In this document: in pieces, positions 1 to 48,521 of the stretch
Layout of the letters: each line of letters starts with the position of its first letter
How positions within the stretch are numbered: the first letter of the stretch is position 1
Source of the DNA: an uncultured Candidatus Saccharibacteria bacterium
GTDB lineage: Bacteria > Patescibacteriota > Minisyncoccia > Phycocordibacterales > PALSA-1337
Assembly: GCA_964403205.1 (NCBI GenBank)
Contig: CAYOER010000004.1
Coordinates: 1-48,521, forward strand
Length of the DNA: 48,521 bases
Direction of reading: 5' to 3'
Position numbers and translations under genes: made by a program
Notes under the pieces: generated by a model
The model's database searches: none
Told to the model about the DNA's origin: nothing
What the model saw: the letters and a program-made list of their open reading frames with translations, nothing else

Positions 1-2053
1 CAGCTTGTGCATTGATAAGCATCTTGATCGGCTGTTCGCCGACTGCAGAGGCACTTCCTGTAAGAGCGAAGTGGCTCTGCGCGTTGACACTAACATTTGC
101 GATCGGAATCTGAGCAATTCCACAGCATTGTTGCTGTGCGACGAGTCCAGTGACACTTCGGTCCACCTTATGAACCAGAAACCCTTTTGAGCCCACGCCA
201 GGAAGTTTGAAAACTTTTTCAATCGCCTCACCGACAGTGATACTCGGTAGGTCAAGTGCTTTCAACGCGAGATTCCGTCGTATTAACCCGAACGTCTTCT
301 GGGGCATATTCGTGAGAATCTGTTCCAAGTTCAGTTCGACGGGTGTTGTTCCATTTTGAGTATCCAGAACGACAACGTTTCCACTACCATCAATTTCACC
401 AAGGACTTCGCAGTTAACGCGCTCGCGTTTGCATATCGACTTGAAAAGCTCGATCTGCTCCGGCCTGATCAAGAGTCCGTATCCTTCTTGGAATTCGGCA
501 CTCCAAATTTTGAGAACTGACATCGTCTTGTCGCCAAGCACGATACCACGAATATCGATCTTGCCACCAAGTGGCTCAAGCAATTCCGTGAGGACATTGC
601 TCGGACCGCCGGCACCTTGATCGTGAATGCTTGAGATGGGATTGCTGTCTCCCATTTCGACGCAGGCCCGAATGACCCGATTCGCCCGATTCTCCATCTC
701 TGCGTTACCGCGTTGAACGGAGTTGAAATCGAGCGTCTCAGTGTTCTGACCTTGCATCATACTCGAGGCTGAACCTCCGCCAACCCCTATGGGATAGGCG
801 GGACCGCCGATACGCACGATGAGTATTCCAACTTCAGGTGTTTCTTTGGTGATGTGCCCGTCAAACAAATGACCTACACCACCGCTATAGAGGATCGGTT
901 TGCGAGGCTCGCGCCATTCATTTCCGATTGTCTGACCGAAAGTTCGAGTAAAGCCCAATGTAAGGGGTTCCCCGAACTGATTGCCGTAGCTTGATACGCC
1001 GTTGCTGCCCTCAATGAGAATCGAAAGTGGCGAAGCGTACTTCGACGGCTTGTCACTGCCGACAACCTCTCCTGGAATTTGATATCCGGGAATAAAAAGG
1101 TTTCCGACAAAGTAACCAGCGACGCCAATGCCAACGATCCCTCCACGTCCGACTGCTGAATTGTCACGTATCCGTCCGCCTGCGCCTGTTTGGGCACCAG
1201 GAAAGGGCGCGACGAATGTCGGATGGTTATGCGTCTCCGCGGTGCAAGTAATATGAACCAGCTTTTCCAAGATTCGCATTTCCGAAGGATTACCCGGAGT
1301 GACTGGTAGGATCAGACGTGCGTCGAATCCCTTGATCACACCGGCATTGTCTCTGAAGGCAACTAAGCTGCAGTTGTCGCTACCAAGATTTTGGAGTGGT
1401 CGCTGAACGATCTCAAACAATGTCTCCGGCATTGGTATTCCGTTGATGACGATCTGGCCTTTGAAGTACCAGTGCCGGCTGTGCTCACTGTTCGCGTTAC
1501 CCAGCTGGAACAATTCGACATCGGTCGGATTCCTACGAAGGACTTCAACAAAAAGATGCTGGTAGTACTCCATGTCCCAGGCATCCATACCAAGGCCGAG
1601 TGCACTGTTCATCTCTTCGAGTGCTTCTTTTCCGCGACCTATGAGGTCGATCACTCGGACATCTTCCGGTATGGTGATAGTGTCAAATGACTTGATACCT
1701 CCTGGTAAATGCTGTTCTGTCATTCGATCACAATTTTCTCTTAGAATATCACCATGAAATCCATAAGAAGCTTTGTATAAATGAGTGCGTTCAATTCGAG
1801 TAATTCGGGACATCCCCATATTATGGCAAATCGAGACAGCATTCGACGAGAACGGGGTCTCGATAGAAAGCCGGGGTCCGATTTCCACAAATCCCTTGAT
1901 ATGAGATTCGGTTCCTGTGTTGCCAGGCTCGAACGTTTCTGCAATAAGCCATTGGAGCTGTTTGAGCTCCGACTCAAACAATGGGCATGTGGTTTCAATA
2001 TAGAAACCAAGTTCCAAACCACTGTTAATACGACGGAAGATACTATAGATCAT
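1..2053 (-). CDS. purL: Phosphoribosylformylglycinamidine (FGAM) synthase, large single-chain type. N-terminal 684 codons only; the 3' end runs off the left window edge.
   Basis: Hand translation of the minus strand from ATG (2053-2051) stays open to position 2 (MIYSIFRRINSG...). It contains NANSEHSRHWYF and TAETHNHPTFVAPFPGAQTGAGGRIRD, which align with the E. coli PurL ANSEHCRH and ETHNHPT regions. It is absent from the supplied ORF track because there is no stop codon inside the window. Confidence 0.85.
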   Translation of the reverse strand, partial: MIYSIFRRINSGLELGFYIETTCPLFESELKQLQWLIAETFEPGNTGTESHIKGFVEIGPRLSIETPFSSNAVSICHNMGMSRITRIERTHLYKASYGFHGDILRENCDRMTEQHLPGGIKSFDTITIPEDVRVIDLIGRGKEALEEMNSALGLGMDAWDMEYYQHLFVEVLRRNPTDVELFQLGNANSEHSRHWYFKGQIVINGIPMPETLFEIVQRPLQNLGSDNCSLVAFRDNAGVIKGFDARLILPVTPGNPSEMRILEKLVHITCTAETHNHPTFVAPFPGAQTGAGGRIRDNSAVGRGGIVGIGVAGYFVGNLFIPGYQIPGEVVGSDKPSKYASPLSILIEGSNGVSSYGNQFGEPLTLGFTRTFGQTIGNEWREPRKPILYSGGVGHLFDGHITKETPEVGILIVRIGGPAYPIGVGGGSASSMMQGQNTETLDFNSVQRGNAEMENRANRVIRACVEMGDSNPISSIHDQGAGGPSNVLTELLEPLGGKIDIRGIVLGDKTMSVLKIWSAEFQEGYGLLIRPEQIELFKSICKRERVNCEVLGEIDGSGNVVVLDTQNGTTPVELNLEQILTNMPQKTFGLIRRNLALKALDLPSITVGEAIEKVFKLPGVGSKGFLVHKVDRSVTGLVAQQQCCGIAQIPIANVSVNAQSHFALTGSASAVGEQPIKMLINAQA

Positions 2054-2185
2054 AGGTTTCTCTTATTGTTTCTATTGTTTGTGGTTTTCAAAAAACAAAA
2101 CACCTAGATTAGGTGCTTCCAGTCTTAATATTACGTATAAATAGGTTTATTGCAAGAAAATGCCTTAAAATGTTTATATAGAAAT

Positions 2186-2210
2186 AAGCGGTCTTTTTTC
2201 AGAACCGCTT
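2186..2210 (-). terminator. Hairpin downstream of the purN stop
   Basis: 7-bp inverted repeat AAGCGGT/ACCGCTT (2186-2192 / 2204-2210). On the minus strand it is followed by ATTTCTATATAAACATTTT. Confidence 0.4.
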
Positions 2211-2234
2211 ACTGTGACGTTAGTGTCGTTCGCT

Positions 2235-2927
2235 TCATGAAAAGCATTCGATTGGATACCCGGCAGGAACTTCGAGGGAATCGGGGTTTATTCCGTCCCA
2301 CTTGATGAGTCCGTTCACCACCATACTGGTGATTTTTGGCTGATGAATGTGCTCCTGCTGATTGACTCTTGTTCCGATCGTATTTGACGTATCGTCGGCG
2401 TTGATCTTGACGTTACACCGGAAGAAAACCGGTCCGCGATCATATTCTCCGGTGACGAAATGCATCGAGACTGCCGAGTGTGTGATCTCGTGCCGTCCAA
2501 ACGCAGCCATGACAGCTTCGTGGACATGATGTCCATAAAGCCCCGGCCCACCAAAGTCCGGCAAAGGACCCGGATGGATATTGAAGACTGTCCGCGAATT
2601 GAATCGCGTAGCCGGATCGAGTCCAGTTACAAGCTTCAGCCATCCGGAGAGAGCAAAGAAGTCTGCTCCTGATGCCATTGCAATAGCCTGATAATCTGCA
2701 GGACCCCATGGGCCAGGGAAGGGATAAAAATCTACATGGAGTCTTGAGGCTCGCTCTCTGACCCCTCCATTCTCATGGTTACATACCACTCCTACAATCT
2801 GCGCCTTAAGAATCCCTTGATCGACTGCTTCGACAAGCTTTTCAAAGCCCGAACCGCCACTAGTTTTTGAACCGCTGGCAAAAACTAAAAGTTTTGGTGT
2901 CTCTAGGTATTTATTCACTAAGCTCAT
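2235..2927 (-). CDS. purN: Phosphoribosylglycinamide formyltransferase
   Basis: 230-aa ORF with formyltransferase core motifs (VFNIHPGPLPDFGGPGLYG, HHVHEAV). It is adjacent to purL and purD. Confidence 0.8.
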   Translation of the reverse strand: MSLVNKYLETPKLLVFASGSKTSGGSGFEKLVEAVDQGILKAQIVGVVCNHENGGVRERASRLHVDFYPFPGPWGPADYQAIAMASGADFFALSGWLKLVTGLDPATRFNSRTVFNIHPGPLPDFGGPGLYGHHVHEAVMAAFGRHEITHSAVSMHFVTGEYDRGPVFFRCNVKINADDTSNTIGTRVNQQEHIHQPKITSMVVNGLIKWDGINPDSLEVPAGYPIECFS

Positions 2928-3083
2928 ATGTTCAATTGTATTGTTGTTTCTGCTAATCTAGTGAAAGTATTGATTAAAAATGAATTTTTTGCAACTCCCA
3001 AAATTTTATTGCCTTTTGTCAAATAATAGGTAATATTATGGCTAGAGCTTGAACATCTAACAAAAGAAAAGGAGAACCAAGTC

Positions 3084-4376
3084 ATGAACCAGAAGAAAGT
3101 ACTGCTCGTTGGTGGCGGTGGACGAGAACATGCCATTGCATGGAAGCTCCGTCAGTCACGACGTCTCAGCAAACTCTACGTTGCCCCCGGTAATGCCGGC
3201 ACAGCGCAGATCGCGGAAAATGTTCCGTTGAAAGCAACGGACATCGATGGCCTCTTGGCCTTCGCACTCAAGGAAGAAATCGAATTCACGATCGTTGGCC
3301 AGGATGATCCGCTCGCGCTCGGCATCGTCGATGCATTCCAGGTAAAAGGTTTGATCATTTTCGGTCCGACCAAAGCAGCCGCACAGATTGAAGCATCGAA
3401 GGTATTCTCGAAACGTCTAATGAAAGACTGTGGCGTGCCGACAGCGTTGTTCGATGTTTACATGGACCACGTTCAAGCCCTCGAGAACGTGCGCAGGTAT
3501 TTTGCTACGTACTCCGGGCTACCGATTGTCGTGAAGGCATCAGGCCTTGCTCTCGGAAAGGGAGCGTACGTCTGCCACGATCTTGTAGAAGCTGAAGAGG
3601 CTCTCGACGAGGTTATGGTGAAGCGTCTTCACGGAAGTGCCGGCGATGAGGTCATAATCGAAGAATATGTAGGCGGACAGGAAGTGTCCATCCATGCGTT
3701 CTGCGATGGCAAGTCGTTCAAGTTATTTCCGTCAGCACAGGATCATAAGCCAGCATTTGACGGCGATAAAGGTCCAAACACTGGCGGAATGGGAACGATT
3801 GCTCCAGTCCCGTGGTTTAACGGCCACGATGCTGTGAGTGAACAGATCGTCGGTCCGATTCTCGGCGGACTCCGTGAAAAAGGCTCGCCGTTCGTCGGAC
3901 TGCTTTATCCAGGACTCAAGATGCCGGAAGCAGGACCGATGGTCCTCGAGTTCAACGCTCGGTTCGGCGATCCGGAAACGCAAGTTTACATGCGCCTTCT
4001 GAAAACCGATCTTATCGATATCTTCGAGGCTTGCGTTGAAGAGCGACTCCACGAGATTAATGTCGAGTGGAATCCTGGCTTTGCTGCCTGCGTCGTGATG
4101 GCGTCTGGCGGATACCCGTCGCCTGACTACAAGAAAGGTTTGCCGATCACTGGTATTGATAACGCCGAGATTCTTCCTAGCGTAGTCGTGTTCCATGCAG
4201 GGACCAAGCAAGCTGACGGTCAGCTCGTCACATCTGGCGGACGTGTCCTCGGTGTCACCGGTATTGGCGCAACACTTCAGGAAGCTCTTGATCACGCTTA
4301 CAACGGCGTCGAGTGTATCCACTTCGAAGGGATGCAGTACCGAAAGGACATCGGTGCGAAATCTATCGGTGTGTGA
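3084..4376 (+). CDS. purD: Phosphoribosylamine-glycine ligase (GAR synthetase)
   Basis: 430-aa ORF starting MNQKKVLLVGGGGREHAIAWKL, with an ATP-grasp body (NTGGMGT, EFNARFGDPETQ). AAGGAGA Shine-Dalgarno lies 9 nt upstream of the ATG. Confidence 0.95.
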   Translation: MNQKKVLLVGGGGREHAIAWKLRQSRRLSKLYVAPGNAGTAQIAENVPLKATDIDGLLAFALKEEIEFTIVGQDDPLALGIVDAFQVKGLIIFGPTKAAAQIEASKVFSKRLMKDCGVPTALFDVYMDHVQALENVRRYFATYSGLPIVVKASGLALGKGAYVCHDLVEAEEALDEVMVKRLHGSAGDEVIIEEYVGGQEVSIHAFCDGKSFKLFPSAQDHKPAFDGDKGPNTGGMGTIAPVPWFNGHDAVSEQIVGPILGGLREKGSPFVGLLYPGLKMPEAGPMVLEFNARFGDPETQVYMRLLKTDLIDIFEACVEERLHEINVEWNPGFAACVVMASGGYPSPDYKKGLPITGIDNAEILPSVVVFHAGTKQADGQLVTSGGRVLGVTGIGATLQEALDHAYNGVECIHFEGMQYRKDIGAKSIGV

Positions 4377-4401
4377 AGATGTCCTCATTTGTAAAAACAA
4401 T

Positions 4402-4438
4402 GCCTGCGATCTAAAAAATCGCAGGCCTATTTTATTTG
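4402..4438 (+). terminator. Rho-independent terminator after purD
   Basis: 9-bp stem GCCTGCGAT/ATCGCAGGC (4402-4410 / 4418-4426), 7-nt loop, then CTATTTTATTTG. Confidence 0.6.
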
Positions 4439-4599
4439 CCTTTTATTAAATCCAGAGTAAGATAATCACAAACACTGAACATTAATCAAACCTATGAATA
4501 TGACCCATGCGAGTACTGGCGTCAATTACGATGCCATGGATCCACACAAACGTAAATCGCTAGAGGCTGGTACGAGAACCAAACTTCTTGGAGTATTTT

Positions 4600-4639
4600 T
4601 ATATATAAAAACAGCGCCAGACTTTGCTAGTCTAGCGCT
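4600..4639 (-). terminator. Rho-independent terminator after the 154-aa orphan gene
   Basis: Hairpin AGCGCCAGACT-TTGCT-AGTCTAGCGCT (4613-4639, one mismatch). On the minus strand it is followed by GTTTTTATATAT. Confidence 0.5.
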
Positions 4640-4664
4640 TAGTGGAAACATCACCACATGAAAA

Positions 4665-5129
4665 TCAAACAAAGAGACTATCTGGTGGTTGCCAATTCTG
4701 ACTACTGAAAGCCATAAAGCGAATAGTGAGGGGTGCCGGACATTCAACGAAAACATTGCCGATATGCCATGTTTCTCTGAATCTTTTCATCAAATCCACG
4801 AGTTCGCCATGTTCATCAGATAATCCATTATTCCTGTAATTATTCCCCATCCGTATCGCCAAGGCCATCAGATAGTTGTTGACGAAATCGTAAAGTTCTT
4901 CATATGTACCATGTTTCAGCACATGATACATTCGAAAGCCGAAAATATCCCTGAACTCCTTTGTCTTCTTACGAAGAAACACAGCTTCGCCATGTCCCAC
5001 CCGTATCCACCTAGGGAAAAAGAAGACCCTGATGGAATAGACCAAGCCGTGAGCAGACAATACATCTTCTGCTTGTACATCCATCCTGTTTACCTTAACC
5101 AGATACCGTCTGATGATTTTAATATCCAT
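4665..5129 (-). CDS. Hypothetical protein (orphan, 154 aa)
   Basis: ORF with a strong Shine-Dalgarno (GGGAGGTG, 4 nt before the ATG on the minus strand) and its own terminator. No family recognised. It lies in the GC-rich left block. Confidence 0.55.
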   Translation of the reverse strand: MDIKIIRRYLVKVNRMDVQAEDVLSAHGLVYSIRVFFFPRWIRVGHGEAVFLRKKTKEFRDIFGFRMYHVLKHGTYEELYDFVNNYLMALAIRMGNNYRNNGLSDEHGELVDLMKRFRETWHIGNVFVECPAPLTIRFMAFSSQNWQPPDSLFV

Positions 5130-5204
5130 CTGACACCTCCCGTGTTGATTGTTGTACCAGTTCTATCTATTAGATTTCTATAATAAAAAAAGCAAATTGT
5201 CAAA

Positions 5205-6206
5205 TTAAACCTTGAGATACCTTCTCACAGATAGATAGCTAGAGATAGCGCCGAGTACTATACCAGAACCCATAATAACTATGAATATCTGGCCGAAATT
5301 GGATAAGAAATAACCAGAAAAAATATTCATTATTATTCCTAGATCCTTTGAACCTTCTATACCAGCGATCTTTACTATTGCCATATCACTATAACGAGAA
5401 AATACGAAAAGAATTATAAGAGTAAGTATTCCAGAGAAAATGCCATACATTATTCCAGACATAACGAAAGGCCCTCTGACATATGCGTTTGATGCACCGA
5501 CAAGCTTCATAACAGATATTTCGTCTTTTGAACTATATATAACTAGACGTATGGTGTTAAAAGTAATAATAATAGCTATTATTACAAACAATATAGCTAT
5601 GAATGATCCTGTCTTTTCTGCAAAAGGGATTATTCTACCGAGACGGTCTATAACTAGTTTGTTTTGATTATAATTTATTTTATCTATTATATTACCACCG
5701 TCTTTCGAAAGAGAATTCTTGCTATCTAAGAATCTAGTAATACCGGCATATTGAGAAGGTTCTTTGGCCTTTATATTGAGAACAGCTGGAAAAGGATTAT
5801 CCCCTATTTCATCTAGACCTTGTAGTATAAGAGTATTGTCTTTCCACTTATCTTTGAAATTAGACAATGCCTGATCACGAGAAACGTATTCTACTCCTTG
5901 CACTTCTGGAAGCTGTTCTATTGTTTTCTTTAGACTCAATATACCTGCTTCTTCTGCAGTCAAAGTGAAATATACATTTATATCTACTTTATTCTTCACT
6001 TCTTCTATGAGAGTTCTACCGAATACACTACCGAACATAAGCCCACCAAATGCTGAAAGAGAGAGTGTGAGTATTATGATAGCAGCAAGGGAGAGAAATC
6101 CTGTTCTCCAAAAGTTTATAAATCCTGTTTTAATTATTCTTTTTAAATATGTGAAAATCATTTTATTATTATTTAATCTAGAGACTATATTTACCTTCTT
6201 TATCAT
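5205..6206 (-). CDS. ftsX: Cell division ABC transporter permease FtsX
   Basis: Follows ftsE. It has an N-terminal TM helix, an extracytoplasmic domain and three C-terminal TM helices (FtsX topology). The longest ORF overlaps ftsE by 29 nt, so the internal ATG at 6161 (MIFTYLKR...) may be the true start. Confidence 0.8.
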   Translation of the reverse strand: MIKKVNIVSRLNNNKMIFTYLKRIIKTGFINFWRTGFLSLAAIIILTLSLSAFGGLMFGSVFGRTLIEEVKNKVDINVYFTLTAEEAGILSLKKTIEQLPEVQGVEYVSRDQALSNFKDKWKDNTLILQGLDEIGDNPFPAVLNIKAKEPSQYAGITRFLDSKNSLSKDGGNIIDKINYNQNKLVIDRLGRIIPFAEKTGSFIAILFVIIAIIITFNTIRLVIYSSKDEISVMKLVGASNAYVRGPFVMSGIMYGIFSGILTLIILFVFSRYSDMAIVKIAGIEGSKDLGIIMNIFSGYFLSNFGQIFIVIMGSGIVLGAISSYLSVRRYLKV

Positions 6207-6858
6207 CTCTTATTATTTTACCTTTTTCCATAGTTATTACCCTACCCCCTACTGTATCTACAACACCTTTATTATGTGTGGTCATGAGAATTGTGGTGCC
6301 AAGTTCATTTATTTTCTGTAAAATCTTTATTATTCCATAGGTATTGATAGGATCTATACTCCCAGTAGGCTCATCTGCGATTATTATATCTGGCTGATTA
6401 ACTATTGCACGAGCGATAGCTACTCTCTGCTTCTCTCCACCAGACAGCTGATGCGGGAAATTCCACATTTTATCTCCGAGATCTACAAGATCGAGAACAT
6501 ATGGCACATCTGATGATATTTCCTTATCCGTATGACCAGAAACTTCCATTGCAAAAGCTATGTTTTCATAAGCGGTTTTATTGAGAATTAGTCGGAAATC
6601 TTGGAAAACTGTGCCGATACGCCTACGGAGCTTATTCATCTCTTTTCTCTTCAGATGATGTATGTTTTTTGATTCAAAAAATACAATGCCATCGGTAGGA
6701 CGATCTTCAGCTATAAGCATTCTTATAAGAGTAGTCTTACCAGCACCAGAATGTCCGACAATAGTTACAAATTCATTTGGTTCAACGGTAAAACTGACAT
6801 TGTCTAGGGCAATGCTTTGATCTGGATATACCTTTGTAACTTTATCGAAATAAATCAT
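6178..6858 (-). CDS. ftsE: Cell division ABC transporter ATP-binding protein FtsE
   Basis: Walker A GHSGAGKTT, ABC signature LSGGEKQR, Walker B IIIADEP. Confidence 0.9.
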   Translation of the reverse strand: MIYFDKVTKVYPDQSIALDNVSFTVEPNEFVTIVGHSGAGKTTLIRMLIAEDRPTDGIVFFESKNIHHLKRKEMNKLRRRIGTVFQDFRLILNKTAYENIAFAMEVSGHTDKEISSDVPYVLDLVDLGDKMWNFPHQLSGGEKQRVAIARAIVNQPDIIIADEPTGSIDPINTYGIIKILQKINELGTTILMTTHNKGVVDTVGGRVITMEKGKIIRDDKEGKYSL

Positions 6859-6865
6859 GATTTGA

Positions 6866-7753
6866 TTATAACATAATATCCTTTTCTGCTTGTAGAAATT
6901 CTTCTATATCACCTTCCAGAACTTTGTCTATTTGAGCTGTTTCTACTCCTGTACGATGATCCTTTACCATCTTGTATGGATGCATAACATAAGAACGTAT
7001 CTGATTCCCCCATTCTATAGAGGTAGTAGAGGATATCTGCATACCTTTTTCTTTTGCTATTCTTTCTTCTTCCATTCTTTTCCAGAGTTTGGCCTTGATA
7101 ATTGAGAAGGCCTTCTCTTTGTTCTGAGCTTGGGAACGTTCACTCGTTACATGTACAGATATTCCTGTAGGTTTATGCACTAGTCTTATCGCTGTTTCCC
7201 TTTTATTGACATTCTGTCCTCCTGGACCGCCTGATTTTGCAATAGAAATCTCTATATCATTTTCTGGTATTTCTATATCTTTTTCTTTAGCTTTTTCAAA
7301 TTCTGGCAAGATCTCGACTAGAGCAAATGAAGTATGCCTCTTTTGATTTGCATTAAATGGAGATATGCGTACTAACCTATGTACACCGCTTTCATTTTTT
7401 AGAATTCCATATACACCCTTTCCTTTTATTTCTAATGTTATATTTCTATAACCACCATGATCATTTGTATTTTCATGAATAATAGATATTGACCAACCTA
7501 TATTATCAGCGTATTTCTTATACATACGGAGTAGTATCATAGCAAAGTCCTCTGCATCATCTCCGCCAGCACCAGCCAGAATAGATAGTATTGCATTGCC
7601 TTTATCATATTTCCCCACTCCTTCTAGATCTTCTTTTAGCTTTTTTATTTCTAATATAGTATTCTGCGCCCTATCTTTATCTTCCCAGAAACTGGGCTCA
7701 TTCATGGAGCTTTCTAGATCATTTATATTCTTTTCTATTTGTTCTTTATTCAC
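6866..7753 (-). CDS. prfB: Peptide chain release factor 2 (short form, 295 aa, no frameshift site)
   Basis: GGQ motif ([11 protein letters not shown]) and the RF2-specific SPF motif ([16 protein letters not shown]). The frame is continuous from a GTG start. Confidence 0.9.
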
Positions 7754-7842
7754 AACTATAGAGTATCAGAAATACTAAATATTAAAAAGGATGCTACAAT
7801 TACTATATATAATAATATTACTAAGTATTTTAAATTATAAAT

Positions 7843-8202
7843 ATGCAAAATAAACAATTATTGGATTATATAAAGCAACAAATACAACAAGGTGTTGTTA
7901 TTGAGGGTATTAGATCAGCATTGATTAGAAGTGGTTGGAATGAAAATGATGTAAATCAAGCATTCACTGAATTGAAGGTAGAAATGCCAAAAGAGACCCC
8001 TGTTCCCCCACCACAATCAAATCCAGTACAAGCTAATCCAATACAGAGCAATTCATTCACAACTCAAAGAGCAAATCCAAAGAATAATAGCAGACTGATA
8101 TGGGAATTATTAATACTTGTTATATTGATTGCAGTAGGAATTGTTGTCTATATACTTAAACCTGACATAATTACTGATCTTATAACGAATCTCAAACTTT
8201 GA
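7843..8202 (+). CDS. Hypothetical C-terminally membrane-anchored protein (119 aa)
   Basis: ORF with a Pro/Gln-rich linker and a single C-terminal TM helix (LIWELLILVILIAVGIVVYIL). Confidence 0.55.
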   Translation: MQNKQLLDYIKQQIQQGVVIEGIRSALIRSGWNENDVNQAFTELKVEMPKETPVPPPQSNPVQANPIQSNSFTTQRANPKNNSRLIWELLILVILIAVGIVVYILKPDIITDLITNLKL

Positions 8203-8272
8203 GCCGAATATAGGAATCGGACCTATATTCCTACTTTACGAAAGTAGTGTTCTACCATTGAACTAATTCGGC
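8202..8272 (-). tRNA. tRNA-Thr, anticodon CGU
   Basis: A 71-nt cloverleaf was folded by hand. Acceptor GCCGAAU/AUUCGGC, D stem GUUC/GAAC with a GG in the loop, anticodon stem CUACU/AGUAG with loop UUCGUAA, 4-nt variable region, T stem AUAGG/CCUAU. The T loop is UCCGAUU, so position 55 is C rather than U. No CCA is encoded. Confidence 0.75.
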
Positions 8273-8289
8273 AATAAATACAATTATAC

Positions 8290-8298
8290 TGTATAATT
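8290..8298 (+). promoter_or_regulatory. Extended -10 promoter of pilB (leaderless layout)
   Basis: TGTATAATT followed by 6 nt and then the ATG at 8305. No Shine-Dalgarno. Confidence 0.5.
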
Positions 8299-8304
8299 AT
8301 AAAC

Positions 8305-9984
8305 ATGATAGAGTTCGATGAAGATAAACAAAAAAGAAAAATCAGTGATCTACTGAAGCGTGAAGAAGAAGAACTCGTACAGCTACTCTCTGCTAAATAC
8401 GGCATAGAATATATTGACCTCTCTGTTATATCTATAAACACAGATGCACTGAGATTAATAAATGAAAATATATCTAGAGAAAATAAAATAGTAGCCTATG
8501 CTCTGATAGATAAAAGAGTAAAGATAGCGGCAAGGAATCCAGAATCGCCAAAAATAGCAGAGATATTGGATGATTTGAAGAAAAAAGGATATGAGCCGAT
8601 CATGTCTATATGTTCAACAGCAAGTCTTATGAAAGCATGGAATGCATATAAAGACCTTTCATTTGCTTATGAGACGAAAGCCGGTTCGCTAGAGATATCC
8701 AGTGAAGAAATAGATAATCTAATAGAAAAAACTAGAAATCTCCCTGCTATCATTACCCTTCTCGAAGATACACTAGCAATGAAGAAAAGTTATAGAGTTT
8801 CTAGAATCCTAGAAACCATAATAGCTGGGGCATTTGCTATTGATGCATCAGATATCCATATAGAACCAGAAGAAACGTATATAAGACTCAGATACAGACT
8901 AGACGGTGTACTCATAAAGATAGTGGATTTCGATATTGATACATTCAATCTCCTTCTTTCACGTATAAAGCTATTGTCAGGATTAAAATTAAATATAAAA
9001 AAGAATTCACAAGATGGAAGATTCAGTATTCATGTAAATAAAGAAGATATAGAAATACGTACATCTGTTCTACCAGGTGCCTATGGAGAATCCATAGTGA
9101 TGCGTCTATTGAATCCAAAGAGTATAGGTGTACCACTAGAAGAACTCGGTATACCAGAGAAACTACTCAATATTCTCTTGAAAGAAGTAGATAAACCAAA
9201 TGGCATGGTACTCACAACAGGACCTACAGGATCAGGAAAGACCACTACTCTGTATGCATTTCTAAAAAAAATACATAATCCAACAGTAAAAATCATAACC
9301 ATAGAAGATCCGATAGAGTATCACCTACCAGGCATAGTACAAACTCAAGTAAATGATAAGGGATACACTTTTCTAGAAGGACTACGCGCGGCAGTGAGAC
9401 AAGATCCAGATATTATAATGATCGGTGAAATAAGAGATAGTGAAACAGCCGGCATTGCGGTGAACTCTGCTCTTACTGGTCATCTAGTTTTCTCTACCCT
9501 ACATACAAATGACGCTGCAGGTGCATTCCCTAGACTCATGGATCTCGGGGTAAATCCGAAACTCTTTGCCTCTGCTATCAGTATATCTATGGCACAACGT
9601 CTAGTACGACGTCTATGTCCAGATTGCAAGAAAGAAATACAATTAGAAGGTAAAAATAAAAAAAGAATAGATAAAGTGATCAATACTATATACGATAAGA
9701 CTCAAATACCAAATAAAGAATTGGAAAACAATAAAATATGGCAGGCAATGGGCTGTGAAAAGTGCAATCAAACTGGATATAAAGGTAGAATCGGTATATA
9801 TGAAGGAATATTGATGAATGAAGCAATAGAAAAAGCCACCGAGTATGGTGGTAATGATAGAGAAATAGCATTAGCGGCAGTACCCCAAGGTATACTCACT
9901 ATGGAACAAGATGGGATAATAAAAATATTAAAAGGGATGACTTCTATAGAAGAACTTGAGAGAGTTGTAGAAATAAAAGATTAA
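8305..9984 (+). CDS. pilB: Type IV pilus / type II secretion assembly ATPase (GspE/PilB family)
   Basis: N-terminal GspE-N-like domain, Walker A GPTGSGKTTT, and the C-terminal tetracysteine CPDC...CEKC followed by GYKGRIGIYE. Confidence 0.9.
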   Translation: MIEFDEDKQKRKISDLLKREEEELVQLLSAKYGIEYIDLSVISINTDALRLINENISRENKIVAYALIDKRVKIAARNPESPKIAEILDDLKKKGYEPIMSICSTASLMKAWNAYKDLSFAYETKAGSLEISSEEIDNLIEKTRNLPAIITLLEDTLAMKKSYRVSRILETIIAGAFAIDASDIHIEPEETYIRLRYRLDGVLIKIVDFDIDTFNLLLSRIKLLSGLKLNIKKNSQDGRFSIHVNKEDIEIRTSVLPGAYGESIVMRLLNPKSIGVPLEELGIPEKLLNILLKEVDKPNGMVLTTGPTGSGKTTTLYAFLKKIHNPTVKIITIEDPIEYHLPGIVQTQVNDKGYTFLEGLRAAVRQDPDIIMIGEIRDSETAGIAVNSALTGHLVFSTLHTNDAAGAFPRLMDLGVNPKLFASAISISMAQRLVRRLCPDCKKEIQLEGKNKKRIDKVINTIYDKTQIPNKELENNKIWQAMGCEKCNQTGYKGRIGIYEGILMNEAIEKATEYGGNDREIALAAVPQGILTMEQDGIIKILKGMTSIEELERVVEIKD

Positions 9985-10067
9985 CTTTGTAAATCAAAAA
10001 ACTAGTACTTGTCAATTGAATTTTAATTAAAGAGTAGTAACATTGGGCTTATAGAGATGGAAACAAG

Positions 10068-10240
10068 ATCGGATGCATAAATCTCTAAGCAATACTTTCA
10101 ATGCGATCACCAAAAGTTAAACATAGTCTCTAGGATGACCCCAGTACATATACACAAGGTATATAACCAGAACGTCCCTGATACTATGTCAGATAACTAG
10201 AGTAAACTAGCTATATTGCTTAGAGATTTATGGATCTGAT
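10068..10240. ncRNA. Candidate structured RNA (rod-like, 6S-like shape) or miniature inverted-repeat element; identity unknown
   Basis: Outer helix 10068-10094 with 10214-10240: 19 contiguous Watson-Crick pairs, one G.G mismatch, then 7 more pairs including one G-U. Nested inside are helix 10121-10127/10183-10189 and hairpin ATATAC-ACAAG-GTATAT (10148-10164). It lies in a 322-nt non-coding spacer. Confidence 0.3.
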
Positions 10241-10306
10241 AAGTGCTATACTATGACTATCTTACTGCTTATTGGTACACAGACAGCTTAGCATACTTTG
10301 ATTACT

Positions 10307-11317
10307 ATGTCAAGTAAAAATACAGAAAAAAACAATAAAAACAACGATACTGGATACCTAGACCAGACACTTCGTCCTATAAAATGGGATGAATATATAG
10401 GTCAAAAAGGTATAAAAGATAATTTGAAAATACTAATTGGTGCAGCGAGAGAGCGTAATCATCCACCAGAACATATACTTTTCTATGGTCCACCGGGATT
10501 AGGGAAAACGACATTGGCTCATCTTATTGCAAAGGAAACAGGTTCACAGATGAAGGTTACATCTGGACCAGCAATACTTAAAATCGGTGATCTTGCCTCA
10601 GTACTTACCAATCTTTCCCATGGAGATATACTCTTTATCGATGAAATACATAGATTAAATAAGGCAATAGAGGAGGTGTTGTATCCTGCTATGGAAACAG
10701 GAAATCTAGATATAATCATAGGTAAAGGCCCTTCTGCTAGAACTATTCAATTAGAATTACCATCTTTTACACTGATAGCTGCAACAACGAGAATAGCCAT
10801 GATATCCTCCCCTCTTCGTTCACGCTTCTCTGGTGGAGTTTTCAAATTGGAATTCTATACAGAAAAAGAAATAGGAGAAATTATCAGTCGTTCAGCAAAA
10901 ATACTGAAAATAGAAATACATAACGATGCGATAAAATCTCTAGCCGAACGTAGTAGATTCACCCCTAGAACAGCAAACTATTTCCTGAAACGTTGCCGAG
11001 ACTATGCACAGATGAATAAAAGTAGTCTTTCAAAAGAAATAGTAGATAAAGCATTGACTATGCTTGGAGTAGATAATCTAGGGCTAAACAATGCAGATAG
11101 AGATATATTGAAAACTATGATAAATAAATTCGGCGGAAGGCCAGTGGGGTTAAATACCATAGCTGCTGCCCTCTCTGAGGAGCAAGAAACAATAGAAGAG
11201 GTCTACGAGCCATATCTCATACAGCTAGGTCTTCTAGAGCGTACATCACGAGGAAGAGTGGCGACAGAGAAGGCATTCAAGCATTTAGAGATAAAGTCTT
11301 TAGATAAATTATTATAG
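10307..11317 (+). CDS. ruvB: Holliday junction branch migration helicase RuvB
   Basis: Walker A GPPGLGKTT, Walker B ILFIDEIHR, typical RuvB C-terminal winged helix. The ORF track starts at TTG 10298; the first ATG is at 10307. Confidence 0.95.
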   Translation: MSSKNTEKNNKNNDTGYLDQTLRPIKWDEYIGQKGIKDNLKILIGAARERNHPPEHILFYGPPGLGKTTLAHLIAKETGSQMKVTSGPAILKIGDLASVLTNLSHGDILFIDEIHRLNKAIEEVLYPAMETGNLDIIIGKGPSARTIQLELPSFTLIAATTRIAMISSPLRSRFSGGVFKLEFYTEKEIGEIISRSAKILKIEIHNDAIKSLAERSRFTPRTANYFLKRCRDYAQMNKSSLSKEIVDKALTMLGVDNLGLNNADRDILKTMINKFGGRPVGLNTIAAALSEEQETIEEVYEPYLIQLGLLERTSRGRVATEKAFKHLEIKSLDKLL

Positions 11318-11329
11318 TTTAATATTATT

Positions 11330-12091
11330 TTATTGGGTTTTTTTATTTATTAGATTTTTTAGAAATAGATTTAGATCAATCTTTTTACTGTATTCTTTTG
11401 CTATAAGAAAAAGGGCTTTGAAAGTTTGTGACAAGGCACTATCTTGTATATGCACCAAACGCTCTGTTTCATAATCTACCAATAATATATCATCACGAAA
11501 TATGAATATATCTAAAGGAAAATCCATAAATTCATCTGGTAAAACATAAACTATGGTTAATCTGTCTATATGCGTAGAAATTTGCCAAATTGGCATTTTA
11601 TCAAAAAGACTTAGGACCGATTTTGCAATTATTCCTTCTATTATTATTTTTCTTTTCTTTACTGTATTATGAAAAAAGGACAAAAATTTTGCGTCTATTT
11701 TCTTTAAAATATTTTTGGAAATGCCAGCACCTTGTATTGACAGTAAACGTTCTGATGAAGTAAGATCCAATATTTTCATAAAAGTTTTAGTTATTTCTGA
11801 CATACCAGAAATTACATTAATAAAACTATTTTGGAATGATTCTAGAGAACAGTTTTCTATAATGTCTAGATTTTTCCTATATTTCCACCTAAAATGATTA
11901 CAATATTTAACTTTATTAACTAATTTTCTCTGTTCGAGTTTTCTTAAAATAAATGAGGTTGTGGATTGTGCTAATTCTGCCTGTTTAGCTATTCTACTAA
12001 TCTTATATGGCATAGTTAATTGCTGTAAAATATTGAGAACAATGTGTTCCTTTTTGGATAATCCTAGGGCTTCGAGGGTAATGCGTCTCAT
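11330..12091 (-). CDS. TrmB-like winged-helix transcriptional regulator (253 aa)
   Basis: N-terminal wHTH (LSKKEHIVLNILQQ...ISRIAKQAELAQSTTSFILRKLEQRKLV). Its C-terminal domain is colinear with the paralogue at 45367-46149. Confidence 0.6.
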   Translation of the reverse strand: MRRITLEALGLSKKEHIVLNILQQLTMPYKISRIAKQAELAQSTTSFILRKLEQRKLVNKVKYCNHFRWKYRKNLDIIENCSLESFQNSFINVISGMSEITKTFMKILDLTSSERLLSIQGAGISKNILKKIDAKFLSFFHNTVKKRKIIIEGIIAKSVLSLFDKMPIWQISTHIDRLTIVYVLPDEFMDFPLDIFIFRDDILLVDYETERLVHIQDSALSQTFKALFLIAKEYSKKIDLNLFLKNLINKKTQ

Positions 12092-12097
12092 AATCTA

Positions 12098-12126
12098 ATA
12101 TTAAAAGTTAACAAGATTATTGTCAA
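12098..12126 (-). promoter_or_regulatory. Sigma70-type promoter of the TrmB-like gene (leaderless layout)
   Basis: The minus strand reads TTGACA-17 nt-TAATAT-TAGATT-ATG. Confidence 0.6.
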
Positions 12127-12233
12127 CTTATTATGTATTATGTATTGATATACCTTGGTGTATATGATTTTATCAAGTTATATTGGCATAACCGTTTATT
12201 AAATATAATAATTTAAATAGAAAGGAAAATCTT

Positions 12234-12443
12234 ATGCCTAAAAAAAGAATAGGATTGACACAAAGACATGATGATCTTGTAGCATATCAAATGAAAGCCT
12301 ATGAGCAGAGACGCCAAGAAGAGACTGCTAGAATTATGGCGGAAACTGGAGCATCATATTTAGTGGCCTATAAACTTTCAGAAAAAGCAATGGGTGGTAC
12401 TGCTGGTAACAATAACTATGTCTGGCCATTCATGGATGATTAG
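12234..12443 (+). CDS. Hypothetical small protein (69 aa)
   Basis: ORF preceded by AAAGGAAAA (one of the few Shine-Dalgarno-like sites in the AT-rich part) and followed by a clean terminator. Confidence 0.5.
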   Translation: MPKKRIGLTQRHDDLVAYQMKAYEQRRQEETARIMAETGASYLVAYKLSEKAMGGTAGNNNYVWPFMDD

Positions 12444-12450
12444 TTAATAG

Positions 12451-12484
12451 AGGAATCAGACAGGTGTTTGATTCCTTTTTTATT
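12451..12484 (+). terminator. Rho-independent terminator
   Basis: 8-bp stem AGGAATCA/TGATTCCT (12451-12458 / 12469-12476) followed by TTTTTTA. Confidence 0.7.
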
Positions 12485-12560
12485 GTTTAAAATACTTTAA
12501 AAGTTAAAATAATTATAGAACAATAAATTCTATCTGATAAGTTTACAGAACATTTTCGAG

Positions 12561-12569
12561 TGATAGAAT
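12561..12569 (+). promoter_or_regulatory. Extended -10 promoter (leaderless layout)
   Basis: TGATAGAAT followed by 6 nt and then the ATG at 12576. Confidence 0.5.
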
Positions 12570-12575
12570 TTGGTA

Positions 12576-13448
12576 ATGGAAACTACAGAACTACAAACTT
12601 TATATAGAACATTTGAAGACATAAAACATATAGAAAACGGTGTTGAATTTTGGTATGCTCGTGAGCTATATCCCCTTCTTGGATATACGAAATGGGAAAA
12701 TTTCGAAACTGTAATAGAAAAAGCAAAGGAAGCTTGTAGAAAATCCAAATCGAATGTGAGGGATCACTTTCCTGACGCCAGGAAGCTAATAATCGTTGGA
12801 AAAAACACAGAACAAGAAATATCAGATATTAAAATGACCAGATATGCATGTTACCTTACTGCAATTAATGGTGACCCACGAAAAGAACAGATAGCATTCG
12901 CACAGGCATACTTCGTCATTCAGACAAGAAAAGTTGAACTAATTGAGCAAAGAATGGAAGAATTTGAAAGAATTAGCGCAAGAGAAAAACTCACACTAGC
13001 CGAAAAGGAACTTGCTATGGTGGCTTTTGGTAGAGGTGTCGATGGTCGTGGAATATCTGAAATAAGAAGTTTTGGTGATAAAACATTATTCGGAGGAAGA
13101 ACAACAGAAGATATGAAAAGGCGACTTGGTGTGGAGAAAAACACACCCCTCGCAGATGCATTACCAAAAGTGACAATATCTGCAAAGGAATTTGCGACAG
13201 CAATTACTACTGAAAATACAAAGAAAAAAGATCTTCAAGGAAAAAGTAGTATACTTAATGAACATGTAACAAATAATAGAAATGTTAGAAGTGTATTAAT
13301 TAAATCAGATATCTATCCAGAATCATTGCCACCCGCGGAAAATATAAAGAGAATGCAAACAAGACATAAGAAAGAAATCGGAGAATTGGAAAAAAGACAG
13401 AAAAAAGAAATAGAAGAAGCATTAAAGAAATTAAAAGTAATTAAATAA
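12576..13448 (+). CDS. DNA damage-inducible protein D (DinD) / Bro-N-like protein
   Basis: The N-terminus (FEDIKHIENGVEFWYARELYPLLGYTKWENF...RYACYLTAINGDPRKEQIAFAQAYF) matches the DinD pattern as I recall it. The ORF track starts at TTG 12570; the ATG is at 12576. Confidence 0.7.
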   Translation: METTELQTLYRTFEDIKHIENGVEFWYARELYPLLGYTKWENFETVIEKAKEACRKSKSNVRDHFPDARKLIIVGKNTEQEISDIKMTRYACYLTAINGDPRKEQIAFAQAYFVIQTRKVELIEQRMEEFERISAREKLTLAEKELAMVAFGRGVDGRGISEIRSFGDKTLFGGRTTEDMKRRLGVEKNTPLADALPKVTISAKEFATAITTENTKKKDLQGKSSILNEHVTNNRNVRSVLIKSDIYPESLPPAENIKRMQTRHKKEIGELEKRQKKEIEEALKKLKVIK

Positions 13449-13452
13449 AACC

Positions 13453-13983
13453 ATGTCAGGACATAATAAATTTTCAAAAATAAAACATCAAAAAGCTGCA
13501 AATGATGCAAAGAAAAGCAATGTATTCGGTAAACTCGTACGCTTTATCACAGTAGAGGCAAAGAAGGCAGGTGGTAATATGAAGTCCCCAGGTCTCACCC
13601 TAGCTATAGAGAAAGCTAGGAAAGAAAATATGCCAAATGACACCATAGAAAGGGCGATAAAGAAAGCGACAACAGACAATAGCGCCGCTATGGAAAGCGT
13701 AATATATGAATCATATGGACCGGGCGGAGTCGCAATAATTATAAATGCTTTAACAGATAATAGAAATAAGGCTGCTCAGGAAATAAAAGCTATTCTTGTA
13801 AGACATGGTTCAGAGCTAGCTGCCCCAGGTAGTGCATCTTGGGCCTTTACGAAAACTCATGATGGTCTAATGGCAAATAATACTATGCCACTGGAGGATG
13901 CTGATATAGAGAAGCTACATGCTCTAGTGGAAGCATTAGAAGAAAATGATGAAGTACAAGATGTTTTCACAAATGCTGAATAA
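13453..13983 (+). CDS. yebC: YebC/PmpR-family protein, short form (176 aa)
   Basis: MSGHNKFSKIKHQKAANDAKKSNVFGKL...YESYGPGGVAIIINALTDNRNK. Located immediately upstream of ruvC, as in many bacteria. Confidence 0.85.
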   Translation: MSGHNKFSKIKHQKAANDAKKSNVFGKLVRFITVEAKKAGGNMKSPGLTLAIEKARKENMPNDTIERAIKKATTDNSAAMESVIYESYGPGGVAIIINALTDNRNKAAQEIKAILVRHGSELAAPGSASWAFTKTHDGLMANNTMPLEDADIEKLHALVEALEENDEVQDVFTNAE

Positions 13984-13989
13984 AATATT

Positions 13990-14478
13990 ATGAAAATTTT
14001 AGGAATAGATCCTGGATATGATCGCCTGGGTATAGCGATCGTAGAAAAATATGGAAATGAAAAAGTAATATATTCTGAATGTTTTGAAACTTCTTCAAAA
14101 GAGATCTTTACAGATAGATTGAGAAAAGTCGGTATGAAAATAAGGGAAATAATAAAGAAATATTCACCAGATATTATGGCTATAGAATCTCTGTTTATTA
14201 CAAAGAATCAGAAGACAGCAATGAAAGTCTCTGAGGCCAGAGGGGTGATAATGTATGAAGCGATCTGTAAAGATATACCGATATATGAATACACTCCCCT
14301 ACAGGTAAAGATGGCAATAACAGGCCATGGTAAAAGTGATAAAACCCAAATAATAAAAATGTTACCTCTATTGGTAAAGATGCCAAATAATAAAGCTCTA
14401 GATGATGAATATGACGCTATAGCTATAGCACTTGCCTGTATAGCATATGAATCAAAAAGTTTTCCACAGGTGAGGTGA
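13990..14478 (+). CDS. ruvC: Crossover junction endodeoxyribonuclease RuvC
   Basis: MKILGIDPGYDRLGIAIVE, with RNase H-fold catalytic acidic residues (D7, E-containing IESLF, DDEYDAIAIAL). Confidence 0.9.
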   Translation: MKILGIDPGYDRLGIAIVEKYGNEKVIYSECFETSSKEIFTDRLRKVGMKIREIIKKYSPDIMAIESLFITKNQKTAMKVSEARGVIMYEAICKDIPIYEYTPLQVKMAITGHGKSDKTQIIKMLPLLVKMPNNKALDDEYDAIAIALACIAYESKSFPQVR

Positions 14479-14538
14479 TTTGCAAAATTTTTAGCATTTT
14501 GTTACAACTATTGAAACATAATAATTTGTAAAAAGATT

Positions 14539-14724
14539 ATGCCAAAAACAAAACAAAAAAATATAGAGAGTATAGGTGAAGAAAAAATAATTAATATTGA
14601 TATAGAAGATAAAGAAATAGATCCTGAAGTTCCGATAGAAGACGAAGAAGATGCAACTACAGAAGAAGATGCGATACTAGATGATGAGGAAATAAATCCG
14701 TTTGGAGATAAATGGGAAGAATAG
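14539..14724 (+). CDS. Hypothetical highly acidic small protein (61 aa)
   Basis: This is the only ORF in this spacer that is not antisense to a gene. It is Asp/Glu-rich and has no recognisable family. Confidence 0.35.
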   Translation: MPKTKQKNIESIGEEKIINIDIEDKEIDPEVPIEDEEDATTEEDAILDDEEINPFGDKWEE

Positions 14725-14733
14725 TTGTATTTA

Positions 14734-15912
14734 TTATCCAACTATAATCTTTATAAATCTCTTTTTACCTATACGTAAGACTAGATCTTTATCTGCTTTT
14801 ATATAAGGGTCTTTTATTATTTCATCTGTTCCTATTACAGATACAGCATTCCCTTCTATCAGTCTTTTCCATTCATTGTTAGAAGCAACTATTTTTTCGT
14901 TTATTATAGAATCTTTCAAAAGCGAGTCTTTTTGTATTGAAATTACTTTTATATCTTCAGGTATTTCACCTTTCTTGAAAGTGTTTTCGAAATTTTTAAA
15001 AGCTTTCTTTGCTTTACTTTCTCCGTATATCATAGATACTATCTCTTTTGCTAGAAGCATTTTCTGCTCTTTGGGATTAGAAATTTCTTTTATCTTTTCT
15101 ATATCTATATCAGTGCATAGTTCGAATCCAGAAAGAATAAGATTATCATTCCAACTCATAACTTTACCGAAAATATCATCAGGACTCTGGTCCATACTGA
15201 CCATATTCCCTTCTGTCTTACCCATTTTCTTCCCTTCTGAATCGACGATGAGCTTCGTCGTTATAACAAATTTCTCTTTGTCTTTCAATTTTTTCATAAG
15301 ATCACGACCTACGAGCATATTGAAAGTCTGATCATTACCACCTATCTCAGCATCTACATCCATAGCTACAGAATCATAGCCTTGCATTATCGGATAAAGA
15401 AATTCATGAATATATATTGGCTTACTTTCTTCCATCCTTTTTTCGAACATATCTCTTTTCAACATCTGTTCAACAGTCATAAGGGAAGTCAATTCTAAAA
15501 CTTCTTCAAAAGACATTTTTGCCAGCCATTTTGAATTAAATTTCAATAAAGCTTTATTGTCTCCCGAAAAAGAAATGAATTTTGATGCCTGCTTCTTATA
15601 TCTTTTGCAATTATCCATGATCTGCTCTCTAGAAAGTCTTTTTCTTGTTGCAGTTTTATCTGTCGGATCACCGATCATACCTGTAAAGTCTCCTATCAAT
15701 AATATTATCTGATGACCCATTCTCTGAAATTCAGCAAGCTTACGTAAAGGTATTATATGACCGAGATGTAGTGTCGGTCCTGTAGGATCTATACCTAGAT
15801 ATATAGTAATCTTATCTCCTTTTAGAAGTTTTGATTCTAAAAATTCTTTATTTGGAAATATATTTTCTATACCACGAGAAAGTATTTGCTTTATATTTTC
15901 TTCATTATACAT
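14734..15912 (-). CDS. tyrS: Tyrosine-tRNA ligase
   Basis: HIGH-type motif (PTGPTLHLGH), KMSKS-type motif (KKMGKT) and a C-terminal S4-like domain. The second ATG (15912, MYNEEN...) is preferred because the -10 box sits 6 nt upstream of it. Confidence 0.9.
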   Translation of the reverse strand: MYNEENIKQILSRGIENIFPNKEFLESKLLKGDKITIYLGIDPTGPTLHLGHIIPLRKLAEFQRMGHQIILLIGDFTGMIGDPTDKTATRKRLSREQIMDNCKRYKKQASKFISFSGDNKALLKFNSKWLAKMSFEEVLELTSLMTVEQMLKRDMFEKRMEESKPIYIHEFLYPIMQGYDSVAMDVDAEIGGNDQTFNMLVGRDLMKKLKDKEKFVITTKLIVDSEGKKMGKTEGNMVSMDQSPDDIFGKVMSWNDNLILSGFELCTDIDIEKIKEISNPKEQKMLLAKEIVSMIYGESKAKKAFKNFENTFKKGEIPEDIKVISIQKDSLLKDSIINEKIVASNNEWKRLIEGNAVSVIGTDEIIKDPYIKADKDLVLRIGKKRFIKIIVG

Positions 15913-15918
15913 GCACAT

Positions 15919-15927
15919 AATTTAACA
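15919..15927 (-). promoter_or_regulatory. Extended -10 promoter of tyrS (leaderless layout)
   Basis: The minus strand reads TGTTAAATT-ATGTGC-ATG. Confidence 0.45.
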
Positions 15928-15931
15928 TGTA

Positions 15932-15940
15932 TGGTACAAT
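15932..15940 (+). promoter_or_regulatory. Extended -10 promoter of the PBP gene (leaderless layout)
   Basis: TGGTACAAT followed by 6 nt and then the ATG at 15947. Confidence 0.5.
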
Positions 15941-15946
15941 TTTGCT

Positions 15947-18475
15947 ATGTCCAATCGTAAACGCCCATGGTGGCTAAAACATATAAAAGGCCTTATAGTC
16001 CTTGCAATATCGCTATTTTTCATAGTTTTAGGAATAGGGACTATATGGTTTTCTACATTGAAAATCCCAGATCTTAGTGCCTTTGAAGCGAGGAAGGTGT
16101 CTCAATCAACAAAGATATTTGATAGAACTGGACAAATACTACTGTATGATGTGCATAATGATACAAAAAGGACAGTAGTACCGTTTACAGAAATATCAAA
16201 ATACATAAAAGACGCTACTATTTCCATAGAAGACATAGATTTCTATAATCATAAAGGAATACAGCCAAGTTCTATTTTGAGAGCTGTTATTGCCAATATT
16301 CTAGGTGGTGGTTCCCTACAGGGTGGTTCTACTATCACACAACAGGTAGTGAAAAATTCTATTTTGACACAAGACAAAACACTAACTAGAAAATTGAAAG
16401 AATGGATACTTTCTCTAAAAATAGAAAAGATCTTAGAAAAAAATCAAATATTTGAAATATATCTCAATGAAAGTCCTTATGGTGGGAATATCTATGGTGT
16501 AGAAGAAGCTAGTAAAACATTTTTTGGTAAAAGTTCAAAAGACGTAACAATAGCAGAATCTGCATATATAGCTGCTATTCCACAAGCTCCAACATTCTAT
16601 TCACCTTATGGTAAAAATAGAGATAGACTAGACGCTAGACAGAGATTGGTTCTAGATAAAATGAAAACTTATGGATATATAGGAGATGATGAATATAAAA
16701 ATGCTATAAAAGAAAAGGTTAATTTCCTAGAGAGAAGCGCCTCGGGAATAAGAGCTCCACATTTCACTATGTATGTGAAGGATTATCTTATAAATAAATA
16801 CGGTGAAGAAATGGTAGAAGAGGGCGGTCTGAAGGTCATAACAACTATAGATTATAGTATCCAAGAGAAAGCAGAAAGTGTGATTTCCAAATTTGCACCG
16901 ACATTACAAGAAAATTTCAATGCAAGTAATATGGCAATGGTAGCTATAAATCCTAAAAATGGAGATATAATCTCCATGGTTGGATCAAAAGATTATTTTT
17001 CAAAGGAAATTGACGGGAATTTCAATGTTGCAACTGCGTACAGACAACCAGGATCAACATTCAAACCTTTCGTATACGCAACTGCTTTCATGAAGGGATA
17101 TACCACAGAAACTGTTTTATTTGATGTAAAAACAGAGTTTTCAACAAGCTGTACTGTAGAAGGACTTCCAAAACTAGGTGTTGATAGTAAAAAGTGTTAT
17201 TCACCAGAAGAATACGATGGATTATATGAAGGACCACTTACTATAAGACAAGCCTTGGCACATTCTAGGAATATACCTGCCGTAAAGGCTCTCTATCTGA
17301 GTGGTATCAAGGATTCTATCGCAACAGCGCAGAGCATGGGTATAACGAGCCTCACAGAGCCAGATAGATATGGTCTTACTCTGGTACTAGGAGGTGGAGA
17401 AGTGTCATTATTGGAATTAACAAGTGCTTATGGAGTATTCGCAAATGATGGTATAAGAAATCCATATAGATCAATACTAAAAGTGGAGGATAGTACAGGA
17501 AAAGTCTTGGAAGAAGCAAAGGATTATCCGAATCAGAGTATACCAGGTGAAATAGCAAGACAAATTTCTGATATTCTCTCTGATCCTAAAGTAAGACTTT
17601 CATATCTAAACCCTTATGTAGATGCTATAGGTGGCAAACAGACAGCAATAAAGACAGGTACAACAAATGATTATAAAGATGTCTGGATAGAAGGCTATAC
17701 ACCTAGTATCGCTGTGGGCTTCTGGGCTGGTAGGAATGATAATACACCAATGCAAAAGAAAGTTGCAGGACTTATAATAGCTCCAGTATGGGGCGCATTC
17801 ATGGCAGAAATAAATGATTATATACCTAGAGAATATTTCAAAAAACCAGAACCATTATCAGAAGATCTTAAACCTTCATTGAAAGGAATATGGAAAGGTG
17901 GTGTTTCTTATAAAATAGATAAAACTTCCAATAAACTAGCTACAGAATACACTCCAGAAGAATTAAAAGAAGAGGTAGTTGTAAACGGCGTGCATACTAT
18001 TCTACATTGGATAGATAAAAGTAATCCAAATGGCCCAATACCTACAAATCCACAAAATGATTCTCAATATGAATATTGGGAATATGGTGTGAGAAAGTGG
18101 TTTGATAATTGGAGGATGAGCAATCCAGGCTTCATAGAATCATCTGTTATTAATATGCCTAATGAAAAAGACAATGTTCATACTCTAGAAAATTCCCCAA
18201 GAGTAAATATATCCACACCGATTCAAAACTCTATATTGAAATTAAGGATAAAAACATCTTTAGAACTATCTGTTGATAGTAAATATCCATTGATTAAATC
18301 AGAATTATATGTAAATGATAGATATATATCTACAAATAGTACAAATCCAAAATCAATACCATTTATACCGGTAGACGTGGGTATGGCAATAGGTAGAAAT
18401 GTTATAAAAGTTATTGTTTACGATAATGTATTAAACAATGGAGTATCAACAGTAGATATTATGGTGGAGGATTAA
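15947..18475 (+). CDS. Class A penicillin-binding protein (glycosyltransferase + transpeptidase) with an extra C-terminal domain
   Basis: GT51 motifs EDIDFYNHKGI, GGSTITQQ and RKLKE. Transpeptidase motifs STFKP, SRN and KTGTT. N-terminal TM anchor. Confidence 0.9.
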   Translation: MSNRKRPWWLKHIKGLIVLAISLFFIVLGIGTIWFSTLKIPDLSAFEARKVSQSTKIFDRTGQILLYDVHNDTKRTVVPFTEISKYIKDATISIEDIDFYNHKGIQPSSILRAVIANILGGGSLQGGSTITQQVVKNSILTQDKTLTRKLKEWILSLKIEKILEKNQIFEIYLNESPYGGNIYGVEEASKTFFGKSSKDVTIAESAYIAAIPQAPTFYSPYGKNRDRLDARQRLVLDKMKTYGYIGDDEYKNAIKEKVNFLERSASGIRAPHFTMYVKDYLINKYGEEMVEEGGLKVITTIDYSIQEKAESVISKFAPTLQENFNASNMAMVAINPKNGDIISMVGSKDYFSKEIDGNFNVATAYRQPGSTFKPFVYATAFMKGYTTETVLFDVKTEFSTSCTVEGLPKLGVDSKKCYSPEEYDGLYEGPLTIRQALAHSRNIPAVKALYLSGIKDSIATAQSMGITSLTEPDRYGLTLVLGGGEVSLLELTSAYGVFANDGIRNPYRSILKVEDSTGKVLEEAKDYPNQSIPGEIARQISDILSDPKVRLSYLNPYVDAIGGKQTAIKTGTTNDYKDVWIEGYTPSIAVGFWAGRNDNTPMQKKVAGLIIAPVWGAFMAEINDYIPREYFKKPEPLSEDLKPSLKGIWKGGVSYKIDKTSNKLATEYTPEELKEEVVVNGVHTILHWIDKSNPNGPIPTNPQNDSQYEYWEYGVRKWFDNWRMSNPGFIESSVINMPNEKDNVHTLENSPRVNISTPIQNSILKLRIKTSLELSVDSKYPLIKSELYVNDRYISTNSTNPKSIPFIPVDVGMAIGRNVIKVIVYDNVLNNGVSTVDIMVED

Positions 18476-18729
18476 TTTATATCAGAAATACTATTTCCCT
18501 CAATTTTTTTATTAATTTCCTTTAAGATCCTAGCCTTTTTAATAAAAATCTCACTTTTTTCTATAGAAGATAGTTTTATTTTCAATACTCCAGATGAAAT
18601 ATTAATATTTTTTATATCAATATCTATCTTTGTTATGTCTTTTATTATTTTAGCTATATTATCTCTATTATAAATTTCTTTTACAGCTCTGTTTCTTATT
18701 TTGTCGAAAAAATTACCTATTTTCTTCAT
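18472..18729 (-). CDS. Small protein downstream of dnaN, possibly DUF721/DciA-like
   Basis: Its position directly after dnaN and the pattern ...SSGVLKIKLSSIEKSEIFIKKARILKEINKKI resemble DUF721 proteins. The assignment is weak. Confidence 0.4.
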   Translation of the reverse strand: MKKIGNFFDKIRNRAVKEIYNRDNIAKIIKDITKIDIDIKNINISSGVLKIKLSSIEKSEIFIKKARILKEINKKIEGNSISDIN

Positions 18730-18730
18730 A

Positions 18731-19834
18731 TTATCTATTCATCGGCATGACAATATATCGGAAAGTTCTATCTGATACTGGAGATATTATCATTGGTTTA
18801 TGCATTCCATTCAGGGTTAGAGTAACGCTATCAGAATCAATAGATTGAAAACAATCAATAATATATTTGTAATTGAAATTAATATCTATAGTCTCCCCTG
18901 TTATAACAGCGTCTATAATGCTCGTATTTTCCCCTATATCATTATTTTTTGTTCTTATCTCACATTTCTTCATAGAGGGCACTTTTATATTAACCTGATT
19001 GAATTTATCAGAAAAAATATTTGATAATTTCAAAGCATTTACTAGATCTTGCTTTAGAACTGTTATATCGGTTAGGCTTTGTTTAGGTATTATCTGTTTA
19101 TAATCTGGGAAAACACCGTCTATAACTCTAGATGTGAGATATATTCCATTATAAGTAAAGGATATTTGATTTTTTTCTAATTGAACTTCAACATCTCCAC
19201 TTACTTTCTCTAGAACTCTTATTATTTCTGTAATATTTTTATACGGAAGCAAAATCTGGCCGAAATCCTTACTTTTCCTCATTTTTATTTTCTTTTCAGC
19301 AAGACGGAATGAGTCTGTAGCTACAAAGATAACAAATTCATCTTCGCAATATATATAAACACTGGATAATTCTGGTTTTATACTAGAAATTGATGAGCTA
19401 TACCATGTTGATTTCAATCCTTTTACAAAATCTGATGCAGAAAGTGTAAATTTATTATCACTTTCAATACGTGGAATATTCGGGAAATCTTCAGTAGATA
19501 AAGTTTTTATTATTCCTGAATTTTTAGATGTAATAACTTTTATATTTCCTTGATTTTCTTCTATTTTAATACTTTTTTCATTATCTGAAGTGCTATCTAT
19601 GAAAGATGAGAAAACCTGGCCTGGAATAGCAACAGATCCGCTTTCTTCAATTTTTGCAGGTATTTCTATTTCAATACCTAGATCTAGATTGGTTGATATT
19701 ATAATTAAAGAGTTATTTTTATTTGTTTCAATTAGGAAACAAGATAGAACAGGCAGAGTCATATTCTTCCCTACTATATACCTAGATATACCCACTGCTT
19801 CTTTTATTTTTTCTTGTGAACATTCTATTCTCAT
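18731..19834 (-). CDS. dnaN: DNA polymerase III beta sliding clamp
   Basis: 367-aa ORF directly downstream of dnaA with a typical beta-clamp N-terminus (KEAVGISRYIVGKNMTLPVLSCFLIET) and C-terminus (FRYIVMPMNR). Confidence 0.9.
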   Translation of the reverse strand: MRIECSQEKIKEAVGISRYIVGKNMTLPVLSCFLIETNKNNSLIIISTNLDLGIEIEIPAKIEESGSVAIPGQVFSSFIDSTSDNEKSIKIEENQGNIKVITSKNSGIIKTLSTEDFPNIPRIESDNKFTLSASDFVKGLKSTWYSSSISSIKPELSSVYIYCEDEFVIFVATDSFRLAEKKIKMRKSKDFGQILLPYKNITEIIRVLEKVSGDVEVQLEKNQISFTYNGIYLTSRVIDGVFPDYKQIIPKQSLTDITVLKQDLVNALKLSNIFSDKFNQVNIKVPSMKKCEIRTKNNDIGENTSIIDAVITGETIDINFNYKYIIDCFQSIDSDSVTLTLNGMHKPMIISPVSDRTFRYIVMPMNR

Positions 19835-20056
19835 AATTTTGTATTTATATAAATAAAGATTACTATTATTATTAGTCCTGTGGATATGTTGATAAATGGT
19901 TTATATGACTCGGTGTATGGTTATTTCTGAATCCTAAACTGTTAATAAATAAATAATAATTTTTCATATCTTTTTATTTTTATTTTCTAAATATTTTTTT
20001 ATGTTACTTTTTAACATTCTTTTAACAGTTTATTAACAATGTTATTCACAGTTTTT
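19835..20056. other. Putative oriC segment (DnaA boxes plus AT-rich unwinding region) in the dnaA-dnaN spacer
   Basis: DnaA-box-like 9-mers: ATATCCACA (minus strand, 19879-19887), TTATTAACA (20030-20038) and TTATTCACA (20042-20050). An almost pure A/T stretch lies between them (about 19940-20010). Confidence 0.5.
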
Positions 20057-21400
20057 CTACAACATAGAACGTATCTGTGAAATCTCATCTACCAAGACTT
20101 GATTATTCTTCAAATCTTCTTTTATTTTCTCACAAGAATGAATAACGGTTGTATGATCTCTTCCTCCTATTTTATCCCCTATTGATGGGAATGAAACATT
20201 CAGATCTTCTCTAAGTATATACATAATCACTTGTCTCGGCTTCACAACCTCTTTTTTTCTTGTTTTATCATATACACTTTCCTCACTTATATTATAGAAT
20301 TCTGAAATAATTTTTACTACATCTTTTATAGATATATTTTTCTTTGGTTTTGTGCTGTTTTTAATTAAGTTTTTTACTTCTAATATAGATAGAGGCCTCT
20401 TTTTTAGCTGGGTTTGGCAAACTACCGCATTTATTACACCTTCCAATTCCCTAACATTACTCTCTATATTCTCTGCTAGATATTCCAATACAGTGTTTTC
20501 TAATATTATATTATTCAATAGACTCTTTGCTTTCAATATAGCTATTCTAGATTCTTTATCGGGTGCCGGTAATTCTATTATCATTCCTGCATTGAAACGA
20601 GATTTTATCCTATCTTCTAGACCGGGTATGAAATTCGGATGTTTATCACAAGAAAAAACTAATTGACGATTGCTTTCATGAAAAGTATTGAAAAGATAGA
20701 AGAATTCTTCTTGGAATTTGTCTTTACCAGAGAAGAACTGTACATCATCCATGATAATAACATCATATTTCCTATATTTTTCCTTGAATTGTTGGGCCTT
20801 ATTGCTTTGTAAGGCATTGAAATATTCAGATCCGAATCTCTCTGATGTAAGATAGAAGACTTTCTTATCCGGATAATCTTTCTTTATATGATTACCTATT
20901 GCTTGTATTAGATGTGTCTTGCCGTGTCCTGTATTCCCATAGATGAAGAGTGGGTTATAGGCCATTCCAGGGCTCTTCACTACAGTTTTAGACGCTGCAT
21001 GGGCTAGTTCATTGAATGGTCCAACAACAAAGTTATCAAAAATGTATCTTGGATTGAGATTATCATCCCTATTTATATAGAAATCCTGCAAAGGCATGGA
21101 TATTGTGGGTGTACCATTCCCTTTTTTACTTATACCAGCTTTCTTTTCCCCATCTTTTGTTATTATATATTCTAGAGATCGGACTTGCTCATCTATTTTC
21201 CTCAAGGATCGCAATATAACATTATGGAATTTCTTATAAAGCCAGTCTTTCGTGAAGGAATTAGGAACACCGAGGTATATCACACCCTCTTCCTGCTTTA
21301 TTAAGCATGTATCTTTGAACCATGTAGAGAAATTTGCTTCTGATACAGCAAGCTCTATCTCTACCAAAGTATTCTCCCAGAGTTTTTCTTGATCATTCAT
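20057..21400 (-). CDS. dnaA: Chromosomal replication initiator DnaA
   Basis: AAA+ Walker A GNTGHGKTHL, Walker B VIIMDDVQF, and a C-terminal DNA-binding domain (SFPSIGDKIGGRDHTTVIHSCEKI). Confidence 0.95.
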   Translation of the reverse strand: MNDQEKLWENTLVEIELAVSEANFSTWFKDTCLIKQEEGVIYLGVPNSFTKDWLYKKFHNVILRSLRKIDEQVRSLEYIITKDGEKKAGISKKGNGTPTISMPLQDFYINRDDNLNPRYIFDNFVVGPFNELAHAASKTVVKSPGMAYNPLFIYGNTGHGKTHLIQAIGNHIKKDYPDKKVFYLTSERFGSEYFNALQSNKAQQFKEKYRKYDVIIMDDVQFFSGKDKFQEEFFYLFNTFHESNRQLVFSCDKHPNFIPGLEDRIKSRFNAGMIIELPAPDKESRIAILKAKSLLNNIILENTVLEYLAENIESNVRELEGVINAVVCQTQLKKRPLSILEVKNLIKNSTKPKKNISIKDVVKIISEFYNISEESVYDKTRKKEVVKPRQVIMYILREDLNVSFPSIGDKIGGRDHTTVIHSCEKIKEDLKNNQVLVDEISQIRSML

Positions 21401-21538
21401 TTTGATAAATCTCTTTGATAAAAATAAAAAATAATACTATCAGTATATACTTGTTTAAAAAATATCAAACTTGTGTAATGCGAATAAATATGTTGATAAC
21501 ATGTGGATTGTGTTAATATCTCTAAAAATATAAAAATC

Positions 21539-21567
21539 TTGCCTTTTTATCAATCGTAATGTATGCT
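21539..21567 (+). promoter_or_regulatory. Candidate rpmH promoter
   Basis: TTGCCT-17 nt-TATGCT, with the -10 ending 9 nt before the ATG at 21577. The same spacer holds a DnaA-box-like TGTGGATTG (21502-21510) and two CTTTGATAAA repeats. Confidence 0.4.
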
Positions 21568-21576
21568 TTCTCTATT

Positions 21577-21711
21577 ATGTCATTTACATATCAACCTAAA
21601 AAAAGAAAGAGAGCTCGTACACATGGATTCCTAGTCAGGAAAAAGACCACAGCTGGAAGAAATGTTGTGAAGAGACGCAGAGCTAAAGGACGAAAGAAAA
21701 TAGCTATTTAA
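21577..21711 (+). CDS. rpmH: 50S ribosomal protein L34
   Basis: A hand-translated 44-aa [47 protein letters not shown]. It is below the size cutoff of the ORF track and sits upstream of rnpA. Confidence 0.9.
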
Positions 21712-21712
21712 T

Positions 21713-22048
21713 ATGCTTCCTAAAATAAAAAGGCTAAATACAGCCCTTTTTAAGAAAGTAATAGACACAGGCAGAAGTCTGCATTCTGAATTATTTATAA
21801 TAAGATCTGTAAAGGACAAAAGTCTTTTAAAGTTTTCTGTCTCTGTACCAAAGAAAATATCAAAGACAGCTGTCCTTAGGAATCAGATAAGGAGAAGAGT
21901 ATATACTGCTATAAGTTCATTCCAAGATTTAAAAGAAGAGAATATGAAAGTTTTATTTATAGCAAAACCTGCAATACTAAAAATGAATACAAATGAAATC
22001 AAACCATATATTAGAGAAATCTTTGTTAAATTGGGACTTTTAAAGTAG
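21713..22048 (+). CDS. rnpA: Ribonuclease P protein component
   Basis: 111-aa basic protein immediately after rpmH (KRLNTALFKKV..., RNQIRRRVY). Confidence 0.85.
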   Translation: MLPKIKRLNTALFKKVIDTGRSLHSELFIIRSVKDKSLLKFSVSVPKKISKTAVLRNQIRRRVYTAISSFQDLKEENMKVLFIAKPAILKMNTNEIKPYIREIFVKLGLLK

Positions 22049-22057
22049 AATAGCTAT

Positions 22058-22798
22058 ATGTTTTCATATCTATACCATTCATTCATCTTTGACCCACTAT
22101 ATAATGGATTGATTTTTCTTATGGATTTTCTGCCATGGATAGATGCAGGTATGGCTATTGTTATATTCACTATCATAGTCAGACTCATACTATTTCCCCT
22201 TTCAAAGAAAGCCATAGTCACGCAGATAATGATGAAGAAAATAGAGCCAGAAATAAATAAGATAAAGAATAGTATGGTAAATGATCGCCAAGGTCAAGCT
22301 CTAAAGATGATGGCACTGTATAAAGAGAAAGGAATCAGCCCATTTTCAAGCTTTTTCTTTCTTTTGATACAATTACCCATTATTTTTGCTCTTTATTCAA
22401 TCTTTATAAATTCTGGATTACCAGATATTAATACATCTATTCTCTATAGTTTTATTAAAGAACCAATAGTAGATATGGATTTCCTCGGTATTGTCGATAT
22501 TGGTATGAAGAATATACCACTAGCCATAATTGCAGCTATTGCCCAGTTTGCACAGCTACACTACTCTGTCGGTATAAATAAGAATAAGAATGATGATAAA
22601 TCAATATCAAATCCAAAGAAAGAGATGAATCAAATGGATATAGCACAGAATATGACAAAAAATATGAAATATGTTTTTCCAGTGATTATCTTTGTAATAT
22701 CCTATCAATATGCTTCTGTTGTAGCTTTATATTTCATTGTTTCCAGTCTTTTCACTCTTGCTCAGGAACTATATGTGAAGAAAAAGCTATCTATTTAG
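22058..22798 (+). CDS. yidC: Membrane protein insertase YidC (short, Gram-positive-like form)
   Basis: Follows rnpA. A polytopic protein with the conserved PLSKK...Q...M..I.PE...IK and LY.....SPF motifs. Confidence 0.85.
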   Translation: MFSYLYHSFIFDPLYNGLIFLMDFLPWIDAGMAIVIFTIIVRLILFPLSKKAIVTQIMMKKIEPEINKIKNSMVNDRQGQALKMMALYKEKGISPFSSFFFLLIQLPIIFALYSIFINSGLPDINTSILYSFIKEPIVDMDFLGIVDIGMKNIPLAIIAAIAQFAQLHYSVGINKNKNDDKSISNPKKEMNQMDIAQNMTKNMKYVFPVIIFVISYQYASVVALYFIVSSLFTLAQELYVKKKLSI

Positions 22799-24043
22799 GT
22801 CCAGTGACCATAGATTAAGGTCGTTTTTATTAATAAAGTATAAGAAATCCTCTTTTGTATCTAGACCAATATCCGTTACATCTATAAGACTCTTTGAAAG
22901 TGTGAGTAGATCTGCTAATAGATGAACTTCTCCAGTATCTGTATTGAGATACCATATTTTATCAATAAATGAAATATTACCCTTATACCAATCATCAGGA
23001 TATACACCCTCTGGGAACTCTACCGGTACAGCACAATATATTTCATTTACTCTCAATTTACTCCATACACATTTATCAGCTAGAGTTTTGAATATTATTG
23101 ATTGTGAAGAATTATTCTTTACATTATATATGAAACTAGAGATATTCTTTGCATTACTACCTGCTGAAAATAGTATATTCTTTGCATCAGGACTTGCTTT
23201 TGCTGATAGACCTATGATTTGGCCTAACATTTTCTTTACCATTCCTGTCTTTATATCTATGAAATAGGAATATCCATAGGAATACCCAGAAGATTTTGTT
23301 GTTGCCATCAAGGTATTCTCTTCTGGCCAAGAAATATTTACCTGTGTTATGGGTGTATTCCAGATTTTCGTCTTTTTACTTTCATCAAATCCAGATACAT
23401 AGCCTATTCCTGTGCCATCTTCAAGATTGAAAGTGAATATTCTATCCCCTTTTGGTGATACAGCGACCTCTTTTATACTAGAAGAAATTATCCTACCTTT
23501 TGTTTGATATGGAGTTCTGTCTGTTGTTGATCCTGTATTTGTCGATACTTCTATTTTTCCATAGAGATTTGTGACTATATCTGTTCCCTCTTTTATATAT
23601 CTGAGTATTGTAGCATCTAGATTTTTATTCCAATATCCTTCATAGACTCTAGCTATTGTTGTATTGGATATTTTCTCTACAGACTCTCTATCACTCTTTG
23701 CTTCATAGATATGTCCTGTACCACGATCTATGTATCTTACTATAGTAGAGTCTACTGTAGAGCTCGCCATATACCCCGCTACTGGTTCCTGGCTTATACG
23801 TCTCAATATTGGCATCTCTACTATATTTTCTACTGGTACTTCTTCTTTAGTAGTTGTCGCTTTTTTTATAATAGGCTCATCTGTTTTAACTGTAGATCTA
23901 TTGAAAGGATTAAATCTCTGCACTAGTGTTGGTTCTGTATCGTCTGTATTTGTTTCTGTTGGTGTATCTGCTGTGAATAGCCAGAAGGCTATTCCGGCAG
24001 TGATGATGATTAGTATTATTAATATAATTAATATTTTTTTCAT
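22787..24043 (-). CDS. Hypothetical membrane-anchored extracytoplasmic protein (418 aa); last gene of the T4SS-like operon
   Basis: N-terminal TM helix followed by a beta-rich body. The gap to the upstream gene is 3 nt. Confidence 0.6.
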   Translation of the reverse strand: MKKILIILIILIIITAGIAFWLFTADTPTETNTDDTEPTLVQRFNPFNRSTVKTDEPIIKKATTTKEEVPVENIVEMPILRRISQEPVAGYMASSTVDSTIVRYIDRGTGHIYEAKSDRESVEKISNTTIARVYEGYWNKNLDATILRYIKEGTDIVTNLYGKIEVSTNTGSTTDRTPYQTKGRIISSSIKEVAVSPKGDRIFTFNLEDGTGIGYVSGFDESKKTKIWNTPITQVNISWPEENTLMATTKSSGYSYGYSYFIDIKTGMVKKMLGQIIGLSAKASPDAKNILFSAGSNAKNISSFIYNVKNNSSQSIIFKTLADKCVWSKLRVNEIYCAVPVEFPEGVYPDDWYKGNISFIDKIWYLNTDTGEVHLLADLLTLSKSLIDVTDIGLDTKEDFLYFINKNDLNLWSLDLNR

Positions 24044-24046
24044 GGA

Positions 24047-25195
24047 TTAGTTACTACTTTGTGGTGTATTTATACCTAATACTCCTTGTATTGCCTTTAC
24101 TCTCATCTCTTTTAATGTTTGATATTCTTTCATAAGCTCATTATCAGTTCTATATCCAGCTCCCAGACTATCAGGTTTTGAATAATCTTCTAAGTCTTTT
24201 TTTAAATTAGGTTCATAACGACTTCTCATTTCTGGATAGTCTTTATATTTAAGATAGGATATTATATCCTTAGCTATTCTCTGTTCTTCTTTAATTTGTT
24301 CAATATAGAAATTTTTTCTCATAGATACCATTGTTGCATTTTCATAATCATTCAAGGTTTTCAATTTATTTGCATATTCATCTAGTGAATTTATTTGATA
24401 TAGATAATCATCTAAAGCGATTTTACCAATATCTGTCAATTCCCCTAATTTACTTGTATTAGGGGAATCAGTTATATAGTTTCCTGGTTTACCTAGATAG
24501 ATTATTGCATCAGAAAAATTGTTTGATCCTCTATAAACAGCAAATATTTTTATAATTTTTGCTTCATTTCTTTTTAGCTCTGACTTGAATGATGCTAGAT
24601 TACTATCTTCTTCTGGAGTTAAACCCTCGTCCTCCTTTTTCTTTTCGAGGGCATCTATGCTTTTCTGAATGTCTATATTTAGGTTTTGTAAATTACTTAC
24701 TTCAGCTTTATTTACTTCATTTAATTTTTGTATATCTTCTCCTAATCGATCAATAAATTTATTTACATCACCTATATCCTTTATAGCTATCGGCGGTATA
24801 GTCGTATTTATCATTACCAATCTTGGATCTATTGTACGCAATATTAAATATGACACTAGAACCCCAGCAAGACCAAGAACTGCATTAGTAATTGTCGCTT
24901 TTCCATCCATCTTTTTTATTGGTGATTCACTTATTAGATATTGGAAACCACCCCAGATTATCATCACTACAGCGAGGAAGGCAGCTAGTGCTATGGAGAA
25001 TTTGAATACATAAGCTATATATGTATTTATATTTATTTTCGGTATCGTTTCTCCTGTTGTGCAGTTATTCCCTGTTCCCTCTATACATGGTAATGGCTCT
25101 AATAGAGTATATTCATCTGCTTTTACTATAGAGAAGCTAGTACTGAAGCTTATTATTAAAAACATTATTAAAATATAAAATATTTTATTTTTCAT
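24047..25195 (-). CDS. VirB2/TrbC-like T4SS pilin-domain protein with a long C-terminal coiled-coil extension (382 aa)
   Basis: Signal peptide, a Cys pair (LPCIEGTGNNC), then two hydrophobic helices (YIAYVFKFSIALAAFLAVVMIIWGGFQYL and ITNAVLGLAGVLVSYLILRTIDP). About 250 aa of charged, helical sequence follows. Confidence 0.5.
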   Translation of the reverse strand: MKNKIFYILIMFLIISFSTSFSIVKADEYTLLEPLPCIEGTGNNCTTGETIPKININTYIAYVFKFSIALAAFLAVVMIIWGGFQYLISESPIKKMDGKATITNAVLGLAGVLVSYLILRTIDPRLVMINTTIPPIAIKDIGDVNKFIDRLGEDIQKLNEVNKAEVSNLQNLNIDIQKSIDALEKKKEDEGLTPEEDSNLASFKSELKRNEAKIIKIFAVYRGSNNFSDAIIYLGKPGNYITDSPNTSKLGELTDIGKIALDDYLYQINSLDEYANKLKTLNDYENATMVSMRKNFYIEQIKEEQRIAKDIISYLKYKDYPEMRSRYEPNLKKDLEDYSKPDSLGAGYRTDNELMKEYQTLKEMRVKAIQGVLGINTPQSSN

Positions 25196-26180
25196 TTTTA
25201 TTGAAATTTAATCTGATACTTCTACTTGCTCCTTGTAATATATCATCCAGATTTCTTATTTCTAGATTTATAAGAGAGCTTCCACTGGTATCGCCTTTAG
25301 AGCGTAGTGTAATAGTCTGACTTCTGGAGAGATCTGGCTTCTCTAGATTATTAACACTCCATACATATGATAATGGTGAATTCTTATTATAAATATTGAA
25401 ATAATATGGTGCAGAGACTACATTGATCTCTTGGGCATTCAATGATTTATTTTCATTCAAAGCTTTATTATACAATATTCCATATACTGGATTTTCTTCA
25501 TAGAATATAATAGATGGATCTATTGGTTCTAGAGTTAAATATGCACTAGCTTTTTGAGATCCATTTTTTGTCTCTATTTCTACCTCCAATTCCAATGGTC
25601 TGGGTGTATCTTCTTTTATTATTACTGTCTGCTTTCCGTATCCATTTTGATCTTGCATTACTTTATCATTCTTTGTCCATTTATATACCAATGTTTTCGG
25701 ATCCAATTCCTTACCATTGCTACCTGCTATATGTGGTATTGCAGTGACTTTTATAGAATTTTGATAAGCAAATAATGATTTGCCTTTGAAAAAAGGTGGT
25801 GTATATCCTGCACTTTCCCAGACTATATCTACACTACTAGATTTTATTGTTACAGTCTTTCTTATTTCTTTACCCTCTGATGTCATTATCGCTATCACTA
25901 TATTTATATTTTTACCCATATCTGGGGCTAAAATATTTATAGATTTTATTCCTGTTCCCTGTTTATAATTCTTACCATCTACTATCCATACTATAGATGC
26001 AGAATTCAAATCTGTATTGTAGCTTTCTACTTTTATATTTACATTTTGTCCGGGATTGGGAATCTCTGGTGTAGAGGATATCTGTATTCCATCTATTGAA
26101 TTGGGAATTTGCGCATGAACTATAGATAATAGACTCAAAGATAGGAAAGTAATTATTATAGACTTTTGAAGAAATTTCAT
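25185..26180 (-). CDS. Hypothetical secreted protein (331 aa)
   Basis: Signal peptide (MKFLQKSIIITFLSLSLLSIVHA) and beta-rich, repeat-like sequence. Overlaps the downstream gene by 11 nt. Confidence 0.6.
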   Translation of the reverse strand: MKFLQKSIIITFLSLSLLSIVHAQIPNSIDGIQISSTPEIPNPGQNVNIKVESYNTDLNSASIVWIVDGKNYKQGTGIKSINILAPDMGKNINIVIAIMTSEGKEIRKTVTIKSSSVDIVWESAGYTPPFFKGKSLFAYQNSIKVTAIPHIAGSNGKELDPKTLVYKWTKNDKVMQDQNGYGKQTVIIKEDTPRPLELEVEIETKNGSQKASAYLTLEPIDPSIIFYEENPVYGILYNKALNENKSLNAQEINVVSAPYYFNIYNKNSPLSYVWSVNNLEKPDLSRSQTITLRSKGDTSGSSLINLEIRNLDDILQGASRSIRLNFNKNEK

Positions 26181-26584
26181 TGTTCTAATTCTACCATATT
26201 TTCTTTTCTTGGTAGACGTGTACCATCTTTATTTAATGGCATCTTTATATTCGGTTTTCTTATACCTGCGCTTGATTCTAGTGATATTCCAGTTTTATCC
26301 TCTATTCTAGAAAAGCCAATTATAAGCATGGTTGCTACTAATATTGATGGAAGTGCAGACAGAAAAGGTACAGACTCAATTACAATTGATGATACTCCAG
26401 AGATCAACCTTTTAATATTCAATAATCCATGACCAGTTTTCCACAGATACCCAGCCATAAATACCCAGAAAGCATCACCAATAAAAGGTATAACACTTAT
26501 AAAATCAGCTGTACCAGCTAATAATAACAGTATAAACGCCGAGAACCATCCAATTCTATATTTTTTCTTAACTTCTTCATTCAT
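26177..26584 (-). CDS. Hypothetical small polytopic membrane protein (135 aa)
   Basis: Three predicted TM helices. ATGA-type 4-nt overlap with the next gene. Confidence 0.55.
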   Translation of the reverse strand: MNEEVKKKYRIGWFSAFILLLLAGTADFISVIPFIGDAFWVFMAGYLWKTGHGLLNIKRLISGVSSIVIESVPFLSALPSILVATMLIIGFSRIEDKTGISLESSAGIRKPNIKMPLNKDGTRLPRKENMVELEQ

Positions 26585-26593
26585 TTTGTTTAT

Positions 26594-28405
26594 TTAGCCA
26601 CTCTTTTCTAGATCATCCTTTGCTTTTTTTATTGCTAGGACCTGGGCTGGATTTGTAGTTATTATCTGATCTTCTGTATAGGATGCTACTACCTTTATCG
26701 CAACATGTTTCAGTCCTACGAAGAATATTCCCTCCCCTATATCTGATTCCAATAACAGATATTTCTCTTCATCTGTGAGATTGAAGGTTTTCTGAATATT
26801 ATCTATAGATGTTGGGCTTTGTTTCAATAATATCTGTATAGAAGAGTTTGTAATAATAGGTAAACCATAAGGAGAATTGAGGAAATCATCTACATCCTGT
26901 GTAATAGTTGCTAACCCTAGATAATACTTCCTACCTCTCTTTGCTAGACTGAGTAGGAATGAAGCCGTATCTTCTGATTTCATCATCCACCATGCCTCAT
27001 CTATTACCAATAAACGCTTTTTCAATTCTTTTCTTATGGCATTCCATATATAATGAGTAACTATATACATTGCTACGGGTTTGAGCTCATCTTCCATATC
27101 TCTTAGGGAAAATACAACGAATTTCTTATTTATATCTACATTCGAAGGGCGATTTATAAACCCTGACCATGTACCCTTTGTATATTTACTGAGTCTTTCT
27201 ACTAGAGATTCTGCACCTTCCATACCAGCAAGTACTAGTTCAAAATCAGAAAGAAGTGGTGGTTCTACATGTCGGAAATCTGATTCTGCTGTTATATCTT
27301 TCAAAGCATATGTTTCTGTTATTGCTCTGTCTATTATCGCATCTTCTTCCTGGGATAGACCACCTAGCATAATACGGAAAAGTCCTACTAGATTTATAAT
27401 ATTTGAACGTAGAATATCTGATGCACTCTCATCTTCTCTAGGTATAGGTAGATCAAAAGGATTGATATGATGTTCAGAATTTAGAGAGATATTGAAATAT
27501 TTACCACCTGTTGCCTCTGCCATGTACTCATACTCTTTTTCTGGATCTATAACTATTACATCTGTATCGAACATGAGTGTTCGCAGTATTTCTAGCTTTA
27601 CATTGTAGCTTTTACCTGCCCCAGCTTTGGCAAAAGTGACAGAATTGTAGTTTTCTAAGAGAAATCTATCAAATAGTACTAGAGAAGAATTATGCCTATT
27701 GATACCGTATAGAATACCTTTATCAGATGTAAGATCAAAAGATACAAATGGGAAAAGTGATGATAGAGGTGAGGAATTCAATTTTGAATGAACCATAAGC
27801 TCATCATTTGCCATTGGTAATACACTTCTATAACCACTTTCTTGTTGGAATAATGCTGGTTTTATATATACTAATTTTGATTCCAATATTGATTTCACCT
27901 CACTCTCTGTTTTATCCAGTTCTGAATCAGAATTACCATATATTGTTATATATACTCCTACATCGAATATTTTCTCCTGTGCCTGCATCAGATTATCTCT
28001 TAGGGCTTCTAGATCCTGATATGCAGTATCTAATAGAGGATCTCTGACAAGTCCCTTCTCTTCCCTCTGTGTTATCTGACTCTGTACTTCTGCTACCTTC
28101 TTCCTGAAATGTCGCAATATCTTTGCTGTGTCTATAGGGTGTATAAAAATAGAAATATTGAAGACTTTATCTAGATTTACAATAGGAGCGAACCAGCTAT
28201 CAGATAGGAATCTAGGATAAGAAATAACAAAAAATGTTCTAGCTATTTTTTCCCCGAGATTTATTTCTTTTGGATTAATCTTCAATGCGGAAGGCGCGAT
28301 AATATCCTTTAGCTCCAATACTCCAGCTTCATAGATCTCCTGTGGTAGCATGGATACTATTTTCGGATCTTCTTTTTTACTAAATATTTTACTAAAAATT
28401 CCCAT
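26594..28405 (-). CDS. VirB4/TrbE-like type IV secretion ATPase
   Basis: Walker A (AKAGAGKSY), Walker B (LLVIDEAWWMM), and size and domain order typical of Gram-positive VirB4 homologues. Confidence 0.85.
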   Translation of the reverse strand: MGIFSKIFSKKEDPKIVSMLPQEIYEAGVLELKDIIAPSALKINPKEINLGEKIARTFFVISYPRFLSDSWFAPIVNLDKVFNISIFIHPIDTAKILRHFRKKVAEVQSQITQREEKGLVRDPLLDTAYQDLEALRDNLMQAQEKIFDVGVYITIYGNSDSELDKTESEVKSILESKLVYIKPALFQQESGYRSVLPMANDELMVHSKLNSSPLSSLFPFVSFDLTSDKGILYGINRHNSSLVLFDRFLLENYNSVTFAKAGAGKSYNVKLEILRTLMFDTDVIVIDPEKEYEYMAEATGGKYFNISLNSEHHINPFDLPIPREDESASDILRSNIINLVGLFRIMLGGLSQEEDAIIDRAITETYALKDITAESDFRHVEPPLLSDFELVLAGMEGAESLVERLSKYTKGTWSGFINRPSNVDINKKFVVFSLRDMEDELKPVAMYIVTHYIWNAIRKELKKRLLVIDEAWWMMKSEDTASFLLSLAKRGRKYYLGLATITQDVDDFLNSPYGLPIITNSSIQILLKQSPTSIDNIQKTFNLTDEEKYLLLESDIGEGIFFVGLKHVAIKVVASYTEDQIITTNPAQVLAIKKAKDDLEKSG

Positions 28406-28422
28406 ATTTATATTTTATTAAA

Positions 28423-29055
28423 TTAATTTATCTGTATTGGTTTCTCTGTTTCTCCGGGATTGAATATTTTATAATACAACTCTACCACCTCTTCTGTTCC
28501 TAGCTCGGCTACTCTGATACCACATCTTACTAGTCCCTGTTCTACTACACCGACTCTCTGTTCTAGCTGACTTCTGTATTCATTGAACTGTTCATTCGGT
28601 GTTATCTTGGGCCCTTCTCTTTTATTTACTAGATTACTGAGTGGATTGGAACTAGCAGACATAAGTGGAGGAGTATATGGTATGACCATGAAGAAACTTT
28701 TCGTCATTATATTGGAATTTTCTACAAAAGTTTTTATAAATTCTATATATTCTCTAGTTTGTATTTTCATCAGTTCAGTAACTTGCTCTTTATACCTTTC
28801 CTCCAGAAGGGCTATATATGGCCTTATATCGAGGTTTTTCGATTGTATGAAAATCTGTACAGAGAAATCCAATGAGTTTAGGAAATTTTGAAATTGAAAT
28901 ATAATAGAATTCTGTTCATCTGCACTTTTCAAAGCAAAATTTAGAGAAGATGCTAGAACTATGGCTCGCATAGAGCCATCTTTCAATATAACTACACCAT
29001 CACGGATTTCTTGTATTGGTACGAAGTCTTGTGTTGTTTTTTGTTCCTTTGCCAT
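28423..29055 (-). CDS. Hypothetical soluble protein (210 aa) between the PrgI-like and VirB4-like genes
   Basis: ORF in the operon with no gap to the upstream gene. No family recognised. Confidence 0.6.
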   Translation of the reverse strand: MAKEQKTTQDFVPIQEIRDGVVILKDGSMRAIVLASSLNFALKSADEQNSIIFQFQNFLNSLDFSVQIFIQSKNLDIRPYIALLEERYKEQVTELMKIQTREYIEFIKTFVENSNIMTKSFFMVIPYTPPLMSASSNPLSNLVNKREGPKITPNEQFNEYRSQLEQRVGVVEQGLVRCGIRVAELGTEEVVELYYKIFNPGETEKPIQIN

Positions 29056-29490
29056 TTATCTTTGGTTTTTATTTGTATACATACTCTCTTTGATATCTAG
29101 ACTCCATGTTAGATCTTTCAGTTTACTATCAGAAATTTTCGGTACCATAATTCCAGCATACTTTTTTATTTCCTCATCATCTTCACTCTGGATAACTTTC
29201 TGTTTACTTGATTTTCTCCATATATATAATTTATTTGAAAAGAAATACTTGAATGCTGCCTCTACTATATATATGAATGGGAATCTCTCATTTATTCTGT
29301 AGAATGATAATGCTGCTGAGAATGCCATCACTACTATTATCGGTATTATAGACCAGATAAATGATCCAATAACTCTGTATATAGCAAAGGATAGACCTGC
29401 CCCACCAGCCAAATATATGAATTGCTTTATAGTAAATTGGCCGAATATCTTATCCTCTACTTCTATGAACTGTGGTACTTGGAAACGCAT
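29056..29490 (-). CDS. PrgI/VirB3-like small membrane protein
   Basis: MRFQVPQFIEVEDKIFGQFTIKQFIYLAGGAGLSFAIY followed by a second TM helix. This is the PrgI-family pattern, and the gene sits upstream of VirB4. Confidence 0.6.
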   Translation of the reverse strand: MRFQVPQFIEVEDKIFGQFTIKQFIYLAGGAGLSFAIYRVIGSFIWSIIPIIVVMAFSAALSFYRINERFPFIYIVEAAFKYFFSNKLYIWRKSSKQKVIQSEDDEEIKKYAGIMVPKISDSKLKDLTWSLDIKESMYTNKNQR

Positions 29491-29505
29491 GCTTATATTA
29501 TAGCA

Positions 29506-30303
29506 TTATTCTACTGGTTCTCTGTACGGATCAGCTGTGTATTTTGTTGTTTCAGTCTTTCCCTCAGTTTTTATTTCAGTCTTAATATCACTTTTAATTT
29601 CTGTTTTGTTCTCTATCTTGGTTTCTGGTTTTATTTCTTTTCTTTGTTCAGGATTTGATATTGGTTTATTTAATAAATGATCAACAAAGTTCATTCCCTC
29701 TTTTGATCCGGTATGTTCATATTGTTCTATTTCTCGTAGTACTGTATCTCTATCTAGATTATTATCATTATATTGTGGTGAATGTGATGGTGGTCTTTTT
29801 TCTAATGTGAATTCGCCGACTCTTTCTATATCAGAAAGGTTTATATTTTTTGAAGGTGGGGGTGGTGGAACTGGTATAGGTGGAGTAAATACAGGTTTTG
29901 GAGGTGGAGGAGGAGTGGGTCTAGGGGGAATGGGTGGTGGCGTAAATGTGGGTTTTGGTGCGGGTGGTATAGGTTGAGGAGGGGTGGGTGGAGTAGGTGG
30001 GGGTGGAATCACCACAGTCCCTTCTTGCGTTTTTTGTAATAGCTCTCGTATTGGTATAAGTATCTCTTGATTTATATCAGATATAATATTGTTAGCTTTT
30101 TCATTATCAATTTCTAATCTATCTTTGAGATCATTCAGTAAATTTTTTGCTGATTTAAATCCAGTTACTACATCACGAATTTCCGCAGCAAGTTCCCCTT
30201 GTTCATCTATCATCAAACTATACTTCTCTCCAATCATTGTAATTTTATTATAAGTTTGATCAGAGAATGCAATTTGTTCTAATTGTTTTTGAAATTCATT
30301 CAT
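29506..30303 (-). CDS. Hypothetical proline-rich protein (265 aa)
   Basis: Central PPPPTPPTPPQPIPPAPKPTFTPPPIPPRPTPPPPPKPVFTPPIPVPPPPP tract and C-terminal K/T/E-rich short repeats (TEIKSDIKTEIKTEGKTE). Confidence 0.6.
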   Translation of the reverse strand: MNEFQKQLEQIAFSDQTYNKITMIGEKYSLMIDEQGELAAEIRDVVTGFKSAKNLLNDLKDRLEIDNEKANNIISDINQEILIPIRELLQKTQEGTVVIPPPPTPPTPPQPIPPAPKPTFTPPPIPPRPTPPPPPKPVFTPPIPVPPPPPSKNINLSDIERVGEFTLEKRPPSHSPQYNDNNLDRDTVLREIEQYEHTGSKEGMNFVDHLLNKPISNPEQRKEIKPETKIENKTEIKSDIKTEIKTEGKTETTKYTADPYREPVE

Positions 30304-30307
30304 AATT

Positions 30308-32152
30308 TTATGTCCATAATGTTCTATTTTTATTTATATAATCATAAGCTGGATGATTTGCTCCATAGACTTTTTTCCAATTATCTATTGCCGTACCTAT
30401 CATGCGTCTTGATGTATCATCAAGACCCTCCATGTCTTTAAGTTGACTTGGTTTTATATGCTCGATGAACTCTGGTTTTATTGCTGCACCAGAAGGTCTT
30501 TCAGATATAATTTTCTCTAAATCATTACCACTCATATTTTTCATGATACTTCTGACTTTTGTATAATCTTCTGGTGTAGCTGTTCCGCTCGCTATTTTAT
30601 CAACGACATCCCCGAGCGCTTTTGTTCTAGCTTGTCCTATTTCAACTTTATCTTTATCAGATTTATCTCCCTTTTCGATGCTTGAATAGATTGAACTTGA
30701 TAAATGAGATACTATGTTTTCATTTGTAAGATGTTTCTTTGTATCAAGACTAGCGATTTCACTATTTGACATACTACTTAATATTCTCTTTATCTCGCTA
30801 TTATTTCCAGTCGATATAGCTCTATCAAGATTTTCAATATTACTAATTTCTCTTCCCTTTTTCTTAATCTCTTTTCCTAATTTTTCATCATCTTTTCTTG
30901 AAGTTGATCCACCAAATTTTAAATTAGCGAGTTTTGTTGTTGTCATATCTCTAACAGCACGTCCCATCATATTATTTCCTCCTTTTGTCCCCTCAAAATA
31001 TTTATCGAGTTTTGAACCTGCCCATCCAACCGTATTTTTCCCAGCAAATCCCCCCACCTTTCCTCCCAACCACTTACCAATTCCCCCTGCCTGTGGTGCC
31101 CATTTCATACCCATTCCGCCTAGCTCTATCGCTGCTACTAAAGGTAGATTGATAAAGAATAAAGCTATTGTATATTGAATAATAACTCCTATAAAAGTAG
31201 AACTGAGAACTCCTCCGCCAGTTATTCCAGTTGCATTTTGATTGAAAATATTCATGAATCCACTATCACTTATTATTCTCAATGATACATACATGAGAAA
31301 CAAGTATACAGGCATGAAGACACACTGACTATATAAAGCGTCAGATAATTTTTTAGTTTTTGCTTTTATTTCTGGAAAAATCATTCCTACGAAGAATAGA
31401 GGAGATAGCGCCATCACAAAAAGAAGTATTGCTGTACGGGCTGTGAAGGCAATACCAGCAGCAAGAAAGGAAAGCCCTGCAGTGATCATAACTAGAATTC
31501 CTCCAATCATTGCAAATCCTATACCAGCTGCAACATCTGTTCCTTTCAAGGCGTCTTTACTTTCATATATTTTAGGTATTTTCAAACTTTGCATAAATAC
31601 ATTTGAAAGACCACCATCATTTATAGCTTGGCTCACAGTCCAATTCTGAGAAGTCTCTGGAGCTATTGCCTCATAGAACTGTAAAGAAATTATATTTGAT
31701 GCATCTATAGCTACTCTGACGAAAAATAGACTGAAGTTTATGAGTACACCCGCAAGAAATATTTTTATTATAAGTTCATTAAGACTATTTCCACCTCTAC
31801 CTATTATTGTTTTTATAGAAAAATAAAGTAAGGCAAATATTATGAATATACTAGATAGATCTCTTATAACGATCCAGACGGATTTAATTCCTGTAACAGT
31901 CTCATATATCATACCTATATGAGTAGTTATATTAATAGATATACTGAGAAATGCTCCAGTTATAGCTACGAACCATGATGATGCTGCTAGGAAGAAATTT
32001 GCTCCATTTGCTATTGCAGAATTTACAGCACTTTGTGCTATATTTCCAATACCAAGGAAATCACCAATTGCCATTACTTTATTTGGAAACATCATATACC
32101 CCACTATGAGTATCATCGCCATTATCTGTATTGTTCTTGTCTTTTTATTCAT
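30308..32152 (-). CDS. VirB6/TrbL-like polytopic membrane protein with a C-terminal hydrophilic domain (614 aa)
   Basis: Signal or anchor sequence, at least 6 TM helices over about 380 aa, then a soluble tail of about 230 aa. Its position in the operon matches VirB6 analogues. Confidence 0.55.
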   Translation of the reverse strand: MNKKTRTIQIMAMILIVGYMMFPNKVMAIGDFLGIGNIAQSAVNSAIANGANFFLAASSWFVAITGAFLSISINITTHIGMIYETVTGIKSVWIVIRDLSSIFIIFALLYFSIKTIIGRGGNSLNELIIKIFLAGVLINFSLFFVRVAIDASNIISLQFYEAIAPETSQNWTVSQAINDGGLSNVFMQSLKIPKIYESKDALKGTDVAAGIGFAMIGGILVMITAGLSFLAAGIAFTARTAILLFVMALSPLFFVGMIFPEIKAKTKKLSDALYSQCVFMPVYLFLMYVSLRIISDSGFMNIFNQNATGITGGGVLSSTFIGVIIQYTIALFFINLPLVAAIELGGMGMKWAPQAGGIGKWLGGKVGGFAGKNTVGWAGSKLDKYFEGTKGGNNMMGRAVRDMTTTKLANLKFGGSTSRKDDEKLGKEIKKKGREISNIENLDRAISTGNNSEIKRILSSMSNSEIASLDTKKHLTNENIVSHLSSSIYSSIEKGDKSDKDKVEIGQARTKALGDVVDKIASGTATPEDYTKVRSIMKNMSGNDLEKIISERPSGAAIKPEFIEHIKPSQLKDMEGLDDTSRRMIGTAIDNWKKVYGANHPAYDYINKNRTLWT

Positions 32153-32155
32153 ATA

Positions 32156-33754
32156 TTAATATGCTCCATCTGGGAATAATTGACATGCTTGTGATCTTCT
32201 CTGTGCATCTTGTACCATTGGTTCTATTGTCGTTTTTATGGTTTCTAATTCCTGACCAGAATCCATCATATCTTTTGCTGATACAAGAGTTCTTTCTTGC
32301 AACATTTGTGCATATGCTTGGCTTGGTTCATTTATCTCGTTTACCGTTCTAGCTGCATTTGCTCTTGTCTTTATACCTAATAAGGTTTGATATTTGCCAT
32401 CTGCTTGTCGAGCTTCTTCCAATAGTCTTGTTGCAAGAGGAGTTATATCCCTACTTATTATAGAATCTATTTCGGCTATTTTAGCCTGTGCTCTACTAGG
32501 ATCTAATGATATTTTATTTTCATAACATACTTTTACTATTCCATATGCAGTTTTTACATCCAAGACTAGATTTAATGATTGATCTTTATTACTCTTATAT
32601 TGAATAGTATTATCTAGATATGTTGTAAGATTTTTTATAAGCTCTGCTCTTATAGAATTCAATTGTTCAATACTTCCATTACCTTCATTTTGAATTTGAT
32701 AAATATATGATGAAGAATCACTAGGATTACTACCACTCACACCACCTAGACCCTTTGAGAGTATCTGTGTTACTAGCTGAGCAAAGAGTGCATTTACTAT
32801 TTCATTTAGCTCATCTGCAAGCTGAAGTTCATGTAAAGGTCCATTTACATTTGCTTCTAGGGCACCCTGTATGACAGATCCTGGTGTCTGTATTTCACAT
32901 TTTTCTTTTGTTTGATTCACATGTTCTATTGGAGCATTTGATTCTGTTCTATTTGGATCACTATTATCCCCCATTTCATGATCTATATATGCTGTATCAG
33001 ATGTTTGTAATGTTGTATCTCCGACTTGTTTACATTTCTTCCATGATAAGAATCCCCTACCTTGATTGAGCTCATCTTTTTGTTGGGCTTGGGCATTTGC
33101 TACTCGTATAGAAAGTTCACTTTCTGCGGTGAGATATGCTCCATAGATATTATTCTGAGGTTCTGTGGTTAGGGAAATAAATGCTGGCCAGCCACCCTGT
33201 CGGAAGTCCCCAGCCGTGAATCCATTTATATTTGCACCTTCTATTGCATTTTTACTATTTTTTATAATAGTACCGAGTGTACAAGCATATCTTTTATTTA
33301 CATTTGGATGATATCGGAATGCCAGAGCGATACGTATATCTATACTAAATGGTGAACAGAGAGCAGTTAGTGGTCCACCCACCTTAGCAAGGAAGTCCCC
33401 AGTAATCTGATCTGCAACATCTAGGAAGAATGAACCTGGATTTGTAATAAAAGATGGACTACCTTCAAAACCAGAATTTATCCAGTTTACTACACTGGAT
33501 GTTATTTGGCGGATTATTACCTTTGCTAGTCCTGAAGCGATAGGGTCTAGGACATATTCCTTATATTCAGTTGAATAAGATGAAAACGAAGAAGCAGTAG
33601 TATTTATTGCAGTTATAGTAGACTGGAATATATTACCGGCATCGACGACTGGTATTGCTCTAGCTTTATTTGGAAAAGCAAAAATAATAGAAGAAAAAAC
33701 TATTACTATAAGAAATACTACGGAAATTATTTTTTTAATATTAAATATTTTCAT
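32156..33754 (-). CDS. Hypothetical secreted protein (532 aa)
   Basis: N-terminal signal or anchor sequence (IISVVFLIVIVFSSIIFAFPNKARA). No family recognised. Confidence 0.6.
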   Translation of the reverse strand: MKIFNIKKIISVVFLIVIVFSSIIFAFPNKARAIPVVDAGNIFQSTITAINTTASSFSSYSTEYKEYVLDPIASGLAKVIIRQITSSVVNWINSGFEGSPSFITNPGSFFLDVADQITGDFLAKVGGPLTALCSPFSIDIRIALAFRYHPNVNKRYACTLGTIIKNSKNAIEGANINGFTAGDFRQGGWPAFISLTTEPQNNIYGAYLTAESELSIRVANAQAQQKDELNQGRGFLSWKKCKQVGDTTLQTSDTAYIDHEMGDNSDPNRTESNAPIEHVNQTKEKCEIQTPGSVIQGALEANVNGPLHELQLADELNEIVNALFAQLVTQILSKGLGGVSGSNPSDSSSYIYQIQNEGNGSIEQLNSIRAELIKNLTTYLDNTIQYKSNKDQSLNLVLDVKTAYGIVKVCYENKISLDPSRAQAKIAEIDSIISRDITPLATRLLEEARQADGKYQTLLGIKTRANAARTVNEINEPSQAYAQMLQERTLVSAKDMMDSGQELETIKTTIEPMVQDAQRRSQACQLFPDGAY

Positions 33755-33757
33755 TTA

Positions 33758-34741
33758 TTATTGTGGTATGAAAAACCTCCCTGCTTCTCCATCTGTATAT
33801 ATTATGCCAGAAGTATTGAAATAATTCTTCAAATTGTTTAGGGCAGTGTTTAGGTTCTTTGCCCCATCTAGATATTTGCTGACACCCTGTAGTCCTGCTA
33901 CTGGATCCGTTTCTACTTTTCGGAGTGATTCTGCAGAAAACAATATTTCACTTAAGCTATTTATTATACTTAAATGAATATTATTCATTGTTTTTGGCGC
34001 ATCTATTTTTATTAATGCAGAAATCATATTTTTATAGCTAGCTATTATTGGATCTATTTCTTCTAAAATTTTGAAATCCTCTTTTTCTATTGCTTCCTTA
34101 GCTATGATAGCCTCACTTCTCGAATTAGGTAAAATATATTTTTGGAAAATAGCTCCTGCTTCATTGCCGTATTTCTTTATTGTTACTGGACTAGTATCTG
34201 TAATTATTTTTATATCTGTTAGACTATATTTCTTTGGACTATCTAAGACTAGACCACTCTTCAATGCTTGGCTCGCTACTTCATCTTGACTCTGTTTATC
34301 CCCAGAGAGTCCTATCTGTTTCAATTCCATATATCTTGCAAAGAAGTCCCTAGCTAGTCTATCTGTACTTGTGAGATTGCTCTGACCACTACTTGTATTT
34401 ACAGAAACTGTATCCCCTTCTTTATCTTTTGGTCCTTTTATTAATGGATTCCTATTAGAATTCGCCTCTACGCCATCAACAGTTCCATCTCCATCTGTGT
34501 CTTTATTATTAGGATCTGTACCGAGTAGAATCTCTTCCCAATCCTTCAATCCATCATCATCACTATCTTTTAGCTGTGTATCTGCTGGTATACTTTCTAC
34601 TTTATCAGATACTGTGGTTGTAGAATCATATACTAGATTATCACTATTCTTATTTCTGTATTCTGCCAAGATGAAAACTACTCCTATGATTAACAAGGCG
34701 AATACTATCAAAGCTATGTTTTTTAGGCTCGATTGCTTCAT
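33758..34741 (-). CDS. Membrane-anchored protein with thrombospondin type 3-like calcium-binding repeats (327 aa); first gene of the operon
   Basis: TM anchor followed by DSDDDGLKDWEEILLGTDPNNKDTDGDGTVDG. Confidence 0.6.
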   Translation of the reverse strand: MKQSSLKNIALIVFALLIIGVVFILAEYRNKNSDNLVYDSTTTVSDKVESIPADTQLKDSDDDGLKDWEEILLGTDPNNKDTDGDGTVDGVEANSNRNPLIKGPKDKEGDTVSVNTSSGQSNLTSTDRLARDFFARYMELKQIGLSGDKQSQDEVASQALKSGLVLDSPKKYSLTDIKIITDTSPVTIKKYGNEAGAIFQKYILPNSRSEAIIAKEAIEKEDFKILEEIDPIIASYKNMISALIKIDAPKTMNNIHLSIINSLSEILFSAESLRKVETDPVAGLQGVSKYLDGAKNLNTALNNLKNYFNTSGIIYTDGEAGRFFIPQ

Positions 34742-34755
34742 TGATAGCCATGATA

Positions 34756-34764
34756 ATTATATCA
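34756..34764 (-). promoter_or_regulatory. Extended -10 promoter of the T4SS-like operon
   Basis: The minus strand reads TGATATAAT, 14 nt upstream of the ATG at 34741, inside the 33-nt gap after rsmA. Confidence 0.5.
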
Positions 34765-34774
34765 GAGAAATGCT

Positions 34775-35590
34775 TTATAGACTTGATTTTTTATCTATTT
34801 CTGTGGACAACATTATCTTCTTCCAATTATCTAGTTTCATTTCCTCTGCTCTTATTGTTATTAGCCATTTTTCTCTATTCCAAATCTCCTTCAAAGTTTC
34901 ACTTTCTATGACTTTTTCTAAATTTTTTATTAAAACTTTTCTTTTATGGGCAAAACCAGCTTTTATTATTTCAAAAAATCTATTTTCTTGCACTTTATTA
35001 TCAATAAAGAATTTTTTTGATATATTTTCTATAGAAAGTACAGCAGAATCTACATTGGGTACAGGTCGGAAGAATTTCCTAGGTACAGAAACTATATATT
35101 TAGGATTTCCATAAACTTTTATAGACATTCCTATTATGCTACCCTTCTCATCTACTATCCTTTTTGCTAGCTCTTTCTGAAGCATTATGACTATTCTAGA
35201 TGGCTGTATATCTGATTCTAGGAATTTTCTCAATAATTCTCCGCTTATATAATACGGTATATTTGCTATTATTTTATATTTATTATTCTCAAGATTTAAT
35301 GAAGAAATATCAATATTTAATACATCTCCATGAATAATCTTCAACTGCCCAGACATAATCTCATTTTTGAATTTCTCTTCCAATATTGGTATAGCCCTAT
35401 CATCTTTTTCTATTGCTATGACTTTTGTTCCAGTTTTGAGCAAAGCAATTGTCAATACACCATTTCCAGGGCCTATTTCAAGGATAATATCAGAATCTAC
35501 TATATTTCCAGCATGTATCATCGCCCCTATGACTTGAGGTGCATGTATGAAATTTTGTCCCAATGATTTCTTTGCTATAAGTTTTTCCAT
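34775..35590 (-). CDS. rsmA: 16S rRNA (adenine1518/1519-N6)-dimethyltransferase
   Basis: KKSLGQNFI start motif and SAM-binding LEIGPGNGVLT. Confidence 0.9.
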   Translation of the reverse strand: MEKLIAKKSLGQNFIHAPQVIGAMIHAGNIVDSDIILEIGPGNGVLTIALLKTGTKVIAIEKDDRAIPILEEKFKNEIMSGQLKIIHGDVLNIDISSLNLENNKYKIIANIPYYISGELLRKFLESDIQPSRIVIMLQKELAKRIVDEKGSIIGMSIKVYGNPKYIVSVPRKFFRPVPNVDSAVLSIENISKKFFIDNKVQENRFFEIIKAGFAHKRKVLIKNLEKVIESETLKEIWNREKWLITIRAEEMKLDNWKKIMLSTEIDKKSSL

Positions 35591-35597
35591 ATTTTGT

Positions 35598-37547
35598 TTA
35601 AAAATCTATAAAAATAGCTTTAACTCCCCTTATCTCTTCATTTTCATCTGATTCTATCAGTTCATCGCCAATATCGGAAATGAATTCCGAAGGAGTATTC
35701 ACCTTCTGTGCCCCGAATATTGTTCGGAGTTGCGCATAGCTCAGGAAAATCTTTTTCCTTGCACGCGTAATAGCAACATAGAAAAGTCTCCTTTCTTCCT
35801 CTTCTTCAGATCTGCTTATACCCTCTTCATTCAATCTTTTATGTGGAAAAAGATCTTGTTCTAGTCCAGCGATGAAAACATAGTCGAATTCTAAGCCCTT
35901 TGAAGCATGTACTGTCATGAGTTTTACTGCATTTCTATCTTTCTCCATTTCATCTTGATCTGTTGCTAGGGAGGCATTTGTAAGCAATGCTTCTATACCT
36001 TCTTCTCCCTCTAGATTATCGTATTGTGTAGCTAGAGAAACCAATTCTCTAAGATTTTCTAGTTTTTCCAATTCTTCTTCTGTGCCATTTCTATACATAT
36101 TTTCCATACCAGTTTCTTTTATTATGTATTTTATAAGCTCAGAAGCTTTCTTTTTTTCTGCTATTTCTTTTATTCTATCTAGTAAATTGAAGAATTGATC
36201 AACCTTCTCTCTCAGAGCAGGACCTAGACTATCTTTTTTACCAGAGATTATCTTCAACATTGTGACTTTACCTATTCCCCTAGGTGGAATATTGATAATC
36301 CTCACTAGATCTGCACTACTTTCCCTATTAAGAGAGGCTTTTATGAAAGAAAGAGCGTCTTTTATTTCTTTTCTATCAAAGAATCTAGTACCCAATATCT
36401 GATAAGGTATACTTTTATTGAGAAAAGCTTCTTCCAATACTCTACTTTGAAAATTGGTTCTGTATAACACTGATATTTCCCTAGGATTTACGCCATCTCT
36501 TATTATTTCTCTAGCCCTATCTGCTATCAGCCTAGCTTCTTCGCTTTCTGTATAGGAAATCAATAAATGTAGTTTTTCTCCTTCTGGATTCTTTGTAAAG
36601 AGATTTTTTTCTCTACGCATTACATTTTTCTTAATAATATTATTTGCCGCCGTGAGGATATTCTGTGTAGATCTATAATTTTCTTCTAATAGAATCACTT
36701 TTGCTTCTGCATAATCCTTTTCAAAGTCTAGAATATTCTGTATATCTGCACCTCTCCATGAATATATCATCTGGTCTATATCACCGACAACGCATATATT
36801 CCTAGTCTCTTTTGCTAGTATAGTAGATATTCCATACTGTACCTTATTTGTATCCTGATATTCGTCTATATGTATGTATTTCCAAATAGAATTGTATTTT
36901 TTTGCTATTTCTGGATTATTATTCAGAATAATAAAAGTTTTTAGAAGCAAATCATCGAAATCCAATGATTTTTCTCTTGCTAATGTCTTTTCATATATTT
37001 CCCATATCTTCAATATCATATTCCCATAGAAATCCTTTGCTTTATCCCTGTATTGATTCAATGTTACAGCATCACCCTTCTCTCTGGAAATAGCATTTAG
37101 TATAGTTCCGGGATCGAATTCTTTAGGATTGAATCCCAGTATTTCCATGGCTTCTCTTATTGCTCTTTTCGAATCTCCTCTATCAAATATGGTGAAATGT
37201 CTGGTCAATCCTATGAGATTGGCATTTTCTTTTATAATATGAACTCCAAGTGCATGGAAAGTACTGATAAATGGTTTTTCAGAGATTGATATTGGCTTAT
37301 TCAATTCATTATCATTAGATAAAAGATGGAGAACCCTATCTCGCATTTCCTTTGCAGCTTTATTTGTAAAGGTTATAGCTAGTATTTCCCTAGGGTGAAT
37401 ACCTTTTTTAATTAAATGTAATATTCTATGAGTTATAGTCTTCGTCTTCCCCGCTCCTGCTCCAGCTAGTATGAGTAGGGGTCCTTCTGTAGTTTCCACT
37501 GCTTCTTTTTGCCTCATATTCAATTCGCTTTTCTCTATCATATTCAT
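35598..37547 (-). CDS. pcrA: UvrD/PcrA-family ATP-dependent DNA helicase
   Basis: Motif I AGAGAGKTKT, motif II HIDEYQDTN, C-terminal VHASKGLEF and YVAITRARKK. The ATG at 37547 is preferred over the GTG at 37556 because of the -10 spacing. Confidence 0.9.
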   Translation of the reverse strand: MNMIEKSELNMRQKEAVETTEGPLLILAGAGAGKTKTITHRILHLIKKGIHPREILAITFTNKAAKEMRDRVLHLLSNDNELNKPISISEKPFISTFHALGVHIIKENANLIGLTRHFTIFDRGDSKRAIREAMEILGFNPKEFDPGTILNAISREKGDAVTLNQYRDKAKDFYGNMILKIWEIYEKTLAREKSLDFDDLLLKTFIILNNNPEIAKKYNSIWKYIHIDEYQDTNKVQYGISTILAKETRNICVVGDIDQMIYSWRGADIQNILDFEKDYAEAKVILLEENYRSTQNILTAANNIIKKNVMRREKNLFTKNPEGEKLHLLISYTESEEARLIADRAREIIRDGVNPREISVLYRTNFQSRVLEEAFLNKSIPYQILGTRFFDRKEIKDALSFIKASLNRESSADLVRIINIPPRGIGKVTMLKIISGKKDSLGPALREKVDQFFNLLDRIKEIAEKKKASELIKYIIKETGMENMYRNGTEEELEKLENLRELVSLATQYDNLEGEEGIEALLTNASLATDQDEMEKDRNAVKLMTVHASKGLEFDYVFIAGLEQDLFPHKRLNEEGISRSEEEEERRLFYVAITRARKKIFLSYAQLRTIFGAQKVNTPSEFISDIGDELIESDENEEIRGVKAIFIDF

Positions 37548-37554
37548 ATATGAC

Positions 37555-37563
37555 ACTATATCA
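37555..37563 (-). promoter_or_regulatory. Extended -10 promoter of pcrA (leaderless layout)
   Basis: The minus strand reads TGATATAGT-GTCATAT-ATG. Confidence 0.45.
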
Positions 37564-37680
37564 TGATTATTAATATTTTATGATTATATTACACAATACT
37601 TTATAATATAATCAATAGATTTTTTGACAAAATAGCATAAATGATGTTCTCCACAGTTATCATTGACTTTCACTACCCAG

Positions 37681-37813
37681 TCGGCTACCCTATATAAGTA
37701 TCCTAAAAATAGGGATATAAATATGGCTTAGCAGAGCCATATACAGCAAACACTGATTGCAGACGGACTCTAGAAAAGAGTCTTACAGATCTTGCCGAAA
37801 GACTATTTATATT
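37681..37813 (+). promoter_or_regulatory. Structured 5' leader of the LysM-M23 peptidase gene (class unknown)
   Basis: Candidate closing helix TCGGC/GCCGA (37681-37685 / 37793-37797) encloses three hairpins: 37699-37717, ATATGGCT/AGCCATAT at 37721-37742, and GGACTCT/AGAGTCT at 37765-37783. A competing hairpin AGTCTT/AAGACT (37779-37804) lies next to the ATG. Confidence 0.3.
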
Positions 37814-38893
37814 ATGAAATATTACAGTCATAACTTCTCAATACAAAGACGATCATATAAGAACTTCCAGATCAAGGCGGCACTTTTCATTTTGTCTATA
37901 CTAGTTACAATTTCATTATTTTTTATATATCCAAGGACTGTAAAAGCAGGCCTTTTTTCATCTATTTTCAATGTAACTACAGATGAGGTATCTGCGAAGA
38001 CTTATGATGATCAATATATACCAAATTCACAGAATATGATTGTTCTAAAGGCTGTTGTAAATGTTGATCCGAATCCAGAAAAATCATCAAATAATATAGT
38101 TCTTGCTAGAGATAATGCATTTATGGCAGAAATAGGTCCTTCTGGCTCTATACAGGATATAGATAATCAAGTAAATACGAAAATTAGTCTGTATGTCGTA
38201 AGAGAGGGTGATTCCCTATCAGAGATTGCGGAACTTTTTGACGTTTCTGTAAATACTATTCTTTGGGCCAATAATCTAGATAGAAAATCTAAAATACAAG
38301 AAGGCCAAACACTTATTATCCTTCCTATATCTGGTATCCGCCATACAGTGAAGAAAGGAGAAACAATAAAAGGTATAGTTACAAAGTATAAAGCAGATCT
38401 AAATGAAGTTCTAGTATATAACGATCTATCTTTAGATTCTACAATAAAAGAAGGAGATACTATAACAGTTCCAGATGCAGAACCTACAGCTCTACAAACA
38501 GCAATAACTTCTAAAACAAAGTCAAATACTAGTGTAGGTCCTTCTTATCTTGGATATTATATGAGACCAATAAGTGGAGGAAGGAAATCCCAAGGTTTAC
38601 ATGGACATAACGGTATAGATTTTGCCGCACCTATAGGAACTCCTATACATGCTTCTGCTTCCGGTACTGTGATAGCTAGTATGACAGGTGGATGGAATGG
38701 TGGTTATGGTAATTATGTTATTATTTCACATCCAAATGGTACACAAACTCTGTATTCTCATAACTCAGTAAACCTAGTGGTAGTCGGACAGAAAGTCGAT
38801 AAGGGAGACACTATTGCAAAAATAGGTATAACAGGAAAAGTTACAGGTCCACATGTTCACTTCGAAGTTCGTGGTGCAAAGAATCCTTTCTAG
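37814..38893 (+). CDS. LysM-domain M23 family metallopeptidase (cell wall hydrolase)
   Basis: TM anchor, two LysM repeats (YVVREGDSLSEIAELF..., HTVKKGETIKGIVTKY...), and M23 motifs HNGIDFAAP and GPHVHFEV. The ATG at 37814 lies inside the longer TTG-initiated ORF in the track. Confidence 0.85.
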   Translation: MKYYSHNFSIQRRSYKNFQIKAALFILSILVTISLFFIYPRTVKAGLFSSIFNVTTDEVSAKTYDDQYIPNSQNMIVLKAVVNVDPNPEKSSNNIVLARDNAFMAEIGPSGSIQDIDNQVNTKISLYVVREGDSLSEIAELFDVSVNTILWANNLDRKSKIQEGQTLIILPISGIRHTVKKGETIKGIVTKYKADLNEVLVYNDLSLDSTIKEGDTITVPDAEPTALQTAITSKTKSNTSVGPSYLGYYMRPISGGRKSQGLHGHNGIDFAAPIGTPIHASASGTVIASMTGGWNGGYGNYVIISHPNGTQTLYSHNSVNLVVVGQKVDKGDTIAKIGITGKVTGPHVHFEVRGAKNPF

Positions 38894-40419
38894 AATTTCT
38901 TCTCTCTATATTGAAGCGCTTCTAATATATGTTCTTTCTTTATACTCTCACTTCCCTCTAGATCTGCTATAGTCTGTGCTAGCTTTATAGTTCTATGATA
39001 TGCTCTACCAGACATACCTAGTTTCTCTGCGGAATTTGTGAGGAATTTCTTTATTTCTTTATCGAATATAATACATTTCTCTATATCAGATACATTCATT
39101 TCACTATTTAAGCTTTTATTTTCTATGTTTTTATTTTTAAATCTTATTATCTGATTTTTACGTGCATTTTCTACTCTTCTACGTATAGTTTCTGAATTTT
39201 CATTTTCACTAGAAGAATTACAGAGTTTATCGTATTCAACTTTCGATACAGATACCCATATATCTATACGGTCTATTATGGGTCCAGAAATACGTTTTCT
39301 ATACCATCGTATTTCAGAATCAGTACATGAACAGCCTTTTTCTTTGCCATATCCACAAGGACAAGGATTCATAGAAGCAATGAGAATGCATTGAGCTGGG
39401 AAAGTGAGTGATCCACGCGCTCTAGAGATAGTTATAACTCTGTCTTCTAGTGGTTGTCGTAGTGCATCTATAACACTTTTATCAAACTCTGGGAATTCAT
39501 CTAGGAACAATACGCCTTTATGAGCTAGTGTTATTTCTCCCGGTCGGGGGAAGGGTCCACCACCCACTAGAGATACATAGGAAGACGTATGATGTGGTGC
39601 ACGAAATGGAGGATGGGTTATGAAATTCTTATCTAATGTTTTTGCCATTGAATGTATACCAGTTACCTCCAATACCTCTTCATGACTAAGTGGTGGAAGG
39701 ATAGTACGGAAAGCTTTTGCAAGCATGGTTTTCCCTGTTCCGGGAGGACCGTACATGGCTATATTGTGTCCTCCGGCAGCTGCTATCTCCAGCCCCCTCT
39801 TTGCTGTTTCCTGACCCTGGATAAAGGAGAAATCAGTTTCGTAATTTTGATTATTATATGTTATAGGTGTTGCTGGATGAGGTGAGATTTTCTTATTATT
39901 TTGAGATGATAAATGATTTATTATCTGCTCTAGATTATCAACTGCATATATTTTCAAACCCCTTACAAGACTAGCTTCTACGGCATTGTCCCTAGGTACA
40001 TATACTTCTTTGAAACCATTTTCATAAGCACCCTTTACCAGTGGTAATACTCCATTTATCTTTCTTATTCTACCCTCTAGGTCTAGCTCCCCGATAAATA
40101 TCTTATTTTCAGTATTGAAATCTATCTCACCACTAGCTAGTAGGTACCCGAGTGCCATACCTAGATCGAATATTGGTCCTTCTTTGCGTATATCAGCTGG
40201 GGCTAGTGATACTACTACTTTTTGATTCTTCTGTTTTGGAGATATATAGCCAGTATTCTTTATAGCTGCAGATATTCTGTCTTTTGCTTCATCTACACTT
40301 TTATCCCCTAGACCGACAATAGCAAAAGAATGTAGACCATTAGAAAGGTCGATCTCAATGGTGATTATATGTACATTTAATCCCGAAAGTTGTGCGCTGT
40401 ATGTTCTCGATATACTCAT
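38890..40419 (-). CDS. comM: YifB/ComM-family Mg-chelatase-like AAA+ ATPase
   Basis: N-terminal Lon-protease-like domain, Walker A GPPGTGKTM, Walker B LFLDEFPEF, and the CPCG zinc-ribbon insert. Confidence 0.9.
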   Translation of the reverse strand: MSISRTYSAQLSGLNVHIITIEIDLSNGLHSFAIVGLGDKSVDEAKDRISAAIKNTGYISPKQKNQKVVVSLAPADIRKEGPIFDLGMALGYLLASGEIDFNTENKIFIGELDLEGRIRKINGVLPLVKGAYENGFKEVYVPRDNAVEASLVRGLKIYAVDNLEQIINHLSSQNNKKISPHPATPITYNNQNYETDFSFIQGQETAKRGLEIAAAGGHNIAMYGPPGTGKTMLAKAFRTILPPLSHEEVLEVTGIHSMAKTLDKNFITHPPFRAPHHTSSYVSLVGGGPFPRPGEITLAHKGVLFLDEFPEFDKSVIDALRQPLEDRVITISRARGSLTFPAQCILIASMNPCPCGYGKEKGCSCTDSEIRWYRKRISGPIIDRIDIWVSVSKVEYDKLCNSSSENENSETIRRRVENARKNQIIRFKNKNIENKSLNSEMNVSDIEKCIIFDKEIKKFLTNSAEKLGMSGRAYHRTIKLAQTIADLEGSESIKKEHILEALQYREKKF

Positions 40420-40425
40420 ATACAC

Positions 40426-40434
40426 ACTCTAGCA
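40426..40434 (-). promoter_or_regulatory. Extended -10 promoter of comM (leaderless layout)
   Basis: The minus strand reads TGCTAGAGT-GTGTAT-ATG (ATG at 40419). Confidence 0.45.
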
Positions 40435-40490
40435 GGGTGGTGATAAAGAAATAATAAAAAAATAATAAAATTTCGATAAAATTTACAGTT

Positions 40491-40535
40491 ACACAACATA
40501 AAGTCCTATTGAAAGAATAGGACTTTATGTGTTGT
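40491..40535 (-). terminator. Strong hairpin terminator after the dksA-like gene
   Basis: 15-bp perfect stem (40496-40510 / 40516-40530) with a GAAAG loop and A/T-rich flanks on both sides. Confidence 0.65.
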
Positions 40536-40557
40536 AATGCTATTTTTATACTACTTT

Positions 40558-40923
40558 CTACTTTTTTACATGCTTTATGCAAGTTTTCGCAGCGGGGTTT
40601 GCCTCCAATCTATCTTTTTCTATCATTTCTCCAGATACTTCACATACTCCGTATATGCCTTTATCAATTTTAGCTAATGCAATATCTATATCCTTTAATT
40701 GTTGTTCTAATTGTTCTACAATAAGATTATTTTCTTCCAATTCTTCCATTTTATCTGCAACTTCGTTTTCATCAGCATTATCTACCTCTATATCACCAGA
40801 TGTTGCATCCCAGTCCCCTGGTCTATCGGGATTCTTACGGGCAATAGTAGATAGCTCATCTTGTAGATTATCTTTCTCTTTTTCTAATTTTTCTTTGAAA
40901 TATTGTAAATCTTTTTTATTCAT
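40558..40923 (-). CDS. DksA/TraR-family protein with a degenerate zinc finger
   Basis: Coiled-coil N-terminal part and C-terminal YGVCEVSGEMIEKDRLEANPAAKTCIKH. This gives CxxS...CxxH in place of CxxC...CxxC. Confidence 0.7.
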   Translation of the reverse strand: MNKKDLQYFKEKLEKEKDNLQDELSTIARKNPDRPGDWDATSGDIEVDNADENEVADKMEELEENNLIVEQLEQQLKDIDIALAKIDKGIYGVCEVSGEMIEKDRLEANPAAKTCIKHVKK

Positions 40924-40960
40924 AATTATTTTATCTATATATTTAACTATATACTCAATA

Positions 40961-42244
40961 CTACCTTATATAAGTTTGCTTTTCAATACGTTTGATTATT
41001 TCTATGAATGTACTCTCTGTAGTAGTGATTATAAGGGCATTTTTATTTATAAATGAATATAGGAATAGCAATTCCCCTTCTGGATTTCTAAATTCTCTTA
41101 TATCACGATTCATAATCTGTTTATCTATGAAATTACCTTTTATAGTGAAATATGATGATATAGATGTGGATGCTGTATCGTCATTTCTTGCTCTATCTTT
41201 ATAATTTAGAAGACTTGCTAGACTGTCTGGCATTGTTTTCTCCCAGGAGAGCATACCAGCAAAGGTGTTTTGGAAAAAATCTGTTGTAAGTATGATAAAT
41301 GGTGTGACCTCACCTGTTTCTTCTGTATATAGACCCAGCATATATTTATCTAAGATTGATCGGAGTATATTGTCTGGCATACTGACATTAGATTTTTCTA
41401 AGAAAAATGAAATAGAAAGTGTCTCGCCAATAGTATTAATATTTTCAATACCACTATTTTCAATATTATTATTATTTACGATACTACTATTATTTTTAGG
41501 TATTATTTCTAATATTTTCTTTTCTTTCTGTTTATTTTTATTAAATTGTAAATATAATTCAGATACAAATTTATTTTTATTTATCTGATCAGTATTCCAA
41601 TTCATTTGTTTATCAGGATTTATTATACTAGGTACAATAATTTTATTTTCTATCACTGTACTGTTTCCAGATGATTGACTCCTCTCATATGTATAGTAGA
41701 TACCCAATACCCCACCACCAAAGAAAATAATAATAAGTATTATAATAAATAAAGGTTTTATTATATTTCTTTTTACTTCTGGTTCATTATCGTCAATTTG
41801 AACTACTTTTGCTTTCTCTATTTCTATAGGTTTCTGTATTGGAATTGGCTTTGGAATGGGAACAGGATTTGGAAATCCATGAAATTCACTTCTCTCTATA
41901 TTTGGTACAGCATCTATAATAGGTGAACTTTTCACTATATCTGGAGCTGGGTTTATAGGTAGAACAGGCTTTGATCTCGGAGGTGGTGGAGGTGGAGCTG
42001 TTACATCTGGTTTAGAAATACCTTCTATTTCTTTCTGTAGACTATCTGTTGCTTTTTCTGCAAGTTTATCTGCCTTATCTAATTCCTCTTCTTCTTTACT
42101 TTTTCTCTCTTCATTTTTTCTTTTATTTTCTGCAATAACTACACTAGCGACAGATGCACCTTTACCTAGTGCTTCTGCTATATCGCTTTCATATGTTCTA
42201 ATCGGCTTTTGTACAAACGCCTTTTGTTTCTTTTCTTCTTCCAT
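40961..42244 (-). CDS. Hypothetical single-pass membrane protein with a proline-rich segment (427 aa)
   Basis: ORF 13 nt downstream of pnp. It has a charged N-terminus, a PPPPPPRSKPVLPINPAP tract and one TM helix (LFIIILIIIFFGGGVLGIYY). Confidence 0.6.
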   Translation of the reverse strand: MEEEKKQKAFVQKPIRTYESDIAEALGKGASVASVVIAENKRKNEERKSKEEEELDKADKLAEKATDSLQKEIEGISKPDVTAPPPPPPRSKPVLPINPAPDIVKSSPIIDAVPNIERSEFHGFPNPVPIPKPIPIQKPIEIEKAKVVQIDDNEPEVKRNIIKPLFIIILIIIFFGGGVLGIYYTYERSQSSGNSTVIENKIIVPSIINPDKQMNWNTDQINKNKFVSELYLQFNKNKQKEKKILEIIPKNNSSIVNNNNIENSGIENINTIGETLSISFFLEKSNVSMPDNILRSILDKYMLGLYTEETGEVTPFIILTTDFFQNTFAGMLSWEKTMPDSLASLLNYKDRARNDDTASTSISSYFTIKGNFIDKQIMNRDIREFRNPEGELLFLYSFINKNALIITTTESTFIEIIKRIEKQTYIR

Positions 42245-42257
42245 TGTTTATATTATA

Positions 42258-44138
42258 TCAATATCTTCTCCTTGAGTCTCCCCCTGCTCTTCTTGTCGGA
42301 TCATCTTTCGTTATATAGAGTATTATATCTCTTGCCTTTTCTGCACTACCGTTTTTCCCTGTGATGAATACACTGCCATCATCCTCTATAGTTATATCTT
42401 CTACCATAGTTCTTTCTTTTATTTCATTTATAGTTTTTCCACCTGTACCTATTACTAGACCTATTTGACTATCTTTTATTTTTATAGATATTATTTTCGG
42501 TGCATTTGGGGAAATATCTGCTCTAGGTTTAGGAATTTCTTTTTCAATTAAATCTAGTATTCTATATCTTGCATCTTTTGCTTTCTCTAGGGCTTCTCCG
42601 AGAACATGTAGAGGAATACCACCGACTTTTATATCCATTTGAACTGCGGTTATTCCATTTCTAGTACCTGCAACTTTGAAATCCATATCACCATAATGAT
42701 CCTCCGGTCCTTGTATATCTGTTAGTATCTTATATTTATCTCCTAACATCATGAGTCCAGAGGCGATACCTGCTACGGGAGCTTTTATCGGTACTCCTGC
42801 ATCCATAAGGGCAAGTGTAGATCCGCATACAGAACCCATAGATGTGGAACCATTTGATGAAAATGCTTCTGATACTATACGTATAGTATATGGAAATGAT
42901 TCTTTTGAAGGTATTACTGGCACTAGAGCCTTCTCTGCTAGAGCACCATGACCTATCATTCTCCTATTCATACCACCGACTCTGCCTGTTTCTCCAGTAG
43001 AGAATGGTGGGAAATTATAATGATGCATGAATCTTTTTGCTGGGGTTTTCTCCATACCATCTGCTATCTGTGCATCTCCGGGTCCACCTAAGGTCAATGC
43101 AGATAGTACATGTGTTTCTCCTCTATAGAATATTCCAGATCCATGTAGAATAGGAGATATTCCACCCGCTTTCACAAAGAGTGTTCGTATTTCATCGAAT
43201 CCTCTACCATCTACCCTTCTATTATTATGTATAGCTTCCCTATGTATGAAATCATTCATTTTTTCTTCGAAACATTCCTGTGCTAGAACAGTATTTCCCT
43301 CTGGGATTTTTTCTATAAATAATTCCATCCATATTTTATCTATTTCTGCTATTTTTTCTTTTGTAGCAGAATATTCCAATAATTTTGGAGTTATTTCTTT
43401 ATCAAATAATTCATGAGTTCCTACTGTTGGTTCTGGCTTTGCTATTACTATTTTCTTTTTACCCATTTCAGAGATTATTTTCTTTTGCCAAATCTGTATT
43501 TTCTCTATTTCCTCACTGGCTTTTACTAGAGCTTCATTTATCAATTCTTCTTTCACTTCCATACCAGATACTTCTATCATATTGATAAAGCCATCTTTAC
43601 CACAAGCTACTAGGTCAAGACTTATACCTACAGCTTCTCTCTGTATATAGTTTGGATTAATATGAAAAGTTTCATTTTTTGCTATACGTATTGCAGATAC
43701 TGGTCCATTCCAAGGTATATCAGATGTTCCTAGTGCAAGTGATGCTGCTATTACAGATATTATATCTGGATCGTCTTCGTCTATTGATAGTACAGTGAGT
43801 ATTACCTGTACTTCATGACGTATATGATTATCAAAAAGTGGTCTTATAGTTCTATCTACTATTCTTCCAGAGAGTATCGCTTCATCGCTCGGCTTGCCCT
43901 CTCTTCTCATGAATCTACTACCTAATATTTTTCCAGAAGCATAGAATCTTTCTTCATAGTCAACTGTTAATGGAAAGAAATTCCCCTCTTTCTCACCACT
44001 ACCCATAACTGCTGTGGCTAGTACTACGGTATTGCCATAGCGTACCATTACGGAACCATTTGCTTGTAATGCTAGATCATTGAATTCTGCTGTTAATACC
44101 TTCCCTCCAATTTCTATAGAATAGTTTTTGGTTTTCAT
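42258..44138 (-). CDS. pnp: Polyribonucleotide nucleotidyltransferase (PNPase), short form without an S1 domain
   Basis: Two RNase PH domains and a KH domain (IGLVIGTGGKTINEIKE). The protein ends about 60 aa after KH in an Arg-rich tail. Confidence 0.9.
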   Translation of the reverse strand: MKTKNYSIEIGGKVLTAEFNDLALQANGSVMVRYGNTVVLATAVMGSGEKEGNFFPLTVDYEERFYASGKILGSRFMRREGKPSDEAILSGRIVDRTIRPLFDNHIRHEVQVILTVLSIDEDDPDIISVIAASLALGTSDIPWNGPVSAIRIAKNETFHINPNYIQREAVGISLDLVACGKDGFINMIEVSGMEVKEELINEALVKASEEIEKIQIWQKKIISEMGKKKIVIAKPEPTVGTHELFDKEITPKLLEYSATKEKIAEIDKIWMELFIEKIPEGNTVLAQECFEEKMNDFIHREAIHNNRRVDGRGFDEIRTLFVKAGGISPILHGSGIFYRGETHVLSALTLGGPGDAQIADGMEKTPAKRFMHHYNFPPFSTGETGRVGGMNRRMIGHGALAEKALVPVIPSKESFPYTIRIVSEAFSSNGSTSMGSVCGSTLALMDAGVPIKAPVAGIASGLMMLGDKYKILTDIQGPEDHYGDMDFKVAGTRNGITAVQMDIKVGGIPLHVLGEALEKAKDARYRILDLIEKEIPKPRADISPNAPKIISIKIKDSQIGLVIGTGGKTINEIKERTMVEDITIEDDGSVFITGKNGSAEKARDIILYITKDDPTRRAGGDSRRRY

Positions 44139-44145
44139 GACTATA

Positions 44146-44154
44146 ACTATACCA
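44146..44154 (-). promoter_or_regulatory. Extended -10 promoter of pnp (leaderless layout)
   Basis: The minus strand reads TGGTATAGT-TATAGTC-ATG. Confidence 0.5.
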
Positions 44155-44185
44155 CTATTAATTTAGAATTCCACAGCAATAAATT

Positions 44186-44223
44186 TAATAAAAATTTAAC
44201 CCCACACATTTCTGTATGGGGTT
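44186..44223 (-). terminator. Rho-independent terminator after the 88-aa ORF
   Basis: 7-bp stem AACCCCA/TGGGGTT (44198-44204 / 44217-44223). On the minus strand it is followed by AAATTTTTATT. Confidence 0.55.
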
Positions 44224-44260
44224 GGAGTTTGTTTACGCTATTCTCCAGAGCAGTTGTGAG

Positions 44261-44527
44261 CTAACTGCTGACGGACAAGCCTAATTTATTCAGATCTGAT
44301 CGCGTTACTCCTTTCTTTAACAGAAATGAACGTATCAGTCTAACACTGGCAACATGTCCTCGACAGCGCTTCTCTGAAGTGAAGTGCTTATGGAAGACTA
44401 TTTTTCTTCCGAATCTCCCAACAATGTTCCATTGCCAGACACCATCGTCGTTAGAGAGAAATGCTCGAGTGTAGCTGTACTTCACGCGGATATGCATGCC
44501 ATTTTTTGCTATTCTAGCTTTAATCAT
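44261..44527 (-). CDS. Hypothetical basic protein (88 aa)
   Basis: ORF in the GC-elevated islet, downstream of the hammerhead motif. The pattern DDGVWQWNIVGRFGRKIVFHKHFTSEKRCRGHVASV is only loosely reminiscent of DUF1508/YegP-type repeats. Confidence 0.45.
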   Translation of the reverse strand: MIKARIAKNGMHIRVKYSYTRAFLSNDDGVWQWNIVGRFGRKIVFHKHFTSEKRCRGHVASVRLIRSFLLKKGVTRSDLNKLGLSVSS

Positions 44528-44566
44528 ATGTAGTCTTTCATTTGATTGTTTTTTGTCAAAGATCTT

Positions 44567-44618
44567 TCTGTTTCATCCTTTCGGAATCATCAGTCGAGAT
44601 AACACATCTCGATACAGA
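44567..44618 (-). ncRNA. Type III hammerhead ribozyme motif
   Basis: The minus strand reads UCUGUA/UCGAGAU-GUGUU-AUCUCGA-CUGAUGA-UUCC-GAAA-GGAU-GAAA-CAGA. Stem III is 5 bp, the cleavage triplet is GUA, stem I is 7 bp, and both conserved core strands are in place. The only deviation is a U.U at positions 10.1/11.1. Confidence 0.7.
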
Positions 44619-44643
44619 GGAAGGTTTTAAGTAGAAACCTTCC
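44619..44643 (-). other. Stable hairpin between the 161-aa ORF stop and the ribozyme
   Basis: 9-bp stem GGAAGGTTT/AAACCTTCC with a 7-nt loop. No U-tract follows it on the minus strand. Confidence 0.6.
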
Positions 44644-44654
44644 AAAACTTGTAC

Positions 44655-45140
44655 CTACTTGCGAGGTTTGACGAATGCCCATAACGTATTAGTGTCAAAC
44701 CCCTTTGCGTCTTCCACATAGCAACCTAATCCTGCGGTACCCCGATTCCCAACAATCAGGTATACATCCTTTCTATTCCCCATGGGTTCCGTCGAAGCAA
44801 TGTTGACTTCTTCATAACCGCATGAGGCCTTGCCTTGGATAAGAAGCTGTGGACCTACTTCTTGCGGACATTCTTGCAGGCCTAGCGAGACGCCAAGTTG
44901 GCAAATCTCTAGGCGTGACATCCTTTTTCTCTTCCCACCAAAGAGACAAGGCCGGATAGTGACCAAATCCAGAGTCTTGAAGGACTGAATCACGAACGGT
45001 AAGCTCTTATCCCAAGAGCGAATGATGGGGAGTTGTAAAAGGGCGTATTCGATATCATCCATGGTGCGGAAGATACCAACATTTACTGTTGCCCAGATAA
45101 AATCTGGAATCTTAGACATGATTGTTGTATTTGTCGGCAT
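44655..45140 (-). CDS. Hypothetical protein (orphan, 161 aa)
   Basis: ORF in the GC-elevated islet. No family recognised. It has a long CA-rich 5' region. Confidence 0.5.
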   Translation of the reverse strand: MPTNTTIMSKIPDFIWATVNVGIFRTMDDIEYALLQLPIIRSWDKSLPFVIQSFKTLDLVTIRPCLFGGKRKRMSRLEICQLGVSLGLQECPQEVGPQLLIQGKASCGYEEVNIASTEPMGNRKDVYLIVGNRGTAGLGCYVEDAKGFDTNTLWAFVKPRK

Positions 45141-45192
45141 AGGTTTATTCTTTCGTTTTGGTTTGTTGTGATTGTTTGGTTTGCAAGCAGGT

Positions 45193-45366
45193 TATCAATG
45201 AACTCATCTTTCTGCTATAAGTATATCATAACTTATATAGATTGTCAATTGTATTCATCAATAAAATTATCAATATATCCATATATATCAATCTATTTCG
45301 GTATACTCACATATTATTGTGGGAAATCATTGACACAAAGATACATTTGGGTATATAATTATCAAT
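45193..45366 (+). repeat. Array of direct TATCAAT heptamers (iteron- or operator-like)
   Basis: Exact TATCAAT at 45193, 45268, 45286 and 45360. Variants are TGTCAAT at 45243 and CATCAAT at 45256. All copies are in the same orientation. Confidence 0.5.
45330..45359 (+). promoter_or_regulatory. Consensus sigma70 promoter of the TrmB-like gene (leaderless layout)
   Basis: TTGACA-18 nt-TATAAT, followed by 7 nt (TATCAAT) and then the ATG at 45367. Confidence 0.6.
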
Positions 45367-46149
45367 ATGAAAGAAAATAATGAATTAAAACTAGCTTTAC
45401 GATCACTAGACTTTAGTGAAAAAGAGGCAACAGTATACATAGCAATTTTAGGCTTAGGAAAAGGCACAGTATCTCAAATATCTAGAAAAGCAGGTATAAA
45501 TCGTACCACTGGCTATGAAATCCTTGATTCTTTGATAAGTAAAGGGGTTGTTAATTTATCTGGCAAGGAACCAAAAACTGAATATGCTGTTGAACCCCCA
45601 GAGGCTCTAACTGAATATTTTATGAAGGAAGCAAATAACGCTAAAGATCGTATCGAAAAGGTAAAAAGTTTTATTCCACAACTTTTAATGGTTTATGCAA
45701 CTCAAAATAGACCTCGTATCAAATTTTACGAAGGAATTGAAGGTTTAAAATATGTTTATGAAGATACATTGACTTCAAAAGAATCAATTCGTGCTTATGC
45801 AACGGTAGATGATATGCATAATACTCTTCCTAATTATTTTCCAGAATATTATAAACGACGTGCAGGAAAAAATATCTCAATTAGAGCTATTGCGCCAAAG
45901 ACAGAGATGGGTCTTGAACGTAAAGAGCTTGATGCAGAAGAAAAACGCGAAATTGCTTTTATCCCTGCTGATAAATATTATTTTTCTCCTGAAATCAATA
46001 TTTACGATAATAAGGTAATGATTGCTTCATGGAAAGAGAAACTAGGATTGATAATAGAAAGCACAGAAATTGCCGATGCTATGAAGAAAATATATGAATT
46101 AGCGTGGGCGGAGGCAAAAAGATTGGATAATAAAGATAATAATTTATAA
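45367..46149 (+). CDS. TrmB-family transcriptional regulator (260 aa)
   Basis: N-terminal wHTH (FSEKEATVYIAILGLGKGTVSQISRKAGINRTTGYEILDSLISKGVV) plus the usual TrmB C-terminal domain. Confidence 0.8.
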   Translation: MKENNELKLALRSLDFSEKEATVYIAILGLGKGTVSQISRKAGINRTTGYEILDSLISKGVVNLSGKEPKTEYAVEPPEALTEYFMKEANNAKDRIEKVKSFIPQLLMVYATQNRPRIKFYEGIEGLKYVYEDTLTSKESIRAYATVDDMHNTLPNYFPEYYKRRAGKNISIRAIAPKTEMGLERKELDAEEKREIAFIPADKYYFSPEINIYDNKVMIASWKEKLGLIIESTEIADAMKKIYELAWAEAKRLDNKDNNL

Positions 46150-46968
46150 TTTATTGATTTCCTGTTTCTTCGGCAAATAATTCCCCTTCTCTATCACCCC
46201 TTTTTTCGTCTGACTTTCTATATCCTTCCTTGTTCTTCCTGCCACTTTTCCACCATCTTTTGCATCTGTGTGTATTTTATTAAATTCCTTAGAATCCCTA
46301 TCTTGTGTGAACTTCGTTGTTGTTGCCTCACCTAGCATTGTTAGAATCAACTCTATATCATTCATATGATCACGAAGATTGTTCTCTTTATTTAATGATT
46401 TATGTTTCTTATATTCCTGTGCTGTCATATCAAAGGTGCCTTTATAGATTTCATCTGTAAGTATTGCAAATTCTGAACCTTTTTTAATTCCCCTATTTTT
46501 CCATTCGTCTGTTAAACTATGGCGTACATTGATTCCTCTCATTCTTTTGTCTATCCATTCCTTTGGATACCCTTTTCTTTCATATATAGCTTTTGCGCGG
46601 TCTATGGCGAGTTCTGGATCTTGGATTTCTTCTAGTCTTTCTGTGCCTACGCGAGCAAGCCAGAGCTTTATCGGTTCAGCTTTTTGGGAAGGAATTGATT
46701 GGATAATTCTAAAAATACCTTCTAGATTGGCACAATTTATCATCTGTTTTCCTCCTTTTGTTTGCATTGAAAGGGGGGTGACAATTTGTCCCCACCCTTT
46801 GCCAAGTTCTTCATCTCGTTGTTTCATTTTCTTTATATAATCAACAGGATCTACTGTCTCTGTAAGTACTTCAACAACATCATTAATACAGAAGTACCAC
46901 TTCTCATCATGCCAAACCTTTCTTATCTCCCTTCCCTCAAATAACGCTATTTCTTTTATATTATTCAT
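46144..46968 (-). CDS. Bro-N domain protein, DinD/antirepressor-like (274 aa)
   Basis: Bro-N pattern (FEGREIRKVWHDEKWYFCINDVVEVL...NLEGIFRIIQSIPSQKAEPIKLWL). The C-terminal half is colinear with the DinD-like protein at 12576-13448. There is a 6-nt convergent overlap with the TrmB gene. Confidence 0.75.
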   Translation of the reverse strand: MNNIKEIALFEGREIRKVWHDEKWYFCINDVVEVLTETVDPVDYIKKMKQRDEELGKGWGQIVTPLSMQTKGGKQMINCANLEGIFRIIQSIPSQKAEPIKLWLARVGTERLEEIQDPELAIDRAKAIYERKGYPKEWIDKRMRGINVRHSLTDEWKNRGIKKGSEFAILTDEIYKGTFDMTAQEYKKHKSLNKENNLRDHMNDIELILTMLGEATTTKFTQDRDSKEFNKIHTDAKDGGKVAGRTRKDIESQTKKGVIEKGNYLPKKQEINKL

Positions 46969-47131
46969 ATTTTTATATAGATTAATTAATAATTAACTCC
47001 ATTAAATCATTTCGCAATAAAAACACAACGAAATTTTATTCAAAATACGTAGTTAAGAAATAGAATATAATATTAGGTCAATAGTGACAAAAGGAAAAAC
47101 ATAGTAATATATACTATATTGAAGTAGCCAG

Positions 47132-47249
47132 AAAGCTGGAATAGTTTAGTACTAGCGCTAAGGTAAAACGCCCTCTTATGCTTTCATGGTGGAGGTAGGT
47201 CATGAACAGATGTAGGGGTAATGAGAGTGAAAATCTCCCTTCCAGCTTT
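47132..47249 (+). other. Long-range helix enclosing about 100 nt of a 400-nt spacer; possible sRNA or structured mRNA of a micro-ORF
   Basis: AAAGCTGGAA (47132-47141) pairs perfectly with TTCCAGCTTT (47240-47249) and is followed by TTGTTTATTT. Inside are GGAGG (47191-47195) and an ATG at 47202 that opens a 31-codon ORF (47202-47297). Confidence 0.25.
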
Positions 47250-47322
47250 TTGTTTATTTCACAATTAATATCCCTATTTTTGCCCAGAAAAGTGTAGTTT
47301 TGTTTTGTCAGTATTGAGTTGC

Positions 47323-47353
47323 TAGTTGATAGTTGACAGTAAACTATCAACTA
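47323..47353. promoter_or_regulatory. Perfect 12-bp inverted repeat (operator candidate) overlapping the promoter of the HTH-PRT gene
   Basis: TAGTTGATAGTT-GACAGTA-AACTATCAACTA. A third TGATAG half-site lies at 47354-47359. Confidence 0.5.
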
Positions 47354-47362
47354 TGATAGCAT
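47354..47362 (+). promoter_or_regulatory. Extended -10 promoter (leaderless layout)
   Basis: TGATAGCAT followed by 6 nt and then the ATG at 47369. TTGACA lies 18 nt upstream (47333-47338). Confidence 0.5.
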
Positions 47363-47368
47363 TACCCT

Positions 47369-48343
47369 ATGGTAACAAATACATACAAGGAAATATATGA
47401 ATATATTAATAAGCATGGACAAGCTTCCATAGTCGAGCTTTTTGATAGTTTCAGGATATCCCGTCAAGCCATTTTTAGGCATATTAATAGACTTCAGAAG
47501 GAAAACCTGATTTATAAGGTAGGTAAGTCACCTAAAGTCTTTTATTTGCCTAAAAAAGTGGTGGAAAGTAAAGATATCTTTATTTCTGAGGATAAAAGAA
47601 AAATTATAGATGAGAATTATCTAATAATTACCCCTGATGGTCAAAAACTTGAGGGTATGAAAGGTTTTGAATATTGGTGTAATAGACAAATGTTGCCGGT
47701 AGAAAAAACTGTAGATGAATATATAGATACTCTAGAAAAATACAATAAATATAAAAAAGATGGACTGATAGATGCCACTGTAAAAATAAAAGATAGTTTT
47801 AAAGAAATCGGTTTAGATATCATGTATTACAAGGATTTCTACAGTATTGAAAGATTTGGAAAGACTAAGCTTGGTCAAATTCTTCTATATGCAAAACAAA
47901 GTCAAGATAGAAATCTAATAAGACAAATTGGTGAAGTGATAAAAAAAGATATTCTTAATCTGATTGAAGAGAAGAATATTGATGCAATAGGTTTTATACC
48001 TCCTACTGTAAAGCGTGAGATTCAACTAATGAATGAAATAGAAAAATTTCTCAATATAACAATTCCAGTAATAAATCTTGTAAAAATTAAAGGAGACGTA
48101 GCTGTACCACAGAAAACACTAAATAAAATTGAAGATAGAATTGAAAATGCAAGGAAATCTATTTTTATAGAGGGTAATAAGATTTATAATAATATTTTAC
48201 TTATAGATGATGCTGTCGGTTCTGGTGCAACACTAAATGAAACCGCCCTTCAGATAAGGAATAAGGGTATTTGTAATGGTAAAATCATAGGTTTTGCGAT
48301 AACTGGAAGTTTTAAAGGATTTGATATAATTAGTGAAGTATAA
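47369..48343 (+). CDS. Winged-helix DNA-binding domain fused to a phosphoribosyltransferase domain (PurR/ComF-like architecture)
   Basis: N-terminal HTH (QASIVELFDSFRISRQAIFRHINRLQKENLIYKVG) and a C-terminal type I PRT PRPP loop (ILLIDDAVGSGATLNE). Confidence 0.7.
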   Translation: MVTNTYKEIYEYINKHGQASIVELFDSFRISRQAIFRHINRLQKENLIYKVGKSPKVFYLPKKVVESKDIFISEDKRKIIDENYLIITPDGQKLEGMKGFEYWCNRQMLPVEKTVDEYIDTLEKYNKYKKDGLIDATVKIKDSFKEIGLDIMYYKDFYSIERFGKTKLGQILLYAKQSQDRNLIRQIGEVIKKDILNLIEEKNIDAIGFIPPTVKREIQLMNEIEKFLNITIPVINLVKIKGDVAVPQKTLNKIEDRIENARKSIFIEGNKIYNNILLIDDAVGSGATLNETALQIRNKGICNGKIIGFAITGSFKGFDIISEV

Positions 48344-48354
48344 TCTACTCCCTC

Positions 48355-48521
48355 CTACCTCCTCCTCTTTGCCCCTATGAGATATCTTTCAGCACTCATA
48401 TCTAGATCTATGAAATCATCTACTGCTTCTATTAGCTTGGTCGATGTGGATTTTCCAAATGACACAACCTCTACCTGACAGCCTTCATTTACTTGTAGAT
48501 ATTGTACTAGAGGGATGAAGT
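48355..48521 (-). CDS. NYN/LabA-like domain protein, C-terminal 54 codons; the 5' part lies beyond the right window edge
   Basis: Hand translation of the minus strand gives ...FIPLVQYLQVNEGCQVEVVSFGKSTSTKLIEAVDDFIDLDMSAERYLIGAKRRR-stop (TAG at 48357-48355). It matches the C-terminal pattern of LabA/DUF88 NYN proteins. It is not in the ORF track. Confidence 0.55.
   Translation of the reverse strand, partial: FIPLVQYLQVNEGCQVEVVSFGKSTSTKLIEAVDDFIDLDMSAERYLIGAKRRR

Follow-up and report, generated by a model that had tools for sequence, protein, structure and literature searches.

A probable domesticated type IV secretion cluster near dnaA in a groundwater Patescibacteria genome

Main finding

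[quoted passage not shown] It would be a chromosomal core machine, vertically inherited, that derives from a monoderm MPF-FATA conjugation apparatus and no longer has the parts for DNA processing.

Systems of this kind are not new; papers of 2023 and 2025 report them, with their lack of genes for DNA transfer and their location adjacent to dnaA. Wang et al. (2023, Cell) described a T4SS cluster in Saccharibacteria. In S. epibionticum, the cluster adjoins the genome start, is essential for epibiotic growth, has no recognisable coupling or relaxase proteins, and includes pilins, which are themselves essential (PMC10633639). That essentiality, however, belongs to another class (Saccharimonadia), in which the gene arrangement is different and the pilins are small and in tandem, whereas the cluster described here encodes one pilin-domain protein of 382 aa. 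The phylum-wide survey of Patescibacteria by Quinonero-Coronel et al. (2025, Microb Genom) found the same components, a location near dnaA, rnpA and ksgA, and no relaxase (PMC12102498). A 2025 review also covers the system and suggests a pilus conduit (PMC12857230).

Organization of the cluster

The eleven ORFs, all intact, lie on the minus strand and span 22787-34741, with intergenic gaps of 0-17 nt and overlaps of 4 and 11 nt, in agreement with the tight packing that had been described. In order of transcription they are as follows.

33758..34741, minus strand: g1, 327 aa, N-terminal membrane anchor, TSP3 Ca-binding repeats and conserved C-terminal domain
32156..33754, minus strand: g2, 532 aa, signal/anchor, Cys-containing conserved N-terminal domain and C-terminal helical bundle
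30308..32152, minus strand: g3, 614 aa, extended VirB6-like polytopic membrane protein
29506..30303, minus strand: g4, 265 aa, proline-rich protein (16% Pro)
29056..29490, minus strand: g5, 144 aa, PrgI/VirB3-like membrane hairpin protein, VirB4 anchor
28423..29055, minus strand: g6, 210 aa, TrsD-like cytoplasmic protein, detached VirB4 N-terminal domain
26594..28405, minus strand: g7, 603 aa, VirB4 ATPase of the monoderm CD1110/MPF-FATA type
26177..26584, minus strand: g8, 135 aa, small membrane protein with 2-4 TM segments
25185..26180, minus strand: g9, 331 aa, secreted beta-rich protein with signal peptide
24047..25195, minus strand: g10, 382 aa, signal peptide, VirB2-like T4SS_pilin domain and C-terminal extension
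22787..24043, minus strand: g11, 418 aa, N-terminal TM anchor, linker and 7-bladed beta-propeller, the last gene of the cluster

Annotation of the flanking genes located yidC, rnpA, dnaA and dnaN on one side and rsmA and pcrA on the other, as the initial annotation had it for yidC and rsmA, and the end of g11 overlaps that of the convergent yidC by 12 nt. The G+C content (0.30-0.35) equals that of the flanks, which bears out the likeness in composition claimed before. The description of the site as next to oriC was not confirmed. It had only the proximity of dnaA and dnaN behind it; DnaA boxes showed no enrichment when all of the window was considered, and its GC skew is unlike that of a classical origin.

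Five genes of the T4SS core

The Walker A (GAGKS, aa 262-266, 27608-27622) and Walker B (DEAW, aa 469-472, 26990-27001) motifs of g7 were located, and the latter is kept in all 79 of 79 orthologs. The protein passed the cutoff of the NCBIfam model conju_CD1110 (372.7 bits against 325, profile positions 178-733 of 752), matched P-loop_TraG (6e-26) and AAA_10 in Pfam, and matched PDB 4ag5 at 2.7e-40, with TrwK also matched. The proposed VirB4-like ATPase is therefore confirmed. The part of the profile that precedes this match is supplied by g6, which covers positions 1-117 of conju_CD1110 and also matches VirB4_plasma (2.2e-11, profile positions 99-233) and TrsD (1.9e-7) in NCBIfam. A BLASTP match (E 2e-7) aligned g6 with residues 20-197 of a plasmid VirB4 that is 797 aa long, so that g6 and g7 jointly tile one full-length plasmid VirB4. 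The TM scan found no TM segment in g6, and its median identity among syntenic loci is 66.5%.

The assignment of g5 as a PrgI/VirB3-like protein also holds, since it passed the PF12666 (PrgI) model (37 bits, cutoff 27; E 4.9e-9); its hydrophobic stretch lies at aa ~24-64, and the median identity is 54%. For two other genes the support comes from the family. The TM scan placed about seven TM segments of g3 within aa 1-350; the C-terminal half of the protein is hydrophilic and coiled-coil. The copy in the window matched neither a VirB6/TrbL model nor any other HMM, and the VirB6/TrbL assignment stands at the family level through the orthologs, 7 of 60 of which match Pfam TrbL (best 6e-5). Others fall in the polytopic conjugation families CD3337/EF1877 (7), pLS20_p028 (2), Mbov_0396 (2) and MMCAP2_0566 (1) of NCBIfam. 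Similarly, g10 itself scored just below the cutoff of PF18895 (25.4 bits against 26.6, E 1.6e-5), while 56 of 59 orthologs match it (best 2.2e-11), which supports the pilin domain for the family. This domain has two TM helices (aa 56-120) and is followed by a helical extension of 260 aa; the C-terminal region varies, and an SLT or M15 peptidase domain is present in single orthologs. No ORF of the window other than g10 gave a pilin domain in the scan.

As judged from homology, T4SS ancestry is established for g7, g6, g5, g3 and g10. The four genes that had been credited with T4SS signatures do have them, and the count rises to five with g6.

Envelope and accessory proteins

The genes beyond the T4SS core encode fast-evolving envelope proteins. 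In g1, the thrombospondin-type-3-like repeats that had been noticed before (aa ~49-100) were recovered with PF18884 TSP3_bac (29.4 bits, cutoff 25), together with weak CglD/MtsD repeat matches and one TM segment (aa 8-26); the gene is syntenic in 52 loci with a median identity of 30%. The conserved N-terminal domain of g2 spans aa ~65-340. No Pfam match and no plasmid homolog were found for g2; there is a weak match to the TrbJ N-terminus (E 0.0014), and homologs carry DUF4141 over aa ~21-50. The AF2 model of g2 is confident at aa 360-525 only and gave nothing significant in Foldseek. Orthologs gain F5/8-type-C, Ig-like or PKD domains, and g2 is a candidate surface or tip adhesin.

The secreted g9 (syntenic in 77 loci) probably consists of tandem Ig-like domains: orthologs give weak Ig_3, BiPBP_C and PKD matches, and the profile weakly matches Hoc Ig-like domains (E 0.01). 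In g11, a disordered linker (aa 27-65) leads to the extracytoplasmic propeller, which is modelled with high confidence (mean pLDDT 88, ~95 within the propeller) and resembles WD40 and TolB propellers in Foldseek (E 4e-11 to 1e-8); its 1083 homologs are all without annotation. Neither g4 nor g8 matched a family in Pfam or NCBIfam, and both are variable. The former was detected in 24 loci only. The latter was found in 18 loci and is missing from some relatives, and virB4 and g9 are only ~45-60 nt apart in several loci. The statement that seven of the genes encode secreted or anchored proteins of no recognisable family thus needs correction, because g6 is a cytoplasmic homolog of TrsD and the VirB4 N-terminus and g4 has neither signal peptide nor TM segment.

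Promoters and upstream motifs

Three elements were located upstream of g1 and g5.

34756..34764, minus strand: P1, extended -10 element TGATATAAT, 14 nt before the g1 ATG, giving a very short leader
29497..29505, minus strand: P2, perfect extended -10 element TGCTATAAT, internal, in the 15 nt between g4 and g5
34802..34810, minus strand: DnaA-box-like motif TTGTCCACA, one mismatch to TTATCCACA

Of 50 orthologous loci, 64% have the pattern TGnTAnA[AC]T in the 30 nt before g1 (background 0.4%). The distance from P2 to the g5 ATG is 6 nt, a geometry of the leaderless type, and a TATAAT-like box starting at -20 to -9 precedes g5 in 69% of 72 loci (background 2.4%). At the same leaderless position, a -10 box was present before g9 (55% of loci), g8 (53%) and g6 (39%), again over a background of 2.4%; ftsE, pilB, trmB and a 427-aa ORF have this geometry as well. 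With conserved -10 boxes of the leaderless type in front of prgI and other genes as well, the earlier claim of a single promoter fails. Several leaderless-type -10 promoters seem to drive expression, namely those of g1 and g5 and probably that of g9.

The motif TTGTCCACA is 40 nt upstream of the P1 -10 hexamer, within the 3' end of rsmA. NTNTCC[AC]CA is present on the g1 strand, in the last 110 nt before g1, in 17 of 51 loci, compared with 1.5% of random 110-nt windows, and it is also there in loci with a different gene preceding g1. A regulatory site is possible, to which DnaA might bind.

Conservation and loss of the DNA-processing parts

The order pcrA-rsmA-[11 genes]-yidC-rnpA-dnaA is common, as far as the contigs reach, to 80 related species, namely the best VirB4 matches out of at least 570 species with a relative; the comparison across genomes that had been called for thus gave the same site and order. 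VirB4 is 78-92% identical across the 80 species. Its median of 82%, mildly raised relative to the other genes by the choice of loci by VirB4 match, compares with 61.5% for DnaA and 46-47% for RsmA and YidC. The synteny is fixed, and purifying selection on the cluster is strong. The nearest plasmid VirB4 has at most 35% identity to g7.

Among the window ORFs of at least 100 aa that were scanned with Pfam (all but a few short ones in the first 2.1 kb), none had a relaxase, VirD4, VirB11 or integrase domain. Nor did the precomputed Pfam matches of the called genes on the retrieved parts of the 60.6-kb contig include any; a search just outside the window, where a relaxase, coupling protein or integrase would have meant an integrative and conjugative element (ICE), gave none on the retrieved flanks. 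The reported lack of these parts is thus borne out for the cluster. Absence of a coupling protein cannot be claimed genome-wide, because most Patescibacteria genomes have VirD4 homologs, usually far from virB4 (PMC12102498). A VirD4 homolog may be present elsewhere in this genome, so that a T4CP might recruit substrates.

The cluster could instead belong to an ordinary ICE that inserted near dnaA by chance, either as its transfer module or as what is left of it after decay. VirB4, PrgI, TrsD and the VirB6-like gene are indeed homologous to monoderm conjugation genes. The core order VirB6-PrgI-x-VirB4 is that of the clostridial conjugative plasmid module, including the relative order of g3 and g5, with g3 upstream of prgI and g4 in between. 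The clostridial module, however, has VirD4 and an SLT hydrolase, both absent here. The insertion context is identical in the 80 species, the flanks share the G+C content, VirB4 is more conserved than DnaA, all eleven ORFs are intact, and the VirB4 phylogeny follows vertical descent class by class (PMC12102498). With no relaxase, VirD4 or integrase found in the window or on the retrieved flanks, this explanation is largely refuted and highly improbable. The initial annotation had proposed that an episymbiont keeps the cluster as a domesticated, non-conjugative machine for its surface or for secretion. All tests made agree with this, and it holds because the cluster is a vertically inherited core machine and not an ICE.

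Among the eleven genes, none was recognised as VirB8-like or VirB1-like. The absence of a dedicated cell wall hydrolase is correct for the eleven genes, but one gene lies nearby.

37757..38893, plus strand: LysM + M23 peptidase gene, opposite strand, 3 kb upstream of the cluster

It is syntenic in the 9 loci that have a flank long enough to include it. For Patescibacteria, VirB1-like proteins that contain M23 or LysM domains have been noted (PMC12102498). It is possible that this enzyme stands in for a VirB1-type hydrolase or simply has a housekeeping role, and its membership in the cluster is uncertain.

Possible functions

Three views of what the machine does were considered. In the first, it imports nucleic acids in reverse mode, like ComB of H. 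pylori or archaeal Ced, and feeds a cell largely without nucleotide synthesis. ComB and Ced share with this cluster an ATPase of the VirB4 type, parts in the membrane and a part that resembles a pilus, and likewise lack a relaxase and a T4CP. The genes comM, pnp and that of a T4P ATPase lie near the cluster, and g7 weakly matches CedB (E 1.4e-8), but its 33.8 bits are far under the cutoff of 700, and CedA-like or ComB-specific parts were not identified. A cultivated Microgenomatia parasite, a relative, takes up host RNA, and cryo-EM shows tubes that reach the host and may be T4SS pili, but the preprint itself leaves the uptake route open (bioRxiv 10.64898/2026.06.21.733656). In S. epibionticum, deletion of comEC ends competence and leaves viability unaffected while the T4SS is still essential; its essential role is therefore not natural transformation. 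We regard import as a tentative possibility.

In the second view, the machine exports protein effectors into or onto the host, as effector-translocating T4SSs do, and substrates are recruited with no coupling protein encoded in the cluster; Bordetella Ptl and Brucella VirB work in this way. Protein-secreting T4SSs without a T4CP are known, and Wang et al. propose protein export or an alternative role (PMC10633639). The cluster-encoded g4, proline-rich and without signal peptide, could, speculatively, be a substrate. On the other hand, no effector or secretion signal was identified, toxin-like domains are absent in and beside the cluster, and the extreme conservation of VirB4 is uninformative on the direction of transport. 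Export is conceivable and somewhat doubtful.

In the third view, the T4SS core only builds a fibre that holds the host, with no passage of substrate. VirB4 is the pilus-biogenesis ATPase of canonical systems (PMC12102498), the pilin domain is conserved, and the accessory genes are adhesin- or wall-protein-like, with variable lectin or Ig domains in orthologs. Type IV pili, however, already give adhesion in these bacteria, and a PilB-type ATPase is encoded in the window; the 382-aa pilin-domain protein with its long extension is unlike polymerising VirB2 pilins, and the retained VirB6-like channel protein favours translocation. An adhesion device alone is thus rather unlikely.

For the domesticated T4SS that we prefer, the direction of transport, the substrate and the roles of g1, g2, g4, g8, g9 and g11 are those that we infer. 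The ATPase g7 would work with its detached N-terminal domain g6 and dock on a platform of g5 and g3. ATP hydrolysis would pull the pilin-domain protein g10 out of the membrane and build it into a tube or fibre that crosses the wall. The Ca-binding g1, the adhesin-like g2, the Ig-like g9 and the anchored beta-propeller g11 may be the parts that span the wall and make contact with the host. Conjugative transfer of the cell's own DNA would not take place; the structure would touch the host cell and serve as a conduit for macromolecules between the epibiont and its host.

Organization and conservation of the gene cluster

[quoted passage not shown] The initial annotation had described them as tightly packed, located between yidC and rsmA, and similar in composition to their neighbours. 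These statements agree with our analysis: the genes are spaced by 0-17 nt or overlap by 4 and 11 nt, gene annotation places them between yidC and rsmA, and the G+C content is 0.30-0.35 across the cluster, equal to that of the flanks. The last gene, g11, overlaps the end of the convergent yidC by 12 nt; rnpA, dnaA and dnaN also lie downstream of the cluster. Upstream, a UvrD/PcrA helicase gene is found on the same strand as rsmA.

34775-35590, minus strand: rsmA, upstream of g1 with a gap of 33 nt

The source of the window is a 60,584-bp groundwater-metagenome contig (ENA ERZ909576 k127_265744). Relatives were found by a pattern-plus-tblastn scan with one genome per GTDB species, which gave a VirB4 relative in at least 570 species. 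The best 80 of these at least 570 (loci L001-L080) all come from Patescibacteria/CPR metagenome-assembled genomes (MAGs) with Paceibacterota, Parcubacteria, Taylorbacteria and Zambryskibacteria labels, some of the MAGs being auto-labelled Saccharibacteria. When the gene order was compared across these genomes, as the initial annotation had proposed, the order pcrA-rsmA-g1..g11-yidC-rnpA-dnaA was kept at the same site in the 80 species, as far as the contigs extend. In about half of the related genomes a further, variable gene separates rsmA from the g1 ortholog, such as that for a Gly-rich secreted protein of 334 aa (L011:2678-3682) or a polytopic membrane protein of 550 aa (L075:1604-3256). 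The conserved module therefore begins at g1.

Relaxase, a VirD4-type coupling protein, VirB11 and integrase had been reported as missing. No relaxase, VirD4/TcpA, VirB11 or integrase domain was found in the window ORFs of at least 100 aa scanned with Pfam, which cover the window apart from some short ORFs within its first 2.1 kb, or in the precomputed Pfam matches of the retrieved source-contig parts beyond the window ends. A VirD4 copy may be present elsewhere in the genome, distant from the cluster. Since the window and the retrieved flanks carry no relaxase, VirD4 or integrase, the G+C content equals that of the flanks and the site is the same in 80 species, the cluster is not an ICE or another mobile element.

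The pattern of sequence identity fits an old, vertically inherited core function. The loci were chosen by VirB4 similarity, which slightly biases the comparison, and the gap between VirB4 and the other proteins is still large. The cytoplasmic motor is strongly constrained and the surface parts evolve fast.

Median identity of proteins in related genomes to the window protein
VirB4: 82%
TrsD: 66.5%
DnaA: 61.5%
PcrA: 57%
PrgI: 54%
RsmA: 47%
YidC: 46%
Envelope proteins: 30-38%

The VirB4 motor

With 603 aa, the product of g7 belongs to the VirB4 ATPases of monoderm, MPF-FATA type. It has Walker A (GAGKS) and Walker B (DEAW) motifs, matches P-loop_TraG (6e-26), AAA_10 and DUF87 in Pfam, and scores 372.7 bits (cutoff 325) against the NCBIfam model "VirB4-like conjugal transfer ATPase, CD1110 family" (conju_CD1110). 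PDB profile matches include 4ag5, the VirB4 C-terminal domain (2.7e-40), and TrwK. In the similarity comparison this VirB4 was 78-92% identical to those of the 80 Patescibacteria MAGs, and its identity to the 2907 plasmid records did not exceed 35%; the closest among 72,556 plasmids was also at most 35% identical. By similarity, the protein fits the Patescibacteria clade strongly and would probably fall there, not with VirB4 of plasmids or ICEs.

The g7 product spans only positions 178-733 of the 752-position conju_CD1110 profile. That of g6 (210 aa) covers positions 1-117, and also matches the mycoplasma ICE VirB4 model (VirB4_plasma, 2.2e-11) and the TrsD family (1.9e-7), the latter two scores lying below the curated whole-protein cutoffs. 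Similarly, in a Clostridium botulinum plasmid VirB4 of 797 aa, g6 corresponds to residues 20-197, and g7 aligns to the later part. Since g6 covers the VirB4 N-terminus and g7 the remainder, the two make up a split VirB4, in which g6 supplies the N-terminal part absent from g7 and the pair tiles the full-length protein. This arrangement is the one known as TrsD plus TrsE.

Putative membrane platform and pilin-domain protein

The assignment of g5 to PrgI/VirB3 passed the HMM check that the initial annotation had suggested, with 37 bits against PF12666 (cutoff 27). The situation of g3, annotated as VirB6/TrbL-like, is more complicated. Its product has about seven TM segments and a hydrophilic C-terminal half. 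The 614-aa window protein itself matched no model in the Pfam and NCBIfam profile scans, but 7 of 60 orthologs match Pfam TrbL, and others match polytopic membrane families of monoderm conjugation (CD3337/EF1877, pLS20_p028, Mbov_0396 and MMCAP2_0566). The gene lies upstream of prgI with g4 in between; on the clostridial plasmid compared, VirB6 immediately precedes PrgI. Alignment of the g3 family with one clostridial CD1112 VirB6 by hhalign gave no significant match, PF19590, for which g3 homologs had precomputed tags, was not recovered at E <= 0.01, and PDB profile searches with g3, as with g2 and g9, gave nothing beyond coiled-coil or Ig-like noise. We regard g3 as VirB6-like, an assignment that applies to the family only.

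The g10 product consists of a signal peptide, a two-TM T4SS_pilin domain and a 260-aa helical extension. The claim that it is a pilin-domain protein is borne out by its orthologs, 56 of 59 of which match PF18895 (best 2.2e-11); the window copy falls 1.2 bits under the cutoff (E 1.6e-5, 25.4 bits). A canonical VirB2/TrbC pilin is about 100-120 aa long and matches PF04956. With 382 aa and the 260-aa C-terminal extension, g10 was ruled out as such a small pilin, and PF04956 matches were seen in only 2 of the 59 orthologs (E 0.009). A PDB profile search with g10 yielded no pilin and only noise of the same coiled-coil or Ig-like kind, with a TraC/VirB5 match to the extension at E 0.25. Within the window, a pilin-domain HMM made from the orthologs detected no further pilin gene. 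In single g10 orthologs the extension contains an SLT transglycosylase or M15 peptidase domain.

The remaining six genes

Seven genes had been described as encoding secreted or membrane-anchored orphans. As regards location, this holds for g1, g2, g8, g9 and g11; g4 has neither a signal peptide nor a TM segment (its product is 16% proline), and g6 is TrsD-like. The g1 product has a membrane anchor and bacterial thrombospondin-type-3 Ca-binding repeats, g8 encodes a small variable membrane protein that some relatives lack, and g9 encodes a secreted protein whose orthologs show weak Ig-like signals. In the model of g11 (mean pLDDT 88), a TM helix at the N-terminus is joined by a disordered linker to a 7-bladed beta-propeller; Foldseek matched WD40 and TolB propellers with E values as low as 4e-11. 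According to this model, g11 is an anchored beta-propeller.

The g2 product begins with a signal/anchor sequence, followed by a conserved domain that contains Cys; its C-terminal helical bundle is predicted with confidence. Its model is poor across the conserved N-terminal domain (pLDDT 35-60), and Foldseek against the PDB returned generic helical bundles only (E > 0.03). The match to TrbJ is N-terminal, about 60 aa long and weak (E 0.0014). Homologs of g2 carry DUF4141, and orthologs append F5/8-type-C, Ig-like or PKD domains. A VirB5/TrbJ-type identity of g2 is a weak lead. Variable adhesin or hydrolase domains were observed in the g2 and g10 orthologs of L001-L080. The surface parts would seem to swap modules between species.

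Comparison with known systems

In a survey of 3,035 genomes, Quinonero-Coronel et al. 2025 (Microb Genom, PMC12102498) placed 2,425 VirB4 proteins in a Patescibacteria clade nested within MPF-FATA. Near virB4 they found TrsD, PrgI/VirB3, VirB6 and PF18895/VirB2-like pilins; relaxases were nearly absent and T4CP genes were mostly distant from virB4. The T4SS cluster of Southlakia epibionticum (SEML1_0006-0019) resembles Gram-positive conjugative T4SSs, has no recognisable coupling or relaxase proteins, and is essential for epibiotic growth, its essential components including pilins (Wang et al. 2023, Cell, PMC10633639). The window cluster is like these systems (PMC12102498, PMC10633639) in having an MPF-FATA-descended VirB4 (g7) adjoined by a TrsD homolog (g6), PrgI/VirB3, a VirB6-like protein and a PF18895 VirB2-like pilin domain near virB4 (g10), and in lacking a relaxase and a T4CP. 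Its chromosomal position beside dnaA, dnaN, rnpA and ksgA (rsmA) follows the Paceibacteria pattern, in which the locus lies near dnaA, dnaN, rnpA, ksgA and rpmH (PMC12102498). Saccharimonadia, in contrast, have tandem small divergent pilins and peptidase/lysozyme genes downstream of virB4, whereas the window locus has the single 382-aa pilin-domain protein and, as had been noted for the eleven genes, no wall hydrolase. Genes g1, g2, g9 and g11, the last modelled here as an anchored propeller, are unannotated in the PMC12102498 survey.

The monoderm MPF-FATA conjugative systems used as comparators were CTn2/CD1110-type modules, pGO1 TrsD/TrsE and pCF10 PrgH-PrgI-PrgJ. The cluster shares with them a VirB4 passing the CD1110 cutoff, PrgI, a TrsD-like protein and the core order VirB6-PrgI-x-VirB4. 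It differs in that no VirD4, relaxase, SLT/CHAP hydrolase (VirB1/PrgK) or VirB8-like (PrgL) gene was recognised here, and in having a VirB2-like pilin domain, which is absent from the monoderm conjugation systems. Furthermore, it is chromosomally fixed, no plasmid homolog exceeds 35% identity to its VirB4, and g2 and g3 have no detectable plasmid homolog (tblastn against 72,556 plasmids).

Helicobacter pylori ComB and archaeal Ced are DNA importers, Bordetella Ptl and Brucella VirB are exporters, and all function without a relaxase or coupling protein. The cluster resembles them in combining a VirB4-type motor and membrane/pilus parts with a non-conjugative function, but shows no specific homology to them past VirB4 (CedB match, 33.8 bits; cutoff 700). 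They also differ in working in diderm or archaeal envelopes and on known substrates.

Predicted promoters and a DnaA-box-like site

Extended -10 elements precede g1 (P1) and fill the g4-g5 gap (P2), and a DnaA-box-like site lies further upstream of g1.

34802-34810, minus strand: DnaA-box-like TTGTCCACA, 40 nt upstream of the g1 -10 box
34764-34756, minus strand: P1, TGATATAAT, 14 nt before the g1 ATG
29505-29497, minus strand: P2, TGCTATAAT, a perfect element filling the g4-g5 gap, 6 nt before the g5 ATG

Conservation supports the proposed TGATATAAT promoter: in 64% of 50 loci, TGnTAnA[AC]T lies no more than 30 nt ahead of g1 (background 0.4%), also where a gene other than rsmA precedes g1. 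It is, however, not the single promoter-like element that it had been taken for, since -10 boxes at P2-like positions also precede g5, g9, g8 and g6 (69%, 55%, 53% and 39% of loci; background 2.4%). The same geometry was found at ftsE, pilB, trmB and a 427-aa ORF. Across the window, many genes lack a Shine-Dalgarno motif and show TATAAT that begins 12-16 nt ahead of the start codon, as upstream of the following positions.

6858: TATAAT before the start codon of ftsE
8305: the same before pilB
29490: the same before g5
42244: the same before the 427-aa ORF
45367: the same before trmB

No Shine-Dalgarno motif was found in the window outside a GC-rich foreign island. These facts suggest leaderless mRNAs with several start points inside the cluster, and point to leaderless mRNAs being widespread in the source organism. 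A consensus promoter and terminator scan was uninformative: it gave fewer promoter-like sites than in shuffled sequence and detected no minus-strand terminator within the cluster.

In 17 of 51 related loci, the 110 nt ahead of g1 contain the motif NTNTCC[AC]CA on the g1 strand, compared with 1.5% for random windows; its spacings to the g1 -10 box cluster near 21, 30 and 40 nt. The first promoter of a multi-promoter, leaderless-mRNA unit would carry a conserved DnaA-box-like TTGTCCACA, and judging from this predicted box the cluster may be under DnaA control. If so, the replication initiator would tie the expression of a machine for host contact to the cell cycle or to nutrient status, in cells that have few regulators. 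For g2, the TrbJ/DUF4141-like N-terminus and the swapping of lectin, Ig and PKD domains at the ortholog C-termini would be consistent with a VirB5-like tip adhesin that sets host specificity. Both readings reach further than the published accounts; taken jointly, DnaA regulation of the cluster and g2 as a host-specificity determinant seem to us unlikely.

The cluster had also been placed next to oriC. The presence of dnaA and dnaN agrees with this placement, but over the whole window DnaA boxes of the E. coli type show no enrichment (18 found, 15.4 expected). Since the boxes are not enriched, the oriC claim is based on gene content only. Cumulative GC skew (12-22 kb) has a peak, not a minimum, near 18-19 kb, and the genes on either side of dnaA are directed toward it. 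Near-consensus DnaA boxes were observed as follows.

19879-20050; 21491-21499: three boxes in the dnaA-dnaN spacer and one upstream of dnaA

Other features of the window

The Patescibacteria phylum mostly lacks nucleotide synthesis. A purD, purN, purL island of about 6.5 kb has 46-52% G+C (genome, 33-35%); it occupies 2235-4376 of the window and continues leftward on the source contig (L084:8552-14711). This purine-synthesis island was probably acquired horizontally. Unlike the remaining window, purD and the adjacent 154-aa ORF carry Shine-Dalgarno motifs. Two BRO-N domain proteins (12570-13448, plus strand; 46144-46968, minus strand) lie amid housekeeping genes; such domains are typical of phage/virus antirepressor-like proteins. 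Three further genes lie within 15 kb of the T4SS cluster.

8305-9984, plus strand: PilB-type type IV pilus ATPase (T2SSE + MshEN)
38890-40425, minus strand: ComM
42258-44138, minus strand: PNPase

In recent work on Patescibacteria, the functions of PilB, ComM and PNPase have been tied to adhesion or competence and RNA catabolism.

Biological implications

Of the possible mechanisms, the best supported is an apparatus driven by VirB4 that spans the envelope, with a surface structure based on pilin and with accessories resembling adhesins. Such an apparatus would mediate host-cell contact and macromolecule traffic. A 2025 FEMS review (PMC12857230) speculates about a conduit made of T4SS and pilus that serves exchange with the host or uptake from it, and notes that comEC deletion does not affect viability. 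In a cultivated Microgenomatia strain, tubular structures, possibly T4SS pili, were seen at the parasite-host interface, and the strain takes up host RNA by a route left open there (bioRxiv 10.64898/2026.06.21.733656).

The initial reading as a domesticated, non-conjugative T4SS is right by homology, missing DNA-transfer parts and fixed synteny, and the observation was mostly accurate overall. The existence, composition, missing DNA-transfer parts and near-origin position of this T4SS are already in the literature; the interpretation restates published work. What is added here is another Paceibacteria example with finer annotation only, namely the split VirB4 (g6 and g7), the predicted g11 propeller, the variable domains in g2 and g10 orthologs, the multiple conserved leaderless-type -10 boxes and the DnaA-box-like site upstream of g1.

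A large part of bacterial diversity belongs to the Patescibacteria, which live attached to other microbes. The T4SS is among their most conserved machines, and VirB4 is here more conserved than DnaA. Since VirB4 is strongly conserved and the homologous cluster in the one genetically tractable relative is essential for growing on the host, the locus is biologically important, and it bears on how Patescibacteria obtain host resources.

Follow-up and report, generated by a model that had tools for sequence, protein, structure and literature searches.

The window, by which we mean the whole 48,521 nt stretch of DNA analysed here, originates from an uncultivated groundwater bacterium. Beside genes encoding PNPase, a TrmB-family regulator and a Bro-N protein, it contains a unit in which a promoter, two open reading frames (ORF161 and ORF88), a hammerhead ribozyme motif between them and an intrinsic terminator all lie on the minus strand (Table 1). 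The co-oriented frames, their 127 nt spacer and the 9-bp hairpin within it are as described in the initial annotation of this DNA. The unit has a GC content of 0.45-0.51, against about 0.33 in the genome, and neither phage structural genes nor an integrase were seen at the locus. The putative promoter, identified as a consensus match only, would place the start of the transcript near 45213; a homologous promoter is found at the same place in three related loci (L008, L215 and L004), in which the homologous units are ended by the same terminator sequence.

Table 1. Features of the ORF161-ORF88 unit, in order of transcription (coordinates are those of the window)
Feature	Position	Strand	Remarks
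Sigma-70-type promoter	45220-45248	-	TTGACA, 17 nt, TATACT; TG before the -10; 11 of 12 consensus matches
ORF161	44655-45140	-	Conserved protein; invariant Cys91 in LCPxEVGPQL motif; C-terminal VFVKPRK
9-bp hairpin	44619-44643	-	GGAAGGUUU / AAACCUUCC, 7 nt loop; directly abuts stem III
Type III hammerhead ribozyme	44567-44618	-	All core elements present; covariance-model matches reach 44565-44620
Stem III	44614-44618 with 44567-44571	-	UCUGU/ACAGA, A15.1-U16.1 included
A15.1-U16.1 pair	44571 with 44614	-	
Predicted cut	Between 44613 (A17) and 44612 (nucleotide 1.1)	-	
Stem I	44607-44612 with 44594-44599	-	6 bp; whole stem-loop 44594-44612
Loop 1	44600-44606	-	UGUGUUA, 7 nt
Core strand CUGAUGA	44587-44593	-	Aligned to core columns of RF00008 and R1
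Stem II	44583-44586 with 44575-44578	-	Three Watson-Crick pairs; whole element 44575-44586
U10.1 and U11.1	44586 and 44575	-	Unpaired
Loop 2	44579-44582	-	GAAA, caps stem II
Core strand GAA	44572-44574	-	Aligned to core columns of RF00008 and R1
A-rich leader	44528-44566	-	Hammerhead to ORF88 start codon; CUUUGA box common to related loci (alignment A5)
ORF88	44261-44527	-	Orphan, putative coding frame, 39 nt past the hammerhead (family median 30 nt)
Intrinsic terminator	44190-44223	-	11-pair stem 44198-44223, then T-rich tail

Although both frames had been annotated as orphans, this description holds for ORF88 and not for ORF161, which has close homologues at 64-91% identity and belongs to a broader family with 159 cluster representatives at E <= 1e-3. 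ORF161 is a member of a real protein family of unknown function: no Pfam match was found for any of the 68 members searched, nor any PHROG match or PDB sequence match. An AlphaFold2 model reached a pLDDT of 93 from 68 sequences (43 from eight sequences). Foldseek matches of this model to C-type lectin and DUF1566 folds in PDB and BFVD were weak (TM <= 0.4, E >= 0.016) and not significant, and no weight is placed on them. A protein-based scan of genome contigs for ORF161 returned no locus. In seven of eight distinct loci, a hammerhead is found beside the ORF161 homologue (among them L001, L007, L008, L016, L017 and L215).

The hammerhead motif and its detection

Judged from its sequence, the segment between the hairpin and the leader is a genuine type III hammerhead, for which self-cleavage is predicted. 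It shares with the Rfam Hammerhead_3 family (RF00008) a three-way junction in which stem III is open and stems I and II are closed by hairpin loops, an arrangement recovered in the centroid fold and by both covariance models, together with the complete catalytic core (C3 U4 G5 A6 N7 G8 A9 and G12 A13 A14) and an NUH triplet, GUA, with the required non-G at position 17. It differs from RF00008 in its loops, which are those of a distinct subfamily (UGUGYR and NAAA), and in lacking the consensus G-C pair at 10.1-11.1, in place of which there is a U.U that leaves three Watson-Crick pairs in stem II. The initial annotation had read the strand correctly to the base, and its type III assignment, core, stem III, cut site and U.U mismatch all stand. 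Its 7-bp stem I needs revision: the hairpin is there, but the register of the family is 6 bp with, in this copy, a 7 nt loop, such that the seventh pair, a possible U-A, falls outside the conserved helix.

RF00008 gives the window copy 33.9 bits, with E values of 6.9e-6 for a segment of 241 nt and 3.7e-5 for one of 1.3 kb (about 1e-3 when scaled arithmetically to the whole window). This is below the gathering score of 48.5 bits, hence a scan of the entire window at that threshold lists only a tRNA. A score below this threshold had been proposed as grounds for dismissing the motif; whilst the copy does formally fall below it, the threshold is not a valid refuter, because, of the 30 subfamily members matched by pattern in the 16 loci scanned, it leaves 28 undetected. 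A subfamily model, R1, constructed from 122 relatives with the window sequence left out, gives 65.6 bits (E 5.9e-18), and this is its sole match in the 48.5 kb; there is consequently no second hammerhead in the window, for instance upstream of ORF161. A permissive Rfam scan of 44100-45400 gave no other credible match, so the GC-rich unit does not correspond to any large non-coding RNA already known.

On its own, the 66 nt segment folds with an unexceptional energy (z -0.81), so support for the motif comes from the covariance models and the homologues rather than from thermodynamics. In the 141 nt spacer sequence, the minimum-energy fold breaks stem III, and the centroid keeps stems I and II and three of the stem III pairs. 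The shortness of the core and the unremarkable z-score are the points that might suggest that an intergenic spacer matches the hammerhead consensus by chance. However, this explanation is already refuted by the E values of both models, by the covariation in the subfamily and by homologous loci, where hammerheads showing compensatory changes in their stems occupy the corresponding position in L001 and L215, and the same linker, upstream of the ORF161 homologue, in L008.

The subfamily and the U.U variant

We collected 240 distinct copies of the subfamily using a pattern derived from the window motif. This pattern fixed the core, the UGUG of loop 1 and the four inner pairs of stem III in advance, so that stems I and II and the flanks alone provide independent tests. 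The subfamily has a 6 bp stem I, a loop 1 of the form UGUGYR and a 4 bp stem II with an NAAA loop. Patescibacteria account for about 75% of records among the genome matches listed, and members of the subfamily are also abundant among the viral contigs of IMG/VR. Stem I is paired in 99.6% of cells, with at least four pair types at each position and changes on both sides at all six pairs; stem II positions 2-4 are paired in at least 99% of copies, show, as does stem I, all four Watson-Crick types and have both-side changes at each position. In alignment A3, 89% of cells are paired, compared with 64% in shuffles and 34-45% in slid controls, and the covariation score of 0.698 (0.195 in shuffles) was reached by none of 500 shuffles. 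Stem III also covaries in alignment A4, in which A15.1-U16.1 is present in 140 of 140 copies. Compensatory stem changes, which the initial annotation had expected in homologous loci, are likewise found in the direct orthologues L001, L008, L206 and L215.

The designed UGUG of loop 1 is mostly followed by UA or UG, and loop 1 (UGUGUA or UGUGUG) and loop 2 (AAAA or GAAA) are both strongly conserved. Loop 1 is usually 6 nt; the 7 nt form in the window, UGUGUUA, is found again in six unique copies. Stem I exceeds stem II by 2 bp, a geometry that has been linked to loop-loop pseudoknots in type III hammerheads (Perreault 2011, PMC3088659).

Amongst 234 unique relatives, positions 10.1/11.1 are G-C in 162, U.U in 56 and A.A in 11. 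G10.1 is commonly assigned to a metal-binding site, so its loss in the window copy may mean a lower cleavage rate than in G-C copies. The U.U, which the initial annotation had singled out as the one departure from consensus, is no oddity, being both recurrent and published: a natural U10.1-U11.1 variant has been reported, with U-U being called the most active mispair (Perreault 2011, PMC3088659). Stem I has 43 different sequences in the 56 U.U copies, and both it and stem II are fully paired in them; this pattern indicates that the U.U subset is itself under selection for the fold. The mismatch is hence a tolerated departure, and does not exclude the motif from the hammerhead class.

These observations bear on whether the replacement of G10.1-C11.1 by U.U has killed or crippled the window ribozyme, leaving a relic that persists because it is young. 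The Rfam score of the window copy is indeed lower than the gathering score and than those of the G-C relatives in L008 (44.6 bits) and L007 (43.9 bits), and its loop 1 exceeds the usual length by one nucleotide. However, the diversity and intact pairing of the U.U copies, the recurrence of the same 7 nt loop and the reported activity of the mispair all count against a relic, as do two related loci: L206 has U.U with a different stem I, and L215 keeps a hammerhead identical to that of the window while its flanks have diverged. We regard inactivity as very improbable.

Conserved flanks and changing neighbours

The hairpin-ribozyme-leader architecture and the position between cistrons hold across the subfamily. 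Family-wide, the 40 nt upstream of the hammerhead have a mean folding energy of -11.4 kcal/mol, compared with -5.5 in random windows and -3.7 downstream (p ~1e-29), and most copies have 0-1 nt between the end of the upstream hairpin and stem III. The downstream 40 nt have less structure and more A than random windows from the same loci. An ORF starts downstream in 251 of 294 copies, at a median of 30 nt, and one ends upstream in 231 of 294, at a median of 41 nt; in 36 of the 37 multi-copy loci, all copies are on one strand. Such loci include L001 with three hammerheads, L016 and L017 with two each, and L140, L153, L155, L160 and L193 with between four and six (up to six in L140). In L215, the abutting hairpin has undergone a compensatory A-U to G-C change, and homology with the window extends to 44535, just short of the ORF88 ATG.

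Tandem hammerheads flanking prophage and phage genes, cleaved during in vitro transcription, have been proposed to process polycistronic RNA into gene-length mRNAs (Perreault 2011, PMC3088659). The window copy resembles these in being intercistronic, and its relatives do so in being multi-copy with variable small genes between the copies. It differs in its host, a Patescibacteria-type genome, in that no phage structural genes were seen at its locus and in being the single copy in its transcript, whereas several ribozymes occur together in its relatives. No description of the fixed composite with an abutting hairpin and an A-rich leader was found in that study (PMC3088659), and a literature search found no paper joining 'hammerhead ribozyme' with 'Patescibacteria'. 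The subfamily is large and poorly annotated, punctuating operons of uncultivated bacteria and phages in a type of arrangement described since 2011.

The TrmB-side locus is syntenic in the window, L008, L206, L215 and L004. The genes flanking the linker are, in the same order, ORF161 and ORF88, ORF101 and ORF161, an ORF101-like frame and ORF258, and two ORF161 paralogues, with no linker in L004; L215 thus combines the identical hammerhead with a different downstream gene. The hammerhead follows the ORF161 homologue in L001 and L215, and is in the same linker upstream of the homologue in L008, which has an ORF101-hairpin-hammerhead block that is missing from the window. L008 also retains an ORF161-type 3' end (CCTCGCAAGTA) before the linker, although a different gene precedes it. 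In L007, the hairpin module is directly repeated at both ends of a two-gene block, and L001 adjoins a type IV secretion coupling protein.

The exchange of genes around a conserved linker, the retained 3' end in L008, the direct repeat in L007, the neighbourhood of L001 and the raised GC content of the unit are all consistent with the module being a junction of mobile or exchangeable cassettes, where cleavage, possibly with ligation into circles as in retrozymes, would serve spread instead of mRNA processing. Retrozymes and viroid-like circular RNAs bear type III hammerheads (Cervera 2016, PMC4918200), and the paired same-strand ribozymes of the relatives bracket units that would be excisable in principle. 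The bracketed units differ from these in being ordinary protein-coding genes in DNA genomes, with no long terminal repeats or reverse transcriptase context. Furthermore, the single ribozyme in the window transcript leaves no unit to excise; no integrase, reverse transcriptase or target-site duplication was seen near the unit; and the products of tandem phage hammerheads were examined for splicing and circularisation, with neither being found (Perreault 2011, PMC3088659). Ordinary homologous recombination can also give gene turnover around a conserved regulatory linker. A role in spread appears improbable.

Predicted consequences of cleavage

The role of bacterial hammerheads is still being debated (review PMC6765202). 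We consider it likely that the window copy is a functional ribozyme within a transcript extending from the promoter to the terminator, and that its self-cleavage separates the two cistrons. The RNA would fold co-transcriptionally and cut itself after A17. The ORF161 RNA would then end in the 9-bp hairpin and a 6 nt tail carrying a 2',3'-cyclic phosphate, a 3' end that looks like an intrinsic terminator and is expected to withstand 3' exonucleases. The first nucleotide of the downstream RNA would carry a 5'-OH and would already be part of stem I, placing this hairpin at the very 5' end; the A-rich, weakly structured leader would come next, and then the start codon of ORF88. The two cistrons would hence become separate molecules with defined, protected ends, whose stability and translation are mutually independent. 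In vivo cleavage of the window copy, with its protective and uncoupling consequences, is something we infer. That the dicistronic RNA would be split in this manner, the upstream RNA keeping the hairpin and the downstream RNA the ribozyme scaffold, as the initial annotation had suggested, is supported by comparative data, because the abutting hairpin is found family-wide, is maintained by the compensatory change in L215 and accompanies copies that are typically intercistronic and on one strand.

An engineered counterpart is the RiboJ type of synthetic insulator, which combines an engineered sTRSV hammerhead with a hairpin; its cleavage removes the upstream context and leaves a structured 5' end, making expression of the downstream gene independent of the preceding sequence. 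By analogy, the window hammerhead would likewise remove the upstream context and leave a structured 5' end before the leader. It differs in being natural, and in having its extra hairpin upstream of the ribozyme, on the 5' product, where that of RiboJ is downstream. RNase J1 of Bacillus can be drawn to a 5'-OH end, as occurs after cleavage by the glmS ribozyme; the downstream product could therefore be destabilised instead of protected.

ORF88 is a genuine orphan that possibly encodes no protein. No homologue was found in 5.8 billion proteins, among which ORF88 itself is not on record, and tblastn against 257 fetched loci gave no match outside identical contigs, in which no gene is annotated at this position. 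It has no Pfam match, and its PHROG matches are only marginal (E about 0.2). A decayed ORF161 paralogue was ruled out by comparing the ORF161 profile with all six frames. With neither homologue nor annotation for ORF88, a second cistron may not exist, which would count against cistron separation.

These properties of ORF88 would fit a ribozyme that mainly forms the 3' end of the ORF161 mRNA or silences what lies downstream, with the remaining 5'-OH fragment being degraded or acting as a non-coding RNA. Such a role would also accord with the weak or absent Shine-Dalgarno sequence of ORF88, with the downstream 341 nt folding somewhat better than shuffles (z -2.3) and with the homologous units in L004 and L008 stopping right after the ORF161 homologue at the same terminator. 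However, ORF88 is the only long frame between the hammerhead and the terminator, almost filling this interval, and it starts at close to the distance that is the norm in the subfamily; clearly conserved genes follow the same module in L215 and L001; and other genes of this genome, judged by the starts of PNPase and ORF161, also appear to lack a strong Shine-Dalgarno sequence. We therefore think it unlikely that the ribozyme serves the upstream gene alone, and favour the separation of two cistrons.

Taken alone, the window copy is one more bacterial hammerhead in a context known since 2011. It has led, however, to a large subfamily that standard Rfam annotation has largely missed, concentrated in Patescibacteria and viral contigs. 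The fixed architecture gives the mRNA-processing hypothesis concrete, testable predictions: the upstream product should have a protected 3' end, and the downstream product should start within stem I and continue into a leader that lacks structure. Closely related loci with the same linker between different genes, and L004 without the linker, provide natural experiments. A broader reading, which is possible but which we put forward tentatively, is that the hairpin, UGUG-loop hammerhead and A-rich leader constitute a lineage-wide, standardised operon punctuation of Patescibacteria and of phages, at which fast-evolving small genes are exchanged as cassettes, acquiring protected ends and their own translation start through self-cleavage and not through host RNases, and in which the identity of 10.1/11.1 (G-C, U.U or A.A) co-varies with the cleavage base (C, A or U). 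If true, this co-variation would point to an unrecognised coupling within the catalytic core. As the genomes of Patescibacteria are reduced, the separation of cistrons by ribozymes would bear on the way in which gene expression is organised in these bacteria.

The window hammerhead and its transcription unit

The initial annotation had placed a complete type III hammerhead ribozyme in the 127 nt spacer, or linker, between two co-oriented open reading frames of 161 aa and 88 aa (ORF161 and ORF88), directly after a 9 bp hairpin, and this layout proved accurate (see table). Every core position is present and the elements follow the type III order, as is evident both from the sequence and from an end-to-end alignment with the Rfam Hammerhead_3 model (33.9 bits; E = 6.9e-6 over 241 nt, 3.7e-5 over 1.3 kb); the U.U reported at positions 10.1 and 11.1 was likewise confirmed, at 44586 and 44575. 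Since the score lies below the model's gathering score of 48.5 bits, a standard Rfam scan of the window at that threshold lists a tRNA as its sole match. A score this low had been proposed as grounds for rejecting the motif; however, the gathering threshold finds just two of 30 copies (16 loci) of the subfamily to which it belongs, hence this does not count against it. The folding energy of the isolated ribozyme is ordinary (z = -0.81), so thermodynamics alone would not pick it out. R1, a covariance model of the subfamily (122 sequences, the window's own excluded), matches it at 65.6 bits (E = 5.9e-18) and has no second match in the window.

Features of the window and organisation of related loci (HH, hammerhead)
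Sequence	Feature or order	Position	Strand	Remark
Window	Promoter, near-consensus (TTGACA, 17 nt, TATACT)	45220-45248	minus	Same strand as HH; consensus match
Window	ORF161	44655-45140	minus	
Window	Hairpin	44619-44643		
Window	HH	44618-44567	minus	UCUGUA-UCGAGA-UGUGUUA-UCUCGA-CUGAUGA-UUCC-GAAA-GGAU-GAAA-CAGA
Window	CUUUGA box	44550-44558		
Window	ORF88	44261-44527	minus	
Window	Intrinsic terminator	44198-44223	minus	Same strand as HH
Window	PNPase gene	42258-44138	minus	
Window	purD	3084-4376	plus	
Window	Formyltransferase gene (purN-like)	2235-2927	minus	
L001	Promoter, HH, ORF88', hairpin, HH, ORF165, hairpin, HH, ORF120, terminator			
L001	CCGAUGA HH	3521-3575		R1 57.3 bits
L004	Without HH			Unit closes at same terminator as window
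L004	LOOT RNA (Rfam RF03000)	890-1003	minus	76.4 bits
L007	HH, ORF61, hairpins, HH, ORF163, ORF218			
L007	CCGAUGA HH	1-32		R1 29.3 bits (truncated copy)
L007	Double-hairpin module repeats	255-312, 1560-1617		
L008	ORF101, hairpin, HH, ORF161, terminator			88.5% nucleotide identity to window over ORF161
L016	ORF165, HH, ORF243, HH			
L016	CCGAUGA HH	575-629		R1 66.3 bits
L017	HH, ORF99, HH, ORF166			
L160	Match to tmRNA model ends	6449-6513	minus	65.1 bits
L215	ORF165, hairpin, HH, second paralogue, terminator			

The unit running from promoter to terminator has a GC content of 0.45-0.51, compared to approximately 0.33 for the genome. Downstream lies a gene for a short PNPase (626 aa), in which RNase PH and KH domains were found and no S1 domain was matched; on the upstream side are genes for a TrmB-family regulator, transcribed divergently, and for a Bro-N protein. 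GC content also rises, from approximately 0.33 to 0.44-0.52, at window 1-5000, which contains the formyltransferase and purD genes; this second stretch may have been horizontally acquired.

Both reading frames had been considered orphans. This does not hold for ORF161, which has homologues at 64-91% identity and 159 cluster representatives in a profile search (E<=1e-3). Its family carries an invariant cysteine inside an LCPxEVGPQL motif; there was no sequence match in Pfam, PHROG or PDB, and a confident AlphaFold2 model (pLDDT 93, from a 68-sequence alignment) had no significant structural match in PDB or BFVD. ORF88 does appear to be an orphan, being without any relative in the protein collection searched, from which it is itself absent, and no gene had been annotated at its position in six identical contigs. 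It is the sole long open frame in its stretch, and starts 39 nt past the ribozyme, the family median being 30 nt. It seems unlikely that ORF88 is non-coding and that the hammerhead serves chiefly to form the 3' terminus of the ORF161 message.

Orthologous loci and gene turnover

Contigs encoding ORF161 homologues represent eight distinct loci, in seven of which a hammerhead adjoins the ORF161-type gene. The L215 ribozyme is identical in sequence to that of the window, and in its hairpin a compensatory change has turned A-U into G-C; the two sequences cease to be similar at 44535, eight bases ahead of the ORF88 start codon. A lack of compensatory stem changes in homologous loci would, according to the initial annotation, have spoken against the motif; such changes were found, relative to the window, in stems I and II of the L001 and L008 copies, both of which have G10.1-C11.1. 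A Candidatus Taylorbacteria genome is the source of L206, where the TrmB neighbour recurs (72% identity at the protein level) and the same linker again contains a U.U hammerhead.

The TrmB neighbour, promoter and terminator are common to the window, L008, L206, L215 and L004, whilst the genes either side of the linker differ among them. The final 11 bases of an ORF161-type gene (CCTCGCAAGTA) persist ahead of the linker in L008, where another gene precedes them; hence the genes flanking the linker are less stable than the linker itself, which may either promote gene exchange or simply survive it. We consider it improbable that the linker is itself a cassette junction or a retrozyme-like element.

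Other features were observed at these loci. A CUUUGA box approximately 10 nt 3' of the hammerhead is conserved in all six ORF161-linked modules aligned (window, L215, L206, L008, L001 and L016; alignment A5) and could pair with GAAAG(G)A directly ahead of the start codon. Direct repeats of a double-hairpin module of approximately 58 nt bracket the ORF163-ORF218 block of L007, a hammerhead comes after the first of them, whereas the second runs into a T-run and so acts as the terminator. The two ORF161-family paralogues of L215 lie in tandem, with the hammerhead between them. In L004, a LOOT RNA above its gathering score lies past the divergently transcribed TrmB gene, on the upstream side of the ORF161 homologue and approximately 2.4 kb from it.

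A hammerhead subfamily

A search was made with a pattern in which stems I and II were free, whereas the core, UGUG in loop 1 and the four inner stem III pairs were fixed; matching stretches numbered at least 120 in IMG/VR and at least 119 in GTDB species genomes. Among the matches listed, approximately 60 of 80 genome records are named as Patescibacteria lineages by our count (Saccharibacteria, Paceibacterota/Parcubacteria, Kaiser-, Nomura-, Taylor- and Vogelbacteria), the remaining 20 being ten unnamed bacteria and ten from other phyla. Patescibacteria constitute well under a tenth of the species in the GTDB collection, and so, from the matches listed, they look strongly enriched.

Across 240 unique copies, pairing reaches at least 99% in the 6 bp of stem I and at positions 2-4 of stem II, using all four Watson-Crick types, with UGUGUA or UGUGUG in loop 1 and AAAA or GAAA in loop 2. 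In the 122-sequence alignment, 89% of cells are paired, against 64% when shuffled and 34-45% with slid partners, and covariation is 0.698 against 0.195, with none of 500 shuffles as high; stem III also covaries, in 145 model-based matches free of the search pattern. Given this covariation and the R1 score, a chance match is a poor fit to the window copy, and its probability is negligible.

Unique copies have G-C (162), U.U (56), A.A (11), G.U (3) or C.A (2) at positions 10.1/11.1; none has A-U, U-A or C-G. The 56 U.U copies contain 43 different stem I sequences, every one fully paired, which fits ribozymes under selection rather than relics; that the window copy is an inactive relic is accordingly a poor fit and very unlikely. 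The U.U feature is already known: natural hammerheads with U10.1-U11.1 have been reported, together with the observation that U-U allows more cleavage than any other mispair (Perreault et al. 2011, PMC3088659). The identity of this pair tracks the cleavage-site base over the 240 unique cores (L001-L257): C17 accompanies G-C in 118/162 copies, A17 U.U in 38/56 and U17 A.A in 8/11 (chi-square p ~8e-21, ignoring relatedness of copies), a link present in the viral and genome sets separately and followed by the window copy (U.U, with A17 at 44613).

Three copies from different loci, all with intact stems, have C for U at core position 4 (CCGAUGA). In each of five Patescibacteria contigs (L140, L153, L155, L160 and L193), a region of 3-4 kb carries an array of four to six hammerheads, all on a single strand, and a crude ORF list suggests an ArdC-like antirestriction protein among the genes flanking hammerheads in genome loci. 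Between two ribozymes of the five-member array on the Saccharibacteria contig L160 is a 65 nt sequence that matches the tmRNA model at its ends, above gathering, and that may be a tRNA-like element freed by ribozyme cuts.

Flanking structure and proposed transcript processing

The 40 nt upstream of subfamily hammerheads have a mean folding energy of -11.4 kcal/mol, against -5.5 in random windows of the same loci and -3.7 in the 40 nt downstream (p ~1e-29); where a hairpin is present, 0-1 nt separate it from stem III in most cases. Compared with random windows, the 40 nt on the downstream side are more open (-3.3 against -5.5; p = 4e-22) and A-rich (0.39 against 0.30; p = 4e-26). An ORF ends upstream in 231 of 294 copies (median distance 41 nt) and one starts downstream in 251 (median 30 nt); in 36 of 37 multi-copy loci all ribozymes share one strand.

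The window copy is a real hammerhead of known class, context type and core variant. What may be new is the size of the subfamily and its Patescibacteria bias, the failure of standard annotation to detect it, and the fixed module made up of hairpin, ribozyme and leader. No papers linking hammerheads with Patescibacteria were found, in an incomplete coverage of the literature, and no mention of the abutting hairpin was found in Perreault et al. 2011 (PMC3088659). For hammerhead arrays of phages, these authors proposed the same mechanism as that outlined here, and they showed that three such arrays cleave in vitro (PMC3088659).

For this conserved architecture, the most economical reading is that of the initial annotation, in which cleavage splits a dicistronic RNA, and we infer that this occurs in vivo. 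The ribozyme would cut the nascent transcript after A17, leaving the ORF161 message with a terminator-like hairpin six bases short of its 3' end, and a downstream RNA whose first nucleotide would already belong to a stem I pair, with a leader beyond it that is open and rich in A. Hence each cistron would acquire defined, protected ends, a mechanism that resembles engineered ribozyme insulators.
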